Source: Dendrobates tinctorius (Eukaryota). From it: DNA of 64,000 bases. The DNA lies in the NCBI RefSeq assembly GCF_039654945.1, contig NW_027361804.1, forward strand, positions 2,976,001 to 3,040,000, written 5' to 3'. The translations under genes were made by a program, and so were the position numbers. A model generated the notes under the pieces. The model was not told where the DNA came from. It was given only the letters and a program-made list of their open reading frames with translations, and made no database searches. This document shows, one piece after another, positions 1 to 64,000 of this stretch (its first letter is position 1; every line of letters begins with the position of its first letter).

Positions 1-2529
1 CACCTAAATGTGTGATCAGTGCTCCAAGGCCTGCACCTAAATGTGTGATCACTGCACCGAGGCCTGCACCTAAATGTGATCACTGCACCGAGGCCTGCAC
101 CTAAATGTGTGATCACTGCTCCGAGGCCTGCACCTAAATGTGTGATCACTGCTCCAAGGCCTGCACCTAAATGTGTGATCACTGCTCCAAGGCCTGCACC
201 TAAATGTGTGATCACTGCACCAAGGCCTGCACCTAAATGTGTGATCACTGCACCAAGGCCTGCACCTAAATGTGTGATCACTGCACCAAGGCCTGCACCT
301 AAATGTGTGATCACTGCTCCAAGGCCTGCACCTAAATGTGTGATCACTGCACCAAGGCCTGCACCTAAATGTGTGATCACTGCACCAAGGCCTGCACCTA
401 AATGTGATCACTGCACCAAGGCCTGCACCTAAATGTGTGATCACTGCTCCAAGGCCTGCACCTAAATGTGTGATCACTGCTCCAAGGCCTGCACCTAAAT
501 GTGTGATCACTGCTCCAAGGCCTGCACCTAAATGTGTGATCACTGCACCAAGGCCTGCACCTAAATGTGTGATCACTGCACCAAGGCCTGCACCTAAATG
601 TGTGATCACTGCTCCAAGGCCTGCACCTAAATGTGTGATCACTGCTCCAAGGCCTGCACCTAAATGTGTGATCACTGCTCCAAGGCCTGCACCTAAATGT
701 GTGATCACTGCTCCAAGGCCTGCACCTAAATGTGTGATCACTGCTCCAAGGCCTGCACCTAAATGTGTGATCACTGCTCCAAGGCCTGCACCTAAATGTG
801 TGATCACTGCTCCAAGGCCTGCACCTAAATGTGTGATCACTGCACCGAGGCCTGCACCTAAATGTGATCACTGCACCGAGGCCTGCACCTAAATGTGTGA
901 TCACTGCTCCGAGGCCTGCACCTAAATGTGTGATCACTGCTCCGAGGCCTGCACCTAAATGTGTGATCACTGCTCCAAGGCCTGCACCTAAATGTGTGAT
1001 CACTGCACCAAGGCCTGCACCTAAATGTGTGATCACTGCACCAAGGCCTGCACCTAAATGTGTGATCACTGCACCAAGGCCTGCACCTAAATGTGTGATC
1101 ACTGCTCCAAGGCCTGCACCTAAATGTGTGATCACTGCACCAAGGCCTGCACCTAAATGTGTGATCACTGCACCAAGGCCTGCACCTAAATGTGATCACT
1201 GCACCAAGGCCTGCACCTAAATGTGTGATCACTGCTCCAAGGCCTGCACCTAAATGTGTGATCACTGCTCCAAGGCCTGCACCTAAATGTGTGATCACTG
1301 CTCCAAGGCCTGCACCTAAATGTGTGATCACTACTCCAAGGCCTGCACCTAAATGTGTGATCACTACTCCAAGGCCTGCACCTAAATGTGTGATCACTGC
1401 TCCAAGGCCTGAACCTAAATGTGTGATCACTGCACCAAGGCCTGCACCTAAATGTGTGATCACTGCTCCAAGGCCTGCACCTAAATGTGTGATCACTGCT
1501 CCAAGGCCTGCACCTAAATGTGTGATCACTGCTCCAAGGCCTGCACCTAAATGTGTGATCACTGCTCCAAGGCCTGCACCTAAATGTGTGATCACTGCTC
1601 CAAGGCCTGCACCTAAATGTGTGATCACTGCACCAAGGCCTGCACCTAAATGTGTGATCACTGCTCCAAGGCCTGCACCTAAATGTGTGATCACTGCTCC
1701 AAGGCCTGAACCTAAATGTGTGATCACTACTCCAAGGCCTGCACCTAAATGTGTGATCACTGCTCCAAGGCCTGCACCTAAATGTGTGATCACTGCTCCA
1801 AGGCCTGCACCTAAATGTGTGATCACTGCACCAAGGCCTGCACCTAAATGTGTGATCACTACTCCAAGGCCTGAACCTAAATGTGTGATCACTACTCCAA
1901 GGCCTGCACCTAAATGTGTGATCACTACTCCAAGGCCTGCACCTAAATGTGTGATCACTGCACCAAGGCCTGAACCTAAATGTGTGATCACTACTCCAAG
2001 GCCTGCACCTAAATGTGCGATCACTGCTCCAAGGCCTGCACCTAAATGTGTGATCACTGCACCAAGGCCTGCACCTAAATGTGTGATCACTTCACCAAGG
2101 CCTGCACCTAAATGTATGATCACTGCTTCAAGGCCTGCACCTAAATGTGTGATCACTGCTCCAAGGCCTGCACCTAAATGTGTGATCACTGCTCCAAGGC
2201 CTGCACCTAAATGTGTGATCACTGCTCCAAGGCCTGCACCTAAATGTGTGATCACTGCTCCAAGGCCTGAACCTAAATGTGTGATCACTGCTCCAAGGCC
2301 TGCACCTAAATGTGTGATCACTGCTCCAAGGCCTGCACCTAAATGTGTGATCACTGCTCCAAGGCCTGCACCTAAATGTGTGATCACTGCTCCAAGGCCT
2401 GCACCTAAATGTGTGATCACTGCTCCAAGGCCTGCACCTAAATGTGTGATCACTGCACCAAGGCCTGCACCTAAATGTGTGATCACTGCTCCAAGGCCTG
2501 CACCTAAATGTGTGATCACTGCTCCAAGG
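1..2529. repeat. 33-bp minisatellite (CACCTAAATGTGTGATCACTGCTCCAAGGCCTG)n, runs off the left edge
   Basis: Direct tandem repetition; the ORFs (VITAPRPAPKC)n and (HLGAGLGAVIT)n are translations of the unit. Confidence 0.97.
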
Positions 2530-3077
2530 TGACACCAAGAACCTAATCAAAAACTGCATCTAGAAACAGATAACTCCAGCATCTATGGCCGCACACGCAG
2601 CCTCCGCCCCACAGTCTTCTCTGATTCCGTTTGCAGTTTTTAATTTGCGTTTTTCAGCCAACAGAGAGACGAGAAACGCGCAGGAATCCGCGCCCGCTCA
2701 GTAGCTCCCCCTGTGCTTGTACAGGGAAACGCAGCAGATTTTCTTTCTAAAAAAAAACCCAAAAAACAGAAGAAATAAAGCGTTTCTTTGTGTGGGAACA
2801 AAACCGCACGAAAACTTCCCTAATACTGTATCTAAACTGCACCAGCTGCCGCCGAGAGAGAAACCTGGAAAGATTCAGGGCCTGGAAACCATCAACAAGC
2901 AGGACGAGCTCCGAGACACCAGGAGGAAGGCAGGGACTGGATGACTGGGAGTTAATGAGCTGACCCCTCCTCAGGGGCATTAAACAAGAGGTCTCCATTG
3001 TCACCAGCAGCTTGCTGACTGTTTCCAGGGGTCACACAGAGGTTGGGGGTCTGTGCAGAGTAATGATGGGTTCCTCT

Positions 3078-3440
3078 GCGCCCCCTGGTGGTGACGTGCA
3101 GGACAGCAGCTGGGCTCACCCGAGATATGATGTGAACGCTCCCCTGCAGTCTGAGCACCTGCAGCATTTTCCCGAACGTCATCCACACGCTGCGTTATTT
3201 TTTCTACTCGGGTTTTTATTGTCGGTCCGAGCGCTGCCCGTGAATAGACGTCATAAACTACAACTCCCGGCAAGCTCCGCGCTGACTTCCGTCCGCGACG
3301 CTCTCTGGACACATGGGAGTTGTAGTCTCCTCCATGACTCACATCACTTCATTTCCCAGCAGCCAGTGCGGGGTCCGGGCGCCACCTGGTGGCCACGATA
3401 GTGTATGACAGCGCTCTTCATTCAGAAAGTGACAGGTGAG
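3078..3440. promoter_or_regulatory. CpG-rich putative bidirectional promoter with CTCF and ZNF143/THAP11-type motifs
   Basis: CTCF-consensus sites on the - strand at 3078-3091 (GCGCCCCCTGGTGG) and 3379-3392 (GCGCCACCTGGTGG). Inverted ACTACAACTCCC pair at 3257-3268 and 3315-3326 with an ETS-like ACTTCCG between them. Outward-facing splice donors at 3119 (-) and 3436 (+). Confidence 0.5.
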
Positions 3441-3598
3441 CGCGGAGGCGGGCGGTAATGAGAGGGTTACAACATCGGAGTGAGGATCACCTGTGACTGG
3501 CTCCTAAAATCGGTTTTATCTTGGGGGGGGGTCAAGGCCGAAAGTAATTCCCCCCTTCATGCAGCGTTCATCCTCCCCCTCCAGGGACAGGAGACAAA

Positions 3599-3745
3599 GG
3601 GTTAATGGCAGCCGGCAGGTGGAGGGTTAATGGCAGCCGGCAGGTGGAGGGTTAATGGCAGCCGGCAGGTGGAGGGTTAATGGCAGCCGGCAGGTGGAGG
3701 GTTAATGGCAGCCGGCAGGTGGAGGGTTAATGGCAGCCGGCAGGC
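3599..3745. repeat. 25-bp tandem repeat (GGGTTAATGGCAGCCGGCAGGTGGA), about 6 copies
   Basis: Near-perfect direct repeats. Confidence 0.93.
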
Positions 3746-4131
3746 ATTTAACCCTATGAACCAGTCGCCTCCTGTTAATCCGCTAGTAAATAACGCAGTT
3801 GGATTATTGGAGCTGGGAGAGAAGAGGTTAACAGGGGTCTCCTCCCCCCGCCCCTATTACTCCATTGGGTTATCGGCCGAGAGGCGAAGGGTTAATCGGA
3901 GGCCTCACGTTGCGGGGTTCCCCGGTGAGGTTTCAGGGGGAGACGTTTCGCTCTGTTGGTGATTTCAAGGGTTAAAAATGGCGCAAAATTTCCTGAGCAA
4001 AGAAAACGGCGCAGACCAGAGCGGAGAACGCGGGTGTGAACGGGGCCCGACTGCTGCGGCATCTGCTCCGGGGCCGGGAGACCCCCAACCTGGAACCCTC
4101 TGTGCTGCGGCGACTCCACCACTGACACTGG

Positions 4132-5050
4132 GTGTAACAGCAGAACAGTGACTGCAGCTCTGGAGGTGACTGGAGTATGAGACACAATGTAACAGCAGAA
4201 CAGTGACTGCAGCTCTGGAGGTGACTGGAGTATGAGACACAATGTAACAGCTGAATAGTGAGTGCAGCTCTGGAGGTGACTGGAGTATGAGACACGATGT
4301 AACAGCAGAACAGTGAGTGCAGCTCTGGAGGTGACTGGAGGATAAGACACGATGTAACAGCAGAATAGTGACTGCAGCTCTGGAGGTGACTGGAGTATGA
4401 GACACGATGTAACAGCAGAACAGTGAGTGCAGCTCTGGAGGTGACTGGAGTATGAGACACAATGTAACAGCAGAACAGTGAGTGCAGCTCTGGAGGTGAC
4501 TGGAGGATAAGACACGATGTAACAGCAGAATAGTGACTGCAGCTCTGGAGGTGACTGGAGTATGAGACACGATGTAACAGCAGAACAGTGAGTGCAGCTC
4601 TGGAGGTGACTGGAGTATGAGACACAATGTAACAGCTGAATAGTGAGTGCAGCTCTGGAGGTGACTGGAGTATGAGACACAATGTAACAGCTGAATAGTG
4701 AGTGCAGCTCTGGAGGTGACTGGAGTATGAGACACAATGTAACAGCTGAATAGTGAGTGCAGCTCTGGAGGTGACTGGAGGATAAGACACGATGTAACAT
4801 CTGAATAGTGAGTGCAGCTCTGGAGGTGACTGGAGTATGAGACACGATGTAACAGCAGAATAGTGAGTGCAGCTCTAGAGGCGACTGGAGGATAAGACAT
4901 GATGTAACAGCAGAATAGTGAGTGCAGCTCTAGAGGTGACTGGAGGATAAAACATGATGTAACAGCAGAATAGTGAGTGCAGCTCTAGAGGTGACTGGAG
5001 GATAAAACATGATGTAACAGTAGAATAGTGAGTGCAGCTCTGGAGGTGAC
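4132..5050. repeat. 55-bp minisatellite (TGTAACAGCAGAATAGTGAGTGCAGCTCTGGAGGTGACTGGAGTATGAGACACGA)n
   Basis: Direct tandem repetition; same family as 46654-47560 in the opposite orientation. Confidence 0.95.
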
Positions 5051-5335
5051 ACAAGTACAAGGCATAATTTAATTAAATAACTGGAAAAATGTAAATCTCT
5101 GCTTATTTTCCATTTGTTGCTCTTTTTCTCCCGGTCAGATACAATCCGCGCAGTGCGGCTCCTGGCCGCCATTACTAAAGGTAATCCCTGCTACAGAATC
5201 CGATCTCCCAGGTGTCTACAGGATCCGACCGCCCCCGACAGCGCCGCCCCGGAATCTGCCCGACAGCAGCGGCGGAGAGCGAGCCCTCAGGAGTCACCGG
5301 GGAAAGGAACCCGGAAAGTAAGTGACCCACAGTCT

Positions 5336-8300
5336 GTGTATATACACTGCACAGTACCACTCCTCCTGTATATATACACTGCACAGTACCGCTCCTCCTG
5401 TATATATACACTGCACAGTACCACTCCTCCTGTATATATACACTGCACAGTACCGCTCCTCCTGTATATAGACACTGCACAGTACCACTCCTCCTCTATA
5501 TATACACTGCACAGTACCACTCCTCCTGTATATATACACTGCACAGTACCACTCCTCCTGTATATATACACTGCACAGTACCGCTCCTCCTGTATATAGA
5601 CACTGCACAGTACCACTCCTCCTCTATATATACACTGCACAGTACCACTCCTCCTGTATATAGACACTGCACAGTACCACTCCTCCTCTATATATACACT
5701 GCACAGTACCACTCCTCCTGTATATATACACTGCACAGTACCACTCCTCCTGTATATATACACTGCACAGTACCGCTCCTCCTGTATATATACACTGCAC
5801 AGTACCGCTCCTCCTGTATATATACACCGCACAGTACCGCTCCTCCTGTATATATACACTGCACAGTACCGCTCCTCCTGTATATATACACCGCACAGTA
5901 CCACTCCTCCTGTATATATATACTGCACAGTACCACTCCTCCTGTATATATACACTGCACAGTACTACTCCTCCTGTATATATACACTGCACAGTACCAC
6001 TCCTCCTGTATATATACACTGCACAGTACCACTCCTCCTGTATATATACACTGCACAGTACCACTCCTCCTGTATATATACACTGCACAGTACCGCTCCT
6101 CCTGTATATATACACTGCACAGTACCGCTCCTCCTGTATATATACACTGCACAGTACCGCTCCTCCTGTATATATACACTGCACAGTACCGCTCCTCCTG
6201 TATATATACACTGCACAGTACTACTCCTCCTGTATATATACACTGCACAGTACCACTCCTCCTGTATATATACACTGCACAGTACCGCTCCTCCTGTATA
6301 TATACACTGCACAGTACCGCTCCTCCTGTATATATACACTGCACAGTACCACTCCTCCTGTATATATACACTGCACAGTACCACTCCTCCTGTATATATA
6401 TACTGCACAGTACCACTCCTCCTGTATATATACACTGCACAGTACCGCTCCTCCTGTATATATACACTGCACAGTACCGCTCCTCCTGTATATATACACT
6501 GCACAGTACCACTCCTCCTGTATATATACACTGCACAGTACCACTCCTCCTGTATATATATACTGCACAGTACCACTCCTCCTGTATATATACACTGCAC
6601 AGTACCACTCCTCCTGTATATATACACTGCACAGTACCACTCCTCCTGTATATATACACTGCACAGTACCCCTCCTCCTGTATATATACACTGCACAGTA
6701 CCACTCCTCCTGTATATATACACTGCACAGTACCACTCCTCCTGTATATATACACTGCACAGTACCACTCCTCCTGTATATATACACTGCACAGTACCAC
6801 TCCTCCTGTATATATACACTGCACAGTACCACTCCTCCTGTATATATATACTGCACAGTACCACTCCTCCTGTATATATACACTGCACAGTACCACTCCT
6901 CCTGTATATATACACTGCACAGTACCACTCCTCCTGTATATATACACTGCACAGTACCACTCCTCCTGTATATATACACTGCACAGTACCACTCCTCCTG
7001 TATATATACACTGCACAGTACCACTCCTCCTGTATATATATACTGCACAGTACCACTCCTCCTGTATATATACACTGCACAGTACCACTCCTCCTGTATA
7101 TATACACTGCACAGTACCACTCCTCCTGTATATATACACTGCACAGTACCACTCCTCCTGTATATATACACTGCACAGTACCACTCCTCCTGTATATATA
7201 CACTGCACAGTACCACTCCTCCTGTATATATACACTGCACAGTACCCCTCCTCCTGTATATATACACTGCACAGTACCACTCCTCCTGTATATATACACT
7301 GCACAGTACCACTCCTCCTGTATATATACACTGTACAGTACCGCTCCTCCTGTATATATACACCGCACAGTACCGCTCCTCCTGTATATGTACACTGCAC
7401 AGTACCGCTCCTCCTGTATATAGACACTGCACAGTACCACTCCTCCTGTATATATACACTGCACAGTACCGCTCCTCCTGTATATATACACTGCACAGTA
7501 CCGCTCCTCCTGTATATATACACTGCACAGTACCGCTCCTCCTGTATATATACACTGCACAGTACCGCTCCTCCTGTATATATACACTGCACAGTACCGC
7601 TCCTCCTGTATTTATACACTGCACAGTACCGCTCCTCCTGTATATATACACCGCACAGTACCGCTCCTCCTGTATATATACACTGCACAGTACCGCTCCT
7701 CCTGTATATATACACTGCACAGTACCGCTCCTCCTGTATATATACACTGCACAGTACCGCTCCTCCTGTATTTATACACTGCACAGTACCGCTCCTCCTG
7801 TATATATACACCGCACAGTACCACTCCTCCTGTATATATACACTGCACAGTACCCCTCCTCCTGTATATATACACTGCACAGTACCGCTCCTCCTGTATA
7901 TATACACTGCACAGTACCCCTCCTCCTGTATATATATACTGCACAGTACCATTCCTCCTGTATATATATACTGCACAGTACCACTCCTCCTGTATATATA
8001 CACTGCACAGTACCACTCCTCCTGTATATATACACTGCACAGTACCACTCCTCCTGTATATATACACTGCACAGTACCACTCCTCCTGTATATATACACC
8101 GCACAGTACCACTCCTCCTGTATATATACACTGCACAGTACCACTCCTCCTGTATATATACACCGCACAGTACCACTCCTCCTGTATATATACACTGCAC
8201 AGTACCGCTCCTCCTGTATATATACACTGCACAGTACCCCTCCTCCTGTATATATACACTGCACAGTACCGCTCCTCCTGTATATATACACTGCACAGTA

Positions 8301-8410
8301 CCACTCCTCCTGTATATATATACACTGCACAGCACCGCTCCTCCTGTATATATACACTGCACAGTACCACTCCTCCTGTATATATACACTGAACAGTACC
8401 ACTCCTCCTG
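5336..8410. repeat. 32-bp minisatellite (TATATACACTGCACAGTACCACTCCTCCTGTA)n
   Basis: Direct tandem repetition. Confidence 0.97.
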
Positions 8411-8419
8411 TCCTGTAAA

Positions 8420-8600
8420 ATTCAAATTCACATTCAAAGAAGCTTTATTGGCAGGACTATATACACATTACTTTTGCCAAAGCAAGTGTACAGAAGGGAG
8501 TAAGGATGGTGGTTGGGGGCAGATCCAGGATGGGGCTATAGGAGTCCATGGCATGTCATAGTTCTCTTTCTCGCAGTCTATGACATTCGCTCATATACCG
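8420..8600 (-). mobile_element. Possible 3' end of a non-LTR retrotransposon
   Basis: TTCAAA-like short-repeat tail followed by TTTATT (AATAAA on -), wedged between two arrays; family not established. Confidence 0.3.
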
Positions 8601-8607
8601 CGCTGTA

Positions 8608-9833
8608 TGTACCCCTTCTCCTGCCCCGTATACTGGGTGTACAATACCCCTTCTCCTGCCCCGTATGCTGGCTGCACAGTACCCCTTCTCCTGCCCCGTA
8701 TACTGGGTGCACAGTACCCCTTCTCCTGCCCTGTATACTGGGTGCACAGTACCCCTTCTCCTGCCCTGTATACTGGGTGCACAGTACCCCTTCTCCTGCC
8801 CCGTATGCTGGGTGCACAGTACCCCTTCTCCTGCCCCGTATGCTGGGTACACAGTACCCCTTCTCCTGCCCCGTGTACTGGGTGCACAGTACCCCTTCTC
8901 CTGCCCTGTATACTGGGTGCACAGTACCCCTTCTCCTGCCCTGTATACTGGGTGCACAGTACCCCTTCTCCTGCCCTGTATACTGGGTGCACAGTACCCT
9001 TCTCCTGCCCTGTATACTGGGTGCACAGTACCCCTTCTCCTGCCCTGTATACTGGGTGCACAGTACCCCTTCTCCTGCCCCGTATACTGGGTGCACAGTA
9101 CCCCTTCTCCTGCCCTGTATACTGGGTGCACAGTACCCCTTCTCCTGCCCCGTATACTGGGTGCACAGTACCCCTTCTCCTGCCCTGTATACTGGGTGCA
9201 CAGTACCCCTTCTCCTGCCCTGTATACTGGGTGCACAGTACCCCTTCTCCTGCCCTGTATACTGGGTGCACAGTACCCCTTCTCCTGCCCTGTATACTGG
9301 GTGCACAGTACCCCTTCTCCTGCCCCGTATACTGGGTGCACAGTACCCCTTCTCCTGCCCTGTATACTGGGTGCACAGTACCCCTTCTCCTGCCCCGTAT
9401 ACTGGGTGCACAGTACCCCTTTTCCTGCCCCGTATACTGGGTGCACAGTACCCCTTTTCCTGCCCCGTATACTGGGTGCACAGTACCCCTTTTCCTGCCC
9501 CGTATGCTGGGTGCACAGTACCCCTTCTCCTGCCCCGTATACTGGGTGCACAGTACCCCTTTTCCTGCCCCGTATGCTGGGTGCACAGTACCCCTTCTCC
9601 TGCCCCGTATACTGGGTGCACAGTACCCCTTTTCCTGCCCCGTATGCTGGGTGCACAGTACCCCTTTTCCTGCCCCGTATGCTGGGTGCACAGTACCCCT
9701 TCTCCTGCCCCGTATGCTGGGTGCACAGTACCCCTTCTCCTGCCCCGTATGCTGGGTGCACAGTACCCCTTCTCCTTCACCGTATGCTGGGTGCACAGTA
9801 CCCCTTCTCCTGCCCTGTATACTGGGTGCACAG
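8608..9833. repeat. 35-bp minisatellite (TGCACAGTACCCCTTCTCCTGCCCCGTATACTGGG)n
   Basis: Direct tandem repetition. Confidence 0.97.
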
Positions 9834-10171
9834 TTCTGTTGTAGCAGTAATGTTTTCTCCGCAGATGGATGATACGCGGAGTTTCCGTTGCGACCTGTGA
9901 GCGTCTCTCTGTTAATCGTCTACAGGCGGTTGTGGTTTCCTATGTATAGCCGGCGGAGGAAGTAGTACTGTGCGGGGAGGTCGGCCGCTCATGATAACTT
10001 CTTCATTTTCCGTGTTTATTCAGTTTTCCTGCACAACGTGGATCGTGATAAATATTTATGGGATTTTCTGCCTCGTCCTGTGGGGTCGCCGGCGCTCCCT
10101 GACGCACCGTCCCGTATCTCTGACGCCTCCTTCTCCCCAGGGACTGACTGGTCTGTGACAAGAAGGGAAAG

Positions 10172-13100
10172 ATGGAGGCGTCCTGGGTGCACGGACTGGA
10201 TGGCTCTAAAGTCACCATCGCCCTCATTGCTGGATTGCTGGGATTGCTGTACTGGTGAGTGACTCCCCGCACACCCTCTGTATAGACGGTTTCTGTATCC
10301 TTTATAGCTGCATACACAGAACTATATGCATATATCTACCCGCCATATCATTCTAATCATACCGCTACACTGTGTTCACAAATTACTACTATATAGAGGT
10401 GACCTAATACCACCACATAGTGACCAAGGAATACCAGCATGAAGCCGTTATATAGTGTCCGAATAATACTGTTATACAATAATCCTTAATACCACCACAA
10501 AGTGCACTAATAATGCTACAATACAGCTCCCACCATACAGGCGGCCATGTAAGACCCCACATAGTATCCACAGACTATATACAGTACTGAAATAATGCCA
10601 CCCTAAAGCACTACATAATACCATCACTTAGTGTCCAAGCAATGTTGTCATAGTATCCAAATATTACTGCCTTACTAAATCCACTTAGAAGTGTCCAATG
10701 ATTTCCACTTAATAGCCCCTTATCTTACAGCACCTATGTAATACCATCACATAGTAAACAAATAATACCACAATTCAGCGCCTATGTAATACCGCCACAT
10801 AGAATAACAAACCCTCCAAAGCACAATGTGTGATAGGACACCCACTCGACCCATATCAGTGATAGGTAATAGACGGCTTCCACATTAGAACTTGATAACC
10901 AAAGACACCATAAGGAGTACAAAGTCCAAAGAATATAAAACCTATATAATTTTATTAGATATAATTGTCACAAACATGAATACATACAAAAGGATCAGGT
11001 AATGAAGGCAAGGTCACAGATTAAATACCATGTAAAAAATGCCAAAGTGCATTATACCACCATGGGAATAGATTCTAGAAGTACTGGCCAGTATATGTAC
11101 TAAATCCCCCACTGTTGGAACCGGCCAAAATACAATTATACATCCTAAATAAATGCCCCAAGTGCTTACCCATAAGCGATATGAATCAAGACCAAAGCCC
11201 CCAAAAGTCTGAGGTATAAGAATCCCCAGTCATTCCCTAAAGATAGGAAACACGAGCCCTTCATTAGGGTTTTGGGGGTCCGGAATCTCTTACAGAAGGG
11301 GGAGATAGTCTGTAATCAGGTTCTCAATATCTCCGCTCCTGTCTCCTTACAAGAGTTTCATTTTTTTTCTACCACAAATTACATTTGATTCTTTCTCCTC
11401 CTGAATATGAAACATTCCTCTTTTATTCATATAAAATTATGTCAAAAACTTGATAGACAAAAATGCCAAGAATTGGGGGTTTCAGCAGAGGACCCACATT
11501 GGCTGCATTGATGGAAGAAGGAGAGAGAGAGAAGCCTCCACCAGGGAAATGTCTGTTCAGATATTTGTTATTTTGGTGGAAAAGAATGAACTAGATCACA
11601 GTCTATCCATTATTCACCTGAATAGTCAGCCTGAATTGCGGGAACTTGAGCTTTTGGATGACCTCTAGTGATGTGGAGACCTTGTAGAGCAGCCCCCTCA
11701 TGATTTTGGGTTACGTTCTCATCAGGAGAAATACAAACTTGATTATTGAATTACTTGAAGACATCTTTAAATCTGACTTAGGAAGTGATATCCCCATCTC
11801 AGGGGCACCGCTATGGGGTCCCCTGGTGCCCCCAATTTTGCCAGTTGGCCCCTGTGCTACTGTGAGGACCCCTTATTCTTCTGTGAGGATGACCATGAGT
11901 GGTGCACTCAGATTTTTCTGGGGGACGATACATTAATGATACCTTTATCTTATAGTCAGGAACACCCGATGGCTTTAATGACTTTATTAAATACCTGAAT
12001 GTGAATCCGATGGGTTCAAGATTCACTTGAGACCTAGGAGGTGACAGACTACCCTTCCCGGACATATATTATCCAAAGAGGAACAAATGGTCAATTATTA
12101 ACTAATACGACAGTGACTAAAAACTTATTGACATGGGAAAGTTATCAGCCCCCCCCCCCCCCCTCAAACTTAAAGAAAGGGATCTGAAAAGGCCAATTTA
12201 ATAGTATAAGATGTTATTGTTCTATTGTATCTGCCTTTGAAAAAATAAGAAAAAGACTTCAAAAAAAATATTCCTTAGAAGAGGATATCCGTACCCCATA
12301 TTCGGGGGGCTTATAAACATATCCTATATTTACAGGGTCAGAGTCTATAAGTACCCAAGCAAAGAATAAAGGACATGGATCATTGGGTCCTATGATGACC
12401 AAGTGATGGGCACCTTACAGGAATATTGGGAGTTCTGCGGGCCGATCCAGATATATAAGATATTGCACCTTTAGAACGGGACGATGTATTAGGGATAGGC
12501 TGGTTCACAGCGGTTATGGTCCAGCTAAAATCCAGGGTCCGTGGCTGGACCATAAACCACTCGGTACCTATGTAGTACAGCCACATAGTATACTAATAAT
12601 ACCACCATACAGCACCTGTGTAATACCGCCACATAGTACACTAAAACCATCATACTGCACCTATGCAATACCACCACATGGTATACTAATAATGCCATTA
12701 TATAGCACCTATATAATATCACCCCATGGTATACTAATAATACCACTATACAGCATCTACAGTATGTAATACCACCACATAGTATACAAATACCCCTATA
12801 CAGTACTTATGTAATACTGCCACATAGTATACCCCATTGATCACCTATGTAATACCGCTACATGGTATACTAATAATACTCCTATATAGCACCTATGTAA
12901 TACCACTACATAGTGTACTAATAATACCCCCATACAGCACCTATGTCATACCACCACATGGTATACTAATAACGCCATACAGCACCTATGTAATACTGCC
13001 ACATAGTATACTAATACTACCACACAGCACCTATGTAATACCGTCACATGGTATACTAATAATACCCCCATACAGCACCTATGTAATACCGCCACATGGT

Positions 13101-16100
13101 AAACTAATAATACCTCCATACAGCACCTATGTAATACCGCCACATGGTAAACTAATAATACCACCATACAGCACCCATGTATTACCGCCACATGGTATAC
13201 TAATAATACCCTCATACAGCACCTATGTAATACCGTCACATGGTGTACTAATAATACCGTCACATGGTATACTAATAATGCCTCCATACAGCATCTATGT
13301 AATACCGCCACATGGTAAACTAATAATACCTCCATACAGCATCTATGTAATACCGCCACATGGTAAACTAATAATACCACCATACAGCACCCATGTAATA
13401 CCGCCACATGATATACTAATAATACCCTCAAACAGCACCTATGTAATACCGTCACATGGTAAACTAATACCACCATACAGCACCTATGTAATACCGTCAC
13501 ATGGTAAACTAATACCACCATACAGCACCCATGTAATACCGCCACATGATATACTAATAATACCGCCATACAGCACCTATGTAATACCGTCACATGGTAA
13601 ACTAATACCACCATACAGCACCCATGTAATACCGCCACATGATATACTAATAATACCACCATACAGCACCTATGTAATACCGTCACATGGTAAACTAATA
13701 CCACCATACAGCACCCATGTAATACCGCCACATGATATACTAATAATACCGCCATACAGCACCTATGTAATACCGTCACATGGTAAACTAATACCACCAT
13801 ACAGCACCTATGTAATACCGTCACATGGTATACTAATAATACCGTCACATGGTAAACTAATACCACCATACAGCACCTATGTAATGCCGTCACATGGTAA
13901 ACTAATACCACCATACAGCACCTATGTAATACCGTCACATGGTATACTAATAATACCGTCACATGGTAAACTAATACCACCATACAGCACCTATGTAATG
14001 CCGTCACGTGGTAAACTAATAATACCTCCATACAGCACCTATGTAATGCCGTCACGTGGTAAACTAATAATACCTCCATACAGCACCTATGTAATACCGC
14101 CACCATGTGATATTAATGTGGCAGATCATGGGTTCAGGCTCATTGTGGCAGATGGTCGGGGGTCTCACATGGATTCTTATCCATGCACACAGGCGCGGTC
14201 CGTCACCCTCTCGTCTATGCCGGGGACGCAGAGCAGGGAATTGTGGGAGCGGAGGTATAACCATGCGCTGTGCCTGATGGGGGGGTAGTCCGCGGACACG
14301 TGTGTGATGGCCGCTTCTCCTGCAGGTATTCCATATCCGCCTTCTCGCAGCTGCAGAGGATGGGGATCGGACATCCGAGGCCGGCGCCGTTCATTGGGAA
14401 TGTGCTGCTGTTCCAGAAGGTAGGATGATGGGAGTTGTGGTCACTTGGTGCGTCTTTCATCCGTCGCCGTGATTGGTAATTTTACTTTCATTTTCAGGGA
14501 TTCTGGGAAGGAGCCAATCAAATCCTGAAGACGTACGGGCCGATCTCGGGGTAACTGAGTCTACTCTAGTCACACCCAAAGCTGCATGTAAACGTTTGTC
14601 TGTCCGTCACCTCCTGCTGGGAGGCATTGTGGGAGATGTAGTGTTTCCAGCTGGCGGTACATCTCCCATGATGCCCGGCGTTACATCATGCACAGGTATT
14701 ACATGGGCCGCCGTCCGATGGTTCTTCTGTCTGATCCGGAGGCCGTGAAGCAGGTTCTTCAGAAAGACTTCTCAAACTTTACCAACAGGCTGGTAAGTTC
14801 TCCGCTTGCTTTCAGTGAATGAGGCTGAAAATGAGTCTGGACCTTGTTCTGCTTTCACAGCTGAGGGTTTGCTCCAGTTGCACCCAGTGCTGGCGAGGCG
14901 CCGCTAATCATTCGCTCTTATACCTGCAGAAAATGAACCTGGTGACCAAGCCGATGAGCGACAGCCTCCTGTGCCTCCGTGACCAGCAATGGAAGCGCGT
15001 GCGCAGCGTCCTGACCCCGTCCTTCAGTGCGGCACGTATGAAGGAGGTGAGTCCAATGCTGAGGGCCCATGGCGCAGCCTGGAAGGCTGGGGGGAGGCTA
15101 TGGCAAAGCTGAGCTCTACGGTTACTGTTAGAAATTCAGACAGGTTTAGGACTAAGGTTAGAGTTCCGGGTATGGTTAGGCTTAGCGCTAGGGTTAGAGT
15201 TATGGGTATGGTTAGGCTTAGTGACAGGGTTAGAGTTCCGGGTAAGGTTGGGTTTAGTGATAGGGTTAGAGTTATGGGTATGGTTAGGGTTAGAGTTATG
15301 GATAGGGTTAAGCTCAGTGGTTAGAGTTATGGGTATGGTTAGGCTTAGTGCTAGGGTTAGAATTATGGGTATTGTCATGATCCCGCCGCTGACACCGGTA
15401 TGTCACGGACGGGGGGGATGCGACGCACTGCCAACACACGGCTATCACAGGCACACTGGGGGCTTATCTTAGTTATCCCACCGCTGGCACCATGTGATAA
15501 AAACAGCAAGCTAGTCTTGCCTTAACAGTTTATCACAGGTGGGAGTTATTTTGGATGCCCCACCTCTGCTAACAATCTTCCATGAACTGCAGGGATTTAT
15601 GTATATCCCACTTTTCAGTTCCACTTTGGAACTCGCAGCTCTCCGCCGCCCCCCTTATCCTCAGGTCAGTTAGGGAAGTACACCTGGGATAATTGGTCGC
15701 CGGTCAGCTGCCTCAATGAGGTCTGGCCACCCGGCACGTTGCAGTGAGGGAATTATAAAATGCTCTGGCCGCAGCCACTCAATTAGCTTATAAAATCCCT
15801 TTCCGTCTCAGCCAGCAGTACCCAGGGCCCAGACCACACATCGCCGCTACCAGCTCCTGATTTCTCTGATTTAAGTTATAAACTTAATAGAGGGGTTCGA
15901 AGCCAACCCCATCGGTAGCATAATTATCTTAAAGGCACGTAAAATTCGTCTTAGAGCATGAAGACAGACTAATAAAGTTATAATTTATTCCCCAAAAGGG
16001 GGCAGTGATTAGAGAGATAAAAGATCTTGCAAAGTTGAGACATTAGATATGTACAATGCAAATATAAAATAAACGGGATGAAAATAGAGGTTAACACGGT

Positions 16101-19100
16101 CTTAGGCTAACCATGTGGGGAGGAGGCGGAGCCAAATGTCTCCACTCATCTGAGGACCTCTTGGCCTGAGATCTCTTAGCTGGAATGACTAATTTTTGGG
16201 AGGGAATACTTTTATCCCTTTGGGTATGTGACGACATCACCAGAGGGGCGGTCTTGGGAAGGTCCTCTCCCTGCTCTTGGAGTTACAATCTGACTACTAA
16301 ACTTATTATAACTATATCTCGCAGAGGGTACCTCGTATAAACACGCACATGGTATCATTCTCTTTAGCCTGTCGAAGGGCATAATTCAGAACCAAACATG
16401 CAGTAATTATATCACACCGTTTAGGAGAAATCCATTTCTCAGATTCCGTTGGGGTTAGAACTTCGCAAGAACCACCGTAGGGAAGCCCAATTGGCGCACA
16501 TCGCAGAAATATCCGTTTCATTTTTCTGTCGCGAACGAGGTGCGCGCTATGGCTTCTTTTAATATTTCCCATACCTGAATTCGCCGCATGGCAAGGACAA
16601 GGACATTCTTTCCACTTAGCTTAATTAACGTTCCTTAGCTGTGGAGAGGGGAATGTTTGCATAGGAAGTGTCTGGTGTTGGGTTACAAACAGGCACAGAG
16701 CTGTGGGGGAAGAAGACGGGGGCCGCAGCTATGTGACAGGCAAATTCTCATCTGTAGTTTAGAGAATGGAAGATTCTGGAATGTTCCAGAGAAGTCATAT
16801 CTTACAGTATCATTACAGGTATGGTTAGGCTTAGTGGTATGGATAGAGTTATAAGTATGGTTAGGCTTAGATAGGGCTAGGGTTAAATTTATGGCTAGGT
16901 TTAAGATTTGCTTTAGGCAAACTGATAGATCCTAGCGCTAAGCCTAACCCCAAAGCCCTGAGTTAGGTTTACGTCTAGGGTTAGAGTTATGGTTAGTGCT
17001 ATGGTTAGGGCTAGGTTTATGATTTGGGTTAGGCTTGCAGCTATGATTAAAGCTAGCGTTCGGACTAGAGTTAGACTTGGTGCTGGGGTTAGTATTAGGA
17101 GTTGGGTTAAGCTTAGCATTAGGGCTCTGGTAGAATTTAATTTAGGCTTAAGGGTAGGGCTTTAGATAGGATGTGGGTTAGGTTGTGGGACAGGGTAATA
17201 ACTAGGATCTGTGTTAGGTTTATGGCTAGGCTTACAGTTATACTTAGTGCTAAGGATAGGACTAGTTTTAGAAGTAGGATAGGATTTTAGTTAGGCTTAG
17301 TGCTAAGGTTAGAGCTAGTGTTAGAACTAGAGGTAGTCTTAGTGTTAGGAATAGGGCTAGAGTTAGAATTACAGCTAGTATAAGGACTGCGATCATATAA
17401 TTGGTTACCACTAAGCCTAATCATATCCAGAACTCTAACCCTACCACTATAAAAAAAATAAAAAAAGGAATAACAAATAACAGTTAGAACTTTTTACTTT
17501 TAAAAGTTCAGCAAAAAGCAGAAATAACCCAGAACAAACTGAGCCGTGAGATCTTTCTGGCAGTCAGTGCGGGGGGCCGATGCCGGACTGGTCACCTCTC
17601 ATCCTGGGTGCGGGGGGGGGGGTGATGCCGGACTGGTCTCCCCTTGTCCTGGGTGCGGGGGTTGATGCCGGACTGGTCTCCCCTTGTCCTGGGTGTGGGG
17701 GGTTGATGCCGGACTGGTCTCCTCTCGTCCTGGGTGCGGGGGGCCGATGCCGGACTGGTCTCCTCTCGTCCTGGGTGCGGGGGTTGATGCCGGACTGGTC
17801 TCCTCTCGTCCTGGGTGCGGGGGGCCGATGCCGGAATGGTCTCCTCTCGTCCTGGGTGCGGGGGGCCGATGCTGGACTGGTCTCCTCTCGTCCTGGGTGC
17901 GGGGGGCAGATGCCGGACTGGTCTCCTCTCGTCCTGGGTGCGGGGGGGCCGATGCCGGACTGGTCTCCTCTCGTCCTGGGTGCGGGGGGGCCGATGCCGG
18001 ACTGGTCTCCTCTCGTCCTGGGTGCGGGGGGCCGATGCCGGACTGGTCTCCTCTCGTCCTGGGTGCGGGGGGCCGATGCCGGACTGGTCTCCTCTCGTCC
18101 TGGGTGCGGGGGGCCGATGCCGGACTGGTCTCCTCTCGTCCTGGGTGGTGGGTGTTGATGCCGGACTGGTCTCCTCTCGTCCTGGGTGGTGGGTGTTGAT
18201 GCCGGACTGGTCTCCTCTCGTCCTGGGTGTTGATGCCGGACTGGTCTCCCCTTGTCCTGGGTGCGGGGGTTGATGCCGGACTGGTCTCCTCTCGTCCTGG
18301 GTGTGGGGGGTTGATGCCGGACTGGTCTCCTCTCGTCCTGGGTGCGGGGGGCCGATGCCGGACTGGTCTCCTCTCGTCCTGGGTGCGGGGGTTGATGCCG
18401 GACTGGTCTCCTCTCGTCCTGGGTGCGGGGGGCCGATGCCGGACTGGTCTCCTCTCGTCCTGGGTGCGGGCGTTGATGCCGGACTGGTCTCCTCTCGTCC
18501 TGGGTGCGGGGGGCCGATGCCGGAATGGTCTCCTCTCGTCCTGGGTGCGGGGGGCCGATGCCGGACTGGTCTCCCCTTGTCCTGGGTGCGGGGGCTGATG
18601 CCGGACTGGTCTCCCCTTGTCCTGGGTGTGGGGGGTTGATGCCGGACTGGTCTCTTCTCGTCCTGGGTGCGGGGGGCCGATGCCGGACTGGTCTCCTCTC
18701 GTCCTGGGTGCGGGGGGCCGATGCCGGACTGGTCTCCTCTCGTCCTGGGTGCGGGGGGCCGATGCCGGACTGGTCTCCTCTCGTCCTGGGTGCGGGGGGC
18801 CGATGCCGGACTGGTCTCCTCTCGTCCTGGGTGCGGGGGGCCGATGCCGGACTGGTCTCCTCTCGTCCTGGGTGCGGGGGGCCGATGCCGGACTGGTCTC
18901 CTCTCGTCCTGGGTGCGGGGGGCCGATGCCGGACTGGTCTCCTCTCGTCCTGGGTGCGGGGGGCCGATGCCGGACTGGTCTCCTCTCGTCCTGGGTGCGG
19001 GGGGCCGATGCCGGACTGGTCTCCTCTCGTCCTGGGTGCGGGGGGCCGATGCCGGACTGGTCTCCTCTCGTCCTGGGTGCGGGGGGCCGATGCCGGACTG

Positions 19101-22100
19101 GTCTCCTCTCGTCCTGGGTGCGGGGGGCCGATGCCGGACTGGTCTCCTCTCGTCCTGGGTGGTGGGTGTTGATGCCGGACTGGTCTCCTCTCGTCCTGGG
19201 TGGTGGGTGTTGATGCCGGACTGGTCTCCTCTCGTCCTGGGTGTTGATGCCGGACTGGTTTCCTCTCGTTTTGGGTGCGGGGGGCCGATGCCGGACTGGT
19301 CTCCTCTCGTCCTGGGTGCTGATGCCGGACTGGTCTCCTCTCGTCCTGGGTGGTGGGTGTTGATGCCGGACTGGTCTCCTCTCGTCCTGGGTGTTGATGC
19401 CGGACTGGTCTCCTCTCATCCTGGGTGCGGGGGGCCGATGCCGGACTGGTCTCCTCTCGTCCTGGGTGCTGATGCCGGACTGGTCTCTTCTCGTCCTGGG
19501 TGCGGTGGCCGGTCACAGGTCTGCACGGCCCCTGCGCAGTGATGGTGACCCCAGCTGACCACCTGCCACAGTGTCTTGACTTGTCAGGTCCCCTCTCCCT
19601 TCCCGCCGCCCCCATTTCTTCCGCTGTCTTCCAGATGTGCCCCCTCATACACCAGGGATGTGACGTGCTGCTCAGTAACCTGCGGACTTTTGCAGTCTCG
19701 GGAGAATCCTGTAACGTCCAAAGGTAACGAAAAACCCACCACAACCCCTGGCTGATAGCAGAGAGCAGCAGCGAGCACTTTGGTGACCGTCCTCCGCGGT
19801 TTCTCGCCTCCTCAGATGTTACGCGTGTTACACCATGGACATCGTCGCCAGCGTGGCGTTCGGCACCAACGTGGATTCCCAGAAAGATCCGGATCACCCG
19901 ATGGTGGAGAACAGCAAGAAGTTCCTGGAACTGTTCACCCCACTGAAGCCCCTCGTCCTGCTGACGTGTAAGGGGGAGGGGCGGCCGTGGTGATGGGTGT
20001 GGCAGGGCCTCCAATCAGAAGAGAGGAGATGCAGTATGGGTTAATTAATGAGCAGGAAGCTCATTAATATGCATGAGGACTCATTATTATTCAATTAGGC
20101 TCATTAATATGAAGCAGGAATCATTAATATATGGAAGGGTTAATATAAGGAAGATCATTTTAATATGAAGGGGGCTCATTGATATCCCAGTAATCTTATT
20201 AATATTCTAGTGGGCTTATAATAAAATGTTAACAAGCTCATTAATATTCAGTAGGGTTCTTTACAATGTGGGCGGGGTTATGAAAATTCCTGCCTTATTA
20301 ATATGCAGGAGGTCATTAATATTCAGGTGGGCTCACAATAATGTGTTAACAAGCTCATTAATATTCAGGGAGCTCATTAATTGTCAGATGGGATCAATAA
20401 CGTGTTGGAAGGATAATCAGTATTCTTTGGGTCCAGTAATATTCCATAGAGCTCATTAATATTCAGGACTAATTAATATTCAGCAGGGCTCATTCATATT
20501 CAGGACTAATTAATATTCAGCAGGGCTCATTAATATGTGATAGCGCTCATTAATATTCAGTATAGCTCATTAATAATCAGTTGCGCTAATTTTATTCAGC
20601 TGGGCTCATTAATATTCAGTATAGCTCATTAATATTCAGTATAGCTCATTAATATTCAGTGGGGTCATTAATATTCAACAGGGCTCATTAATATTCAGTA
20701 TAGCTCATTATTATTTAGCAGGGCTCATTAATATTCAGTAGAGGTCATTATTATTCATCAGGACTCATTAATATTCAGGATGGTGGCTCTCGGCCATATT
20801 TAGTGGCAGATCTGTCTCTCAGGACTCCCGGAGAGCGGGGTGACCTCCTGGTGGACGGTCGCCACCTTACTTATCTCTTCCTTTCCCACCAGTGGCGTTT
20901 CCATCCATCATGGTCCCCATCGCTCGCCGCCTTCCCAATAGGAACCGCGACAAGATAAACGACTTCTTCCGCAAGGTCATGAAGGACATGATGGAGCAGC
21001 GCGACCAGCAGCCGGCCGGCGAGGTACACGGCGTCTCACGCCTTTGCCGCTCGCAGCATCCTCCTCCCATTCTGGGTTAATCGTGTGTTTTGCCGCAGCG
21101 ACGCCGGGATTTCCTGCAGCTCCTGCTGGACGCCAGGACGACGGCCGCCGACATCTCCGTGGAGCATTTCGATATTGTGAACCAGGCGGATCTGGCGGCC
21201 CCTGTAAAGGAAGAGCCTAGAAAGAAGACCACCAAGACCCTGAGTGAGGACGAGATCCTGGGCCAAGCCTTCATCTTCCTCATCGCCGGCTACGAGACCA
21301 CCAGCAGCCTCCTGGCATTCACCACCTACCTGCTGGCCACTCACCCCGAGAGCCAGGAGCGGCTACTGAGGGAAGTGGACGAGTTCTCGGAGAACCACGT
21401 GAGTGACTCGGGGGGAGGCGGACGAGGGGTTGGACCCCGATCCCCGCAGAGGGGGCAGGATGTAATGAGGGCAAATGTCTCTCATCGTAGGACGACGCTG
21501 ACTACAACACGGTGCACGATCTGCCCTACATGGACCTGGTGATCGCCGAGTCCCTGCGGATGTATCCCCCCGCGTTCCGGTGCGTGCCCGCCTGTAGCTT
21601 CATGTGCATTGCTCCACTCACATCCGGAGCTGCGCTCGTCCTATTTCCATCATCATCATTGTAGTCGCGGCCAAAAGGTTTCAGACGACACAAGTTATGG
21701 ATTTCACAATCTGTAGCTTCAGTGGTTTTTTTCCTTTAGTCAGATGTTTCTATGGTTACCAACCCAAAAATTGTGAGTGACCCCTTCCATGGATGAGAAG
21801 CCCCCGCACATTGTGAGTGACCCCCTCCATGGAAGAGAAGCCCCCGCACATTGTGAGTGATCCCCCTCCATGGATCAGAAGCCTCCACACATTCTGAGTG
21901 ACCCCCTCCATGGGCGAGAAGCCCCCGCTCATTGTGAGTGACCCCCTCCATGGGCGAGAAGCCCCCGCTCATTGTGAGTGACCCCCTCCATGGGCGAGAA
22001 GCCCCCGCTCATTGTGAGTGACCCCTCCATGGATGAGAAGCCCCCGCTCATTGTGAGTGACCCCCTCCATGGACGAGAAGCCCCCGAACATTGTGAATGA

Positions 22101-25100
22101 TCCCCTCTATGGACGAGAAGCCCCCACACATTGTGAGTGATCCTCTCCATGGACGAGAAGCCCCCACACATTGTGAGTGATCCCCTCCATGGACGAGAAG
22201 CCCCCGCTCATTGTGAGTGATCCCCTCCATGGACGAGAAGCCCCCGCACATTGTGAGTGACCCCCTCCATGGACGAGAAGCCCCCACACATTGTGAGTGA
22301 TCCCCTCCATGGATGAGAAGACCTCCGCACATTGTGAATGATCCCCCTCCATGGATGAGAAGCCCTCCGCACATTGTGAATGATCCCCCTCCATGGATGA
22401 GAAGCCCCCACACATTGTGAATGATCCCCTCCATGGATGAGAAGACCTCCGCACATTGTGAGTGACCCACTCCATGGATGAGAAGCCCCCACACATTGTG
22501 AGTGATCCCCTCCATGGATGAGAAGACCTCCGCACATTGTGAGTGATCCCCTCCATGGATGAGAAGACCTCCGCACATTGTGAGTGATCCCCTCCATGGA
22601 TGAGAAGACCTCCGCACATTGTGAGTGATCCCCTCCATGGATGAGAAGACCTCCGCACATTGTGAGTGATCCCTTCCATGGATGAGAAGACCTCCGCACA
22701 TTGTGAGTGATCCCCTCCATGGATGAGAAGCCCCCGCTCATTGTGAGTGATCCCCTCCATGGATGAGAAGCCTCCACACATTGTGAGTGACCCCCTCCAT
22801 GGATGAGAAGCCCCCACACATTGTGAGTGATCCCCTCCATGGATGAGAAGACCTCCGCACATTGTGAGTGATCCCCTCCATGGATGAGAAGACCTCCGCA
22901 CATTGTGAGTGATCCCCTCCATGGATGAGAAGCCTCCACACATTGTGAGTGACCCCCTCCATGGATGAGAAGCCCCCACACATTGTGAGTGATCCCCTCC
23001 ATGGATGAGAAGACCTCCGCACATTGTGAGTGATCCCCTCCATGGATGAGAAGACCTCCGCACATTGTGAGTGATCCCCTCCATGGATGAGAAGACCTCC
23101 GCACATTGTGAGTGATCCCCTCCATGGATGAGAAGACCTCCGCACATTGTGAGTGATCCCCTCCATGGATGAGAAGCCCCCGCTCATTGTGAGTGATCCC
23201 CTCCATGGATGAGAAGCCCCCGCACATTGTGAGTGACCCCCTCCATGGATGAGAAGCCCCCGCTCATTGTGAGTGACCCCCTCCATGGATGAGAAGCCCC
23301 CGCTCATTGTGAGTGACCCCCTCCATGGATGAGGCCCCCGCACATTGTGAGTGATCCCCTCCATGGATGAGAAGCCCCCGCTCATTGTGAGTGATCCCCC
23401 TCCATGGATGAGAGGCCCCCCGCACATTGTGAGTGATCCCCTCCATGGATGAGAAGCCCCCGCACATTGTGAGTGACCCCCTCCATGGATGAGAAGCCCC
23501 CGCACATTGTGAGTGATCCCCTCCATGGATGAGAAGCCCCCGCACATTGTGAGTGATCCCCTCCATGGATGAGAAGACCTGGAGGGGGTCTCAGGAGGCT
23601 TTAATGTTGGCAGACACAAGACTGATGGCAGCGTCATCTTCACTTCTCCAATCATTCTTCTAAACATCTAGAACAGTGTGAGGGGCGTCATCCTCGAAAA
23701 TTACCCCCCCCTGCAGTCCAATCCCTGTACTTCATGCAGAATGTTCATCTGACCATAATGTTCTTCTTGAAGAGATGTGGCTTCTTTGCTGCCCTTCTTT
23801 ACACCAGCTCAACCTCCAATAGCCTTCCCCTCGCTGTGCTTGCAGATGCATGGACTCCTGCCTGCTGCCATTCCTGTGCAAGCTCTGCACTGATGGTGAA
23901 CCAATCCTGTAGTTAAATCCTCTTTAGGAGACGGTCCTGACACTCACTGGACTTTCTTGTGTGCCCTGTAGCGTTTTCACAGCAACTGGACCTCTCTTCT
24001 TTAGATTCTTGATGACCCAATAAATGGTCGATTTAGGGGCAATCATACAAGCAGCAATGTCCTTGCCTGTAAAGCCCTATGGATGCAAAGCAATGGTGAT
24101 TGCATGTGTTTCCTTGCAGGTAGTTATTGATAACAGAAGAAATGATATCCGCTGCCTTGTCCTCGATAACACTTTCTCCTGAGCGAACGAGGAGATCACT
24201 GAGATGTCAGGTCACTTTGTGGCAGAGCAGAAATTCAGTGCAAATAGGGTTTATGTGATAAAGTTTATTGTCGTGGCAAGGAAAGACTTTGTAATATCTT
24301 ATATCTTTATAACAATCTGGAGTTCATTACTAAAACTGAAGCAGCAAAGTTTGTGAAAAACAAAATTTACATCAGTCTCAAAAGTTTTGGCCACGACTTT
24401 ATACTACTCCAGAGCTGCGTTCACAAGTTATCTGCTACCTCATATTAATCACTCTTCATACTTCCAGAGCAGCATTCACAACAGTTGCTGCTTTATATCT
24501 TGCACATCCAGAGCTGCGCTCTCAATTTCTACATTGCACCCAGAACGATCTTTACTTGCAGTTTGTTGGGAATGTGATGCAGTGGACGATGGGGAACGTA
24601 GTACCTGCTCAGTAGAAAGGCAGACCGGGAAACAAGACACAAAGGCATGGCCAAGAGATTAGCAGAATAGTGAATGCAGCTCTGGGTGTGATGCATCTAT
24701 AGTGTATGGTGCCCGTTTGCCTCTAGGTTTGCCCGGGAAGCGGCTGCTGATTGCACAGTGATGGGGTGTAAGATCCCGGCCGGGACGGTGCTGGAGATTC
24801 CTATTGGCTGCATGCAGAATGACCCCCGGTACTGGGAAGAGCCTGAGCGCTTCAGACCCGAGAGGTAACGATATGACGCTATGTGCACAGTATGGCGGAT
24901 CAGCATAGTGCCGTTAATCAGGATCTTCCCGCAGATTCACGGCTGAGGAGAAGCAGAAGCGTCACCCCTTCCTCTACCTGCCGTTTGGAGCCGGACCCCG
25001 CAGCTGCATCGGGATGCGACTCGCCATCTTGGAAGCCAAAATCACCTTGTACCGGATCCTGCGGAAGTTTCGCTTTGAGACTTGTCCTCACACTCAGGTG

Positions 25101-25352
25101 AGGAAGAAAAAGCTGCGGATCCTTTTATATTCATGGTACAGACTGTAGTTCTGTGAGCATGCTGGGAGTTGTAGTGCTCCAGGGAGTGGAGACCATTGAT
25201 TCTGGAGGAGCAAAGATGATATGTGGGGGAGACAGAGGATGCGACTCAGAACTTAACCCTTTGTATCTTTTTTCCAGATTCCGCTACAGGTCACCGCAGT
25301 GTCCACCCTGAGGCCGAAGGATGGAGTGTATGTCAGAGTTGTAGCTCGCTAG
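10172..25352 (+). CDS. TBXAS1: Thromboxane-A synthase (cytochrome P450 CYP5A1), 13 coding exons, 526 aa
   Basis: Exons 10172-10254, 14326-14419, 14498-14550, 14696-14792, 14930-15046, 19635-19723, 19816-19967, 20893-21023, 21099-21398, 21491-21579, 24727-24864, 24935-25097, 25278-25352. All GT-AG, phases consistent, total 1581 nt. N-terminal anchor [48 protein letters not shown]-helix [14 protein letters not shown], ExxR (ESLR), PERF, heme motif [10 protein letters not shown]. Adjacent to PARP12 as in mammals. An acceptor at 10140 implies an upstream non-coding exon. Confidence 0.95.
11280..12450 (+). mobile_element. Decayed Penelope-like retroelement reverse-transcriptase remnant (TBXAS1 intron 1)
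   Basis: Frameshifted motifs [37 protein letters not shown]...KGQF resemble PLE RT motifs; boundaries approximate. Confidence 0.6.
12560..14105. repeat. Degenerate 45-48-bp minisatellite (AATACCGCCACATGGTATACTAATAATACCACCATACAGCACCTATGT)n
   Basis: Tandem repetition; the 483-aa ORF is its translation. Older decayed copies at about 10380-10800. Confidence 0.92.
15120..17400. repeat. Degenerate GGTTAG/TTAGGG-like hexamer tract, split by a solo LTR
   Basis: GGGTTAGAGTTATGGGTATGGTTAGG-type periodicity at 15120-15372 and 16818-17400. Confidence 0.75.
15373..16817. mobile_element. Solo LTR (1445 bp)
   Basis: TGTCATGAT...ATCATTACA inverted termini (TG..CA) flanked by a 5-bp target-site duplication GGTAT (15368-15372 / 16818-16822). 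Confidence 0.8.
17568..19505. repeat. 41-bp GC-rich minisatellite (GGGTGCGGGGGGCCGATGCCGGACTGGTCTCCTCTCGTCCT)n
   Basis: Direct tandem repetition in TBXAS1 intron 5. Confidence 0.96.
20040..20780. repeat. Degenerate AT-rich ~21-bp repeat (GCTCATTAATATTCAG core)
   Basis: Recurring core throughout TBXAS1 intron 7. Confidence 0.85.
21662..24399 (-). mobile_element. Defective Tc1/mariner transposon containing an internal minisatellite
   Basis: Imperfect TIRs AGTCGCGGCCAAAAGGTTTCAGAC (left) and GTCTCAAAAGTTTTGGCCACGACT (right). Minus-strand transposase remnants at about 23580-24100 ([43 protein letters not shown]). Confidence 0.8.
21770..23580. repeat. 40-41-bp minisatellite (ATTGTGAGTGATCCCCTCCATGGATGAGAAGCCCCCGCAC)n
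   Basis: Direct tandem repetition inside the Tc1 relic. Confidence 0.96.
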
Positions 25353-25437
25353 CGCCCCCGGTAGATGCCAACAGTGCACCAACCACCAGCCATATCCCGT
25401 ACTGGTGAAGTGTGTCAGGAACATTATATATGTCCAC

Positions 25438-25443
25438 AATAAA
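25438..25443 (+). terminator. TBXAS1 polyadenylation signal
   Basis: AATAAA about 85 nt after the TAG stop. Confidence 0.65.
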
Positions 25444-25595
25444 TGTTGACCCCCCCTAGTACCAATATGGCTTGCATGTTGAACCCCACGATAACCATAA
25501 ATTAACCTAACAAGATGCTGGGGTCCTCCTTACATTATCAGTGCCCAAATCCCTCCATATGAGCTCACAGTTACATGGTAGAGAATGTGTTAACC

Positions 25596-27220
25596 TGCAG
25601 TCACCACTAGGGGGAGCTCCCTGTATACAGATATACATAAGATCCTGTCTGCAGCCACCACTAGGGAGAGCTCCCTGTATACAGAGATACATGATAAGAT
25701 CCTGTCTCCAGTCACCACTAGGGGGAGCTCCCTGTATACAGAGATACATGATAAGATCCTGTCTGCAGCCACCACTAGGGGGAGCTCCCTGTATACAGAG
25801 ATACATGATAAGATCCTGTCTCCAGTCACCACTAGGGGGAGATCCCTGTATACAGAGATACATGATAAGATCCTGTCTGCAGCCACCACTAGGAGGTGCT
25901 CCCTGTATACAGAGATACATGATAAGATCCTGTCTGCAGTCACCACTAGGGGGAGCTCCCTGTATACAGAGATACATAAGATCCTGTCTCCAGTCACCAC
26001 TAGGGGGAGCTCCCTGTATACAGATACAGGATAAGATCCTGCCTGCATTCACCACTAGGGGGAGCTCCCTGTATACAGAGATACAGGATAAGAACCTGTC
26101 TGCAGTCACCACTAGGGGGAGCGCCCTGTATACAGAGATACGTGATAAGATCCTGTCTGCAGTTACCACTAGGGGGAGCTCCCTATATACAGAGATGCAT
26201 GATAAGATCCTGTCTGCAGCCACCACTAGGGGGAGCTCCCTGTATACAGAGATACATGATAAGATCCTGTCTGCAGCCACCACTAGGGGGAGCTCCCTGT
26301 ATACAGAGATACATGATAAGATCCTGTCTGCAGCCACCACTAGGGAGAGCTCCCTGTATTCAGAGATACATGATAAGATCCTGTCTGCAGACACCACTAG
26401 GGGGAGCTCCCTGTATTCAGAGATACATGATAAGATCCTGTCTGCAGACACCACTAGGGGGAGCTCCCTGTATACAGAGATACATGATAAGATCCTGTCT
26501 GCAGCCACCACTAGGGGGAGCTCCCTGTATTCAGAGATACATGATAAGATCCTGTCTGCAGCCACCACTAGGGAGAGCTCCCTGTATACAGAGATACATG
26601 ATAAGATCCTGTCTGCAGACACCACTAGGGGGAGCTCCCTGTATACAGAGATACATGATAAGATCCTGTCTGCAGCCACCACTAGGGGGAGCTCCCTGTA
26701 TTCAGAGATACATGATAAGATCCTGTCTGCAGCCACCACAAGGGGGAGCTCCCTGTATACAGAGATACATGATAAGATCCTGTCTGCAGACACCACTAGG
26801 GGGAGCTCCCTGTATACAGAGATACATGATAAGATCCTGTCTGCAGCCACCACTAGGGAGAGCTCCCTGTATTCAGAGATACATGATAAGATCCTGTCTG
26901 CAGACACCACTAGGGGGAGCTCCCTGTATACAGAGATACATGATAAGATCCTGTCTGCAGCCACCACTAGGGGGAGCTCCCTGTATTCAGAGATACATGA
27001 TAAGATCCTGTCTGCAGCCACCACAAGGGGGAGCTCCCTGTATACAGAGATACATGATAAGATCCTGTCTCCAGTCACCACTAGGGGGAGCTCCCTGTAT
27101 ACAGAGATACAGGATAAGATCCTGTCTGCAGTCACCACTAGGGGGAGCTCCCTATATACAGAGATACAGGATAAGATCCTGTCTGCAGTTACCACTAGGG
27201 GGAGCTCCCTGTATACAAAT
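25596..27220. repeat. 57-bp minisatellite with CTCF-like core, left array (CTGCAGCCACCACTAGGGGGAGCTCCCTGTATACAGAGATACATGATAAGATCCTGT)n
   Basis: Direct tandem repetition; same unit and orientation as 39615-44830. Confidence 0.97.
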
Positions 27221-29211
27221 ATAAGAAGTCTATTTTTGTTTCTTGTGAGATATCTGACCCCTGGTGTCAGTTCAGCATTACTGCAGCTTGTATGGTTGGG
27301 GATTTGTGTTCTGTAAAATATCGCAGATCTCTTCTTGCCGTCAGTGAAAGTGTATAGAGATTAGAGTCAGAAGCTGGAAATCTGTCAGGCCAATTTGACA
27401 AGTGAAGTTTTGTTGGTTCACATCTGGAGACATGAAGGGTCCGCACTCCAGACTGGGACATTGTTCCTGCACTGACACATTGTAGCAAACCTCCAGGTTC
27501 ACAGATTCTTGTCCGCAGTCACACAAGCCCTTGACTGGGAGAAGTGACCGGTGATTCATTTCTGGGTTAATGAGACTGCTGCCGCTCACTCACAGCAAGC
27601 AGAGATTTTGACACCCTAGACGATAGCGTCAGACACTGAACCAAGGTTATGCGGTGGCTCCCTTTGTTTACAGGACGCCGGCCCTTTAATTACCAGAATG
27701 GTGGTGGGTCTGCTCCTCGGGGGAGGGGCTTCAGTTTTTCACTATTTGCCACTGGTTTCACATAAATCTATTTTTTAAATAAATTCGCTGTTTGTTTTTA
27801 AATCTCGTCAGACGTCCGATAATCCGGCGAGGGCCGTCTGCAGATACAACGGCTCCGCCCCTTCATCCAGAAGATGATTTGTGGGGTCTGATGTTGGGGG
27901 TCCAGGCTTTGTGCGGCCGCTCACGTTCCGTCCCCCTCTGTCTGGATGGGGGCAGAGGCGTATCGAGGCTTCTGGCACCCGGGGCAAGAATTCGGTTCGG
28001 TGCCCCCCCAGCACACACGCGACTTGCACACTTAGTCCTGTACCCACGAGCCGCTCTCCGTAATGATCTCAGCGATCAGTGATAACCTGAGAGAAGCAGA
28101 AGAGAAGCTCGTTGTCACAGGACCATAAGTGTGAGAGTCGCATATGAGTGAAGTGTCCGTGTGATGACTACTGGAACCTGCAGAGCTGAATCCTGACATT
28201 GCAGCTTCTGAATTCTCACAACGAATGCACTGCACACTTTTAGGATTCTCCCTTGCCGATATACAGTCATGTCAGCACAAGTATGTGATTTATATACTTC
28301 TAGCCACATTCCGACTAGACGTGCCCGGCCTCGCTCCGTTCATTATCATTGAGTGAGGCCACACACGTCTAGTCAGCATGTGACCGTATGTATGTAAATT
28401 ACCGGCACGAGAGAATCCTGACAGTGTCCTGTGCGCACAGTGAGAATTCAGAAGTCTGCAGTCACATAGAATGACTGCAGACTCAGCACAGACCTGGAGA
28501 ACCCCTGTAATGTTCCTAACAAATAAAAACATGAGAATTAGTCAGTATCACAGATAACATTTACATCCAGGTACCTTATATATGACGTCGTCTCTGGAGT
28601 CGTTCTCCTTTTCTTCTTCTTGTCCAGACTCCATGATGAGTTTTCTCATCCACATCTCGTCTCTGTAGACTTCCATCTTCTCCGGTCTTCTGCAGCAAAT
28701 CTCCACACGATCCCCTTAAAGATAGAAGAGTCATTATAATGCTCCTGAATAAATAATTGCCCCTCACTATATCGTCTGCACAAAATATGACCCCACGCTG
28801 TCCCTCTTATGGTACATGCTCTTCACACTGAGCTCTCCTTTCCATTCCGGCCCCCTCTTCACACTGTCCTCTCACACTGTGTCCTCCCTATAGGGTCCAG
28901 TCTATACTGTTCCCTCTCATCACACTCCTCCTCCTTGGTATACTGTCACCTCCTGGCTGTACCCTTACACTGTCCCCCATGCTACTCCCACACTACTCAG
29001 TCTGTATTCTGTGCCCACCCACTTTTCTCCCCCCATACTGTCTCCTCACACTATTCCCCTCCCTCCTCATACTGTCCCCTCTAACATCCCACCTGTTCAC
29101 AATACTGTCTCCTCATTTATTTACCCCCTCACTCTCTATACGGTCTGCTCACATATTCCCCTGACTCCCCATACTGTGTCTGCACACATCCCATCACCCT
29201 CACTCCCCATA

Positions 29212-29783
29212 CTAACCCCAATTCCTACTCCAAATCCCCCCACACATTAAATAACCCCCAATCCCTACTCCAAATCCCCCCACATTAAATAACCCCAATC
29301 CCTACTCCAAATCCCCCCACACATTAAATAACCCCCAATCCCTACTCTAAACACCCCCACATTAAATAACCCCAATCCCTACTCCAAACACCCCCACATT
29401 AAATAACCCCAATCCCTACTCCAAATCCCCCCACATTAAATAACCCCCAATCCCTACTCCAAATCCCCCCACACATTAACCCCAATCCCTACTCCAAATC
29501 CCCCCCACATTAACCCCAATCCCTACTCCAAATCCCCCACACATTAAATAACCCCCAATCCCTACTCCAAACCCCCCCCACATTAACCCCAATCCCTACT
29601 CCAAATCCCCCCACATTAAATAACCCCAATCCTTACTCCAAATCCCCCCACATTAACCCCAATCCCTACTCTAAATCCCCCCATTAACCCCAATCCCTAC
29701 TCCAAATCCCCCCATTAAATAACCCCATTCCCTACTCCAAATCCCCCCCACATTAAATAACCCCCCATACCTACTCCAAATCC
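29212..29783. repeat. C-rich minisatellite (CCCCAATCCCTACTCCAAATCCCCCCACATTAAATAA)n
   Basis: Direct tandem repetition with variable C-runs. Confidence 0.92.
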
Positions 29784-29784
29784 T

Positions 29785-30510
29785 GGGGGCACAGGGGGGC
29801 ACTATTACTATATGGGGGCACTATTACTATATGGAGGCACAGGGGGGCACTATTACTATATGGAGGCACAGGGGGCACTATTACTATATGGGGGCACAGG
29901 GGGCACTATTACTATATGGGGGCACAGGGGGAACTATTACTATATGGGGGCACAGGGGGAACTATTACTATATGGGGGCACAGGGGGGGCACTATTACTA
30001 TATGGAGGCACAGGGGGGGCACTATTACTATATGGAGGCACGGGGGGCACTATTACTATATGGAGGCACGGGGGCACTATTACTATATGTAGGCACAGGG
30101 CGGCACTATTACTATATGGAGGCACAGGGGGGGCACTTACTACATGGAGGCACAGGGGGGCACTATTACTATATGGAGGCACAGGGGGGGCACTATTACT
30201 ATATGGAGACACGGGGGGCACTATTACTATATGGAGGCACGGGGGCACTATTACTATATGGAGGCACAGGGCGGCACTATTACTATATGGAGGCACAGGG
30301 GGGGCACTTACTACATGGAGGCACAGGGGGGCACTTACTACATGGAGGCACAGGGGGGCACTATTACTATATGGAGGCACGGGGGGCACTATTACTATAT
30401 GGAGGCACGGGGGCACTATTACTATATGGAGGCACAGGGCGGCACTATTACTATATGGAGGCACAGGGGGGGCACTTACTACATGGAGGCACAGGGGGGC
30501 ACTATTACTG
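29785..30510. repeat. ~29-bp minisatellite (GGGGGCACTATTACTATATGGAGGCACAG)n
   Basis: Direct tandem repetition. Confidence 0.94.
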
Positions 30511-31089
30511 TGTAGAGCGGAGATGAAGTAGGGAGGATGCAGGAGAAGTGAGGTATCAGTCATCTGTGCAGAGACGTCGTGGACAGAAGCTATAGAGGAG
30601 AATCGAGAACATGAACCCAACTATGGGCGACGTTAGCGGTGACCACTGGATGTATCTGTACTGTATACACACTTCTGGCCCCAGAGAATAACTGCTATCC
30701 ACCATTATGGGGCCATTATATTGCGGTAGTATTTGGCAAGTACTGTGTCCCGGTATGGCGGTAGCATTTGCCCTCTATATCGCAGTACATGGTAATATTT
30801 GGTACACATTTTGTTACTGATCAGTATGGCGGTATTACTTGATGACTTTGTTGCGGTTGTAATATTTGGTCATTGTCTGGCAGTATTACTCATCCCTAGG
30901 GAGGAGGCAGGGTGGCCATGGGCCCATTTGTTGTTAAATGCCAGGGTTGCATGTCAGACCAAGACCAGCGCTGATCCCGGGACAGAGATGCTCTGCAGGG
31001 TTTCTTCTATTCCTTGCTGTCCCTTTAAATGAAGGTTTGAGTTAACCTTGATGGGTCCCGTCCTATGGGGGCAGCGGACATCTGTACAG

Positions 31090-31276
31090 AACACGCCCAG
31101 TGGCGTCAGCGCAGAGATAACGGGCCTGTGAACACAGTGTCAGTGGAGGCTGAGGAGGGGGCACCAGAGGGGCGCAGACCACCGGCCCCAACGTCAAGAG
31201 TGAGGCGCAAAGACGGAGTGTGGTGACCGCTGGGAGCAGAGACGTCACCGACCCTGAACCTGGCACGGAGCCGCAG
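31090..31276 (+). promoter_or_regulatory. Putative promoter and non-coding first exon of the CARD-SPRY gene
   Basis: CpG-rich unique patch with CRE-like ACGTCA motifs, ending in donor CAG|GTAACA at 31277 (alternative CAG|GTATGT near 31352). Confidence 0.4.
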
Positions 31277-31498
31277 GTAACATTCCCGGACTTCTATCCG
31301 TCCACTGGGGGATCTCTGGAAGGAACCGAACATTGCCGTGTAACCTGCCAGGTATGTCAGCGCCGGCCGGGACCGATAGGGTCACTAGTAGAAGGGTCAG
31401 GTGTAAAAAAAAAATGGCTGGACACAAGTGACGAGCGGGAACAGAGACTCATTCTACACCTGCACACGGCTGACACTGAAGTCTACAAGTCACACACA

Positions 31499-33350
31499 AG
31501 TGTCTGCCAGAGGGTGCCCCATATACAGTGTCTGCCAGAGGGTGCCCCATATACAGTGTCTGCCAGAGGGTGCCCCCATATACAGTGTCTGCCAGAGGGT
31601 GCCCCATATACAGTGTCTGCCAGAGGGTGCCCCATATACAGTGTCTGCCAGAGGGTGCCCCCGTATACAGTGTCTGCCAGAGGGTGCCCCCATATACAGT
31701 GTCTGCCAGAGGGTGCCCCCGTATAGTGTCTGCCAGAGGGTGCCCCCATATACAGTGTCTGCCAGAGGGTGCCCCCGTATAGTGTCTGCCAGAGGGTGCC
31801 CCCGTATACAGTGTCTGCCAGAGGGTGCCCCCGTATACAGTGTCTGCCAGAGGGTGCCCCCATATACAGTGTCTGCCAGAGGGTGCCCCCATATACAGTG
31901 TCTGCCAGAGGGTGCCCCCATATACAGTGTCTGCCAGAGGGTGCCCCCATATACAGTGTCTGCCAGAGGGTGCCCCCGTATACAGTGTCTGCCAGAGGGT
32001 GCCCCCGTATACAGTGTCTGCCAGAGGGTGCCCCCGTATAGTGTCTGCCAGAGGGTGCCCCATATACAGTGTCTGCCAGAGGGTGCCCCCATATACAGTG
32101 TCTGCCAGAGGGTGCCCCCGTATACAGTGTCTGCCAGAGGGTGCCCCCGTATACAGTGTCTGCCAGAGGGTGCCCCCGTATACAGTGTCTGCCAGAGGGT
32201 GCCCCCATATACAGTGTCTGCCAGAGGGTGCCCCATATACAGTGTCTGCCAGAGGGTGCCCCCATATACCGAGTCTGTCCCCGTATACAGTGTCTGCCAG
32301 AGGGTGCCCCCATATACAGTGTCTGCCAGAGGGTGCCCCCATATACAGTGTCTGCCATAGGGTGCCCCCATATACAGTGTCTGCCATAGGGTGCCCCCAT
32401 ATACAGTGTCTGCCAGAGGGTGCCCCCGTATACAGTGTCTGCCAGAGGGTGCCCCCGTATACAGTGTCTGCCAGAGGGTGCCCCCGTATACAGTGTCTGC
32501 CAGAGGGTGCCCCCGTATACAGTGTCTGCCAGAGGGTGCCCCCGTATACAGTGTCTGCCAGAGGGTGCCCCATATACAGTGTCTGCCATAGGGTGCCCCA
32601 TATACAGTGTCTGCCATAGGGTGCCCCCGTATACAGTGTCTGCCATAGGGTGCCCCATATACAGTGTCTGCCAGAGGGTGCCCCATATACAGTGTCTGCC
32701 AGAGGGTGCCCCATATACAGTGTCTGCCAGAGGGTGCCCCATATACAGTGTCTGCCAGAGGGTGCCCCCGTATACAGTGTCTGCCAGAGGGTGCCCCCGT
32801 ATACAGTGTCTGCCAGAGGGTGCCCCCGTATACAGTGTCTGCCAGAGGGTGCCCCCGTATACAGTGTCTGCCAGAGGGTGCCCCCGTATACAGTGTCTGC
32901 CAGAGGGTGCCCCCGTATAGTGTCTGCCAGAGGGTGCCCCCATATACAGTATCTGCCAGAGGGTGCCCCATATACAGTGTCTGCCAGAGGGTGCCCCATA
33001 TACAGTGTCTGCCATAGGGTGCCCCATATACAGTGTCTGCCATAGGGTGCCCCATATACAGTGTCTGCCAGAGGGTGCCCCCATATACAGTATCTGCCAT
33101 AGGGTGCCCCATATACAGTGTCTGCCAGAGGGTGCCCCATATACAGTGTCTGCCATAGGGTGCCCCATATACAGTGTCTGCCAGAGGGTGCCCCCGTATA
33201 CAGTGTCTGCCAGAGGGTGCCCCATATACAGTGTCTGCCAGAGGGTGCCCCATATACAGTGTCTGCCAGAGGGTGCCCCATATACAGTGTCTGCCAGAGG
33301 GTGCCCCATATACAGTGTCTGCCAGAGGGTGCCCCCATATACAGTGTCTG
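31499..33350. repeat. 28-29-bp minisatellite (TGTCTGCCAGAGGGTGCCCCCATATACAG)n
   Basis: Direct tandem repetition. Confidence 0.97.
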
Positions 33351-33531
33351 ACATATGCAGGACTTCAGTAGTCCTAGTCCTCCCTGTACACTAGGGATCT
33401 GCGGCAGAAGCCTTATCAGCCTCTCACAGACACTTGTGTTCCCAGGACACTACCACCCTCATCCTCCACCACTGAGGAACGAGCGACTGATGGACCCACA
33501 GGAAACAGAGAACGAGGAGTAACTGCAGACC

Positions 33532-36500
33532 ATGGCGGAAGGTGAGAAGCGACGTCTCATCCATCGGGTCTGATGTACGTGATCGCACCGGGCATCTATA
33601 ATGTTTCATATCACCTCTCTAGTAATGCCATACACTGTCCACGACAGCCGTACTGTGCCCACCGGGCCAGATCCCGTCCACATACAGCCGTACCGTGCCC
33701 ACCGGGGTCAGATCCCGTCCACATACAGCCGTACTGTGCCCACCGGGCCAGATCCCGTCCACATACAGCCGTACTGTGCCCACCGGGGTCAGATCCCGTC
33801 CACATACAGCCGTACTGTGCCCACCGGGGTCAGATCCCGTCCGCATACAGCCGTACCGTGCCCACCGGGGTCAGATCCCGTCCGCATACAGCCGTACCGT
33901 GCCCACCGGGCCAGATCCCGTCCGCATACAGCCGTACCGTGCCCACCGGGGTCAGATCCCGTCCGCATACAGCCGTACCGTGCCCACCGGGGTCAGATCC
34001 CGTCCGCATACAGCCGTACCGTGCCCACCGGGGTCAGATCCCGTCCGCATACAGCCGTACCGTGCCCACCGGGGTCAGATCCCGTCCGCATACAGCCGTA
34101 CCGTGCCCACCGGGGTCAGATCCCGTCCGCATACAGCCGTACCGTGCCCACCGGGGTCAGATCCCGTCCGCATACAGCCGTACCGTGCCCACCGGGGTCA
34201 GATCCCGTCCGCATACAGCCGTACCGTGCCCACCGGGGTCAGATCCCGTCCGCATACAGCCGTACCGTGCCCACCGGGGTCAGATCCCGTCCGCATACAG
34301 CCGTACCGTGCCCACCGGGGTCAGATCCCGTCCGCATACAGCCGTACCGTGCCCACCGGGGTCAGGTCCCGTCCGCATACAGCCGTACCGTGCCCACCGG
34401 GGTCAGATCCCGTCCGCATACAGCCGTACCGTGCCCACCGGGGTCAGATCCCGTCCGCATACAGCCGTACCGTGCCCACCGGGGCCAGATCCCGTCCGCA
34501 TACAGCCGTACCGTGCCCACCGGGGCCAGATCCCGTCCGCATACAGCCGTACCGTGCCCACCGGGCCAGATCCCGTCCGCATACAGCCGTACCGTGCCCA
34601 CCGGGCCAGATCCCGTCCGCATACAGCCGTACCGTGCCCACCGGGCCAGATCCCGTCCGCATACAGCCGTACCGTGCCCACCGGGCCAGATCCCGTCCGC
34701 ATACAGCCGTACCGTGCCCACCGGGCCAGATCCCGTCCGCATACAGCCGTACCGTGCCCACCGGGCCAGATCCCGTCCGCATACAGCCGTACCGTGCCCA
34801 CCGGGCCAGATCCCGTCCGCATACAGCCGTACCGTGCCCACCGGGCCAGATCCCGTCCGCATACAGCCGTACCGTGCCCACCGGGCCAGATCCCGTCCGC
34901 ATACAGCCGTACCGTGCCCACCGGGCCAGATCCCGTCCGCATACAGCCGTACCGTACCCACCGGGCCAGATCCCGTCCGCATACAGCCGTACCGTACCCA
35001 CCGGGCCAGATCCCGTCCGCATACAGCCGTACCGTGCCCACCGGGGTCAGATCCCGTCCGCATACAGCCGTACCGTGCCCACCGGGGTCAGATCCCGTCC
35101 GCATACAGCCGTACTGTGCCCACCGGGGTCAGGTCCCGTCCGCATACAGCTGTACTGTGCCCACAGGGGTCAGATCCTGTCCACATACAGCCGTACTGTG
35201 CCCACCGGGGTCAGATCCCGTCCACATACAGCCGTACTGTGCCCACCGGGGTCAGATCCCGTCCACATACAGCCGTACCGTGCCCACCGGGGTCAGATCC
35301 CGTCCGCATACAGCCGTACCGTGCCCACCGGGGTCAGATCCCGTCCGCATACAGCCGTACCGTGCCCACCGGGGCCAGATCCCGTCCGCATACAGCCGTA
35401 CCGTGCCCACCGGGCCAGATCCCGTCCGCATACAGCCGTACCGTGCCCACCGGGCCAGATCCCGTCCGCATACAGCCGTACCGTGCCCACCGGGCCAGAT
35501 CCCGTCCGCATACAGCCGTACCGTGCCCACCGGGCCAGATCCCGTCCGCATACAGCCGTACCGTGCCCACCGGGCCAGATCCCGTCCGCATACAGCCGTA
35601 CCGTGCCCACCGGGCCAGATCCCGTCCGCATACAGCCGTACTGTGCCCACCGGGCCAGATCCCGTCCGCATACAGCCGTACTGTACCCACCGGGCCAGAT
35701 CCCGTCCGCATACAGCCGTACTGTGCCCACCGGGGTCAGATCCCGTCCGCATACAGCCGTACTGTGCCCACCGGGGTCAGATCCCGTCCGCATACAGCCG
35801 TACTGTGCCCACCGGGGTCAGGTCCCGTCCGCATACAGCCGTACTGTGCCCACAGGGGTCAGATCCTGTCCACATACAGCCGTACTGTGCCCACCGGGGT
35901 CAGATCCCGTCCACATACAGCCGTACTGTGCCCACCGGGGTCAGATCCCGTCCACATACAGCCGTACTGTGCCCACCGGGGTCAGATCCTGTCCACATAC
36001 AGCCGTACTGTGCCCACCGGGGTCAGATCCCGTCCACATACAGCCGTACTGTGCCCACCGGGGTCAGATCCCGTCCACATACAGCCGTACTGTGCCCACC
36101 GGGGTCAGATCCCGTCCACATACAGCCGTACCGTGCCCACCGGGGTCAGATCCCGTCCACATACAGCCGTACCGTGCCCACCGGGGTCAGATCCCGTCCA
36201 CATACAGCCGTACCGTGCCCACCGGGGTCAGATCCCGTCCACATACAGCCGTACCGTGCCCACCGGGGTCAGATCCCGTCCACAACAAATCAATGAATCA
36301 AGAACATAGTAAATATCTGAGCACATCTAATATAACCAGTGGTTCCTCCAAATTTACCAAACGCCACTTATTACATCCCGCGCACTCGGGACTATTCACA
36401 CGTTCATGACCGATGTACTTGGTAGATCGGTTTGGCTGTTATAACCTGCTACAGACACGATTCATAGTTTGACAACGGCTTCTGGCAGTGTTCCTGAGAG

Positions 36501-39044
36501 ATCTGAGCTTGGTCCTCACGGGCAAAGGCCTCCAGGTCACTAATATTCTGGAATTGTCTTGAGAATGATCCAAAAAGTGAAGAGAAGAGATAAAGAGACA
36601 AGGGGAGCAGATGGGACCGGCTGCACTGGACATGAAGCAAGGCAGGGGCTCGGTGATGTTTACAGTGAAGCACAGCGGGGGCTCGGTGGTGTCTGTGTGT
36701 TTACAGTACAGCACAGCGGGGGCTCGGTGGTGTCTGTGTGTTTACAGTGAAGCACAGCGGGGGCTCGGTGGTGTCTGTGTGTTTACAGTGCAGCACAGCG
36801 GGGGCTCGGTGGTGTCTGTGTGTTTACAGTGAAGCACAGCGGGGGCTCGGTGGTGTCTGTGTGTTTACAGTGAAGCACAGCGGGGGCTCGGTGGTGTTTA
36901 CAGTGAAGCACAGCGGGGGCTCGGTGATGTTTACAGTGAAGCACAGCGGGGGCTCGGTGATGTTTACAGTGAAGCACAGCGGGGGCTCGGTGGTGTCTAA
37001 AGTGCAGCATGGTGTTGGCCACTGCCCATCAAGAATGCCGCCAGAACCTGGAGTATGGCTATGCATCACATCTGAAGCAGGTTATACCAGCCAGAAAGGT
37101 CTACTAAGGACTAAAGATACTGGTCATGTAAAAGTAAATAATCTCCAGAGGGCAGAAGTCGGTAATAAGTGGCATTTTGTGGTGAATTTGGAGAACCTAC
37201 CCGTTGTGTCAGCCACGAGAAGTGGTGAGTTCTCCTTCAATGGAAGTCTTCAAACAGAGGCTGGACAGACATCTGACTGGAATGATTTAGCGAATCCTGC
37301 TTTGAGCAGGGGTTGGACCAGATGGCCCAGGAGGTCCCTTCCAACTCTACGATTCTATGATTCTATGATTTATATTGTTCTTGTTTCGTTGGTTTAGTGT
37401 AAACAGCAGAAAGCTTGTAAACTTCTACAGCAGTAGAAAGACCCTTCCTCTGTTCATGACGGAGGACATCAGTAAGGCCATCCCCTCAGTCTGCATTTCA
37501 TTGACTGGTCGTTCAATGTGTCATCCCCAACAGGACACGTCCTGGACCAGAGCATTAGTCGTCTCATCCAGACCATCTCTATGGTAGTGCCAGCCATGGA
37601 TGACCTGAGACAGATGAAGCTCCTGACGGACGAGCAGTATGACCTTGTGAAGAACAACGGCACCACCCAAGAGCAGATGAGGGAACTTTACCGACATGTC
37701 AAGAGCTGGGGCCACGCTGAAAAAACAACAGTCTACAAATGTCTGAAGAACAGCAATCCACTGGTGGTGACCAACATGGAGAAGAGTCTGCAGTCCATTC
37801 ATAACTGGTCAGATCATAAAGCTCCTATGGCCGATTCCAATCACTCAGTCCGTAGGAAGCAATATGTCCAATCAAGTGTGGACCATAAACTAGGAGCAGA
37901 GATTAAAGAGGAGGTCATAACTGGTTTGGAAGAATGGTTCTTTCATGAGAGAACTCCGAGAGAAGACTGCACTGCAGACAGAGGCCAGCACCTGCATTCA
38001 CAGGAGAAACACAATGTACACCAAGTCCTGGAGGAAATGACTTCCCAAAATGGTCATCTTCATCAAAGAGTTCAGAAACTTCAAGAAGAAATGGGGGCGG
38101 AAAAAGCCAAAGCCGAGGATATCAGCAGGAGAATGAACGTCCTGTTCATAAACAGCAGAAGACAGCTGGATCTCCTGGAGAAACGAATCCTGAGTGAGAT
38201 CTCCAGACAAGAAGAGCAGGCGTCCAAGTCAGTCTCTGATCTGATCCAGAAGCTGAAGGTCAAGAACGAGGAGCTGTGCAGAGATATAGGTCACATCAAG
38301 GAGCTGCGTACCTCCAACGGACCACTGATGGCACTGCAGGAGACGGAATATAACACTAATACAGAGCGAGGAACAGAAAGGAGCCTTTGTGCTGTACGTG
38401 ACCATGATATGGACGTGGGTCTGATCTCCGCAATGTTACACTCCGGTCTATCAGACATGATCACCGGTATAAAGAGAGGAATCTACGCTCAGGAAATTAC
38501 TGACCTACTACTGGACGTAAACACGGCAGAAAACCACGTCCATATATCCGAAGATCTGAAGACTGCAACCTGGTCACAAAGAGACCTGCAGCGTCCGGAA
38601 TCCGAGGAGCGGTTCGACCACTCGCAGGTGCTCAGCAGCACCGGGGTTGCTACAGACCAGGGTTACTGGGAGGTGGAGACCAGCGGCACGGGGGCCTGGA
38701 GGGTAGGCATGAGCTACGCTGGCGTGGCCAGGAAGGGTCGGCAGGGCTCTGTAGGGAACAATGAGCAGTCCTGGGCTCTGTGCCGGTGGATTAACGGCCT
38801 GGAATACGCAGTCATACATAACTGGAAAACCACCCCGATCCCCGACAAGATCTCCTCTCAGAGGTTTGGGATCTACCTGGATTATGGGGCCGGGCGTCTC
38901 TCCTTCTACGAGTTGGGTGACCCTGTCAAACACTTACATACTTTCCTCTCCACCTTCACGGCACCGCTACATGCCGCCATCTACGTATGGGACAGAGAGT
39001 GTGATAAGGGCTGTTGGGTGCGGATCCGGAGCTACGAGAAATGA
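33532..39044 (+). CDS. CARD - coiled-coil - PRY/SPRY (B30.2) protein, TRIM-derived, RING-less; 506 aa, two coding exons
   Basis: Kozak ACCATGG at 33532 encodes MAE-G with a phase-1 donor G|GTGAGA at 33542, matching the phase-1 acceptor CCCCAACAG|GA at 37534, followed by an uninterrupted non-repetitive ORF to TGA 39044. CARD 37534-37787 (HVLDQ..RLIQTIS..MDDL..KLLTDEQYDLV..TTQEQMRELY..SWG..K..VYKCLK..NP). Coiled coil about 38010-38340. B30.2 38496-39035 (LDVNTA, PESEERFD, YWEVE, WRVG, SWAL, GIYLDYGAGRLSFY, HLHTF). Confidence 0.88.
33645..36285. repeat. 40-41-bp CpG-rich minisatellite (CATACAGCCGTACCGTGCCCACCGGGGTCAGATCCCGTCCG)n
   Basis: Direct tandem repetition; the ~900-aa ORFs in all three + frames are translations of it. 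Confidence 0.97.
36647..36997. repeat. 41/31-bp minisatellite (GTTTACAGTGAAGCACAGCGGGGGCTCGGTGGTGTCTGTGT)n
   Basis: Direct tandem repetition. Confidence 0.93.
37212..37369 (+). mobile_element. CR1 LINE 3' fragment
   Basis: GGTCCCTTCCAACTCT followed by a (GATTCTAT)n tail, typical of CR1 3' ends; closely matches the reverse complement of 41806-41960. Confidence 0.9.
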
Positions 39045-39537
39045 GGGAAGATGTGAGCAGAGAACTTCCATCTAGAGCCGGTGATCCCCAGGTGTCCAGA
39101 GCGGTGGCCACTGGTATACGTATATACCCGGGCCCTGGAGACACCGGCGTCACTCCCTGAACTTCTGCCAGACCAGGGAGCACTGATGCAGATGGCAAAG
39201 TGGGCACCGGGCGGAGCAGACACTCGTCCTACAGTCACAGCACCCGCCGATACCTCTGCACACAGGAGCGAAAGGCACCCATATCTAGTGTCCGGCCAAC
39301 AGGGGGCGCATCACGGCCTGTAGAGAGGGGCAGAGCGGTGACTAAGAGGGAGAGAAACTCATTCACAAACATGTCCGGCTCAGTGCACACCTTTATGAGT
39401 GATACTCATCAGTAACACCCCTGAAGAGAGAAGCCGAAGAGCAGGTGGACCAAAGTAAGCACCAAGGGACAAACAAGGCCCAGGACAGCACAAAGGGCCA
39501 AGATCGAACGCTGACATAATGTTCTGTCTGATTGTAC

Positions 39538-39543
39538 ATTAAA
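39538..39543 (+). terminator. Candidate polyadenylation signal of the CARD-SPRY gene
   Basis: ATTAAA about 0.5 kb after the stop, just before the 57-bp array. Confidence 0.4.
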
Positions 39544-40412
39544 CACATCATACAAAGGTCACATCTGTGTCCTGACCGTAATCTACACAAGACCAGGGAA
39601 AGCGGCAAAAATCAGCCTGCAGCCACCACTAGGGGGAGCTCCCCGTATACAGAGATACATGATAAGATCCTGTCTGCAGCCACCACTAGGGGGAGCTCCC
39701 TGTATACAGAGATACATGATAAGATCCTGTCTGCAGCCACTAGGGGGAGCTCCCGGTATACAGAGATACATGATAAGATCCTGTCTGCAGTCACCACTAG
39801 AGGGAGATCCCTGTATACAGAGATACATGATAAGATCCTGCCTGCAGCCACCACTAGGGGGAGCTCCCTGTATACAGAGATACATGATAAGATCCTGTCT
39901 GCAGACACTAGGGGGAGCTCCTTGTATGCAGAGATATATGATAAGATCCTGTCTGCAGTCACCACTAGAGGGAGATTCCTGTATACAGAGATACATGATA
40001 AGATCCTGTCTGCAGACACTAGGGGGAGATCCCTGTATACAGAGATACATGATAAGATCCTGTCTGCAGTCACCACTAGAGGGAGATTCCTGTATACAGA
40101 GATACATGATAAGATCCTGTCTGCAGACACTAGGGGGAGATCCCTGTATACAGAGATACATGATAAGATCCTGCCTGCAGCCACCACTAGGGGGAGCTCC
40201 CTGTATAGAGATACATGATAAGATCCTGTCTGCAGACACTAGGGGGAGCTCCTTGTATGCAGAGATATATGATAAGATCCTGTTTGCAGCCACCACTAGA
40301 GGGAGCTCCCTGTATACAGAGATACATGATAAGATCCTGTCTGCAGTCACCACTAGAGGGAGATTCCTGTATACAGAGATACATGATAAGATTCTGTCTG
40401 CAGTCACCACTA

Positions 40413-40696
40413 AATAATAATAATAAATAATCTTTATTTTTATATAGCGCTAACATATTCCGCAGCGCTTTACAGTTTGCACACATTTTCATCACTGTCC
40501 TCGATGGGGCTCACAATCTAAATTCCCTATCAGTATGTCTTTGGAGTGTGGGAGGAAACCGGAGTACCAGGAGGAAACCCACGCAAACACGGGGAGAACA
40601 TACAAACTCCTTGCAGATGTTGTCCTTGGTGGGATTCGAACCCAGGACTCCAGCGCTGCAAGGCTGCAGTGCTATCCACTGAGCCACCGTGCTGCT
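40413..40696 (-). mobile_element. tRNA-derived V-SINE, full length
   Basis: On the - strand: A box TGGCTCAGTGG, B box GGTTCGAATCC, V-domain-like GGAGTTTGTATGTTCTCCCCGTGTTTGCGTGGGTTTCCTCC, L2-like 3' end and (TTA)n tail. 7-bp TSD ACCACTA (40406-40412 / 40697-40703). Confidence 0.88.
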
Positions 40697-41805
40697 ACCA
40701 CTAGAGGGAGCTCCCTGTATACAGAGATACATGATAAGATCCTGTCAGCAGTCACCACTAGAGGGAGCTCCTTGTATGCAGAGATACATGATAACATCCT
40801 GTCTGTAGCCACCACTAGGGGGAGCTCCCTGTATACAGAGATACATAAGATCCTGTCTGCAGCCACCACTAGGGGGAGCTCCCTGTATACAGAGATCTGC
40901 AGTCACCACTAGAGGGAGCTCCCTGTATACAAAGATACATGATAAGATCCTGTCTGCAGCCACCACTAGGGGGAGCTCCCTGTATACAGAGATACATGAT
41001 AAGATCCTGTCTGCAGCCACCACTAGGGGGAGCTCCCTGTATAGAGATCTGCAGTCACTAGAGGGAGCTCCCTGTATACAGAGATACATGATAAGATCCT
41101 GCCTGCAGTCACCACTAGGGGGAGCTTCCTGTATACAGATACATAAGGTCCTGTCTGCAGCCACCACTAGGAGGCGCTCCCTGTATACAGAGATACATGA
41201 TAAGATCCTGTTTGTAGCCACCACTAGGGGGAGCTCCCTGTATACAGAGATACATAAGATCCTGTCTGCAGTCACCACTAGGGGGAGCTTCCTGTATACA
41301 GAGATACATAAGATCCTGTCTGCAGTCACCACTAGGGGGAGCTCCCTGTATACAGAGATGCATAAGATCCTGTCTGCAGCCACCACTAGGGGAAGCTCCC
41401 TGTATACAGAGATGCATAAGATCCTGTCTGCAGCCACCACTAGGGGGAGCTCCCTGTATACAGAGATACATGATAAGATCTAGTCTGCAGCCACCACTAG
41501 GGGGAGCTCTCTGTACACAGAGATACATGATAAGATCCTGTCTCCAGTCACCACTAGGGGGAGCTCCCTGTATACAGAGATACATGATAAGATCCTGTCT
41601 GCAGCCACCACTGGGGAGCTCCCTGTATACAGAGATACATGATAAGATCCTGCCTGCAGCCACCACTAGAGGGAGCTCCCTGTATAGAGATACATGATAA
41701 GATCCTGTCTGCAGCCACCACTAGGGGGAGCTCCCTGTATACAGAGATACATGATAAGATCCTGTCTGCAGCCACCACTAGGGGGAACTCCCTGTATACA
41801 GAGAT

Positions 41806-42625
41806 AGAATCATAGAATCGCAGAGTTGGAAGGGACCTCCTGGGCCATCTGGTCCAACCCCCTGCTCAAAGCAGGATTCGCTAAATCATCTCAGTCAGAT
41901 GTCTGTCCAGCCTCTGTTTGAAGACTTCCATTGAAGGAGAACTCACCACTTCTCGTGGCAGCTTGTTCCACTCATTGATCACTCTGTCAAAAAGTTTTTT
42001 CTAATATCTAATCTGTGTCTCCTCCCATTCAGTTTCATCCCATTGCTTCTAGTCTTTCCTTGTGCAAATGAGAATAAAGTTGATCCTTCTACAATGTGAC
42101 AGCCCTTTAGATATTTGTAGACAGCTATTAAGTCTCCTCTCAGTCTTCTCTTTTGCAAACTAAACATTCCCAAATCCTGCAACCTTTCCTCATAAGACAG
42201 GGTTTGCAGACCGGTCACCATTCTGGTCGCTCTTTTCTGAACTTGCTCCAGTTTGTTGATGTCTTTTTTAAAATGTGGCGCCCAAAACTGGACACAATAT
42301 TCCAGATGAGGTCTGACCAAAGAGTAGAGGGAAATAATGACTTCACGTGATCTAGACTGTATGCTTCTATTAATACATCCTAGAATTGCATTTGCCTTTT
42401 TTGCTGCTGCATCACACTGTTGACTCATATTCAGTCTGTGATCTATTAGTATACCCAAGTCTTTTTCACATGTGCTGTCACTTAGCCCTATTCCTCCCAT
42501 TCTGTATATGCTTTTTTCATTTTTATTGCCCAGATGTAGTACTTTGCATTTTTCCCTGTTAAAAACCATTCTGTTAGTTGCTGCCCACTTCTCCAGTTTA
42601 TTTATATCTTTCTGAATCCTCTCTC
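41806..42625 (-). mobile_element. 5'-truncated CR1 LINE, copy 1 (ORF2 C-terminus)
   Basis: ORF 41979-42569 with FNREKCKVLHLG, EKDLG, QQCDAAAKKAN, LVRPHLEYCVQFWAP, LEQVQKRATRM, RRLRGDLI; CR1 tail; apparent AGATA duplication at the junctions. Confidence 0.95.
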
Positions 42626-43520
42626 AGATACATAAGATCCTGTCTGCAGCCACCACTAGGGGGAGCTCCCTGTATACAGAGATACATGATAAGATCCTGT
42701 CTGCAGCCACCACTAGGGGGAGCTTCCTGTATACAGAGATACATGATAAGATCCTGTCTGCAGCCACCACTAGGGGGAACTCCCTGTATACAGAGATACA
42801 TGATAAGATCCTGTCTGCAGCCACCACTAGGGGGAGCTCCCTGTATATAGAGATACGATAAGATCCTGTCTGCAGCCACCACTAGGGGGAGCTCCCTGTA
42901 TACAGAGATACATAAGATCCTGTCTGCAGCCACCACTAGGGGGAGCTCACTGCATACAGAGATACATGATAAGATCCTGTCTGCAGCCACCACTAGGGGG
43001 AGCTTCCTGTATACAGAGATACATAAGATCCTGTCTGCAGTCACCACTAGGGGGAGCTCCCTGTATACAGAGATGCATAAGATCCTGTCTGCAGCCACCA
43101 CTAGGGGAAGCTCCCTGTATACAGAGATGCATAAGATCCTGTCTGCAGCCACCACTAGGGGGAGCTCCCTGTATACAGAGATACATGATAAGATCTAGTC
43201 TGCAGCCACCACTAGGGGGAGCTCTCTGTACACAGAGATACATGATAAGATCCTGTCTCCAGTCACCACTAGGGGGAGCTCCCTGTATACAGAGATACAT
43301 GATAAGATCCTGTCTGCAGCCACCACTGGGGAGCTCCCTGTATACAGAGATACATGATAAGATCCTGCCTGCAGCCACCACTAGAGGGAGCTCCCTGTAT
43401 AGAGATACATGATAAGATCCTGTCTGCAGCCACCACTAGGGGGAGCTCCCTGTATACAGAGATACATGATAAGATCCTGTCTGCAGCCACCACTAGGGGG
43501 AACTCCCTGTATACAGAGAT

Positions 43521-44340
43521 AGAATCATAGAATCGCAGAGTTGGAAGGGACCTCCTGGGCCATCTGGTCCAACCCCCTGCTCAAAGCAGGATTCGCTAAA
43601 TCATCTCAGTCAGATGTCTGTCCAGCCTCTGTTTGAAGACTTCCATTGAAGGAGAACTCACCACTTCTCGTGGCAGCTTGTTCCACTCATTGATCACTCT
43701 GTCAAAAAGTTTTTTCTAATATCTAATCTGTGTCTCCTCCCATTCAGTTTCATCCCATTGCTTCTAGTCTTTCCTTGTGCAAATGAGAATAAAGTTGATC
43801 CTTCTACAATGTGACAGCCCTTTAGATATTTGTAGACAGCTATTAAGTCTCCTCTCAGTCTTCTCTTTTGCAAACTAAACATTCCCAAATCCTGCAACCT
43901 TTCCTCATAAGACAGGGTTTGCAGACCGGTCACCATTCTGGTCGCTCTTTTCTGAACTTGCTCCAGTTTGTTGATGTCTTTTTTAAAATGTGGCGCCCAA
44001 AACTGGACACAATATTCCAGATGAGGTCTGACCAAAGAGTAGAGGGAAATAATGACTTCACGTGATCTAGACTGTATGCTTCTATTAATACATCCTAGAA
44101 TTGCATTTGCCTTTTTTGCTGCTGCATCACACTGTTGACTCATATTCAGTCTGTGATCTATTAGTATACCCAAGTCTTTTTCACATGTGCTGTCACTTAG
44201 CCCTATTCCTCCCATTCTGTATATGCTTTTTTCATTTTTATTGCCCAGATGTAGTACTTTGCATTTTTCCCTGTTAAAAACCATTCTGTTAGTTGCTGCC
44301 CACTTCTCCAGTTTATTTATATCTTTCTGAATCCTCTCTC
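43521..44340 (-). mobile_element. 5'-truncated CR1 LINE, copy 2
   Basis: Identical 196-aa ORF and identical ends, offset 1715 bp from copy 1. Confidence 0.95.
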
Positions 44341-45220
44341 AGATACATAAGATCCTGTCTGCAGCCACCACTAGGGGGAGCTCCCTGTATACAGAGATAC
44401 ATGATAAGATCCTGTCTGCAGCCACCACTAGGGGGAGCTTCCTGTATACAGAGATACATGATAAGATCCTGTCTGCAGCCACCACTAGGGGGAACTCCCT
44501 GTATACAGAGATACATGATAAGATCCTGTCTGCAGCCACCACTAGGGGGAGCTCCCTGTATATAGAGATACGATAAGATCCTGTCTGCAGCCACCACTAG
44601 GGGGAGCTCCCTGTATACAGAGATACATGATAAGATCCTGTCTGCAGCCACCACTAGGGGGAGCTCACTGCATACAGAGATACATGATAAGATCCTGTCT
44701 GCAGCCACCACTAGGGGGAGCTCCCTGTATATAGAGTTACATGATAAGATCCTGTCTGCAGCCACCACTAGGGGGAGCTCCCTGTATACAGAGATACATA
44801 AGATCCTGTCTGCAGCCACCACTAGGGGGAGTACTTGTAGTAGAGTTCTACAGGCAGCTCCCCCTGGTGGAGGATCTGTATCGCTGCACTTTCCCAGGTT
44901 CAGGGGAAGCAGTTTTGGACCCTACAGCTGGATCCCGCTCCGGTCGGTGCAGTATAGGGCTTCGGGATGATGAGGACAGAGGTGGCTCTTGCAGACAGGA
45001 TGTTGTGCTTCCCCAGGACCTACAAGTGGCGCACTCGCTGACTCATCACATGGAGCTACTGTCTGGATTCCCTGATCTCCCCCACAGGGATCAGAGTATA
45101 TACCCTGGAGGTGCGCAAGGGCCAAGCACTATACTGCGAGGGGGGGGGGGGCAGGGGCCGGATGGCGAGTCCTTCTAGAGGAGAAACTGGAAGTCAATGA
45201 GTAAGATGTGGAAAATAGAT

Positions 45221-45654
45221 TTTATTGCACTATAAAGAGATCTACGAGGGGCTCCATTCTCAGCCGAGCCCTGATCGGTGCGGCGCCCCCTACTGGCCCC
45301 AGGGGCGGTAATGGCGCAATCATCGCCCTCTCGGCCGCCTCTGGTAACGGACAAACAGCAGAAAACCATTGTAACTGAGTAACTTCCGGCCGACACTACA
45401 ACTCCCATCATGCTCAGCCCTGCGCTTTGGATATTTGTGCCCCCCACCGCGGAGGACTGAACGACGCCTCTGCCCACATTGGGGTCTCGCCTCCCGCTTG
45501 CTGTACAGCCGGAGACCAGGCTGTCAGATCGCAGCGCGTCACCGAGGTCTGACAACTGGAGAGCCGCTCCGCGGACTGAGCGATGGGTCCGGTTGCCGCT
45601 CACTGACAGGCGGCAGAGCTAGAAAATGACGAAAGATCAATCAGAAAGTTTATT
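45221..45654 (-). terminator. PARP12 candidate polyadenylation signals (45649-45654 and 45221-45226)
   Basis: Two AATAAA hexamers on the - strand downstream of the stop at 45721. Confidence 0.55.
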
Positions 45655-45720
45655 GGAAAGTTTCAGAACTTTTCGTAGTCATGATCAGTGACAGTCGGAC
45701 GCCGGCCCTTCAGTGTCCGC

Positions 45721-48700
45721 TCAGATCGGCGCCCTGCGGCGGCCGAGGCCCGGGTCGGCCCGCTCCGTGTACCTGATTAGATATTCGGGGTAGATCTGAT
45801 GTTTCTCAAACACGACAAATATGGAGGGATTACGCTCTGAGTCCACGCAGCTGTCGTAGAAGGTGGAGGAGGATTTTGAGGGCGGGCGCAGGTAAAGCGA
45901 CGAGCCACGGACGAAGTCACCGACCAGCACCCGGGCCACGAACATGGCGTATTGGGAGTCCACGCTGACGCAGTAACGGTGGGAGTACGCGGCGTCCCGA
46001 GCAAAGTAACTGCCTGCAAGAGAGAACAGGGATGTCATCACCGGGGCTGACAACCTCTGAGGCGTACACAGGCACGCTGTCAGCATGAATGTCCGCCGCT
46101 CCGCGCGGGTCTCTACCTTTCCCATACGACGTCCCATTCGTTCCACAGATTCGCCAGTCGAAGTTCTGCTGGCAGATGGCGTCTGTGAGGCCGCTGCTGG
46201 TGCCATGGAAAACCTGCCGCTCGTCCACCTCTCGGCCGCCGCTCAGCTTCTTCATCTGCTCCTTCTGCCTGTAACACAAGGATCGTCACTGTCCCCACTC
46301 ACGGGCGCGCGTCGGGGGCTCCACTCACACTCACCACTGGTACACCTCCCACAGCGCCGAGTTCTGGATCCGCTCCACGCTCTGGATCTGTTTGTCCGGC
46401 AGCGTGCGGCTGAACATGGCGTCGATCTTCTTATACTCCTCCGAAGACTGTGACAGGCGGACGACCTGCAGAGCGGGCAGAATGTAAGGAGCAATGCAGA
46501 TCTGAGGCACCACAGCACCCCCGGAGGCCTGGAGCACATATCACATCACTGAGACGTCTTCACATTAATTATCTGTGGTCCAGGCCGAAACTCCAAACTA
46601 TCAAAAATCGTCCTACAGGACTACAATCAGCTGACAGGATCCCTATAGACACTGCATCTTATTCTCCAGAGCTGCACTCACTATTCTGCTGTTACATCGT
46701 GTCTTATCCTCCAGTCACCTCCAGAGCTGCACTCACTATTCTGCTGTTACATCGTGTCTTATCCTCCAGTCACCTCCAGAGCTGCACTCACTATTCTGCT
46801 GCTACATCATGTATTATCCTCCAGTCACCTCCAGAGCTGCACTGAATATTCTACTTTTACATCATGTCTTATCCTCCAGAGCTGCAGTCCCTATTCTGCT
46901 GTTTCATCATGTCTTATCCTCCAGTCACCTCCAGAGCTGCACTGAATATTCTGCTTTTACATCATGTCTTATCCTCCAGAGCTGCAGTCCCTATTCTGCT
47001 GTTTCATCATGTCTTATCCTCCAGTCACCTCCAGAGCTGCACTGAATATTCTGCTTTTACATCATGTCTTATCCTCCAGAGCTGCAGTCCCTATTCTGCT
47101 GTTTCATCATGTCTTATCCTCCAGTCACCTCCAGAGCTGCACTGAATATTCTGCTGTTACATCATGTCTTATCCTCCGGTCACCTCCAGAGCTGCACTCA
47201 CTATTCTGCTGTTACATCGTGTCTTATCCTCCAGTCACCTCCAGAGCTGCACTGAATATTCTGCTTTTACATCATGTCTTATCCTCCAGAGCTGCAGTCC
47301 CTATTCTGCTGTTTCATCATGTCTTATCCTCCAGTCACCTCCAGAGCTGCACTGAATATTCTGCTGTTACATCATGTCTTATCCTCCAGTCACCTCCAGA
47401 GCTGCACTCACTATTCTGCTGTTACATCGTGTCTTATCCTCCAGTCACCTCCAGAGCTGCACTGAATATTCTGCTTTTACATCATGTCTTATCCTCCAGA
47501 GCTGCAGTCCCTATTCTGCTGTTACATTGCTGTTACATCGTGTCTTATTCTCCAGAGCTGCGTCCTGTGATCTCCCGCACACAGCAGGGTCCCGGCCGGG
47601 GTCTCCTCACCTTGTAGCCCACCTCGGGCAGCTGCCCCTTGTCCCAGTGCTCCGGGGTGGATTTGTCATTTGCCTTTGTTGGCTCCAACTTCCTATAAAT
47701 ATAATAATCCTCTTGTTAAAGGCGCATCGCTGTGCCCGCAGGTGAAGACACAGGAGCTCGGCTGCACGGCATTGTGGGAGGTGCCATAGAGAAAGCTACA
47801 TTGCTGAGCAGGGGGTGCGGTGTACACTACATCTCCCACAATGCAGTGCAGCAGACTGCAGAGCGATGACGATCAGCCAGGAGGCGCTACTGAGCCCCCA
47901 GAAGTCTACACGCTGCAGATGTCGTCATGGGGGAACCATCCGTCTGCTCCGCTTTTACCTTAGTTTCCTCTTCTTCACGTCCTCGGCCGACACAAACCTC
48001 GGCCTCCGGCACACCGCCCGCGCCGTGCCGTACTGCGTGTTCTTCTGCATCATTTCTAGGAGACAGAATGGAGACCGTCAGTAAGAAGGAAAGAAAGGAA
48101 GACAAGGGGGAAAAACAGGATGGGGAAAGAAGGGGGTGGGGCAACAAATGGAAAAGAGGGAGGAGCAAAAATAGGAGAAAAGGGAAGGGCTAAAATGGGG
48201 AGTGGGAGGGGCAAAGTGTGAGGGAGGAGCAAATAGGAGAAGAGGGAGGGGAAAATCATAGAGCCAATCATAGAGTGCCGCTTCCTCTTTATGGGATGTG
48301 ACTACTGACCCCAGCGGGTCCTACAGCAGCCAGGATCTGATAGGGGTAGACCTCTCCCCTCCCCCACACATTGATGCCCGCTGCACCCACCTCGGAAGCT
48401 CAGCACGTAGCTGTATTTCCCAGCCTTGAACTGAATGTTGGTGTCGGCAGCGGACAGGAAACCATTTTCAAGGTCGTTGCTTGTTATGGTGGACGAGGAC
48501 ATGTGGACGTCAGTCTGGAAGGAAACAGCATGGGTTAGACCCGCAGACGCGGAGTAAGACCCCACCACAGGAAACGCTGTGCTGGATTCTCAAATTGCCG
48601 CAGAAAACACACAGTGGGCAGGGTTTTATTTTTCTCTTTAACCCCTTTCTGACATTGGGCATAATAGTACGCCAGTGTCTGCCTCCCTCCCTCCGATGCA

Positions 48701-51700
48701 GGCTCCGGCGGTGAGCACACATCTTTCCTGGCACATGTTAGCTGTTTTGAACAGATATGTGCCCACAATAGTCGCGGGTGGAATGGCAATCCACCCGCGG
48801 CTATTAATTAAATGCCGCTGTCAATCGCTGACAGAGGCATTTAAATGGCGCTTACGGCAATCGCGCCGGAAATACGCACACTGGTGATCACCGTCACATG
48901 ATCGCGGGTCACCGGTGTGTTGGCATGATCTCTATGGTTGCCAGTGTGGCTTGCTGTGAGCGCCACCCAGTGGTCGGCGCTCATAGCAAGTCAGTAATGC
49001 AGCTACATAGAGGCGATCTGATCATCACCTCTATGAAGCAGAGACGATCAGGCTATGGCAGCTTCTAGTCTCCCATGCAAAAAGTAAAAAAAAAAAATAT
49101 AAAAGTTCAAATCACCCCCCCACCTTTCGCCCAGTTCAAAATTAAACAATAGAAATAAAATCAAACCTATACATATTTGGCATCGTCGCGTTCAGAATCG
49201 CCCGATCAATAAAAAAAAGGATTAACCTGATCGTTGTAATGACCTGGAGAATCATAATGACAGGTCAGTTTTAGCATTTAGTGAACCTAGCAAAAAAAGC
49301 CTAACAAAAAACCAAGTGTGGGATTGCACTTTTTTTTTGGAATTTCAACGCACTTAGGATTTTCTTTTTCATTTTCTAGTACACGATATGGTAAAATCAA
49401 TGGTGTCGTTCAAAAGTACAACTCGTCCCGCAAAAAACAAGCCCTCACACGGCCATATTGACGGAAAAATAAAAAAAGTTATGGCTCTGGGAAGAAGGGG
49501 AGCAAAAAATGAAAACGCAAAACCAAAAAAAGCTATGGGGGGGGGGGTGTTAAAGGGTTAGAGAATTACTGCTTGCAGAAGCGAGGGACCACAATGGGTA
49601 CGAGGGACCGCAATGGGTACGGCCTGCACGCCTTCATTCACCAACCTCTCCCTAACTTGCTAGGAGACTACTACCATGCCCAATGTTGGCTGTGATATAT
49701 AGATGATATTGTCCTCATACAGTAAGGTGGAGAAAAAGATCTTTTGCAGCAGTTCATGGACCGGCTCAAAGCGAATGAGTACAATATCATTAACTTATAT
49801 AATAAAAGGAAAGTGGAGTTTTTAGACATTCAGCAAAAGTTCAAATTGACCCTTTAAAAATACACATATTTGATATCACTGTGTTCGTAAAAGTCCGATC
49901 AAAATAAAAATGGGTGAAACGTGAAAAATTGCAATACAATAAGAGGCGATCAAAACATTGTGTCTACCCCAAAAATGGCGTCAAAAATGTCAGCTCAAGG
50001 CGCACAAAATAAGTCCTCGTCCAGCCCCAGATCCCGAACGAAAGCGTCACGCGTCTCAGAAGATGACTACACGTCCCAGCCTCACTCCCTAGCAGTGGAG
50101 GCCATCATGCAGGGCGGCACTCACCTCCTTCCCGTACTCCACCCAGGTGCTGTACTCGTCCCTCCAGTACCAGAGCCAGTCCGTGGTGAGGATGAAGTGC
50201 GGAGGTTTGGAGGCCGAGGACGGCGTGGACAGACGCTTCACCTGGCACGACTGATGGGTCATAGTGTCGAAGTTCAGGGGAGGTTTTCTAGGAGAGACGG
50301 GCCGGCAGGTAAGTCTCGATGACGCCGCGGGGGAGGGGAGGTCTCCGACGTCCCGTACCTGGTGTTGGGGTCGCAGTACGCCTGCTCGATGGCCTCCATG
50401 TTTTTCAAGTCCTTCCAGGCACCGTTCACACAGATCTGCCACCGATAAGGAAGCTGGTAGTGATCCCGCACGCAGCGCTCTGCAATAAGAGAGCGGTATA
50501 ACAGAGCGCCCCGCGTGCGGTGCAGGGGGTGAGCGGTCACGGGGGTCTCTTACCTTTGAAGCCACAGTTGTTTAATAAGAAGTACAGGCAGATCTCATCG
50601 ATGGGTTGGGGGGCCGCAGACTTCTGGGCGCCGGGTTTATCTGGGGAGTAGGGAGTTGATTACTATGGTCTGGACGATGGACCATAACCGCAGAGCTGAC
50701 AATCAAATGAGACCCTCTAGGCCAATCACAAAGCAGCAGCCTCTGAGTGCTCGTGGGGGGTCCACAGCCGTGTGATTGGCCGGGATAGGCGGCCGCTCGC
50801 CCTCGTACCTTTGGCCGCTGGAGACCTGGGTTCTGGTGGTGGCGCAGCGGAGCTGCCGTTCTTTATGGCGCTGGCGTTTAAGTAGATCTCCAGGATGGAG
50901 GGGACGAGGCTGGCGGCCAGACCCCACTTCAGCAGCTTCCGCTTCGTCTCCTCCGACGTCAGGTCATGTGACCTCTTGCATTCGCTCCCGAACCTGCAGT
51001 CGCCCTGCAGGAGGTGCTGGCAGACGTGCAGCTTGTTGCAGCTGGTTTGAAAGGTGCAGGAGCCGTACGGACCCTCGCCGCGGTTATAATGCGAGCAGAC
51101 CTGTGACGGGAGAGGCGCCACACACAGGTATATCACCGACATACGCCACAGCGCGGAGAAAAGAGGAAGCCCAGACTACAACACTACAGCTCTGTGAAAG
51201 CAGGACTAGGTCAGAGCCAGAGTCCATTCACTGGCAGCAAGCAGAGAAGGTGAAAACCCTTCCAGCCACATGGACGGCTCATGGTGTGCTGCTGTTAACC
51301 GTTTAACTACTGCAGGCAATCACTGTGGGGCGCTGCTGTTAACCCTTTAACTGCTGCAGGTAATTAAGGTGACCCATCACCCCCTGCCCCAATTAAGTCC
51401 CTCACTGCCGCCATCTTCATGCTCCCAAGAAACCTGGGATCAAACATTCACGTCAACCCAAAACAAGTCGTTTTCACCGCACAGCGCCCAGTGGTGGCGG
51501 CCATGATAGTACTCACGTCCGGCAGCAGGCAGGGGTCGTTCTGCAGCAGGAGGTGTCGCAGCTCCAGGATGCCCACGCCGTGCAGGTGATGCTTCTGCAG
51601 GATTTGCGCCGTCTGTTCGCTGTCAATGGAGTGACTGAACTTACAACGTGGCCTGGAATGGAAGAGAGGGGTCAGTGGTGGCGCCGCCGGATTATCAGAT

Positions 51701-52010
51701 GCTCCAGATTATCGGACTCCTCTCACCTGCTGCAGCCGCCTAAGATGAAGAAGCGGCAGATGTGGAGATGGCCGCAGTTTCCAGGACATTCCTGGTTGCG
51801 GCTGGCGCAGAGTCTCAGAGAGCTGCTGTACACCGCCACCCGCCCTCCGTCCCGGCTCTGGATCACCAGACTCCGCCCCTCCTCCACCTCCAGGAGCCGC
51901 GACATCTGATCGGGGCTCAACTTGAGGGTCCGGCCCAAGCGGCCGAGCTTCATACTGCCCCCGCTGGAGCACAATGCCTGGCACAGCTTTAGGGAGAGGG
52001 GGTCTGCCAT
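45721..52010 (-). CDS. PARP12: Protein mono-ADP-ribosyltransferase PARP12 (CCCH zinc fingers, WWE, ART domain), 12 coding exons, 653 aa
   Basis: Exons 52010-51727, 51652-51517, 51100-50809, 50640-50554, 50479-50359, 50287-50125, 48514-48391, 48055-47959, 47692-47611, 46465-46335, 46268-46117, 46013-45721. GT-AG, phases consistent, total 1962 nt. Motifs LQNDPCLLPDVCSHYNRGEGPYGSC..KLHVC..GDCRFG..CKRSH, LPYRWQ, PPHFILTTDWLWYW, FHGTS, NFDWRICG, YGKGSYFARDAAYSH, PSIFVVFEKHQIYPEY. Syntenic with TBXAS1. Confidence 0.95.
46654..47560. repeat. 55/45-bp minisatellite, reverse complement of the 4132-5050 family
   Basis: (CCTCCAGTCACCTCCAGAGCTGCACTCACTATTCTGCTGTTACATCGTGTCTTAT)n with alternating 55+45 dimers. 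Confidence 0.94.
48638..49560. mobile_element. Non-autonomous TTAA-type (piggyBac-like) DNA element
   Basis: Starts TTAACCCCTT and ends AAAGGGTTA; internal palindromes; no ORF. Confidence 0.6.
49561..49835 (+). mobile_element. Penelope-like RT fragment
   Basis: Remnant motifs RGTAMGTACTPSFTNL, YIDDI, VEFLDI. Confidence 0.65.
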
Positions 52011-52129
52011 GGTGGGGTCCTGAAAGGTTACCAGGTGCCCGCACCAGAGACACTCACAAGGCACCCTCCTCCGACTGTCTGCCCCCGACCTGTACTATGG
52101 GGACTCCTGATAGGACTCCGGAGCCGCAG

Positions 52130-52975
52130 ACCCCTGACCTGCAATGTGCGGCCCCTGATGAAACCCTGGCACTGCGGACCCCCCGACCTGCAATGTGCGG
52201 CCCCTGATAAAACCCTGGCACTGAGGACCCCTGACCTGCAATGTGCGGCCCCTGATAAAACCCTGGCACTGCGGACCCCTGACCTGCAATGTGCGGCCCC
52301 TGATAAAACCCTGGCACTGAGGACCCCTGACCTGCAATGTGCGGCCCTTGATAAAACCCTGGCACTGAGGACCCCTGACCTGCAATGTGCGGCCCCTGAT
52401 GAAACCCTGGCACTGCGGACCCCTGACCTGCAATGTGCGGCCCCTGATAAAACCCTGGCACTGAGGACCCCTGACCTGCAATGTGCGGCCCTTGATAAAA
52501 CCCTGGCACTGAGGACCCCTGACCTGCAATGTGCGGCCCCTGATAAAACCCTGGCACTGAGGACCCCTGACCTGCAATGTGCGGCCCCTGATAAAACCCT
52601 GGCACTGAGGACCCCTGACCTGCAATGTGCGGCCCCTGATAAAACCCTGGCACTGAGGACCCCAGACCTGCAATGTGCGGCCCCTATAAAACCCTGGCAC
52701 TGAGGACCCCTGACCTGCAATGTGCGGCCCCTATAAAACCCTGGCACTGCGGACCCCCGACCTGCAATGTGCGGCCCCTATAAAACCCTGGCACTGCGGA
52801 CCCCCGACCTGCAATGTGCAGCCCCTATAAAACCCTGGCACTGCGGACCCCCGACCTGCAATGTGCGGCCCCTATAAAACCCTGGCACTGAGGACCCCTG
52901 ACCTGCAATGTGCGGCCCCTATAAAACCCTGGCACTGCGGACCCCTGACCTGCAATGTGCGGCCCCTATAAAACC
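52130..52975. repeat. 47-48-bp minisatellite (GACCCCTGACCTGCAATGTGCGGCCCCTGATAAAACCCTGGCACTGAG)n in the PARP12 5'UTR intron
   Basis: Direct tandem repetition between the acceptor at 52020 and the donor at 53169 (- strand). Confidence 0.95.
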
Positions 52976-53169
52976 AGGGACCCCAACCTATACTATACGC
53001 CCCCCGACAGGACCAGGGATCGCAGACCCCCGCCCTGACAGGCCTGTGGCCCCCGCTCTCCACACCCGGCTCTATGACTGACACCGGGACCCTAAATTGT
53101 CTTCTGTGATAAAAAATCACCCCAGAATCTGAAAATCCAGATCCCGAGACCCCAATAGCTAAAACTCAC

Positions 53170-53490
53170 CCCCCCACCCTAATCCTTCCAGTCCGACCCC
53201 TCACTCCAATAATCCGGCACTCCGGACCGTGGAATCCTCCCTGACCTGAGGCTGCGCTATCAGCACGATCGGCAGATGCAGCGGCTCCTGCTGTGGCCCC
53301 CGGCGTCTGTGGCCCCGGAGCCGCTCCCTCCAGCATCCGAGGACAGAGAAATCTGGAGAAACGAAACCGAAACTTCCGAGAAACCCTGGGCTGCCCCGGC
53401 CGGACACCACTGCGCATGCGTTACACACAGGCGCGGCCCCGGCCGGACACCACTGCGCGTGCGTTACACACAGGCGCGGCCCCGACTACA
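53170..53490 (-). promoter_or_regulatory. PARP12 promoter / non-coding exon 1 with ISRE-GAS composite and duplicated NRF1-like sites
   Basis: GTGAGT donor at 53169 (-). GAAACGAAACCGAAACT at 53358-53374 overlaps TTCCGAGAA at 53374-53382. TGCGCATGCG at 53411-53420 sits within a 43-bp duplication. CpG-rich. Confidence 0.75.
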
Positions 53491-53547
53491 GGTCATGTGC
53501 GCACGAAACCCCTTGTGTGCTGGAGCCGACAGTGCTGATTTCTCCAG

Positions 53548-56500
53548 TCACAGGGGCCCATAATCTCCCCAACCTCATGGGCCCATAATCTCCCCAACCA
53601 CTGGGGCCCATAATCTCCCCAACCACAGGGGCCCATAATATCCCCAACCACAGGGGCCCCATAATCTCCCCAACCTCATGGGCCCATAATCTCCCCAACC
53701 ACAGGGGCCCATAATCTCCCCAACCACAGGGGCCCATAATATCCCCAACCACATGGGCCCATAATATCGCCAACCACAGGGGCCCATAATCTCCCCAACC
53801 ACAGGGGCCCATAATCTCCCCAACCACAGGGGCCCATAATATCGCCAACCACAGGGGCCCATAATCTCCCCAACCACAGGGGTCAATAATCTCCCCAACC
53901 ACATGGGCCCATAATATCCTCAACCACAGGGGCCCATAATCTCCCCAACCACAGGGGCCCATAATCTCCCCAACCACAGGGGCCCATAATCTCCCCAACC
54001 ACAGGGGCCCATAATATCCCCAACCACAGGGGTCAATAATCTCCCCAACCACAGGGGCACATAATATCCCCAACCACAGGGACCCCATAATCTCCCCAAC
54101 CACAGGGGTCAATAATATCCCCAACCACAGGGGCCCATAATATCGCCAACCACAGGGACCCCATAATCTCCCCAACCACAGGGGCCCATAATATCCCCAA
54201 CCACAGGGGTCAATAATCTCCCCAACCACAGGGGCACATAATCTCCCCAACCACAGGGGCCCATAATATCCCCAACCACAGGGGCCCATAATATCGCCAA
54301 CCACAGGGGCCCATAATCTCCCCAACCACAGGGGCCCATAATATCGCCAACCACAGGGGCCCATAATCTCCCCAACCACAGGGGCCCATAATATCCCCAA
54401 CCACAGGGGTCAATAATCTCCCCAACCACAGGGGCACATAATATCCCCAACCACAGGGACCCCATAATCTCCCCAACCACAGGGGCCCATAATCTCCCCA
54501 ACCACAGGGGCCCATAATATCGCCAACCACAGGGACCCCATAATCTCCCCAACCACAGGGGTCAATAATATCCCCAACCACAGGGGCCCATAATATCCCC
54601 AACCACAGGGGCCCATAATATCCCCAACCACAGGGGCCCATAATATCCCCAACCACATGAGCCCCATAATCTCCCCAACCACAGGGGTCTGTTATGAACG
54701 GGTCGCTGAGGAGGAAATAAAAAACAACACAAGCTAAGTCTCAGAAAACCAAAGAAGTTGGTAACTATGCAGACTGCAAACCCCTGATCCTAACACGCAA
54801 CTAGCAGCAGTTGTGGAGCGTTCCTACGGTGGTCCTAGACGCCTCGTCACAACCGGAGAGCTAAATAAGCCTAAAGCAGGAAAAGAGGAAAACTAACTGC
54901 CCCAGAGCAGACCCCAAAGGAGAGACAGCCCCCCACATGTATTGACAGTGAAACAAGATGAAAACACAAACAAAGGCAGGAAAATAGGCTGAGCAAACGA
55001 TGGGGCCAGACTAACTAGAAAGGATAGGAAAGGAAAGATACTGTCTGCAATCTGCCAAAAAACCCTACAAAATGTCCAACACAACTGATAGCAAAACTAA
55101 CCCTGAAGTCACTAGACTTCTCCAACTATATCAGCACTTTGAAATATTCTGAGACAGAGCAAAAAGAGACCAAACTAATAAGGGACAAAAAAAAGGCAAT
55201 TTGGCAAATAAGAGTGGAAATTCAGCACAGCCCAGCCGGGCTGGCTGACCACACGAAAAACTGAAAAGACCAACAAGAGCAAGTGTGAACATCAGCAAAA
55301 AACAAAATTATCTTGAGAAGACTGGAACAGAGCTGAGTCCTAGACCTGAGAAGCAGACTGAATCACCAGAACCAGGATAGGGCGTCGGCTTTCTTATATC
55401 CAGTCTGATACTCCAGAGATCCAATCATTATCTTCCTCACCAGGTGGCAGATCACTACCACTTAAACCAACCTCACTACCTCCTGTCACCACCAGAGGGA
55501 GAACGGAAGGGGAACTCTCAACTGGTGGAGCAGAAAATGAGCTCATAACAGGGGTCCATAATATCCCCAACCACAGGGGCCCATAATATCCCCAACCACA
55601 GGGGCCCCATAATATCCCCAACCACAGGGGCCCCATAATCTCCCCAACCACAGGGGCCCCATTATCTCCCCAACCACAGGGGTCCCATAATATCCCCAAC
55701 CACAGGGACCCCATAATATCCCCAACCACCAGGGTCCAAAATATCCCCAACCACAGGGGCCCATAATATCGCCAACCACAGGGGCCCATAATCTCCCCAA
55801 CCACAGGGGCCCCATAATCTCCCCAACCACATAGGCCCCATAATATCCCCAACCACAGGGGCCCATAATATCACCAACCACAGGGGCCCATAATCTCCCC
55901 AACCACAAGGGCCCCATAATCTCCCCAATCACATGGGCCCCATAATCTCCCAAACCACAGGGGCCCATAATATCGCCAACCACAAGGGCCCCATAATCTC
56001 CCCAATCACATGGGCCCCATAATCTCCCAAACCACAGGGGCCCATAATATCGCCAACCACAGGGGCCCATAACCTCCCCAACCACAGGGGCCCCATAATC
56101 TCCCATAATCTCCCCAACCACAGGGGCCCATAATCTCCCCACCCACAGGGGCCCATAATATCCCCAACCACAGGGGCCCCATAATATCCCCAACCACAGG
56201 GGCCCATAATATCCCCAACCACAGGGGCACATAATATCCCCATCCACCAGGGTCCATAATATCCCCACCCACAGGGGCCCCATAATATCCCCACCCACAG
56301 GGGCCCCATAATATCCCCAACCACAGGGGCCCCATAATCTCCCCAACCACAGGGACCCCATAATATCCCTAACCACAGGGACCCCATAATATCCCTAACC
56401 ACAGGGGCCCCATAATACCCCCAACCACAGGGGCCCCATAATATCCCCAACCACAGGGGCCCCATAATCTCCCCAACCACAGGGGCCCCATAATCTCCCC

Positions 56501-56708
56501 AACCACAGGGACCCCATAATACCCCCAACCACAGGGCCCCCATAATATCCCCAACCACAGGGGCCCTATAATATCCCCATCCACAGGGGCCCCATAATAT
56601 CCCCTTCCACAGGGCCCCCATAATTCCCCAACCACAGAGGCCCCATAATATCCCCAACCACAGGGACCCCATAATGTCCCCAACCACAGGGGCCCATAAT
56701 ATCTCCAA
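53548..56708. repeat. 25-26-bp minisatellite (CCATAATCTCCCCAACCACAGGGGC)n, split by a solo LTR
   Basis: Direct tandem repetition. Confidence 0.96.
54690..55550. mobile_element. Solo LTR-like insertion (861 bp)
   Basis: Perfect 8-bp inverted termini TGTTATGA...TCATAACA; GGGGTC duplicated on both sides. Confidence 0.8.
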
Positions 56709-56887
56709 CTAAAGGAGAGGCTCATAACTGCACATGCAGATTAACCCCTTATTTCCTCGTTATCAGGTTGAGGGTCTCTTCTCTTCCACAGGATGCGGTG
56801 AGGGTTCTGACTTCATTACGATTCTTTTATGTCTCGGAGCAAAACCATTCACAACGAAGAACACATGACCTGTTCGTAGAGAGGAGT

Positions 56888-59800
56888 GTACTGGGAGAGG
56901 AGGAGTGCGGGTACTGGGGGAGGAGGAGAGTGGGTACTGGGGGCGGAAGAGTACTATTACTGGGGAAGGAGGAGTGCGGGTACTTGGGGGAGGAGGAGTG
57001 CGGGTACTGGGGAAATTGGAGTGGGTACTGGGAGAGGAGGAGTGCGGGTATTGGGGAAGGAGGAGTGCGGTACTGGGAGATAAGGAGTGCGGGTACTGGG
57101 GGAGGAGGAGTGCGGGTACTGGGGAAGGAGGAGTGCAGGTACTTGGGGGAGGAGGAGTGTGGGTACTGGGAGAGGAGGAGTGCGGGTATTGGGGAAGGAG
57201 GAGTGCGGTACTGGGAGATAAGGAGTGCGGGTACTGGGGGAGGAGGAGTGCGGGTACTGGGGAAGGAGGAGTGCAGGTACTTGGGGGAGGAGGAGTGTGG
57301 GTACTGGGAGAGGAGGAGTGCGGGTACTGGGGGAGGAGGAGTGTGGGTACTGGGGGAGAAAGAGTGCTATTACTGGGGAAGGAGGAGTGCGGGTACTTGG
57401 GGGAGGAGGAGTGCGGGTATTGGGGAAGGAGGAGTGCGGGTACTGGGGAAGGAGGAGTGGGTACTGGGAGGGGAGGAGTGCAGGTACTGGGGAAGGAGGA
57501 GTGTGGGTACTGGGGAAGGAGGAGTGGGTACTGGGAGGGGAGGAGTGCGGGTGTGGGGAAGGTGACTTGATGGACAGACGTGACTGGTAGTAGGAGGGGA
57601 CAGTTTGTGCACCAGAGACGAAGATTGACAGGATAGAAGGGTGACAGCTGGGAAAGGTGGATAGGAGAGTGCAGTACCTAGAAATGACCACAAGATGGCA
57701 GGGGGGAGTAGCTTAGGACTTAACACCAGCTTATGGCTTGAGAAACGCTTAGTCATGGGGGGGAGATAGGAACCCAGGAGGGGAATTCCTGGTGAGAGAG
57801 GGGATAAATAGAACAGGATAGGGTTCCAGGCAGTCTAGTCCCAGGAGGAGCTCGGTAGAAGACTGTGAAGAGAGAAGAGCTCGACCAGGGGACGGACAGC
57901 AAAGAGACAGTCAGGGGGGTGGCCCTGACCCGACGGACCACAGGACAGACGAGGCCCCGGGGGTACCGATTGGACGACGACCTCGGGCAGGTGAAGCGCT
58001 GGCGGTAGATTGGTCTAGGACAGCCCCAGCGAAAGATCCGCGAGGTACGTTACTTCGACTGGAGCAAAGGTGCAGGTACCCGGGCCCGGAGACAGAGAAC
58101 GGTAAAGAGGCTGCGGTGTGTGGTTGTGGTCGTCAGGAGGACGACGAATAAATCCGGAACTGTTACTATTGAAATCTGTCTCCGCCTTGTCCTTGCAACG
58201 CCTGGTGTCGGTGTCATCCAGACAGGGTAAGCAGTGGTCCACCCCCTAATCCGGCCCCCTACCACACGTTTACTGGGGAAGGAGGAGTGCGGGTACTGGG
58301 GAAGGAGGAGTGCGGGTACCGGGGAAGGAGGAGTGCGGGTACTGGGGAAGGAGGAGTGCGGGTACTGGGAGAGGAGGAGTGCGGGTACTGGGAGAGGAGG
58401 AGTGCGGGTACTGGGAGAGGAGGAGTGCGGGTACTGGGGAAGGACGAGTGCGGGTACTGGGAGAGGAGGAGTGCGGGTACTGGGGGAGGAGGAGTGTGGG
58501 TACTTGGGGGAGGAGGAGTGCGGGTACTGGGAGAGGAGGAGTGCGGGTACTGGGGGAGGAGGAGTGCGGGTACTGGGGGAGGAGGAGTGCGGGTACTTGG
58601 GGGAGGAGTGCGGGTACTGGGGAAGGACGAGTGCGGGTACTGGGAGAGGAGGAGTGCGGGTAATGGGGGAGGAGGAGTGCGGGTACTTGGGGGAGGAGGA
58701 GTGCGGGTACTTGGGGGAGGAGGAGTGCTATTACTGGGGAAGGAGGAGTGCGGGTACTTGGGGGAGGAGGAGTGCGGCTACTGGGGAAGGAGGAGTGCGG
58801 GTACTGGGGGGAGGAGTGTGGGTACTGGGGGAGGAGGAGTGCTATTACTGGGGAAGGAGGAGTGCGGGTACTTGGGGGAGGAGGAGTGCGGGTACTGGGG
58901 AAGGAGGAGTGCGGGTACTGGGGAAGTAGGAGTGGGTACTGGGAGAGGAGGAGTGAGGGTACTGGGAGAGGAGGAATGCGGGTACTGGGGAAGGAGAAGT
59001 GCGGGTACTGGGAGAGGAGGAGTGCGGGTACTGGGGGAGGAGGAGTGTGGGTACTTGGGGGAGGAGGAGTGCGGGTACTGGGAGAGGAGGAGTGCGGGTA
59101 CTGGGGGAGGATGAGTGTGGGTACTGGGGGAGGAGGAGTGCTATTACTGGGGAAGGAGGGAAGGAGGAGTGCGGGTACTTGGGGGAGGAGTGCGGGTACT
59201 GGGGAAGGACGAGTGCGGGTACTGGGAGAGGAGGAGTGCGGGTAATGGGGGAGGAGGAGTGCGGGTACTTGGGGGAGGAGGAGTGTGGGTACGGGGAGAG
59301 GAGGAGTGTGGGTACTGGGGGAGGAGGAGTGCTATTACTGGGGAAGGAGGAGTGCGGGTACTTGGGGGAGGAGGAGTGCGGCTACTGGGGAAGGAGGAGT
59401 GCGGGTACTGGGGAAGGAGGAGTGCGGGTACTGGGGAAGGAGGAGTGCGGGTACTGGGGAAGGAGGAGTGGGTACTGGGAGAGGAGGAGTGAGGGTACTG
59501 GGAGAGGAGGAATGCGGGTACTGGGGAAGGAGAAGTGCGGGTACTGGGAGAGGAGGAATGCGGGTACTCTGGGGAGGAGGAGTGCGGGTACGGGGAGAGG
59601 AGGAGTGCGGGTACTGGGGGAGGAGGAGGGTGGGTACTGGGGGAGGAGGAGTGCTATTACTGGGGAAGGAGGAGTGCGGGTACTTGGGGGAGGAGGAGTG
59701 CGGGTACTGGGGAAGGAGGAGTGCGGGTATTTGGGAAGGAGATGTGCGGGTACTGGGAGAGGAGGAGTGCGGGTACTGGGGAAGAAGGAGTGTGGGTACT

Positions 59801-62800
59801 GGGGAAGGAGAAGTGCGGGTACTGGGGAAGGAGAAGTGCGGGTACTGGGGGAGGAGGAGTGCGGGTACTGGGGAAGGAGAAGTGCGGGTACTGGGATAGG
59901 AGGAGTGCGGGTACAGGGGAAGGAGAAGTGCGGGTACTGGGAGAGGAGGAGTGCGGGTACTGGGGAAGGAGAAGTGCGGGTACTGGGAGAGGAGGAATGC
60001 GGGTACTGGGGGAGGAGGAGTGCGGGTACTGGGGAAGGAGAAGTGCGGGTACTGGGGAAGGAGGAATGCGGGTACTGGGGAAGGAGAAGTGCGGGTACTG
60101 GGAGAGGAGGAATGCGTGTACTGGGGGAGTAGGAGTGCGGGTACAGGAGAAGTGCAGGTACTGGGAGAGGAGGAATGCGGGTACTGGGGAAGGAGAAGTG
60201 CGGGTACTGGGGGAGGAGGAGTGCGGGTACTGGGGAAGGAGAAGTACGGGTACTGGGGAAGGAGAAGTGCGGGTACTGGGGAAGGAGAAGTGCAGGTACT
60301 GGGAGAGGAGGAATGCGGGTACTGGGGGATGAGGAGTGCGGGTACTGGGGGAGGAGGAGTGCGGGTACTGGGGAAGGAGAAGTGCGGGTACTGAGGGAGG
60401 AGGAGTGCGGGTACTGAGGGAGGAGGAGTGTGGGTACTGGGGGAAGAGGAGTGCGGGTTCTGGGGGAGGAGGAGTGCGGGTACTGGGGGAGGAGGAGTGC
60501 GGGTACTGGGGAAGGAGGAGTGCGGGTACTGGGGAAGGAGAAGTGCGGGTACTGGGGAAGGAGCAGTGCGGGTACTGGGGAAGGAGAAGTGCGGGTACTG
60601 GGGAAGGAGGAGTGCGGGTACTCGGAGAGGATGAGTGCGGGTACTGGGAGAGGAGGAATGCGAGTACTGGGAGAGGAGGAGTGCGGGTACTGGGGGAGGA
60701 GGAATGCGAGTACTGGGGAAGGAGAAGTGCGGGTACTGAGGGAGGAGGAGTGCGGGTACTGAGGGAGGAGGAGTGCGGGTACTGGGGGAAGAGGAGTGCG
60801 GGTTCTGGTGGAGGAGGAGTGCGGGTACTGGGGGAGGAGGAGTGCGGGTACTGGGGAAGGAGGAGTGCGGGTACTGGGGAAGGAGGAGTGCGGGTACTGG
60901 AGAAGGAGAAGTGCGGGTACTGGGGGAGGAGGAGTGCGGGTACTGGGGAAGGAGAAGTGCGGGTACTGGGGAAGGAGAAGTGCGGGTACTGGGGAAGGAG
61001 AAGTGCGGGTACTGGGGAAGGAGGAGTGCGGGTACTCGGAGAGGATGAGTGCGGGTACTGGGAGAGGAGGAGTGCGGGTACTGGGAGAGGAGGAGTGCGG
61101 GTACTGGGGAAGGAGAAGTGCGGGTACTGGGGAAGGAGAAGTGAGGGTACTGGAGAGGAGGAATGCGAGTACTGGGGAAGGAGAAGTGCGGGTACTGGGG
61201 AGGAGTGCGGGTACTGGGAGAAGAGGAGTGCGGGTACTGGGGAAGGAGAAGTGCGGGTACTGGGGAAGGAGGAGTGCGGGTACAGGGGAAGGAGAAGTGC
61301 AGGTACTGGGAGAGGAGGAGTGCGGGTACTGGGGAAGGAGGAGTGCGGGTACTGGGAGAGGAGAAGTGCGGGTACTGGGGAAGGAGGAGTGCGGGTACTG
61401 GGGAAGGAGGAGTGCGGGTACTGGGGGAGGAGGAGTGTGGGTACTGGGGGAGGAGAAGTGCGGGTACTGGGGGAGGAGGAATGCGGGTACTGGGGGAGGA
61501 GGAGTGCGGGTACTGGGGGAGGAGGAGTGCGGGTACTGGGGGAGGAGGCGTGCGGGTACTGGGGGAGGAGGAGTGCGGGTACTGGGGGAGGAGGAGTGCG
61601 AGTACTGGGGGAGGATGAGTGCGGGTACTGGGGGAGGAGGAGCGCGGGTACTGGGGGAGGAGCTCGGGTACTGGGGGGAGGAGGAGTGAGGGTACTGGGG
61701 GAGGAGGAGTGCGGGTACTGGGGGAGGAGGAGTGCGGGTACTGGGGGAGGAGGAGTGCGGGTACTGGGGGAGGAGGAGTGCGGGTACTGGGGGAGGAGGA
61801 GTGCGGGTACTGGGGGAGGAGGAGCTCGGGTACTGGGGGGAGGAGGAGTGCGGGTACTGGGGGGAGGAGGAGTGCGGGTACTGGGGGAGGAGGAGTGCGG
61901 GTACTGGGGGAGGAGGAGTGCGGGTACTGGGGGAGGAGGAGTGCGGGTACTGGGAGAGGAGGAGTGCGGGTACTGGGAGAGGAGGAGTGCGGGTACTGGG
62001 GGAGGTGGAGTGCGGGTACTGGGGGAGGAGGAGTGCGGGTACTGGGGGAGGAGGAGCTCGGGTACTGGGGGGAGGAGGAGTGCGGGTACTGGGGGGAGGA
62101 GGAGTGCGGGTACTGGGAGAGGAGGAGTGCGGGTACTGGGGGAGGAGGAGTGCGGGTACTGGGGGAGGAGGAGTGCGGGTACTGGGAGAGGAGGAGTGCG
62201 GGTACTGGGGGAGGAGGAGTGCGGGTACTGGGAGAGGAGGAGTGCGGGTACTGGGGGAGGAGGAGTGCGGGTACTGGGGGAGGAGGAGTGCGGGTACTGG
62301 GGGAGGAGGAGTGCGGGTACTGGGGGAGGAGGAGCTCGGGTACTGGGGGGAGGAGGAGCTCGGGTACTGGGGGGAGGAGGAGCGCGGGTACTGGGGGGAG
62401 GAGGAGTGCGGGTACTGGGGGGAGGAGGAGTGCGGGTACTGGGGGAGGAGGAGTGCGGGTACTGGGGGAGGAGGAGTGCGGGTACTGGGGGAGGAGGAGT
62501 GCGGGTACTGGGAGAGGAGGAGTGCGGGTACTGGGAGAGGAGGAGTGCGGGTACTGGGGGAGGAGGAGTGCGGGTACTGGGGGAGGAGGAGTGCGGGTAC
62601 TGGGGGAGGAGGAGCTCGGGTACTGGGGGGAGGAGGAGTGCGGGTACTGGGGGGAGGAGGAGTGCGGGTACTGGGGGAGGAGGAGTGCGGGTACTGGGGG
62701 AGGAGGAGTGCGGGTACTGGGAGAGGAGGAGTGCGGGTACTGGGGGAGGAGGAGTGCGGGTACTGGGGGAGGAGGAGTGCGGGTACTGGGGGGAGGAGGA

Positions 62801-62856
62801 GTGCGGGTACTGGGGGAGGAGGAGTGCGGGTACTGGGGGAGGAGGAGTGCGGGTAC
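56888..62856. repeat. 23-24-bp G-rich minisatellite (GGGTACTGGGGGAGGAGGAGTGC)n, interrupted at about 57562-58270
   Basis: Direct tandem repetition; the ORFs of over 1000 aa are its translation. Confidence 0.97.
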
Positions 62857-63460
62857 ATGATAAGTTGATTGGATGGCCTGATATCACATTGTTATTGTTC
62901 TTCCCCTTACAACTGCAATTTAACTGTTTATCTCCCTGCTAAGAGTAGAGCTACGGTTACATTGCATTGTTAACCCTTGCTCTGCCTTTCTTGCGTCCCT
63001 GCATTCCACAGGTGATGTGTCGTCACAGCAGTCAATATCACGCTTGCTTGGCTTAGATACACTTGTCCAGTAGATGCCAGTGTTTGCGGTGTCCCTGGTG
63101 GTTACTTTGTTGCTGGCGGGTTATTTTTTCTTTAGCGCTTTGTTACATTGTCTCGTTTCCACGGTTGCGTTCCGGGTTCATGCTGTCTCGTTTCTCAGCC
63201 ATGTCACAATAGGCCCCTCCTCCTCCGGTAGCCACGCCCATTAGTTTTTGTTCATTTCTGACCTGTCTCTGTTGTGGTTTGGAGGTTGTCTTGTGTTATC
63301 ACCAGTGCCATACAAAGGGCTGTAACGAAACAGCCTGCACTGTAAAGTATGGTGCCAAATATCCAACAAAACTATACAGTGTCACTGGCAGAATACCACA
63401 CTGTACAGCCCCGTATCATCAGTGCCGTACAATGCTGCAATGTCACCGCAGATGTATAAC

Positions 63461-63461
<1 letters not shown>

Positions 63462-63512
<51 letters not shown>
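63462..63512. repeat. (TA)n microsatellite at a Tc1 insertion site
   Basis: About 25 TA units abutting the CAG start of the TIR. Confidence 0.95.
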
Positions 63513-63515
<3 letters not shown>

Positions 63516-64000
63516 CTCTGGCAGAATTTAACAGTCCATTGTTCAGTTTCTCTGATTTTTCTCTTTATATTTTTGTGTAAAATGTAAATTGCTCTTTTAT
63601 TCTATAAACTCCTGACAACAAGTCTCCGAGTTCAGAGATCAATATTCTGTGGGATCCCCATGATTGTTAACCCCAGCTTTCCTGCGTCTTGGCTGCTTTC
63701 CTCCAGACTCTCACACGGCTTCTCGGTGACCTTATGCCGCTCCTGGGACACACATGTCAGCAGTTCTTCTTTGTCTGATGGCTTGTGACTCTCCATCTTC
63801 ATCTTGATTACATTCCAGAGGTTCTCAGTGGGGTTCAGGTCTGGAGATTGGGCGGCCATGACAGGGATTGGATGTGGTGGTCCTTCATCCACACATTGAG
63901 TGACCTAGCTGTGTGGCATGGCGCATTGTCCTCAGAGTTGGGGAACATTGCCTGAGCAGAAGGAATCCGCTGTTTCTCCAGGATAACCTTGTATGCGGTT
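63513..64000 (-). mobile_element. Defective Tc1-like transposon (3' end), continues off the right edge
   Basis: TA|CAGCTCTGGC terminus; - strand remnant AAQSPDLNPTENLWNVIK matches the Tc1 WPxQSPDLNPIENLW motif; frameshifted. Confidence 0.88.

What the first reader, a model, noticed from the sequence alone, without database searches (positions are those of the whole stretch)
33532..39044. Chimeric CARD-coiled-coil-PRY/SPRY gene: a candidate pyrin-analogous innate sensor
Seen: an intact, non-repetitive 506-aa product (MAE|GHVLDQ...) once the 10-nt Kozak exon is spliced to 37534; the ORF track misses this and starts it at a GTG. Knowledge: the first ~85 aa align by eye to the ASC/NLRP1/CARD8-type CARD (ASC HFIDQHRAALI..LLDAL..VLTDEQYQAV..MRKLF..W..K..LQAL vs HVLDQSISRLI..AMDDL..LLTDEQYDLV..MRELY..W..K..YKCL). 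The remainder is the coiled-coil and B30.2 half of a TRIM. Pyrin uses PYD-Bbox-CC-B30.2; here a CARD stands where RING/B-box would be. Inference: ligand binding by SPRY plus coiled-coil dimerisation could cluster CARDs and recruit caspase-1 or ASC directly, or the protein could be a decoy inhibitor like the CARD-only proteins. I do not recall this architecture being characterised.
Basis: partly seen in the sequence, partly recalled or inferred. Interest (0 to 1): 0.92.

Follow-up and report, generated by a model that had tools for sequence, protein, structure and literature searches.

The report
Frog CARD–coiled-coil–SPRY gene
Poison frogs carry a real, expressed and conserved gene whose protein joins an inflammasome-type CARD signalling domain to the coiled coil and ligand-binding SPRY domain of a TRIM protein that has lost its ubiquitin-ligase RING, giving a pyrin-like layout that no paper in the searched library describes and whose function is still untested.

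Summary
The window is Dendrobates tinctorius. Exon 1 (ATGGCGGAAG|gt, 33532-33541) joined to 37534-39044 translates exactly to the deposited 506-aa 'uncharacterized protein'. Pfam finds CARD (2e-13), PRY and SPRY, with no RING or B-box.

RNA contigs from four runs start at the acceptor, skip the intron, and the same runs hold exon 1. The donor side of the junction was not read directly.

The CARD is closest to ASC and NLRP1 CARDs. The SPRY is closest to TRIM14 and TRIM25, not pyrin.

Orthologues occur in Dendrobatoidea, Leptodactylus and two myobatrachoid frogs. Mixophyes keeps CARD exon, intron, then a single-exon TRIM with an intact RING. Pseudophryne has lost the RING cysteines. Hyloids have deleted the RING and B-box region and the intron. 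So this is a CARD-tagged TRIM that converged on a pyrin-like layout; it is not a pyrin orthologue.

dN/dS is 0.08-0.33 for CARD and SPRY, indicating purifying selection.

Function (sensor that nucleates ASC or caspase-1, or regulator) is inferred only. TRIM coiled coils are antiparallel, so dimerisation alone would not cluster the CARDs.

No paper describes the architecture. Earlier notes from this scan on the same window agree. Verdict: new variant of a known kind, moderately interesting.

The parts
33447..33541 (+). Exon 1: 5'UTR plus the start codon ATG at 33532-33534 and 10 coding nucleotides (M-A-E-G[1 nt]), followed by the donor G|gtgaga. The 5' end is approximate.
   Evidence: Sequence shown. 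The X16 contig carries 95 letters upstream of the acceptor. Runs X19, X16, X18 and X15 hold 33445-33541. The homologous exon ATGGCTGCTGAAG|gtgaga is present in Mixophyes L001.
33490..33522 (+). Upstream ORF of 10 codons (ATG..TAA) inside the 5'UTR.
   Evidence: Read from the sequence. It was not tested further.
33542..37533 (+). Intron of 3992 nt. It is mostly a 41-bp tandem array (33644-36281) plus a second 41-bp array (36657-36998) and a dispersed repeat (about 37184-37435).
   Evidence: Tandem arrays from TRF. Zero RNA depth at 37436-37519, and very high multi-copy depth at 37184-37435.
37534..39044 (+). Coding part of exon 2: residues 4-506 and the stop codon (39042-39044). CARD through SPRY lie in this one exon.
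   Evidence: The contigs cover it continuously.
37536..37784 (+). CARD domain (residues 5-87 by Pfam). The model shows six helices: 6-17, 22-30, 36-43, 48-59, 64-77 and 79-96.
   Evidence: Pfam E 1.9e-13. PDB sequence matches to ASC and NLRP1 CARDs. AlphaFold2 pLDDT is 95-98 over the domain.
37800..37994 (+). Linker of 65 residues (93-157) in the place where the Mixophyes orthologue has 172 residues carrying the RING and B-box region. It has one Cys and no zinc-finger pattern, and is mostly disordered in the model.
   Evidence: BLASTP and tblastn leave this stretch unaligned. Alignment A1. pLDDT is below 50 at residues 97-121 and 143-154.
37986..38474 (+). TRIM-type coiled-coil region: one long helix (residues 155-263) followed by helices 267-280 and 298-317.
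   Evidence: AlphaFold2 model. Foldseek matches the TRIM25 coiled-coil plus PRYSPRY chains 6fln (E 1e-17). Pfam TRIM_CC hits in orthologues P0006 and P0007.
38505..38999 (+). PRY (38505-38645) and SPRY (38664-38999), together the B30.2 domain.
   Evidence: Pfam. PDB sequence match to TRIM14 PRYSPRY at 1.1e-23. Foldseek matches to TRIM25, TRIM14 and TRIM16 PRYSPRY with TM 0.82-0.85 by target.
39045..39560 (+). 3'UTR. A variant poly(A) signal ATTAAA lies at 39538-39543. The 3' end is approximate.
   Evidence: Contigs run to 39497-39513, and one runs to the end of the laid stretch. Sequence shown.

Best explanation
Shown:
- This is a genuine, spliced, expressed two-exon gene of Dendrobates tinctorius. 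It lies between the 3' ends of a TBXAS1-like P450 gene and PARP12.
- It encodes a 506-aa protein with an N-terminal inflammasome-type CARD, a 65-residue remnant linker, a TRIM-type coiled coil and a PRY/SPRY (B30.2) domain.
- It descends from a CARD-tagged TRIM. A symmetric phase 1-1 CARD exon of the ASC/NLRP1/caspase-1 clade was placed in front of a single-exon RING-Bbox-CC-PRY/SPRY TRIM, a state still seen in Mixophyes.
- The RING then became dispensable. Its zinc ligands are mutated in Pseudophryne. In hyloid frogs the RING and most of the B-box region were deleted together with the intron.
- CARD and SPRY have stayed under purifying selection.

Inferred (about 40-45% likely):
- The protein works like pyrin with a CARD in place of the PYD.
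- The SPRY binds a conserved ligand or guarded host factor.
- Many copies gathered on a multivalent target, or released from an autoinhibited state, bring the CARDs together. The antiparallel coiled-coil dimer alone would not do this.
- The clustered CARDs use their conserved type-b surface (D26, Y39, E37) to seed ASC-CARD or caspase-1-CARD filaments directly.
For: Gene reality:
- The spliced CDS equals the deposited protein.
- RNA contigs start at the acceptor and skip the intron, and the same runs hold exon 1.

Domains:
- Pfam finds CARD, PRY and SPRY.
- AlphaFold2 gives mean pLDDT 82, with CARD and SPRY at 90-98.
- The CARD is nearest ASC and NLRP1. It is 42-44% identical to frog ASC, caspase-1-like and CARD-NLR CARDs.
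- The SPRY is nearest TRIM14, TRIM25 and TRIM16.

Origin:
- Mixophyes L001 has a tiny exon 1, a CARD exon (ttacag|GT...CCAG|gtaacg) and a third exon that starts 2 nt before the TRIM's ATG and holds an intact C3HC4 RING.
- Pseudophryne lacks a RING hit and the RING cysteines.
- Leptodactylus and dendrobatids carry CARD through SPRY in one exon, with 65 residues where Mixophyes has 172.
- The seven CARDs form one clade that follows the species tree (SH-aLRT 97).

Constraint:
- NG86 dN/dS is 0.18-0.33 for CARD, 0.08-0.21 for PRY/SPRY and 0.32-0.50 for the coiled coil.
- Against a relative about 3.5% diverged, the listed changes are 18 synonymous and 22 non-synonymous (pN/pS 0.34), and the only indel in the CDS is 6 nt, in frame.

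Surface:
- The NLRP1/ASC filament-contact positions D1401/D134, Y1413, E1411/E144, T1421/T154 and R1427/R160 (PMC7794386) are kept as D26, Y39, E37, T47 and R53.

Context:
- PARP12 is also the neighbour in Phyllobates and in this window.
Against: - No functional data exist.
- The basic type-Ia residue (ASC R119, NLRP1 R1386) is I, L or M in all seven orthologues, although frog ASC and other frog CARDs keep R. The ASC E130 position is V, M or K. The canonical type I contact is therefore altered, and binding to ASC or caspase-1 may be weak or different.
- Without a B-box there is no known TRIM higher-order assembly module.
- TRIM coiled coils are antiparallel (established knowledge), which separates the two CARDs of a dimer.
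- The strongly conserved SPRY (dN/dS about 0.1-0.2) does not look like a pathogen arms-race sensor.
- The gene is missing from the annotated proteins of many other hyloids (Bufo, Engystomops, Eleutherodactylus), so it is dispensable in those lineages.
- The donor side of the splice junction was not read directly.
Confidence: 0.5

Rival explanations
1. Negative regulator. The CARD binds or caps ASC or caspase-1 CARD filaments without nucleating them, as CARD-only proteins (INCA/CARD17, ICEBERG, CARD16) do. Alternatively the coiled coil and SPRY deliver CARD-bound inflammasome parts to autophagy, as has been described for RING-independent roles of pyrin/TRIM20.
For: The type-Ia arginine (ASC R119 equivalent) is replaced by I, L or M in all orthologues, while part of the type-b surface is kept. 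That is the pattern expected of a CARD that can dock on a filament with one face but not extend it. The RING is lost, so the protein is not an E3 ligase. The SPRY is strongly conserved, which fits a host partner rather than a variable pathogen ligand.
Against: Known capping proteins are CARD-only and small. Keeping a 400-residue coiled coil and SPRY under purifying selection for the whole history of the family argues that ligand recognition matters. No data were obtained on autophagy motifs. The inference from two residues is weak.
Confidence: 0.22
2. A CARD-tagged TRIM adaptor working outside inflammasomes. The SPRY and coiled coil act as a scaffold, as in RING-less TRIM14 in antiviral signalling. 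The CARD recruits the protein to some other CARD platform, such as frog CARD-NLRs, or simply drives self-assembly.
For: The SPRY is nearest TRIM14 (1.1e-23), and several orthologues are auto-named 'TRIM14-like'. Frogs carry many other proteins with this CARD type, including CARD-FISNA-NACHT NLRs and CARDxN-RING-Bbox-CC proteins that could be partners. The gene sits beside PARP12, which is known from the literature as an interferon-stimulated antiviral gene.
Against: The CARD belongs by sequence to the ASC/NLRP1/caspase-1 clade and not to the MAVS/RIG-I or BCL10/CARD9 clades. Neighbourhood with PARP12 is not evidence of shared function. Nothing was tested.
Confidence: 0.2
3. Not a functional gene: a chance ORF, a decaying chimeric pseudogene or an annotation artefact.
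For: The gene lies in an extremely repeat-rich window. It is absent from the annotated proteins of many frogs. The Leptodactylus model has an implausible repeat-derived N-terminus.
Against: The ORF is intact at about 500 codons in seven species of two superfamilies. dN/dS is well below 1 in every domain. Spliced transcripts occur in several runs of two species. Both folded domains are predicted with confidence.
Confidence: 0.03

Closest known systems
Pyrin / TRIM20 (MEFV): PYD - B-box - coiled coil - B30.2
   Same: Both have a death-fold signalling domain at the N-terminus in the place of the TRIM RING, followed by a TRIM coiled coil and a C-terminal B30.2. Both are RING-less TRIM derivatives. 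The protein-language-model search puts pyrin-type clusters among the nearest: a PYD+PRY+SPRY cluster at rank 1 and MEFV at rank 6.
   Different: This protein has a CARD, not a PYD, and no B-box. Its B30.2 is closer to TRIM14, TRIM25 and TRIM16 than to pyrin (1e-23 against 1.6e-14). It arose separately, from a RING-bearing single-exon frog TRIM. It lies at the TBXAS1-PARP12 junction. Pyrin's 14-3-3/RhoA guard logic was not examined. This is convergence, not orthology.
ASC (PYCARD), NLRP1 and CARD8 C-terminal CARDs, and the caspase-1 CARD
   Same: The CARD falls in this sequence clade. The best solved matches are zebrafish and human ASC and NLRP1. It is 42-44% identical to frog ASC, caspase-1-like and CARD-NLR CARDs. 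Several filament-contact residues are kept.
   Different: The CARD is N-terminal and attached to a coiled coil and SPRY. There is no PYD, FIIND/UPA or protease domain. The type-Ia arginine (ASC R119, NLRP1 R1386) is hydrophobic in this family.
TRIM14 and the frog 'TRIM25-like / TRIM39-like / TRIM11-like' single-exon class-IV TRIM expansions
   Same: The coiled coil and PRY/SPRY are 42-49% identical to hundreds of frog TRIMs. TRIM14 is also RING-less, and its PRYSPRY is the nearest solved structure. The Mixophyes orthologue is a full RING-bearing TRIM in one exon.
   Different: Those proteins have no CARD. Here the RING and B-box are gone.
Frog CARDxN-RING-Bbox-coiled-coil proteins (Bufo bufo LOC121007980 P0172, Hyperolius P0155/P0200, Rana P0235, transcript P0269)
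   Same: They have one to four CARDs of the same type in front of a TRIM RING. They are collinear with the Mixophyes orthologue from the CARD through the coiled coil at 31-33% identity.
   Different: They keep the RING and B-boxes and end after the coiled coil without a PRY/SPRY. The ORF of transcript L003 stops there. Their CARDs do not group with the CARD-CC-SPRY clade in the CARD tree, although the tree is poorly resolved.
Atlas cluster 'zinc-binding protein A33-like', about 497 aa, with PYD + PRY + SPRY (76 chordate members)
   Same: It has the same length and the same plan: death-fold domain, no B-box hit, PRY/SPRY. It is the top feature-space neighbour, with score 0.90 and 174 shared features.
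   Different: It has a PYD instead of a CARD. The relationship was not tested by alignment, and the score is at the level the tool calls a lead only.

Membership tests
CARD (death-fold), ASC/NLRP1/caspase-1 subgroup | Sequence match to the CARD profile above the curated threshold | tested here: met
   PF00619 scores 50.7 bits against a cut-off of 23.9, E 1.9e-13, covering profile positions 2-84 of 85.
CARD (death-fold), ASC/NLRP1/caspase-1 subgroup | Six-helix bundle fold | tested here: met
   The AlphaFold2 model has six helices within residues 6-96 at pLDDT 92-98. No separate fold search of the CARD alone was run.
CARD (death-fold), ASC/NLRP1/caspase-1 subgroup | Nearest relatives are inflammasome CARDs rather than MAVS/RIG-I, BCL10/CARD9 or apoptosome CARDs | tested here: met
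   PDB phmmer finds ASC and NLRP1 at 2e-8 to 5e-6, cIAP1 at 9e-4 and CARD8 at 0.07. The exhaustive HMMER hits that were named are frog ASC, caspase-1-A-like, NLRP1a-like and CARD-NLRs.
CARD (death-fold), ASC/NLRP1/caspase-1 subgroup | Charged type I contact pair used in ASC/NLRP1 filaments (ASC R119 and R160 with E130 and D134; NLRP1 R1386 and R1427 with E1397 and D1401; PMC7794386) | tested here: inconclusive
   R160/R1427 is kept as R53 and D134/D1401 as D26. R119/R1386 is I11, and is I, L or M in all orthologues. E130/E1397 is V22. Frog ASC itself varies at the E130 position.
CARD (death-fold), ASC/NLRP1/caspase-1 subgroup | Homotypic binding to, or nucleation of, ASC or caspase-1 | not testable with these tools
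   This needs a complex prediction or biochemistry.
TRIM (RBCC) family, class IV | N-terminal RING finger | tested here: not met
   There is no RING hit in the D. tinctorius protein, and the 65-residue linker has a single Cys. The Mixophyes orthologue has an intact C3HC4 RING.
TRIM (RBCC) family, class IV | B-box zinc finger(s) | tested here: not met
   No PF00643 hit in P0001, nor in P0006 or P0007. Bufo P0172 aligns a true B-box 2 against a Cys-less stretch of P0006.
TRIM (RBCC) family, class IV | Long TRIM-type coiled coil followed by a helical linker | tested here: met
   The model has a 109-residue helix (155-263) plus helices 267-280 and 298-317. Foldseek aligns 371-375 columns to the TRIM25 CC-PRYSPRY chains. 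PF25600 TRIM_CC hits orthologue P0006 at 1e-7 but does not hit P0001 itself. The antiparallel dimer was not tested.
TRIM (RBCC) family, class IV | C-terminal PRY/SPRY (B30.2) | tested here: met
   Pfam PRY at 2.3e-8 and SPRY at 1.6e-14. TM 0.82-0.88 by target to TRIM PRYSPRY structures.
Pyrin / TRIM20 orthologue | N-terminal PYD | tested here: not met
   Pfam finds CARD, not PYRIN.
Pyrin / TRIM20 orthologue | B30.2 most similar to pyrin's, with descent from the MEFV lineage | tested here: not met
   Pyrin B30.2 scores E 1.6e-14, behind TRIM14, TRIM21, MID1, TRIM16 and butyrophilins. The ancestral form carries a RING. The locus is TBXAS1-PARP12.
Pyrin / TRIM20 orthologue | Regulation by phosphorylation-dependent 14-3-3 binding downstream of RhoA | not tested
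   No motif analysis was attempted, and the linker is not alignable to pyrin.
NLRP1 / CARD8-type sensors | FIIND (ZU5-UPA) autoproteolytic domain before a C-terminal CARD | tested here: not met
   There is no FIIND or UPA hit, and the CARD is N-terminal.
CARD-only regulators (INCA, ICEBERG, CARD16) | Small protein consisting of a CARD alone | tested here: not met
   The protein is 506 aa with a coiled coil and SPRY. A working resemblance (capping) is not excluded.

The most novel reading that the evidence does not exclude
Neobatrachian frogs evolved an NLR-independent and possibly ASC-independent inflammasome sensor. A B30.2 domain would read a conserved ligand or guarded host factor and seed caspase-1 directly through an N-terminal CARD. 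The family would also record, step by step, how an E3-ligase TRIM turns into a pyrin-like signalling sensor: CARD exon gained, then RING inactivated in one lineage and deleted in another. It would be part of a wider frog habit of shuffling one symmetric CARD exon into sensors (CARD-NLRs, CARDxN-TRIMs, CARD-lysozyme g).
Probability: 0.3. Interest if true: 0.8.

Novelty: new variant of a known kind. Interest (0 to 1): 0.6.

Why it matters
Pyrin is the only characterised TRIM-derived inflammasome sensor, and how it acquired its death-fold domain and lost its RING is not documented by intermediates. This frog family offers living intermediates: CARD plus an intact RING TRIM in Mixophyes, a dead RING in Pseudophryne, and a deleted RING and B-box in hyloids.

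If the CARD does engage ASC or caspase-1, the family would be an independent second invention of the 'death-fold + coiled coil + B30.2' sensor plan. It would also be a natural test of whether the B-box and RING are needed for such signalling.

It also adds to the little-known innate immune repertoire of amphibians, a group under heavy pressure from chytrid fungus and ranaviruses. The claim rests on sequence analysis only, so its weight depends on simple follow-up experiments.

Tried and rejected
- **Word-index search with the CARD region alone.** It returned only five orthologues. It is too insensitive to survey architectures, so it gives no evidence on novelty.
- **Scan of the other 147 exhaustive CARD hits.** I searched them with an HMM of this family's PRY/SPRY and found none. 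A RING regex found 12 CARD+RING proteins. These are not the same architecture, because the transcript ORF ends before any SPRY.
- **Read laying.** The first attempt was unanswered because the machine was busy. I did not lay reads across the whole 33.5-39 kb span because the intron is a 2.6-kb tandem array that the tool says it turns away. As a result the junction was shown from the acceptor side plus the presence of exon 1, not as a printed joint.
- **Synteny in Mixophyes and Leptodactylus.** tblastn of this window's PARP12 and P450 exons against the 10-kb flanks of L001 and L002 found nothing. This is uninformative at that flank size.
- **DNA of the Ranitomeya, Phyllobates and Bufo loci.** It could not be fetched because the files were too large. 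No site-wise selection test was possible.
- **CARD tree.** It has 90 columns for 142 rows. Only the orthogroup clade and its sister P0168 are supported, and the donor gene of the CARD exon cannot be named.
- **Pyrin orthology.** Considered and rejected for the reasons given in the membership test.
- **Retrocopy origin of the single coding exon.** Considered and rejected. The parental TRIM is already single-exon in Mixophyes, and the fusion of CARD and TRIM exons in hyloids is better explained by a genomic deletion that also removed the RING.

Full report
**What is in the sequence**

The window comes from Dendrobates tinctorius. A translated search of 37533-39041 returns a deposited 506-aa 'uncharacterized protein' of that species at 100% identity.

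The mechanical ORF list shows one long non-repetitive ORF, 37518-39044 (+), starting at a GTG. Nearly every other long ORF in the window lies inside tandem arrays.

Joining the two pieces gives a CDS whose translation equals the deposited protein residue for residue.

**Transcript evidence**

Fourteen runs marked 'RNA?' of a close relative hold part of exon 2, and six runs of unrecorded kind from the window's own species hold most of it.

I laid the contigs of four runs on 37100-39600. In every run a long contig begins to fit at 37532, which is the acceptor plus two letters (AG) that are identical in exon 1 and the intron end. Each contig then runs through the whole CDS into the 3'UTR. Each also carries 31 to 420 further letters upstream that do not lie on the intron. 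Depth is zero at 37436-37519 in all four runs.

Two runs match the window without a single difference. The same species' small runs also hold 33445-33541, the proposed exon 1 (shares 0.67-1.00). That matches the 95 extra letters on the best contig.

The transcript is therefore spliced at 37533/37534, and exon 1 is transcribed. The joint itself was not printed, so the donor is inferred from three things:
- the exact match to the deposited protein;
- the GT donor;
- the homologous exon ATGGCTGCTGAAG|gtgaga in Mixophyes.

I did not lay reads over the full span because the intron is a 2.6-kb 41-bp array.

**Domains**

Pfam finds CARD (E 1.9e-13), PRY (2.3e-8) and SPRY (1.6e-14), and no RING or B-box.

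The AlphaFold2 model, built on a 72-row alignment, has mean pLDDT 82. It shows:
- a six-helix bundle at residues 6-96 (pLDDT 92-98);
- a largely disordered linker;
- a 109-residue helix (155-263) followed by two shorter helices, as in TRIM coiled-coil regions;
- a beta-sandwich at 339-503 (pLDDT about 95).

Foldseek against the PDB is led by TRIM25, TRIM14, TRIM16, TRIM7 and TRIM21 PRYSPRY domains and by the TRIM25 coiled-coil-PRYSPRY chains.

By sequence, the CARD's nearest solved relatives are zebrafish ASC, NLRP1 and human ASC. The SPRY's nearest is TRIM14 (1.1e-23), with pyrin far behind at 1.6e-14.

An exhaustive HMMER search with residues 1-100 gave 358 hits. Those that could be named are frog ASC, caspase-1-A-like, NLRP1a-like and CARD-FISNA-NACHT NLRs, at 42-49% identity.

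**Relatives and origin**

Proteins with the same CARD...PRY/SPRY content occur in these frogs:

| Species | Identity to the window's protein |
|---|---|
| Ranitomeya | 89% |
| Phyllobates | 83% |
| Anomaloglossus | 77% |
| Leptodactylus fuscus | 57% |
| Pseudophryne corroboree | 56% over the part aligned |
| Mixophyes fleayi | 56% over the part aligned |

These species span Hyloidea and Myobatrachoidea. Their CARDs form one clade that mirrors the species tree (SH-aLRT 97).

The Mixophyes locus preserves what looks like the founding structure:
- a tiny first exon;
- a CARD exon in phase 1 at both ends;
- an 845-bp intron;
- a third exon whose acceptor lies 2 nt before the start codon of a complete single-exon TRIM, with an intact C3HC4 RING, a B-box-like stretch, TRIM_CC, PRY and SPRY.

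Pseudophryne has the same length, but the RING cysteines are replaced and Pfam finds no RING.

In Leptodactylus and the dendrobatoids, CARD through SPRY lie in one exon. Only 65 unalignable residues stand where Mixophyes has 172. A deletion therefore removed the intron, the RING and most of the B-box region.

So the CARD was added to a RING-bearing TRIM, and the RING was then lost twice in different ways. The end state resembles pyrin by convergence.

**Constraint**

Nei-Gojobori dN/dS values between D. tinctorius, Leptodactylus and Mixophyes are as follows:

| Region | dN/dS |
|---|---|
| CARD | 0.18-0.33 |
| PRY/SPRY | 0.08-0.21 |
| Coiled coil | 0.32-0.50 |
| Linker | about 0.4-0.6 |

Synonymous sites are near saturation for the Mixophyes pairs.

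Against the close relative seen in the RNA contigs, the 40 listed substitutions are 18 synonymous and 22 non-synonymous, over 327 and 1179 sites (pN/pS 0.34). The only indel within the CDS is 6 nt, in frame. The gene is under purifying selection, and the SPRY shows no sign of an arms race at this coarse level.

**Mechanism**

What is shown is the anatomy. The rest is inference.

An ASC/NLRP1-type CARD on a ligand-binding B30.2 suggests recruitment of ASC or caspase-1. The contact lists for NLRP1 and ASC filaments come from PMC7794386. Mapping them onto the frog CARD gives the following:
- Kept: D26, Y39, E37, T47 and R53.
- Changed: the type-Ia arginine (ASC R119, NLRP1 R1386) is I, L or M in all seven orthologues, whereas frog ASC and several other frog CARDs keep R.
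- Changed: the ASC E130 position is V, M or K.

In that paper upstream sensors use their type-b face to engage the type-a face of the downstream partner. A weakened type-a face with a partly kept type-b face fits a nucleator that does not self-polymerise readily. It fits a capping inhibitor equally well.

TRIM coiled coils are antiparallel dimers (established from TRIM5, TRIM25 and TRIM20 structures). Clustering would require many dimers on a multivalent target, or CARD-driven assembly, and there is no B-box to help.

My estimates are:
- pyrin-like activating sensor, about 0.4-0.45;
- negative regulator, about 0.2;
- CARD-tagged adaptor in another pathway, about 0.2;
- non-functional, about 0.03.

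**Context**

- On the + strand at 14.6-25.1 kb lie cytochrome P450 exons, including the haem-binding exon (Pfam p450, 1.5e-20).
- On the - strand at 45.7-52.1 kb lie PARP12 exons (PARP catalytic, WWE_4, zf-CCCH_PARP12).
- The Phyllobates orthologue is likewise followed by PARP12 on the opposite strand.
- It is bracketed by arrays of one 57-bp repeat.

**Known or new**

Four full-text searches found no paper on a CARD-coiled-coil-B30.2 or CARD-TRIM protein. The proteins are in public annotation only as 'uncharacterized' or 'TRIM14/TRIM39-like'.

Related but different frog proteins carry one to four such CARDs before a RING-Bbox-coiled coil and stop there.

A protein-language-model search places a 76-member chordate cluster with PYD+PRY+SPRY of the same length as the nearest neighbour. 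This is a lead that death-fold + B30.2 proteins without a B-box exist with a PYD as well.

I class the finding as a new variant of a known kind: a TRIM- or pyrin-like sensor architecture. It is real and conserved, with an informative evolutionary series and untested function. Two earlier notes on this same window (fusion scar; TBXAS1/PARP12 block) agree with what I found.

Noticed in passing
window 14592-25145 (+) and 45724-52094 (-): The flanking genes are cytochrome P450 (TBXAS1-like) exons upstream and PARP12 exons (PARP catalytic, WWE, PARP12-type CCCH fingers) downstream on the opposite strand. The CARD-SPRY gene lies between their 3' ends. Phyllobates shows the same PARP12 neighbour.
   Followed up: partly
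window 25595-27217 and 39617-44831: Arrays of the same 57-bp unit (CTGCAGCCACCACTAGGGGGAGCTCCCTGTATACAGAGATACATGATAAGATCCTGT) lie on both sides of the gene block, in the same orientation.
   Followed up: no
window 33490-33522: A 10-codon upstream ORF (ATG..TAA) lies inside the transcribed 5'UTR and ends 9 nt before the main start codon.
   Followed up: no
window 37184-37435 (intron) and 38108-38275 (CDS): In all four runs the intronic stretch has summed contig word depth of 10^4-10^5, from many short contigs with mismatches, which points to a dispersed, transcribed repeat. Run X16 alone also spikes inside the CDS at 38108-38275. The second spike is unexplained.
   Followed up: no
P0168 (Mixophyes fleayi, 'lysozyme g-like', 283 aa): A CARD at residues 1-92 is fused to a g-type lysozyme body. 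Its CARD is the sister of the CARD-TRIM CARDs (SH-aLRT 94) and ends with the same ..RRPQP exon end. This suggests copies of one symmetric CARD exon were inserted into different genes.
   Followed up: partly
P0178 (Gastrophryne), P0256 (Pyxicephalus); P0121 (Mantella), P0122, P0125 (Lithobates), P0134 (Leptodactylus): Frogs have NLRP3/NLRP12-like NLRs with an N-terminal CARD (CARD-FISNA-NACHT) instead of a PYD. They also have proteins with 4-12 tandem CARDs of this type. Use of a CARD where mammals use a PYD may be a general frog trait.
   Followed up: partly
P0172 (Bufo bufo), P0155/P0200 (Hyperolius), P0235 (Rana temporaria), L003/P0269 (transcript contig of an unnamed run): These are CARDxN-RING-Bbox-coiled-coil proteins without a SPRY. 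They are collinear with the Mixophyes orthologue at 31-33% identity. In L003 the ORF (61-2406) ends after the coiled coil, with about 900 nt of 3'UTR.
   Followed up: partly
P0240 (Heteronotia binoei, gecko) and P0198: These gene models join two or three CARDs of this type to a p53 DNA-binding domain. Whether they are real fusions or merged models was not checked.
   Followed up: no
P0009 (Aquarana catesbeiana) and P0010 (Rana temporaria): These 600-640-aa proteins are made of three tandem PRY/SPRY units with no CARD, RING or coiled coil. Each unit is 49-52% identical to this gene's SPRY.
   Followed up: no
P0011 (Anomaloglossus baeobatrachus, 314 aa): This is a CARD-less paralogue (63% identity) on the same chromosome-scale contig as the orthologue P0004. 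It starts at the MADSNHS motif that lies inside the linker of the CARD-bearing proteins.
   Followed up: no
L002 8500-10650 / P0005 residues 1-342: The N-terminal 342 residues of the Leptodactylus model are translated tandem repeat (MAVV.GTGDR units) plus unrelated exons. The conserved part is the single exon 27970-29406. This is probably a mis-annotated 5' end.
   Followed up: partly
Atlas cluster 'zinc-binding protein A33-like family protein': This is a 76-member chordate cluster of about 497 aa with PYD, PRY and SPRY in nearly all members. It is a PYD counterpart of the architecture studied here and is worth comparing.
   Followed up: no

What the first reader, a model, noticed from the sequence alone, without database searches (positions are those of the whole stretch)
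37534..38010. Fusion scar: ASC-like phase-1 CARD exon running intronless into a decapitated TRIM
Seen: the CARD begins exactly at a phase-1 acceptor and continues with no intron through a ~60-aa linker into C-x2-DRGQHLHSQ (about 37968-38003), then into the coiled coil. Knowledge, from memory: the CARD of PYCARD is a terminal phase-1 exon, and frogs have an expanded family of largely single-exon TRIM39/TRIM11-like genes whose B-box ends C-x2-DGEHRGHQ. Inference: the gene arose by read-through of an ASC-like terminal exon into a 5'-truncated single-exon TRIM, with a vestigial B-box tail marking the junction.
Basis: partly seen in the sequence, partly recalled or inferred. Interest (0 to 1): 0.7.

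Follow-up and report, generated by a model that had tools for sequence, protein, structure and literature searches.

The report
Frog CARD-TRIM fusion gene, RING lost
A poison-frog gene joins a caspase-recruitment domain (CARD) to the coiled coil and B30.2 sensor domain of a TRIM protein; other frogs show the CARD was first spliced onto a complete TRIM and that the RING, the B-boxes and the intron were lost later, so this is an old, conserved, expressed gene and not a fresh read-through scar.

Summary
In this Dendrobates tinctorius window a 3-codon first exon (33532-33541) splices in phase 1 to one long exon (37534-39044). That exon encodes CARD, a roughly 70-aa linker, a long coiled-coil helix and PRY/SPRY with no intron. 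RNA-derived contigs stop matching at the acceptor and run unbroken through the exon.

Orthologues in Mixophyes and Pseudophryne keep the CARD as its own phase 1-1 exon. An intron follows, then a single TRIM exon whose acceptor lies 2 nt before the TRIM's own ATG. Mixophyes still has an intact RING and B-box1. So the CARD was added by exon shuffling to a complete single-exon TRIM. The intron, RING and B-boxes were lost later, before Leptodactylidae and Dendrobatidae split.

A B-box relic is undetectable in Dendrobates itself.

dN/dS is below 1 in every segment. The likeliest function is a pyrin-like, CARD-signalling B30.2 sensor; this is inferred, not shown. The scan had already noted this gene on this window (s1-362206).

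The parts
33532..33541 (+). First coding exon, coding part only: ATG GCG GAA G, then donor gtgag. It encodes Met-Ala-Glu plus one base (phase 1).
   Evidence: It matches the N-terminus MAEG of P0001. Start context is gaccATGG.
33542..37533 (+). Intron 1, about 4 kb. It is largely tandem repeats and carries a high-copy element at about 37250-37370. It ends ...ccccaacag.
   Evidence: RNA-contig depth falls to 0-2.4 in 37404-37480, against 3-14 in the exon.
37534..39044 (+). Second and last coding exon. It encodes CARD, linker, coiled coil and PRY/SPRY, with the stop at 39042-39044.
   Evidence: Single ORF. One tblastn HSP at 100% to P0001. An unbroken 1.4-kb RNA contig.
37534..37787 (+). CARD, residues 4-88 of P0001, of the ASC/NLRP1 type.
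   Evidence: Pfam PF00619, E 2.3e-13. PDB matches: zebrafish ASC CARD 5gpq at E 1.9e-8 and NLRP1 7crw at 2.8e-8. AF2 predicts six helices. dN/dS is 0.15-0.5.
37788..37994 (+). Linker, residues 89-157. It is what remains of the region that holds the CARD-exon donor, the intron, the TRIM start, RING, B-box1 and B-box2 in Mixophyes.
   Evidence: Alignment A1. AF2 pLDDT is below 50 over 89-157. Pfam, hhalign and a frog-TRIM HMM find no B-box signal in Dendrobates itself. dN/dS is 0.3-0.85.
37875..37979 (+). Probable relic of the B-box1 tail, the inter-box stretch and the first half of B-box2: SVDHKLGAEIKEEVITGLEE-WFFHERTPREDCTAD.
   Evidence: This rests on orthology to two other species. Anomaloglossus QECVFHERALRYDCTEN matches the TRIM profile C-x2-H-x7-C-x2-D without gaps (9.4-9.8 bits, shuffle p 0.002-0.004). 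Leptodactylus VDHKPAAHTLAEIRTRLQNEQ matches the B-box1 tail and inter-box stretch (p about 0.01). The signal is not significant in Dendrobates alone.
37968..38003 (+).
   Evidence: It is deleted in Phyllobates and absent in Leptodactylus. The Cys aligns with the third zinc ligand of B-box2.
37995..38315 (+). TRIM coiled-coil helix, residues 158-264.
   Evidence: AF2 predicts a single helix over 158-264 at pLDDT about 70-86. Homology to the TRIM HMM starts at profile position about 179 (SEKKKEKLRN), right after B-box2.
38505..38999 (+). PRY/SPRY (B30.2) domain.
   Evidence: Pfam PRY at 2.3e-8 and SPRY at 1.6e-14. AF2 pLDDT is about 85-96. The closest solved structure is TRIM14 PRYSPRY 6jbm, E 9.5e-24. 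dN/dS is 0.1-0.2.
39045..39527 (+). 3' UTR, at least this long. An ATTAAA lies at about 39538.
   Evidence: RNA contigs X15 (38807-39527) and X17 (38149-39513) match with no mismatch. Sequence.

Best explanation
This is the Dendrobates tinctorius orthologue of a frog-specific CARD-TRIM gene.

Origin, largely shown. In an ancestor of hyloid and Australian (myobatrachoid) frogs, a promoter, a 3-4-codon first exon and a phase 1-1 CARD exon came to lie upstream of a complete single-exon class-IV TRIM (RING, B-box1, B-box2, coiled coil, PRY/SPRY). The CARD exon was spliced to an acceptor 2 nt before the TRIM's ATG. Mixophyes still has this state. The ubiquitin-ligase head then became dispensable. 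The Pseudophryne RING has lost its cysteines. Before Leptodactylidae and Dendrobatidae split, the donor, intron, TRIM start, RING and most of B-box1 were removed, and B-box2 decayed. What remains is one exon whose disordered linker carries faint B-box relics.

Function, inferred. The coiled coil would dimerise the protein as in other TRIMs. The strongly constrained B30.2 domain would bind a ligand or a modified host protein. The ASC/NLRP1-type CARD would then nucleate CARD-CARD assembly with caspase-1 or ASC. That makes it a CARD-bearing analogue of pyrin (PYD, B-box, coiled coil, B30.2), acting as a scaffold or sensor rather than an E3 ligase.
For: Gene model and expression.

Orthologues with CARD in Ranitomeya, Phyllobates, Anomaloglossus, Leptodactylus, Mixophyes and Pseudophryne.

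Exon structure:
- In Mixophyes (L001) and Pseudophryne (L002) the CARD (aa 5-92) and the TRIM (aa 93 to the end) are two exons, 0.85 and 10.3 kb apart. The donor is CCA G|gtaac and the acceptor is ag|TT ATG or ag|TA ATG.
- In Leptodactylus and all four dendrobatoids, CARD to stop is one exon.
- The Mixophyes RING is detected by Pfam at E 2e-10. The Pseudophryne RING is not detected.

Single origin:
- The TRIM halves form one split, SH-aLRT 96.
- The CARDs form one split, SH-aLRT 96, with the same inner topology.
- The C-terminal signature VW[DN][RK]xCxxxWVRIRS occurs in only these genes among the 120 listed proteins.
- The MA(A)EG|H first exon is shared.
- The Mixophyes RING/B-box region is 52-54% identical to paralogues, against 61-63% for coiled coil plus B30.2, so it is not a recent graft.

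B-box relics in Anomaloglossus and Leptodactylus.

Purifying selection: dN/dS is 0.15-0.5 for the CARD, 0.25-0.5 for the coiled coil and 0.1-0.2 for B30.2.

CARD type: zebrafish ASC at 1.9e-8 and NLRP1 at 2.8e-8.

Fold: six-helix CARD, disordered linker, 107-residue helix, confident B30.2.
Against: Only two lineages carry the gene in the databases searched. The polarity (full TRIM ancestral) therefore rests on the RING-bearing paralogues as outgroup, not on a third lineage.

No B-box signal is detectable in the Dendrobates linker itself (p 0.6-0.9; nothing by Pfam or hhalign). The relic is inferred through orthology and from nominal p-values drawn from many comparisons.

The way the intron was lost cannot be decided from the junction codons. 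The candidates are one genomic deletion, or precise cDNA-mediated loss followed by in-frame deletions.

No annotated orthologue turned up in Bufo, Hyla, Eleutherodactylus, Engystomops or ranoids. The gene may have been lost often, which would not fit an essential role.

The function is wholly inferred. No binding partner, ligand or inducibility was tested. The AF2 confidence for the CARD is only moderate (pLDDT 55-75).
Confidence: 0.68

Rival explanations
1. A terminal, ASC-like CARD exon lost its stop or polyadenylation signal and read through into an already 5'-truncated single-exon TRIM. The intronless junction would then be the primary fusion scar.
For: In Dendrobates, the other dendrobatoids and Leptodactylus, the CARD runs without an intron into the TRIM remnant. 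The CARD matches ASC CARDs in the PDB. The TRIM paralogues are single-exon.
Against: Orthologues in Mixophyes and Pseudophryne have a spliced CARD exon with its own donor, and a full-length TRIM exon starting at the TRIM's own Met. Both halves show one origin. The CARD is an internal phase 1-1 exon behind a 3-4-codon exon, not a terminal exon. Frog ASC CARDs (Bombina, Phyllobates) fall in the other half of the CARD tree.
Confidence: 0.07
2. Two independent events. The hyloid intronless gene is the older or a separate fusion. The Mixophyes/Pseudophryne gene arose when a copy of the CARD exon was spliced to a different, intact TRIM, or when gene conversion from a paralogue restored the RING and B-boxes.
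For: CARD exons are clearly mobile in frogs. Examples are a CARD-lysozyme g gene 15 kb upstream in Mixophyes, CARD-RING proteins in Hyperolius and Rana, and multi-CARD arrays. The Mixophyes coiled coil plus B30.2 is closer to Mixophyes paralogues (61-63%) than to Dendrobates (56%).
Against: The TRIM halves group together (SH-aLRT 96). They share a unique C-terminal insertion found in no other of the 120 listed proteins. The CARDs group together with the same topology. The first exon and its phase are the same. The RING/B-box part of Mixophyes is more diverged from paralogues than the rest of the protein, not less.
Confidence: 0.08
3. Functional rival. The protein is not a sensor that activates caspase-1. 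It would instead be a regulator or adaptor. One version is a CARD-only-protein-like inhibitor that caps CARD filaments. Another is a TRIM14-like, RING-less adaptor that tethers CARD-containing partners.
For: The B30.2 is closest to TRIM14 (6jbm, E 9.5e-24), and TRIM14 is a RING-less adaptor (established knowledge). The ancestral form with a RING (Mixophyes) could have ubiquitinated CARD partners. CARD-only regulators of this CARD type exist in frogs (P0171, P0175, P0183).
Against: A pure decoy would not need a long coiled coil and a B30.2 held at dN/dS 0.1-0.2. The architecture parallels known death-fold plus B30.2 sensors. Nothing here tells activation from inhibition.
Confidence: 0.2
4. The gene model is an annotation artefact or a decaying pseudogene with no function.
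For: The linker is fast-evolving and predicted disordered. A tandem copy in Anomaloglossus has lost its CARD and carries stop codons upstream of its ORF. The gene is annotated only as an uncharacterized protein.
Against: The frame is open in five hyloid species. dN/dS is well below 1 in the CARD, coiled coil and B30.2. Spliced, mismatch-free RNA contigs occur in several runs and studies.
Confidence: 0.03

Closest known systems
Pyrin / TRIM20 (MEFV)
   Same: Both have a death-fold domain at the N-terminus of a TRIM-derived coiled coil plus B30.2, with no RING. Pyrin's B30.2 is among the PDB matches (4cg4, 2wl1, E about 1e-14). The expected logic is the same: a dimeric scaffold that couples a B30.2 or regulatory input to death-fold polymerisation.
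   Different: This gene has a CARD instead of a PYD, so it could engage caspase-1 directly. It has no B-box, only a relic, whereas pyrin keeps one. It arose independently from a frog-expanded single-exon TRIM clade, and it is not a pyrin orthologue as far as tested. Pyrin's phosphorylated 14-3-3 linker has no visible counterpart.
TRIM14 and the frog 'TRIM25/39/11/14-like' single-exon TRIM expansion
   Same: The coiled-coil plus PRY/SPRY half is homologous to them. TRIM14 PRYSPRY is the best solved match (6jbm, 9.5e-24). Frog paralogues are 41-50% identical. The coding sequence is single-exon. TRIM14 is also RING-less.
   Different: This gene carries an N-terminal CARD exon and has lost both B-boxes. 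It also has a unique C-terminal insertion, RECDKGCWVRIRSYEK.
ASC (PYCARD) and NLRP1/CARD8 CARDs
   Same: The CARD is of this subfamily. Matches are zebrafish ASC 5gpq at 1.9e-8, NLRP1 7crw at 2.8e-8 and human ASC at about 1e-6.
   Different: There is no PYD and no FIIND. The CARD is N-terminal and on an internal phase 1-1 exon. Frog ASC CARDs are not its nearest relatives in the tree, although support is weak.
Fish NLR-B30.2 proteins (NLR-C / zebrafish NLRP3-like)
   Same: They are another vertebrate case in which a TRIM-type B30.2 was shuffled into a death-fold signalling protein.
   Different: Those have a NACHT-LRR core and no TRIM coiled coil. This gene has no NACHT. The comparison rests on general knowledge and on the titles and abstracts; it was not tested here.

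Membership tests
CARD (PF00619) death-fold domain | Sequence match above the Pfam gathering score, and a six-helix bundle. | tested here: met
   50.4 bits against a cut-off of 23.9, E 2.3e-13. AF2 predicts six helices over residues 3-93.
TRIM / RBCC family | N-terminal RING finger. | tested here: not met
   There is no RING in Dendrobates. It is present in the Mixophyes orthologue (Pfam E 2e-10) and degenerate in Pseudophryne.
TRIM / RBCC family | One or two B-box zinc fingers. | tested here: not met
   Pfam, hhalign and a frog-TRIM HMM find none in the Dendrobates linker. Only a relic is inferred, via Anomaloglossus and Leptodactylus. The zinc ligands are mostly gone.
TRIM / RBCC family | Coiled coil followed by PRY/SPRY (class IV), and descent from a TRIM gene. 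| tested here: met
   HMM homology runs from profile position about 179 onward. AF2 predicts a helix over 158-264. PRY and SPRY are above the Pfam cut-offs. The orthologue with a full RBCC is, and the tree is.
ASC (PYCARD) | PYD followed by a C-terminal CARD on a terminal exon. | tested here: not met
   There is no PYD. The CARD is N-terminal, and in Mixophyes and Pseudophryne it is an internal exon with a donor site. I could not read the phase of frog ASC exons because the tool returned no DNA.
Pyrin / TRIM20 | PYD, B-box, coiled coil and B30.2, plus orthology to MEFV. | tested here: not met
   It has a CARD, not a PYD, and no B-box. Its nearest relatives are frog TRIM25/39/11/14-like genes. 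The resemblance is one of architecture, not of membership.
Inflammasome-type sensor (functional class) | Ligand-dependent nucleation of ASC or caspase-1 through its death-fold domain. | not testable with these tools
   This is inferred only from the CARD subtype and the architecture.

The most novel reading that the evidence does not exclude
Frogs built a second, independent 'pyrin': a TRIM that gained a CARD instead of a PYD and then shed its ubiquitin-ligase head. Living species preserve each stage:
- Mixophyes: CARD plus an intact RBCC.
- Pseudophryne: the RING is decaying.
- Leptodactylus and the dendrobatids: the RING, B-boxes and intron are gone.
- Anomaloglossus: a B-box2 relic, plus a CARD-less tandem copy.

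If the CARD directly nucleates caspase-1, this would be an ASC-independent B30.2 inflammasome sensor. It would also be a natural series showing how an E3 ligase turns into a signalling scaffold.
Probability: 0.35. Interest if true: 0.75.

Novelty: new variant of a known kind. Interest (0 to 1): 0.55.

Why it matters
Death-fold domains fused to B30.2 sensors are known, for example pyrin and the fish NLR-B30.2 proteins. I found no paper describing a CARD-TRIM or CARD-B30.2 protein, and the frog genes are annotated only as 'uncharacterized' or 'TRIM14/39-like'.

The orthologue series dates and orders the steps of a domain-shuffling event: exon capture, then loss of the RING, then loss of the intron and B-boxes. 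It also parallels how pyrin is thought to have arisen from a TRIM.

It offers a testable candidate for an amphibian innate sensor. That is of interest given amphibian disease ecology, although no link to any pathogen is shown here.

For the scan, the lesson is that an apparent fusion scar in one genome was a secondary state. The primary junction was a splice, visible only in other species.

Tried and rejected
1. B-box homology in the Dendrobates linker.
- Smith-Waterman against the Mixophyes and Pseudophryne N-terminal regions and against a TRIM consensus gave shuffle p of 0.3-0.8.
- hhalign of the five-species linker alignment against 96 frog TRIMs aligned only the start of the coiled coil.
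- Pfam at E up to 10 found nothing.
- Sub-HMMs for B-box1 and B-box2 gave p of 0.55-0.87.
- Only Anomaloglossus and Leptodactylus gave a nominal signal.

2. Telling precise intron loss from read-through plus deletion. The junction codons and the Mixophyes/Pseudophryne splice-site DNA are too short and too diverged to decide.

3. Synteny by tblastx of the window against the orthologous loci. The output was swamped by repeats and the job timed out. A narrower tblastn with ORFs from the Phyllobates PARP12 flank matched the window at 45757-46557 (-). The 8-kb flanks of Mixophyes, Pseudophryne and Leptodactylus gave no match.

4. Reading the exon phase of frog ASC (Bombina) and of a CARD-NLR (Gastrophryne). 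The tool returned no DNA.

5. P0014, the 'MADSNHS...' protein of Anomaloglossus, as evidence that the linker Met is the old TRIM start. It is a tandem duplicate whose CARD is largely deleted and interrupted by stops, so its Met is simply the first ATG left.

6. The ranoid proteins P0009-P0012 are triple-B30.2 proteins without a CARD and are not orthologues.

7. ORFs elsewhere in the window are mostly tandem-repeat artefacts.
Full report
**What is there**

The window comes from Dendrobates tinctorius. The ORF at 37518-39044 is 100% identical to an NCBI 'uncharacterized protein' of that species (P0001, 506 aa). The gene has two coding exons.
- Exon 1 contributes ATG GCG GAA G (33532-33541, donor gtgag).
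- Exon 2 starts after ...ccccaacag at 37534 and runs to the stop at 39042-39044.

The junction is in phase 1 (G|GA = Gly4).

Pfam finds a CARD that starts with the first residue of exon 2 (E 2.3e-13), then PRY and SPRY near the C-terminus. An AlphaFold2 model built from 40 aligned frog TRIMs shows four regions:
- a six-helix CARD;
- a low-confidence stretch at residues 89-157 (pLDDT below 50);
- one long helix at 158-264;
- a confident B30.2 domain.

**Is it transcribed as read?**

Twenty small public runs hold the exon. In four of them the contigs behave as RNA.
- Depth in the intron just upstream (37404-37480) is 0-2.4, against 3-14 in the exon.
- Alignments end at 37532/37533 in X16, X17 and X11. 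The two extra bases are the AG shared by the end of exon 1 and the end of the intron. The X17 contig carries 31 further unmatched letters upstream.
- One 1527-nt contig covers 37532-38944 with no mismatch and no joint.
- Contigs extend to 39513-39527, so the 3' UTR is at least 480 nt.

One X15 contig crosses the acceptor unspliced. The tool did not print the loose ends at 37532, so their identity with exon 1 is inferred.

**Relatives and the key result**

Proteins with CARD, coiled coil and B30.2 exist in six other frogs:
- Ranitomeya (89% identical);
- Phyllobates (82%);
- Anomaloglossus (77%);
- Leptodactylus (57%);
- the Australian frogs Mixophyes (P0006) and Pseudophryne (P0007), at 56% over the aligned part.

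P0006 reads CARD, RING, B-box, coiled coil, PRY/SPRY. I mapped each protein onto its own genomic locus.

In Mixophyes (L001) and Pseudophryne (L002), CARD residues 5-92 form a separate exon. The rest (RING to stop) is one further exon, 0.85 kb and 10.3 kb downstream respectively. The CARD exon is 264 nt and phase 1-1. It ends CCA G|gtaac. The next exon begins ag|TT ATG GCT TCT in Mixophyes and ag|TA ATG GCT TCT in Pseudophryne, which is 2 nt before the TRIM's own Met-Ala-Ser start.

In Leptodactylus (L003), Anomaloglossus (L004), Ranitomeya (L006), Phyllobates (L007) and the window, CARD to stop is a single exon.

**One origin or two?**

Four lines of evidence point to one origin.
- A tree of the coiled-coil plus B30.2 half, with 60 other frog TRIMs, places the seven CARD-TRIMs and an Anomaloglossus tandem copy on one side of a branch (SH-aLRT 96).
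- A tree of 60 CARDs does the same for the seven CARDs (SH-aLRT 96). Its inner split, Mixophyes plus Pseudophryne against the hyloids, is the same.
- All eight genes, and none of the other 112 listed proteins, carry the C-terminal signature VW[DN][RK]xCxxxWVRIRS.
- The tiny first exon (MAEG or MAAEG) and its phase are shared.

The Mixophyes RING/B-box region is 52-54% identical to its best paralogues, against 61-63% for the rest of the TRIM. It is therefore not a recent graft.

The fusion thus predates the split of hyloid and myobatrachoid frogs. From memory of published frog timetrees that split is on the order of 100 million years old; I did not test this. dS between Dendrobates and Mixophyes is saturated at 1.3-2.5.

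**Polarity**

All paralogues have RING, B-box1, B-box2, coiled coil and B30.2 in one exon with their own ATG. The D. tinctorius paralogue P0058 spans 1581 nt for 526 aa plus stop. The Mixophyes TRIM exon starts 2 nt before such an ATG and still scores as a RING (Pfam E 2e-10).

The ancestral fusion therefore joined a CARD exon to a complete TRIM by splicing. The Pseudophryne RING has lost most of its cysteines and is no longer detected.

In the hyloids, a stretch of about 70 residues stands in for roughly 170 residues plus the intron. This state is shared by Leptodactylus and the dendrobatoids, so it arose before those families split.

**Is the linker a B-box relic?**

In Dendrobates itself nothing is detectable.
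- Local alignment gives shuffle p of 0.3-0.8.
- hhalign aligns only the start of the coiled coil.
- Pfam finds nothing at E up to 10.
- Sub-HMMs of 96 frog TRIMs give p of 0.55-0.87.

Two orthologues do show a signal.
- Anomaloglossus EEKVMMGLQECVFHERALRYDCTENK aligns without gaps to the profile stretch dpttslenrkCsvHkkileyyCteDa, which is the first half of B-box2, C-x2-H-x7-C-x2-D (9.4-9.8 bits, p 0.002-0.004).
- Leptodactylus ...VDHKPAAHTLAEIRTRLQNEQ aligns to the B-box1 tail and the inter-box stretch (p about 0.01).

The two signals are adjacent and colinear, and the linkers of the five hyloids align with each other unambiguously. So Dendrobates 37875-37979 (SVDHK...WFFHERTPREDCTAD) is probably the same relic, with the first Cys now Trp.

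The RGQH that follows could still be the remnant of the ...EHRGHQ tail after an internal deletion, but this cannot be shown.

The motif is deleted in Phyllobates and absent in Leptodactylus, so it has no conserved role. The first 30 or so linker residues (SLQSIHNWSDHKAPMADSNHSVRRKQYVQS) are of undetermined origin. Whether the intron was lost precisely or by a deletion that also took the RING cannot be decided.

**Where did the CARD come from?**

By sequence it belongs with the ASC and NLRP1 CARDs: zebrafish ASC 5gpq at E 1.9e-8, and NLRP1 7crw at 2.8e-8. An exhaustive search of 1.84 billion representatives found 362 related proteins. Those looked up by name or read from their loci were all from frogs.

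The nearest CARD in the tree is that of a Mixophyes CARD-goose-type-lysozyme gene (P0168). It lies about 15 kb upstream of the Mixophyes CARD-TRIM on the same strand. Next come N-terminal CARDs of frog NLRs, a caspase-1 and small CARD-only proteins. ASC CARDs of Bombina and of the dendrobatid Phyllobates fall in the other half of the tree. Support for these deep nodes is weak (82-91 SH-aLRT on 89 columns).

The exon has a donor site and sits behind a 3-4-codon first exon. This points to the 5' end of a CARD-first gene as donor, or to a locally duplicated cassette exon, rather than to ASC's terminal exon. 'ASC-like' is right at the subfamily level only.

**Is it functional, and what does it do?**

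Pairwise Nei-Gojobori dN/dS values among the orthologues are as follows:

| Segment | dN/dS |
|---|---|
| CARD | 0.15-0.5 |
| Linker | 0.3-0.85 |
| Coiled coil | 0.25-0.5 |
| B30.2 | 0.1-0.2 |

The frame is open in five hyloids and two Australian frogs, and the gene is expressed. So it is a working gene whose linker is the least constrained part.

The B30.2 is closest to TRIM14 among solved structures (6jbm, 9.5e-24). Pyrin, TRIM21, TRIM25 and the butyrophilins follow.

I infer a pyrin-like mechanism. A coiled-coil dimer presents two B30.2 sensor domains. On ligand binding or clustering it uses its CARDs to seed caspase-1 or ASC CARD filaments. Loss of the RING in two lineages fits a shift from E3 ligase to scaffold. 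None of these steps was tested. An inhibitory or adaptor role is the main functional rival.

**Novelty**

Full-text searches found no paper on CARD-TRIM or CARD-B30.2 proteins. I rate this a new variant of a known kind: death-fold plus TRIM-derived sensor.

The scan's first-stage notes already list this gene on this window as a candidate pyrin analogue (s1-362206), and a withheld follow-up exists.

No N stretches were filled. Read laying was given 2,281 letters.

Noticed in passing
L008:14110-20525 (Mixophyes fleayi CM076008.1), about 15 kb upstream of the CARD-TRIM gene in L001, same strand: The gene for P0168 fuses an N-terminal CARD exon (about 50% identical to the CARD-TRIM's CARD, also ending ...RRPQP) to a complete goose-type lysozyme (3gxk, E 3.6e-59). 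In the alignment, the Glu of the conserved 'SRES' motif is Ser in P0168. From memory that Glu is the catalytic one, so this may be a CARD-coupled, catalytically dead peptidoglycan binder.
   Followed up: partly
L005:9400-10945 (Anomaloglossus baeobatrachus), about 24 kb downstream of its CARD-TRIM (L004): A tandem duplicate of the CARD-TRIM gene. Most of its CARD is deleted and stop codons interrupt the remnant. The annotated 314-aa protein P0014 ('TRIM14-like') starts at the linker Met (MADSNHS...) and keeps an open coiled-coil/B30.2 frame.
   Followed up: partly
Proteins P0121-P0142 and P0144-P0167 (for example Mantella P0121, Hyla sarda P0122, Dendropsophus P0123/P0124, Lithobates P0125, Leptodactylus P0134): Frog proteins with 2 to 12 tandem CARDs of this subtype. 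Also seen: CARD-RING proteins in Hyperolius and Rana (P0199, P0155, P0236), a Hyperolius protein with B-box, RING, FIIND and CARD (P0180), and a Phyllobates ASC with two CARDs (P0143). The CARD exon looks like a highly mobile cassette in anurans.
   Followed up: partly
window:37250-37370: A high-copy element just upstream of exon 2. Summed contig depth is 10^3-10^5 in all four runs, and many contigs diverge at 37366-37370. It is probably a transcribed SINE or transposon fragment.
   Followed up: no
window:33573-36400 and 36440-37100: Intron 1 is dominated by tandem repeats that stay open in several frames. They produce spurious 900-aa ORFs on the + strand.
   Followed up: no
window:39532-40430 and onward to about 45000: An array of short tandem repeats starts right after the 3' UTR, open in all frames. 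Another first-stage note describes a 57-bp repeat here.
   Followed up: no
window:21090-21539 (+) and 45757-46557 (-): A cytochrome P450 exon (Pfam E 3.6e-13) lies upstream. Downstream on the minus strand are matches (69-85% aa identity) to ORFs from the Phyllobates flank that holds PARP12. Both fit the TBXAS1/PARP12 setting noted by the first stage.
   Followed up: partly
P0009-P0012 (Aquarana, Rana, Mantella, one unnamed): Ranoid proteins of about 600 aa made of three consecutive PRY/SPRY domains, with no RING, B-box or CARD.
   Followed up: no
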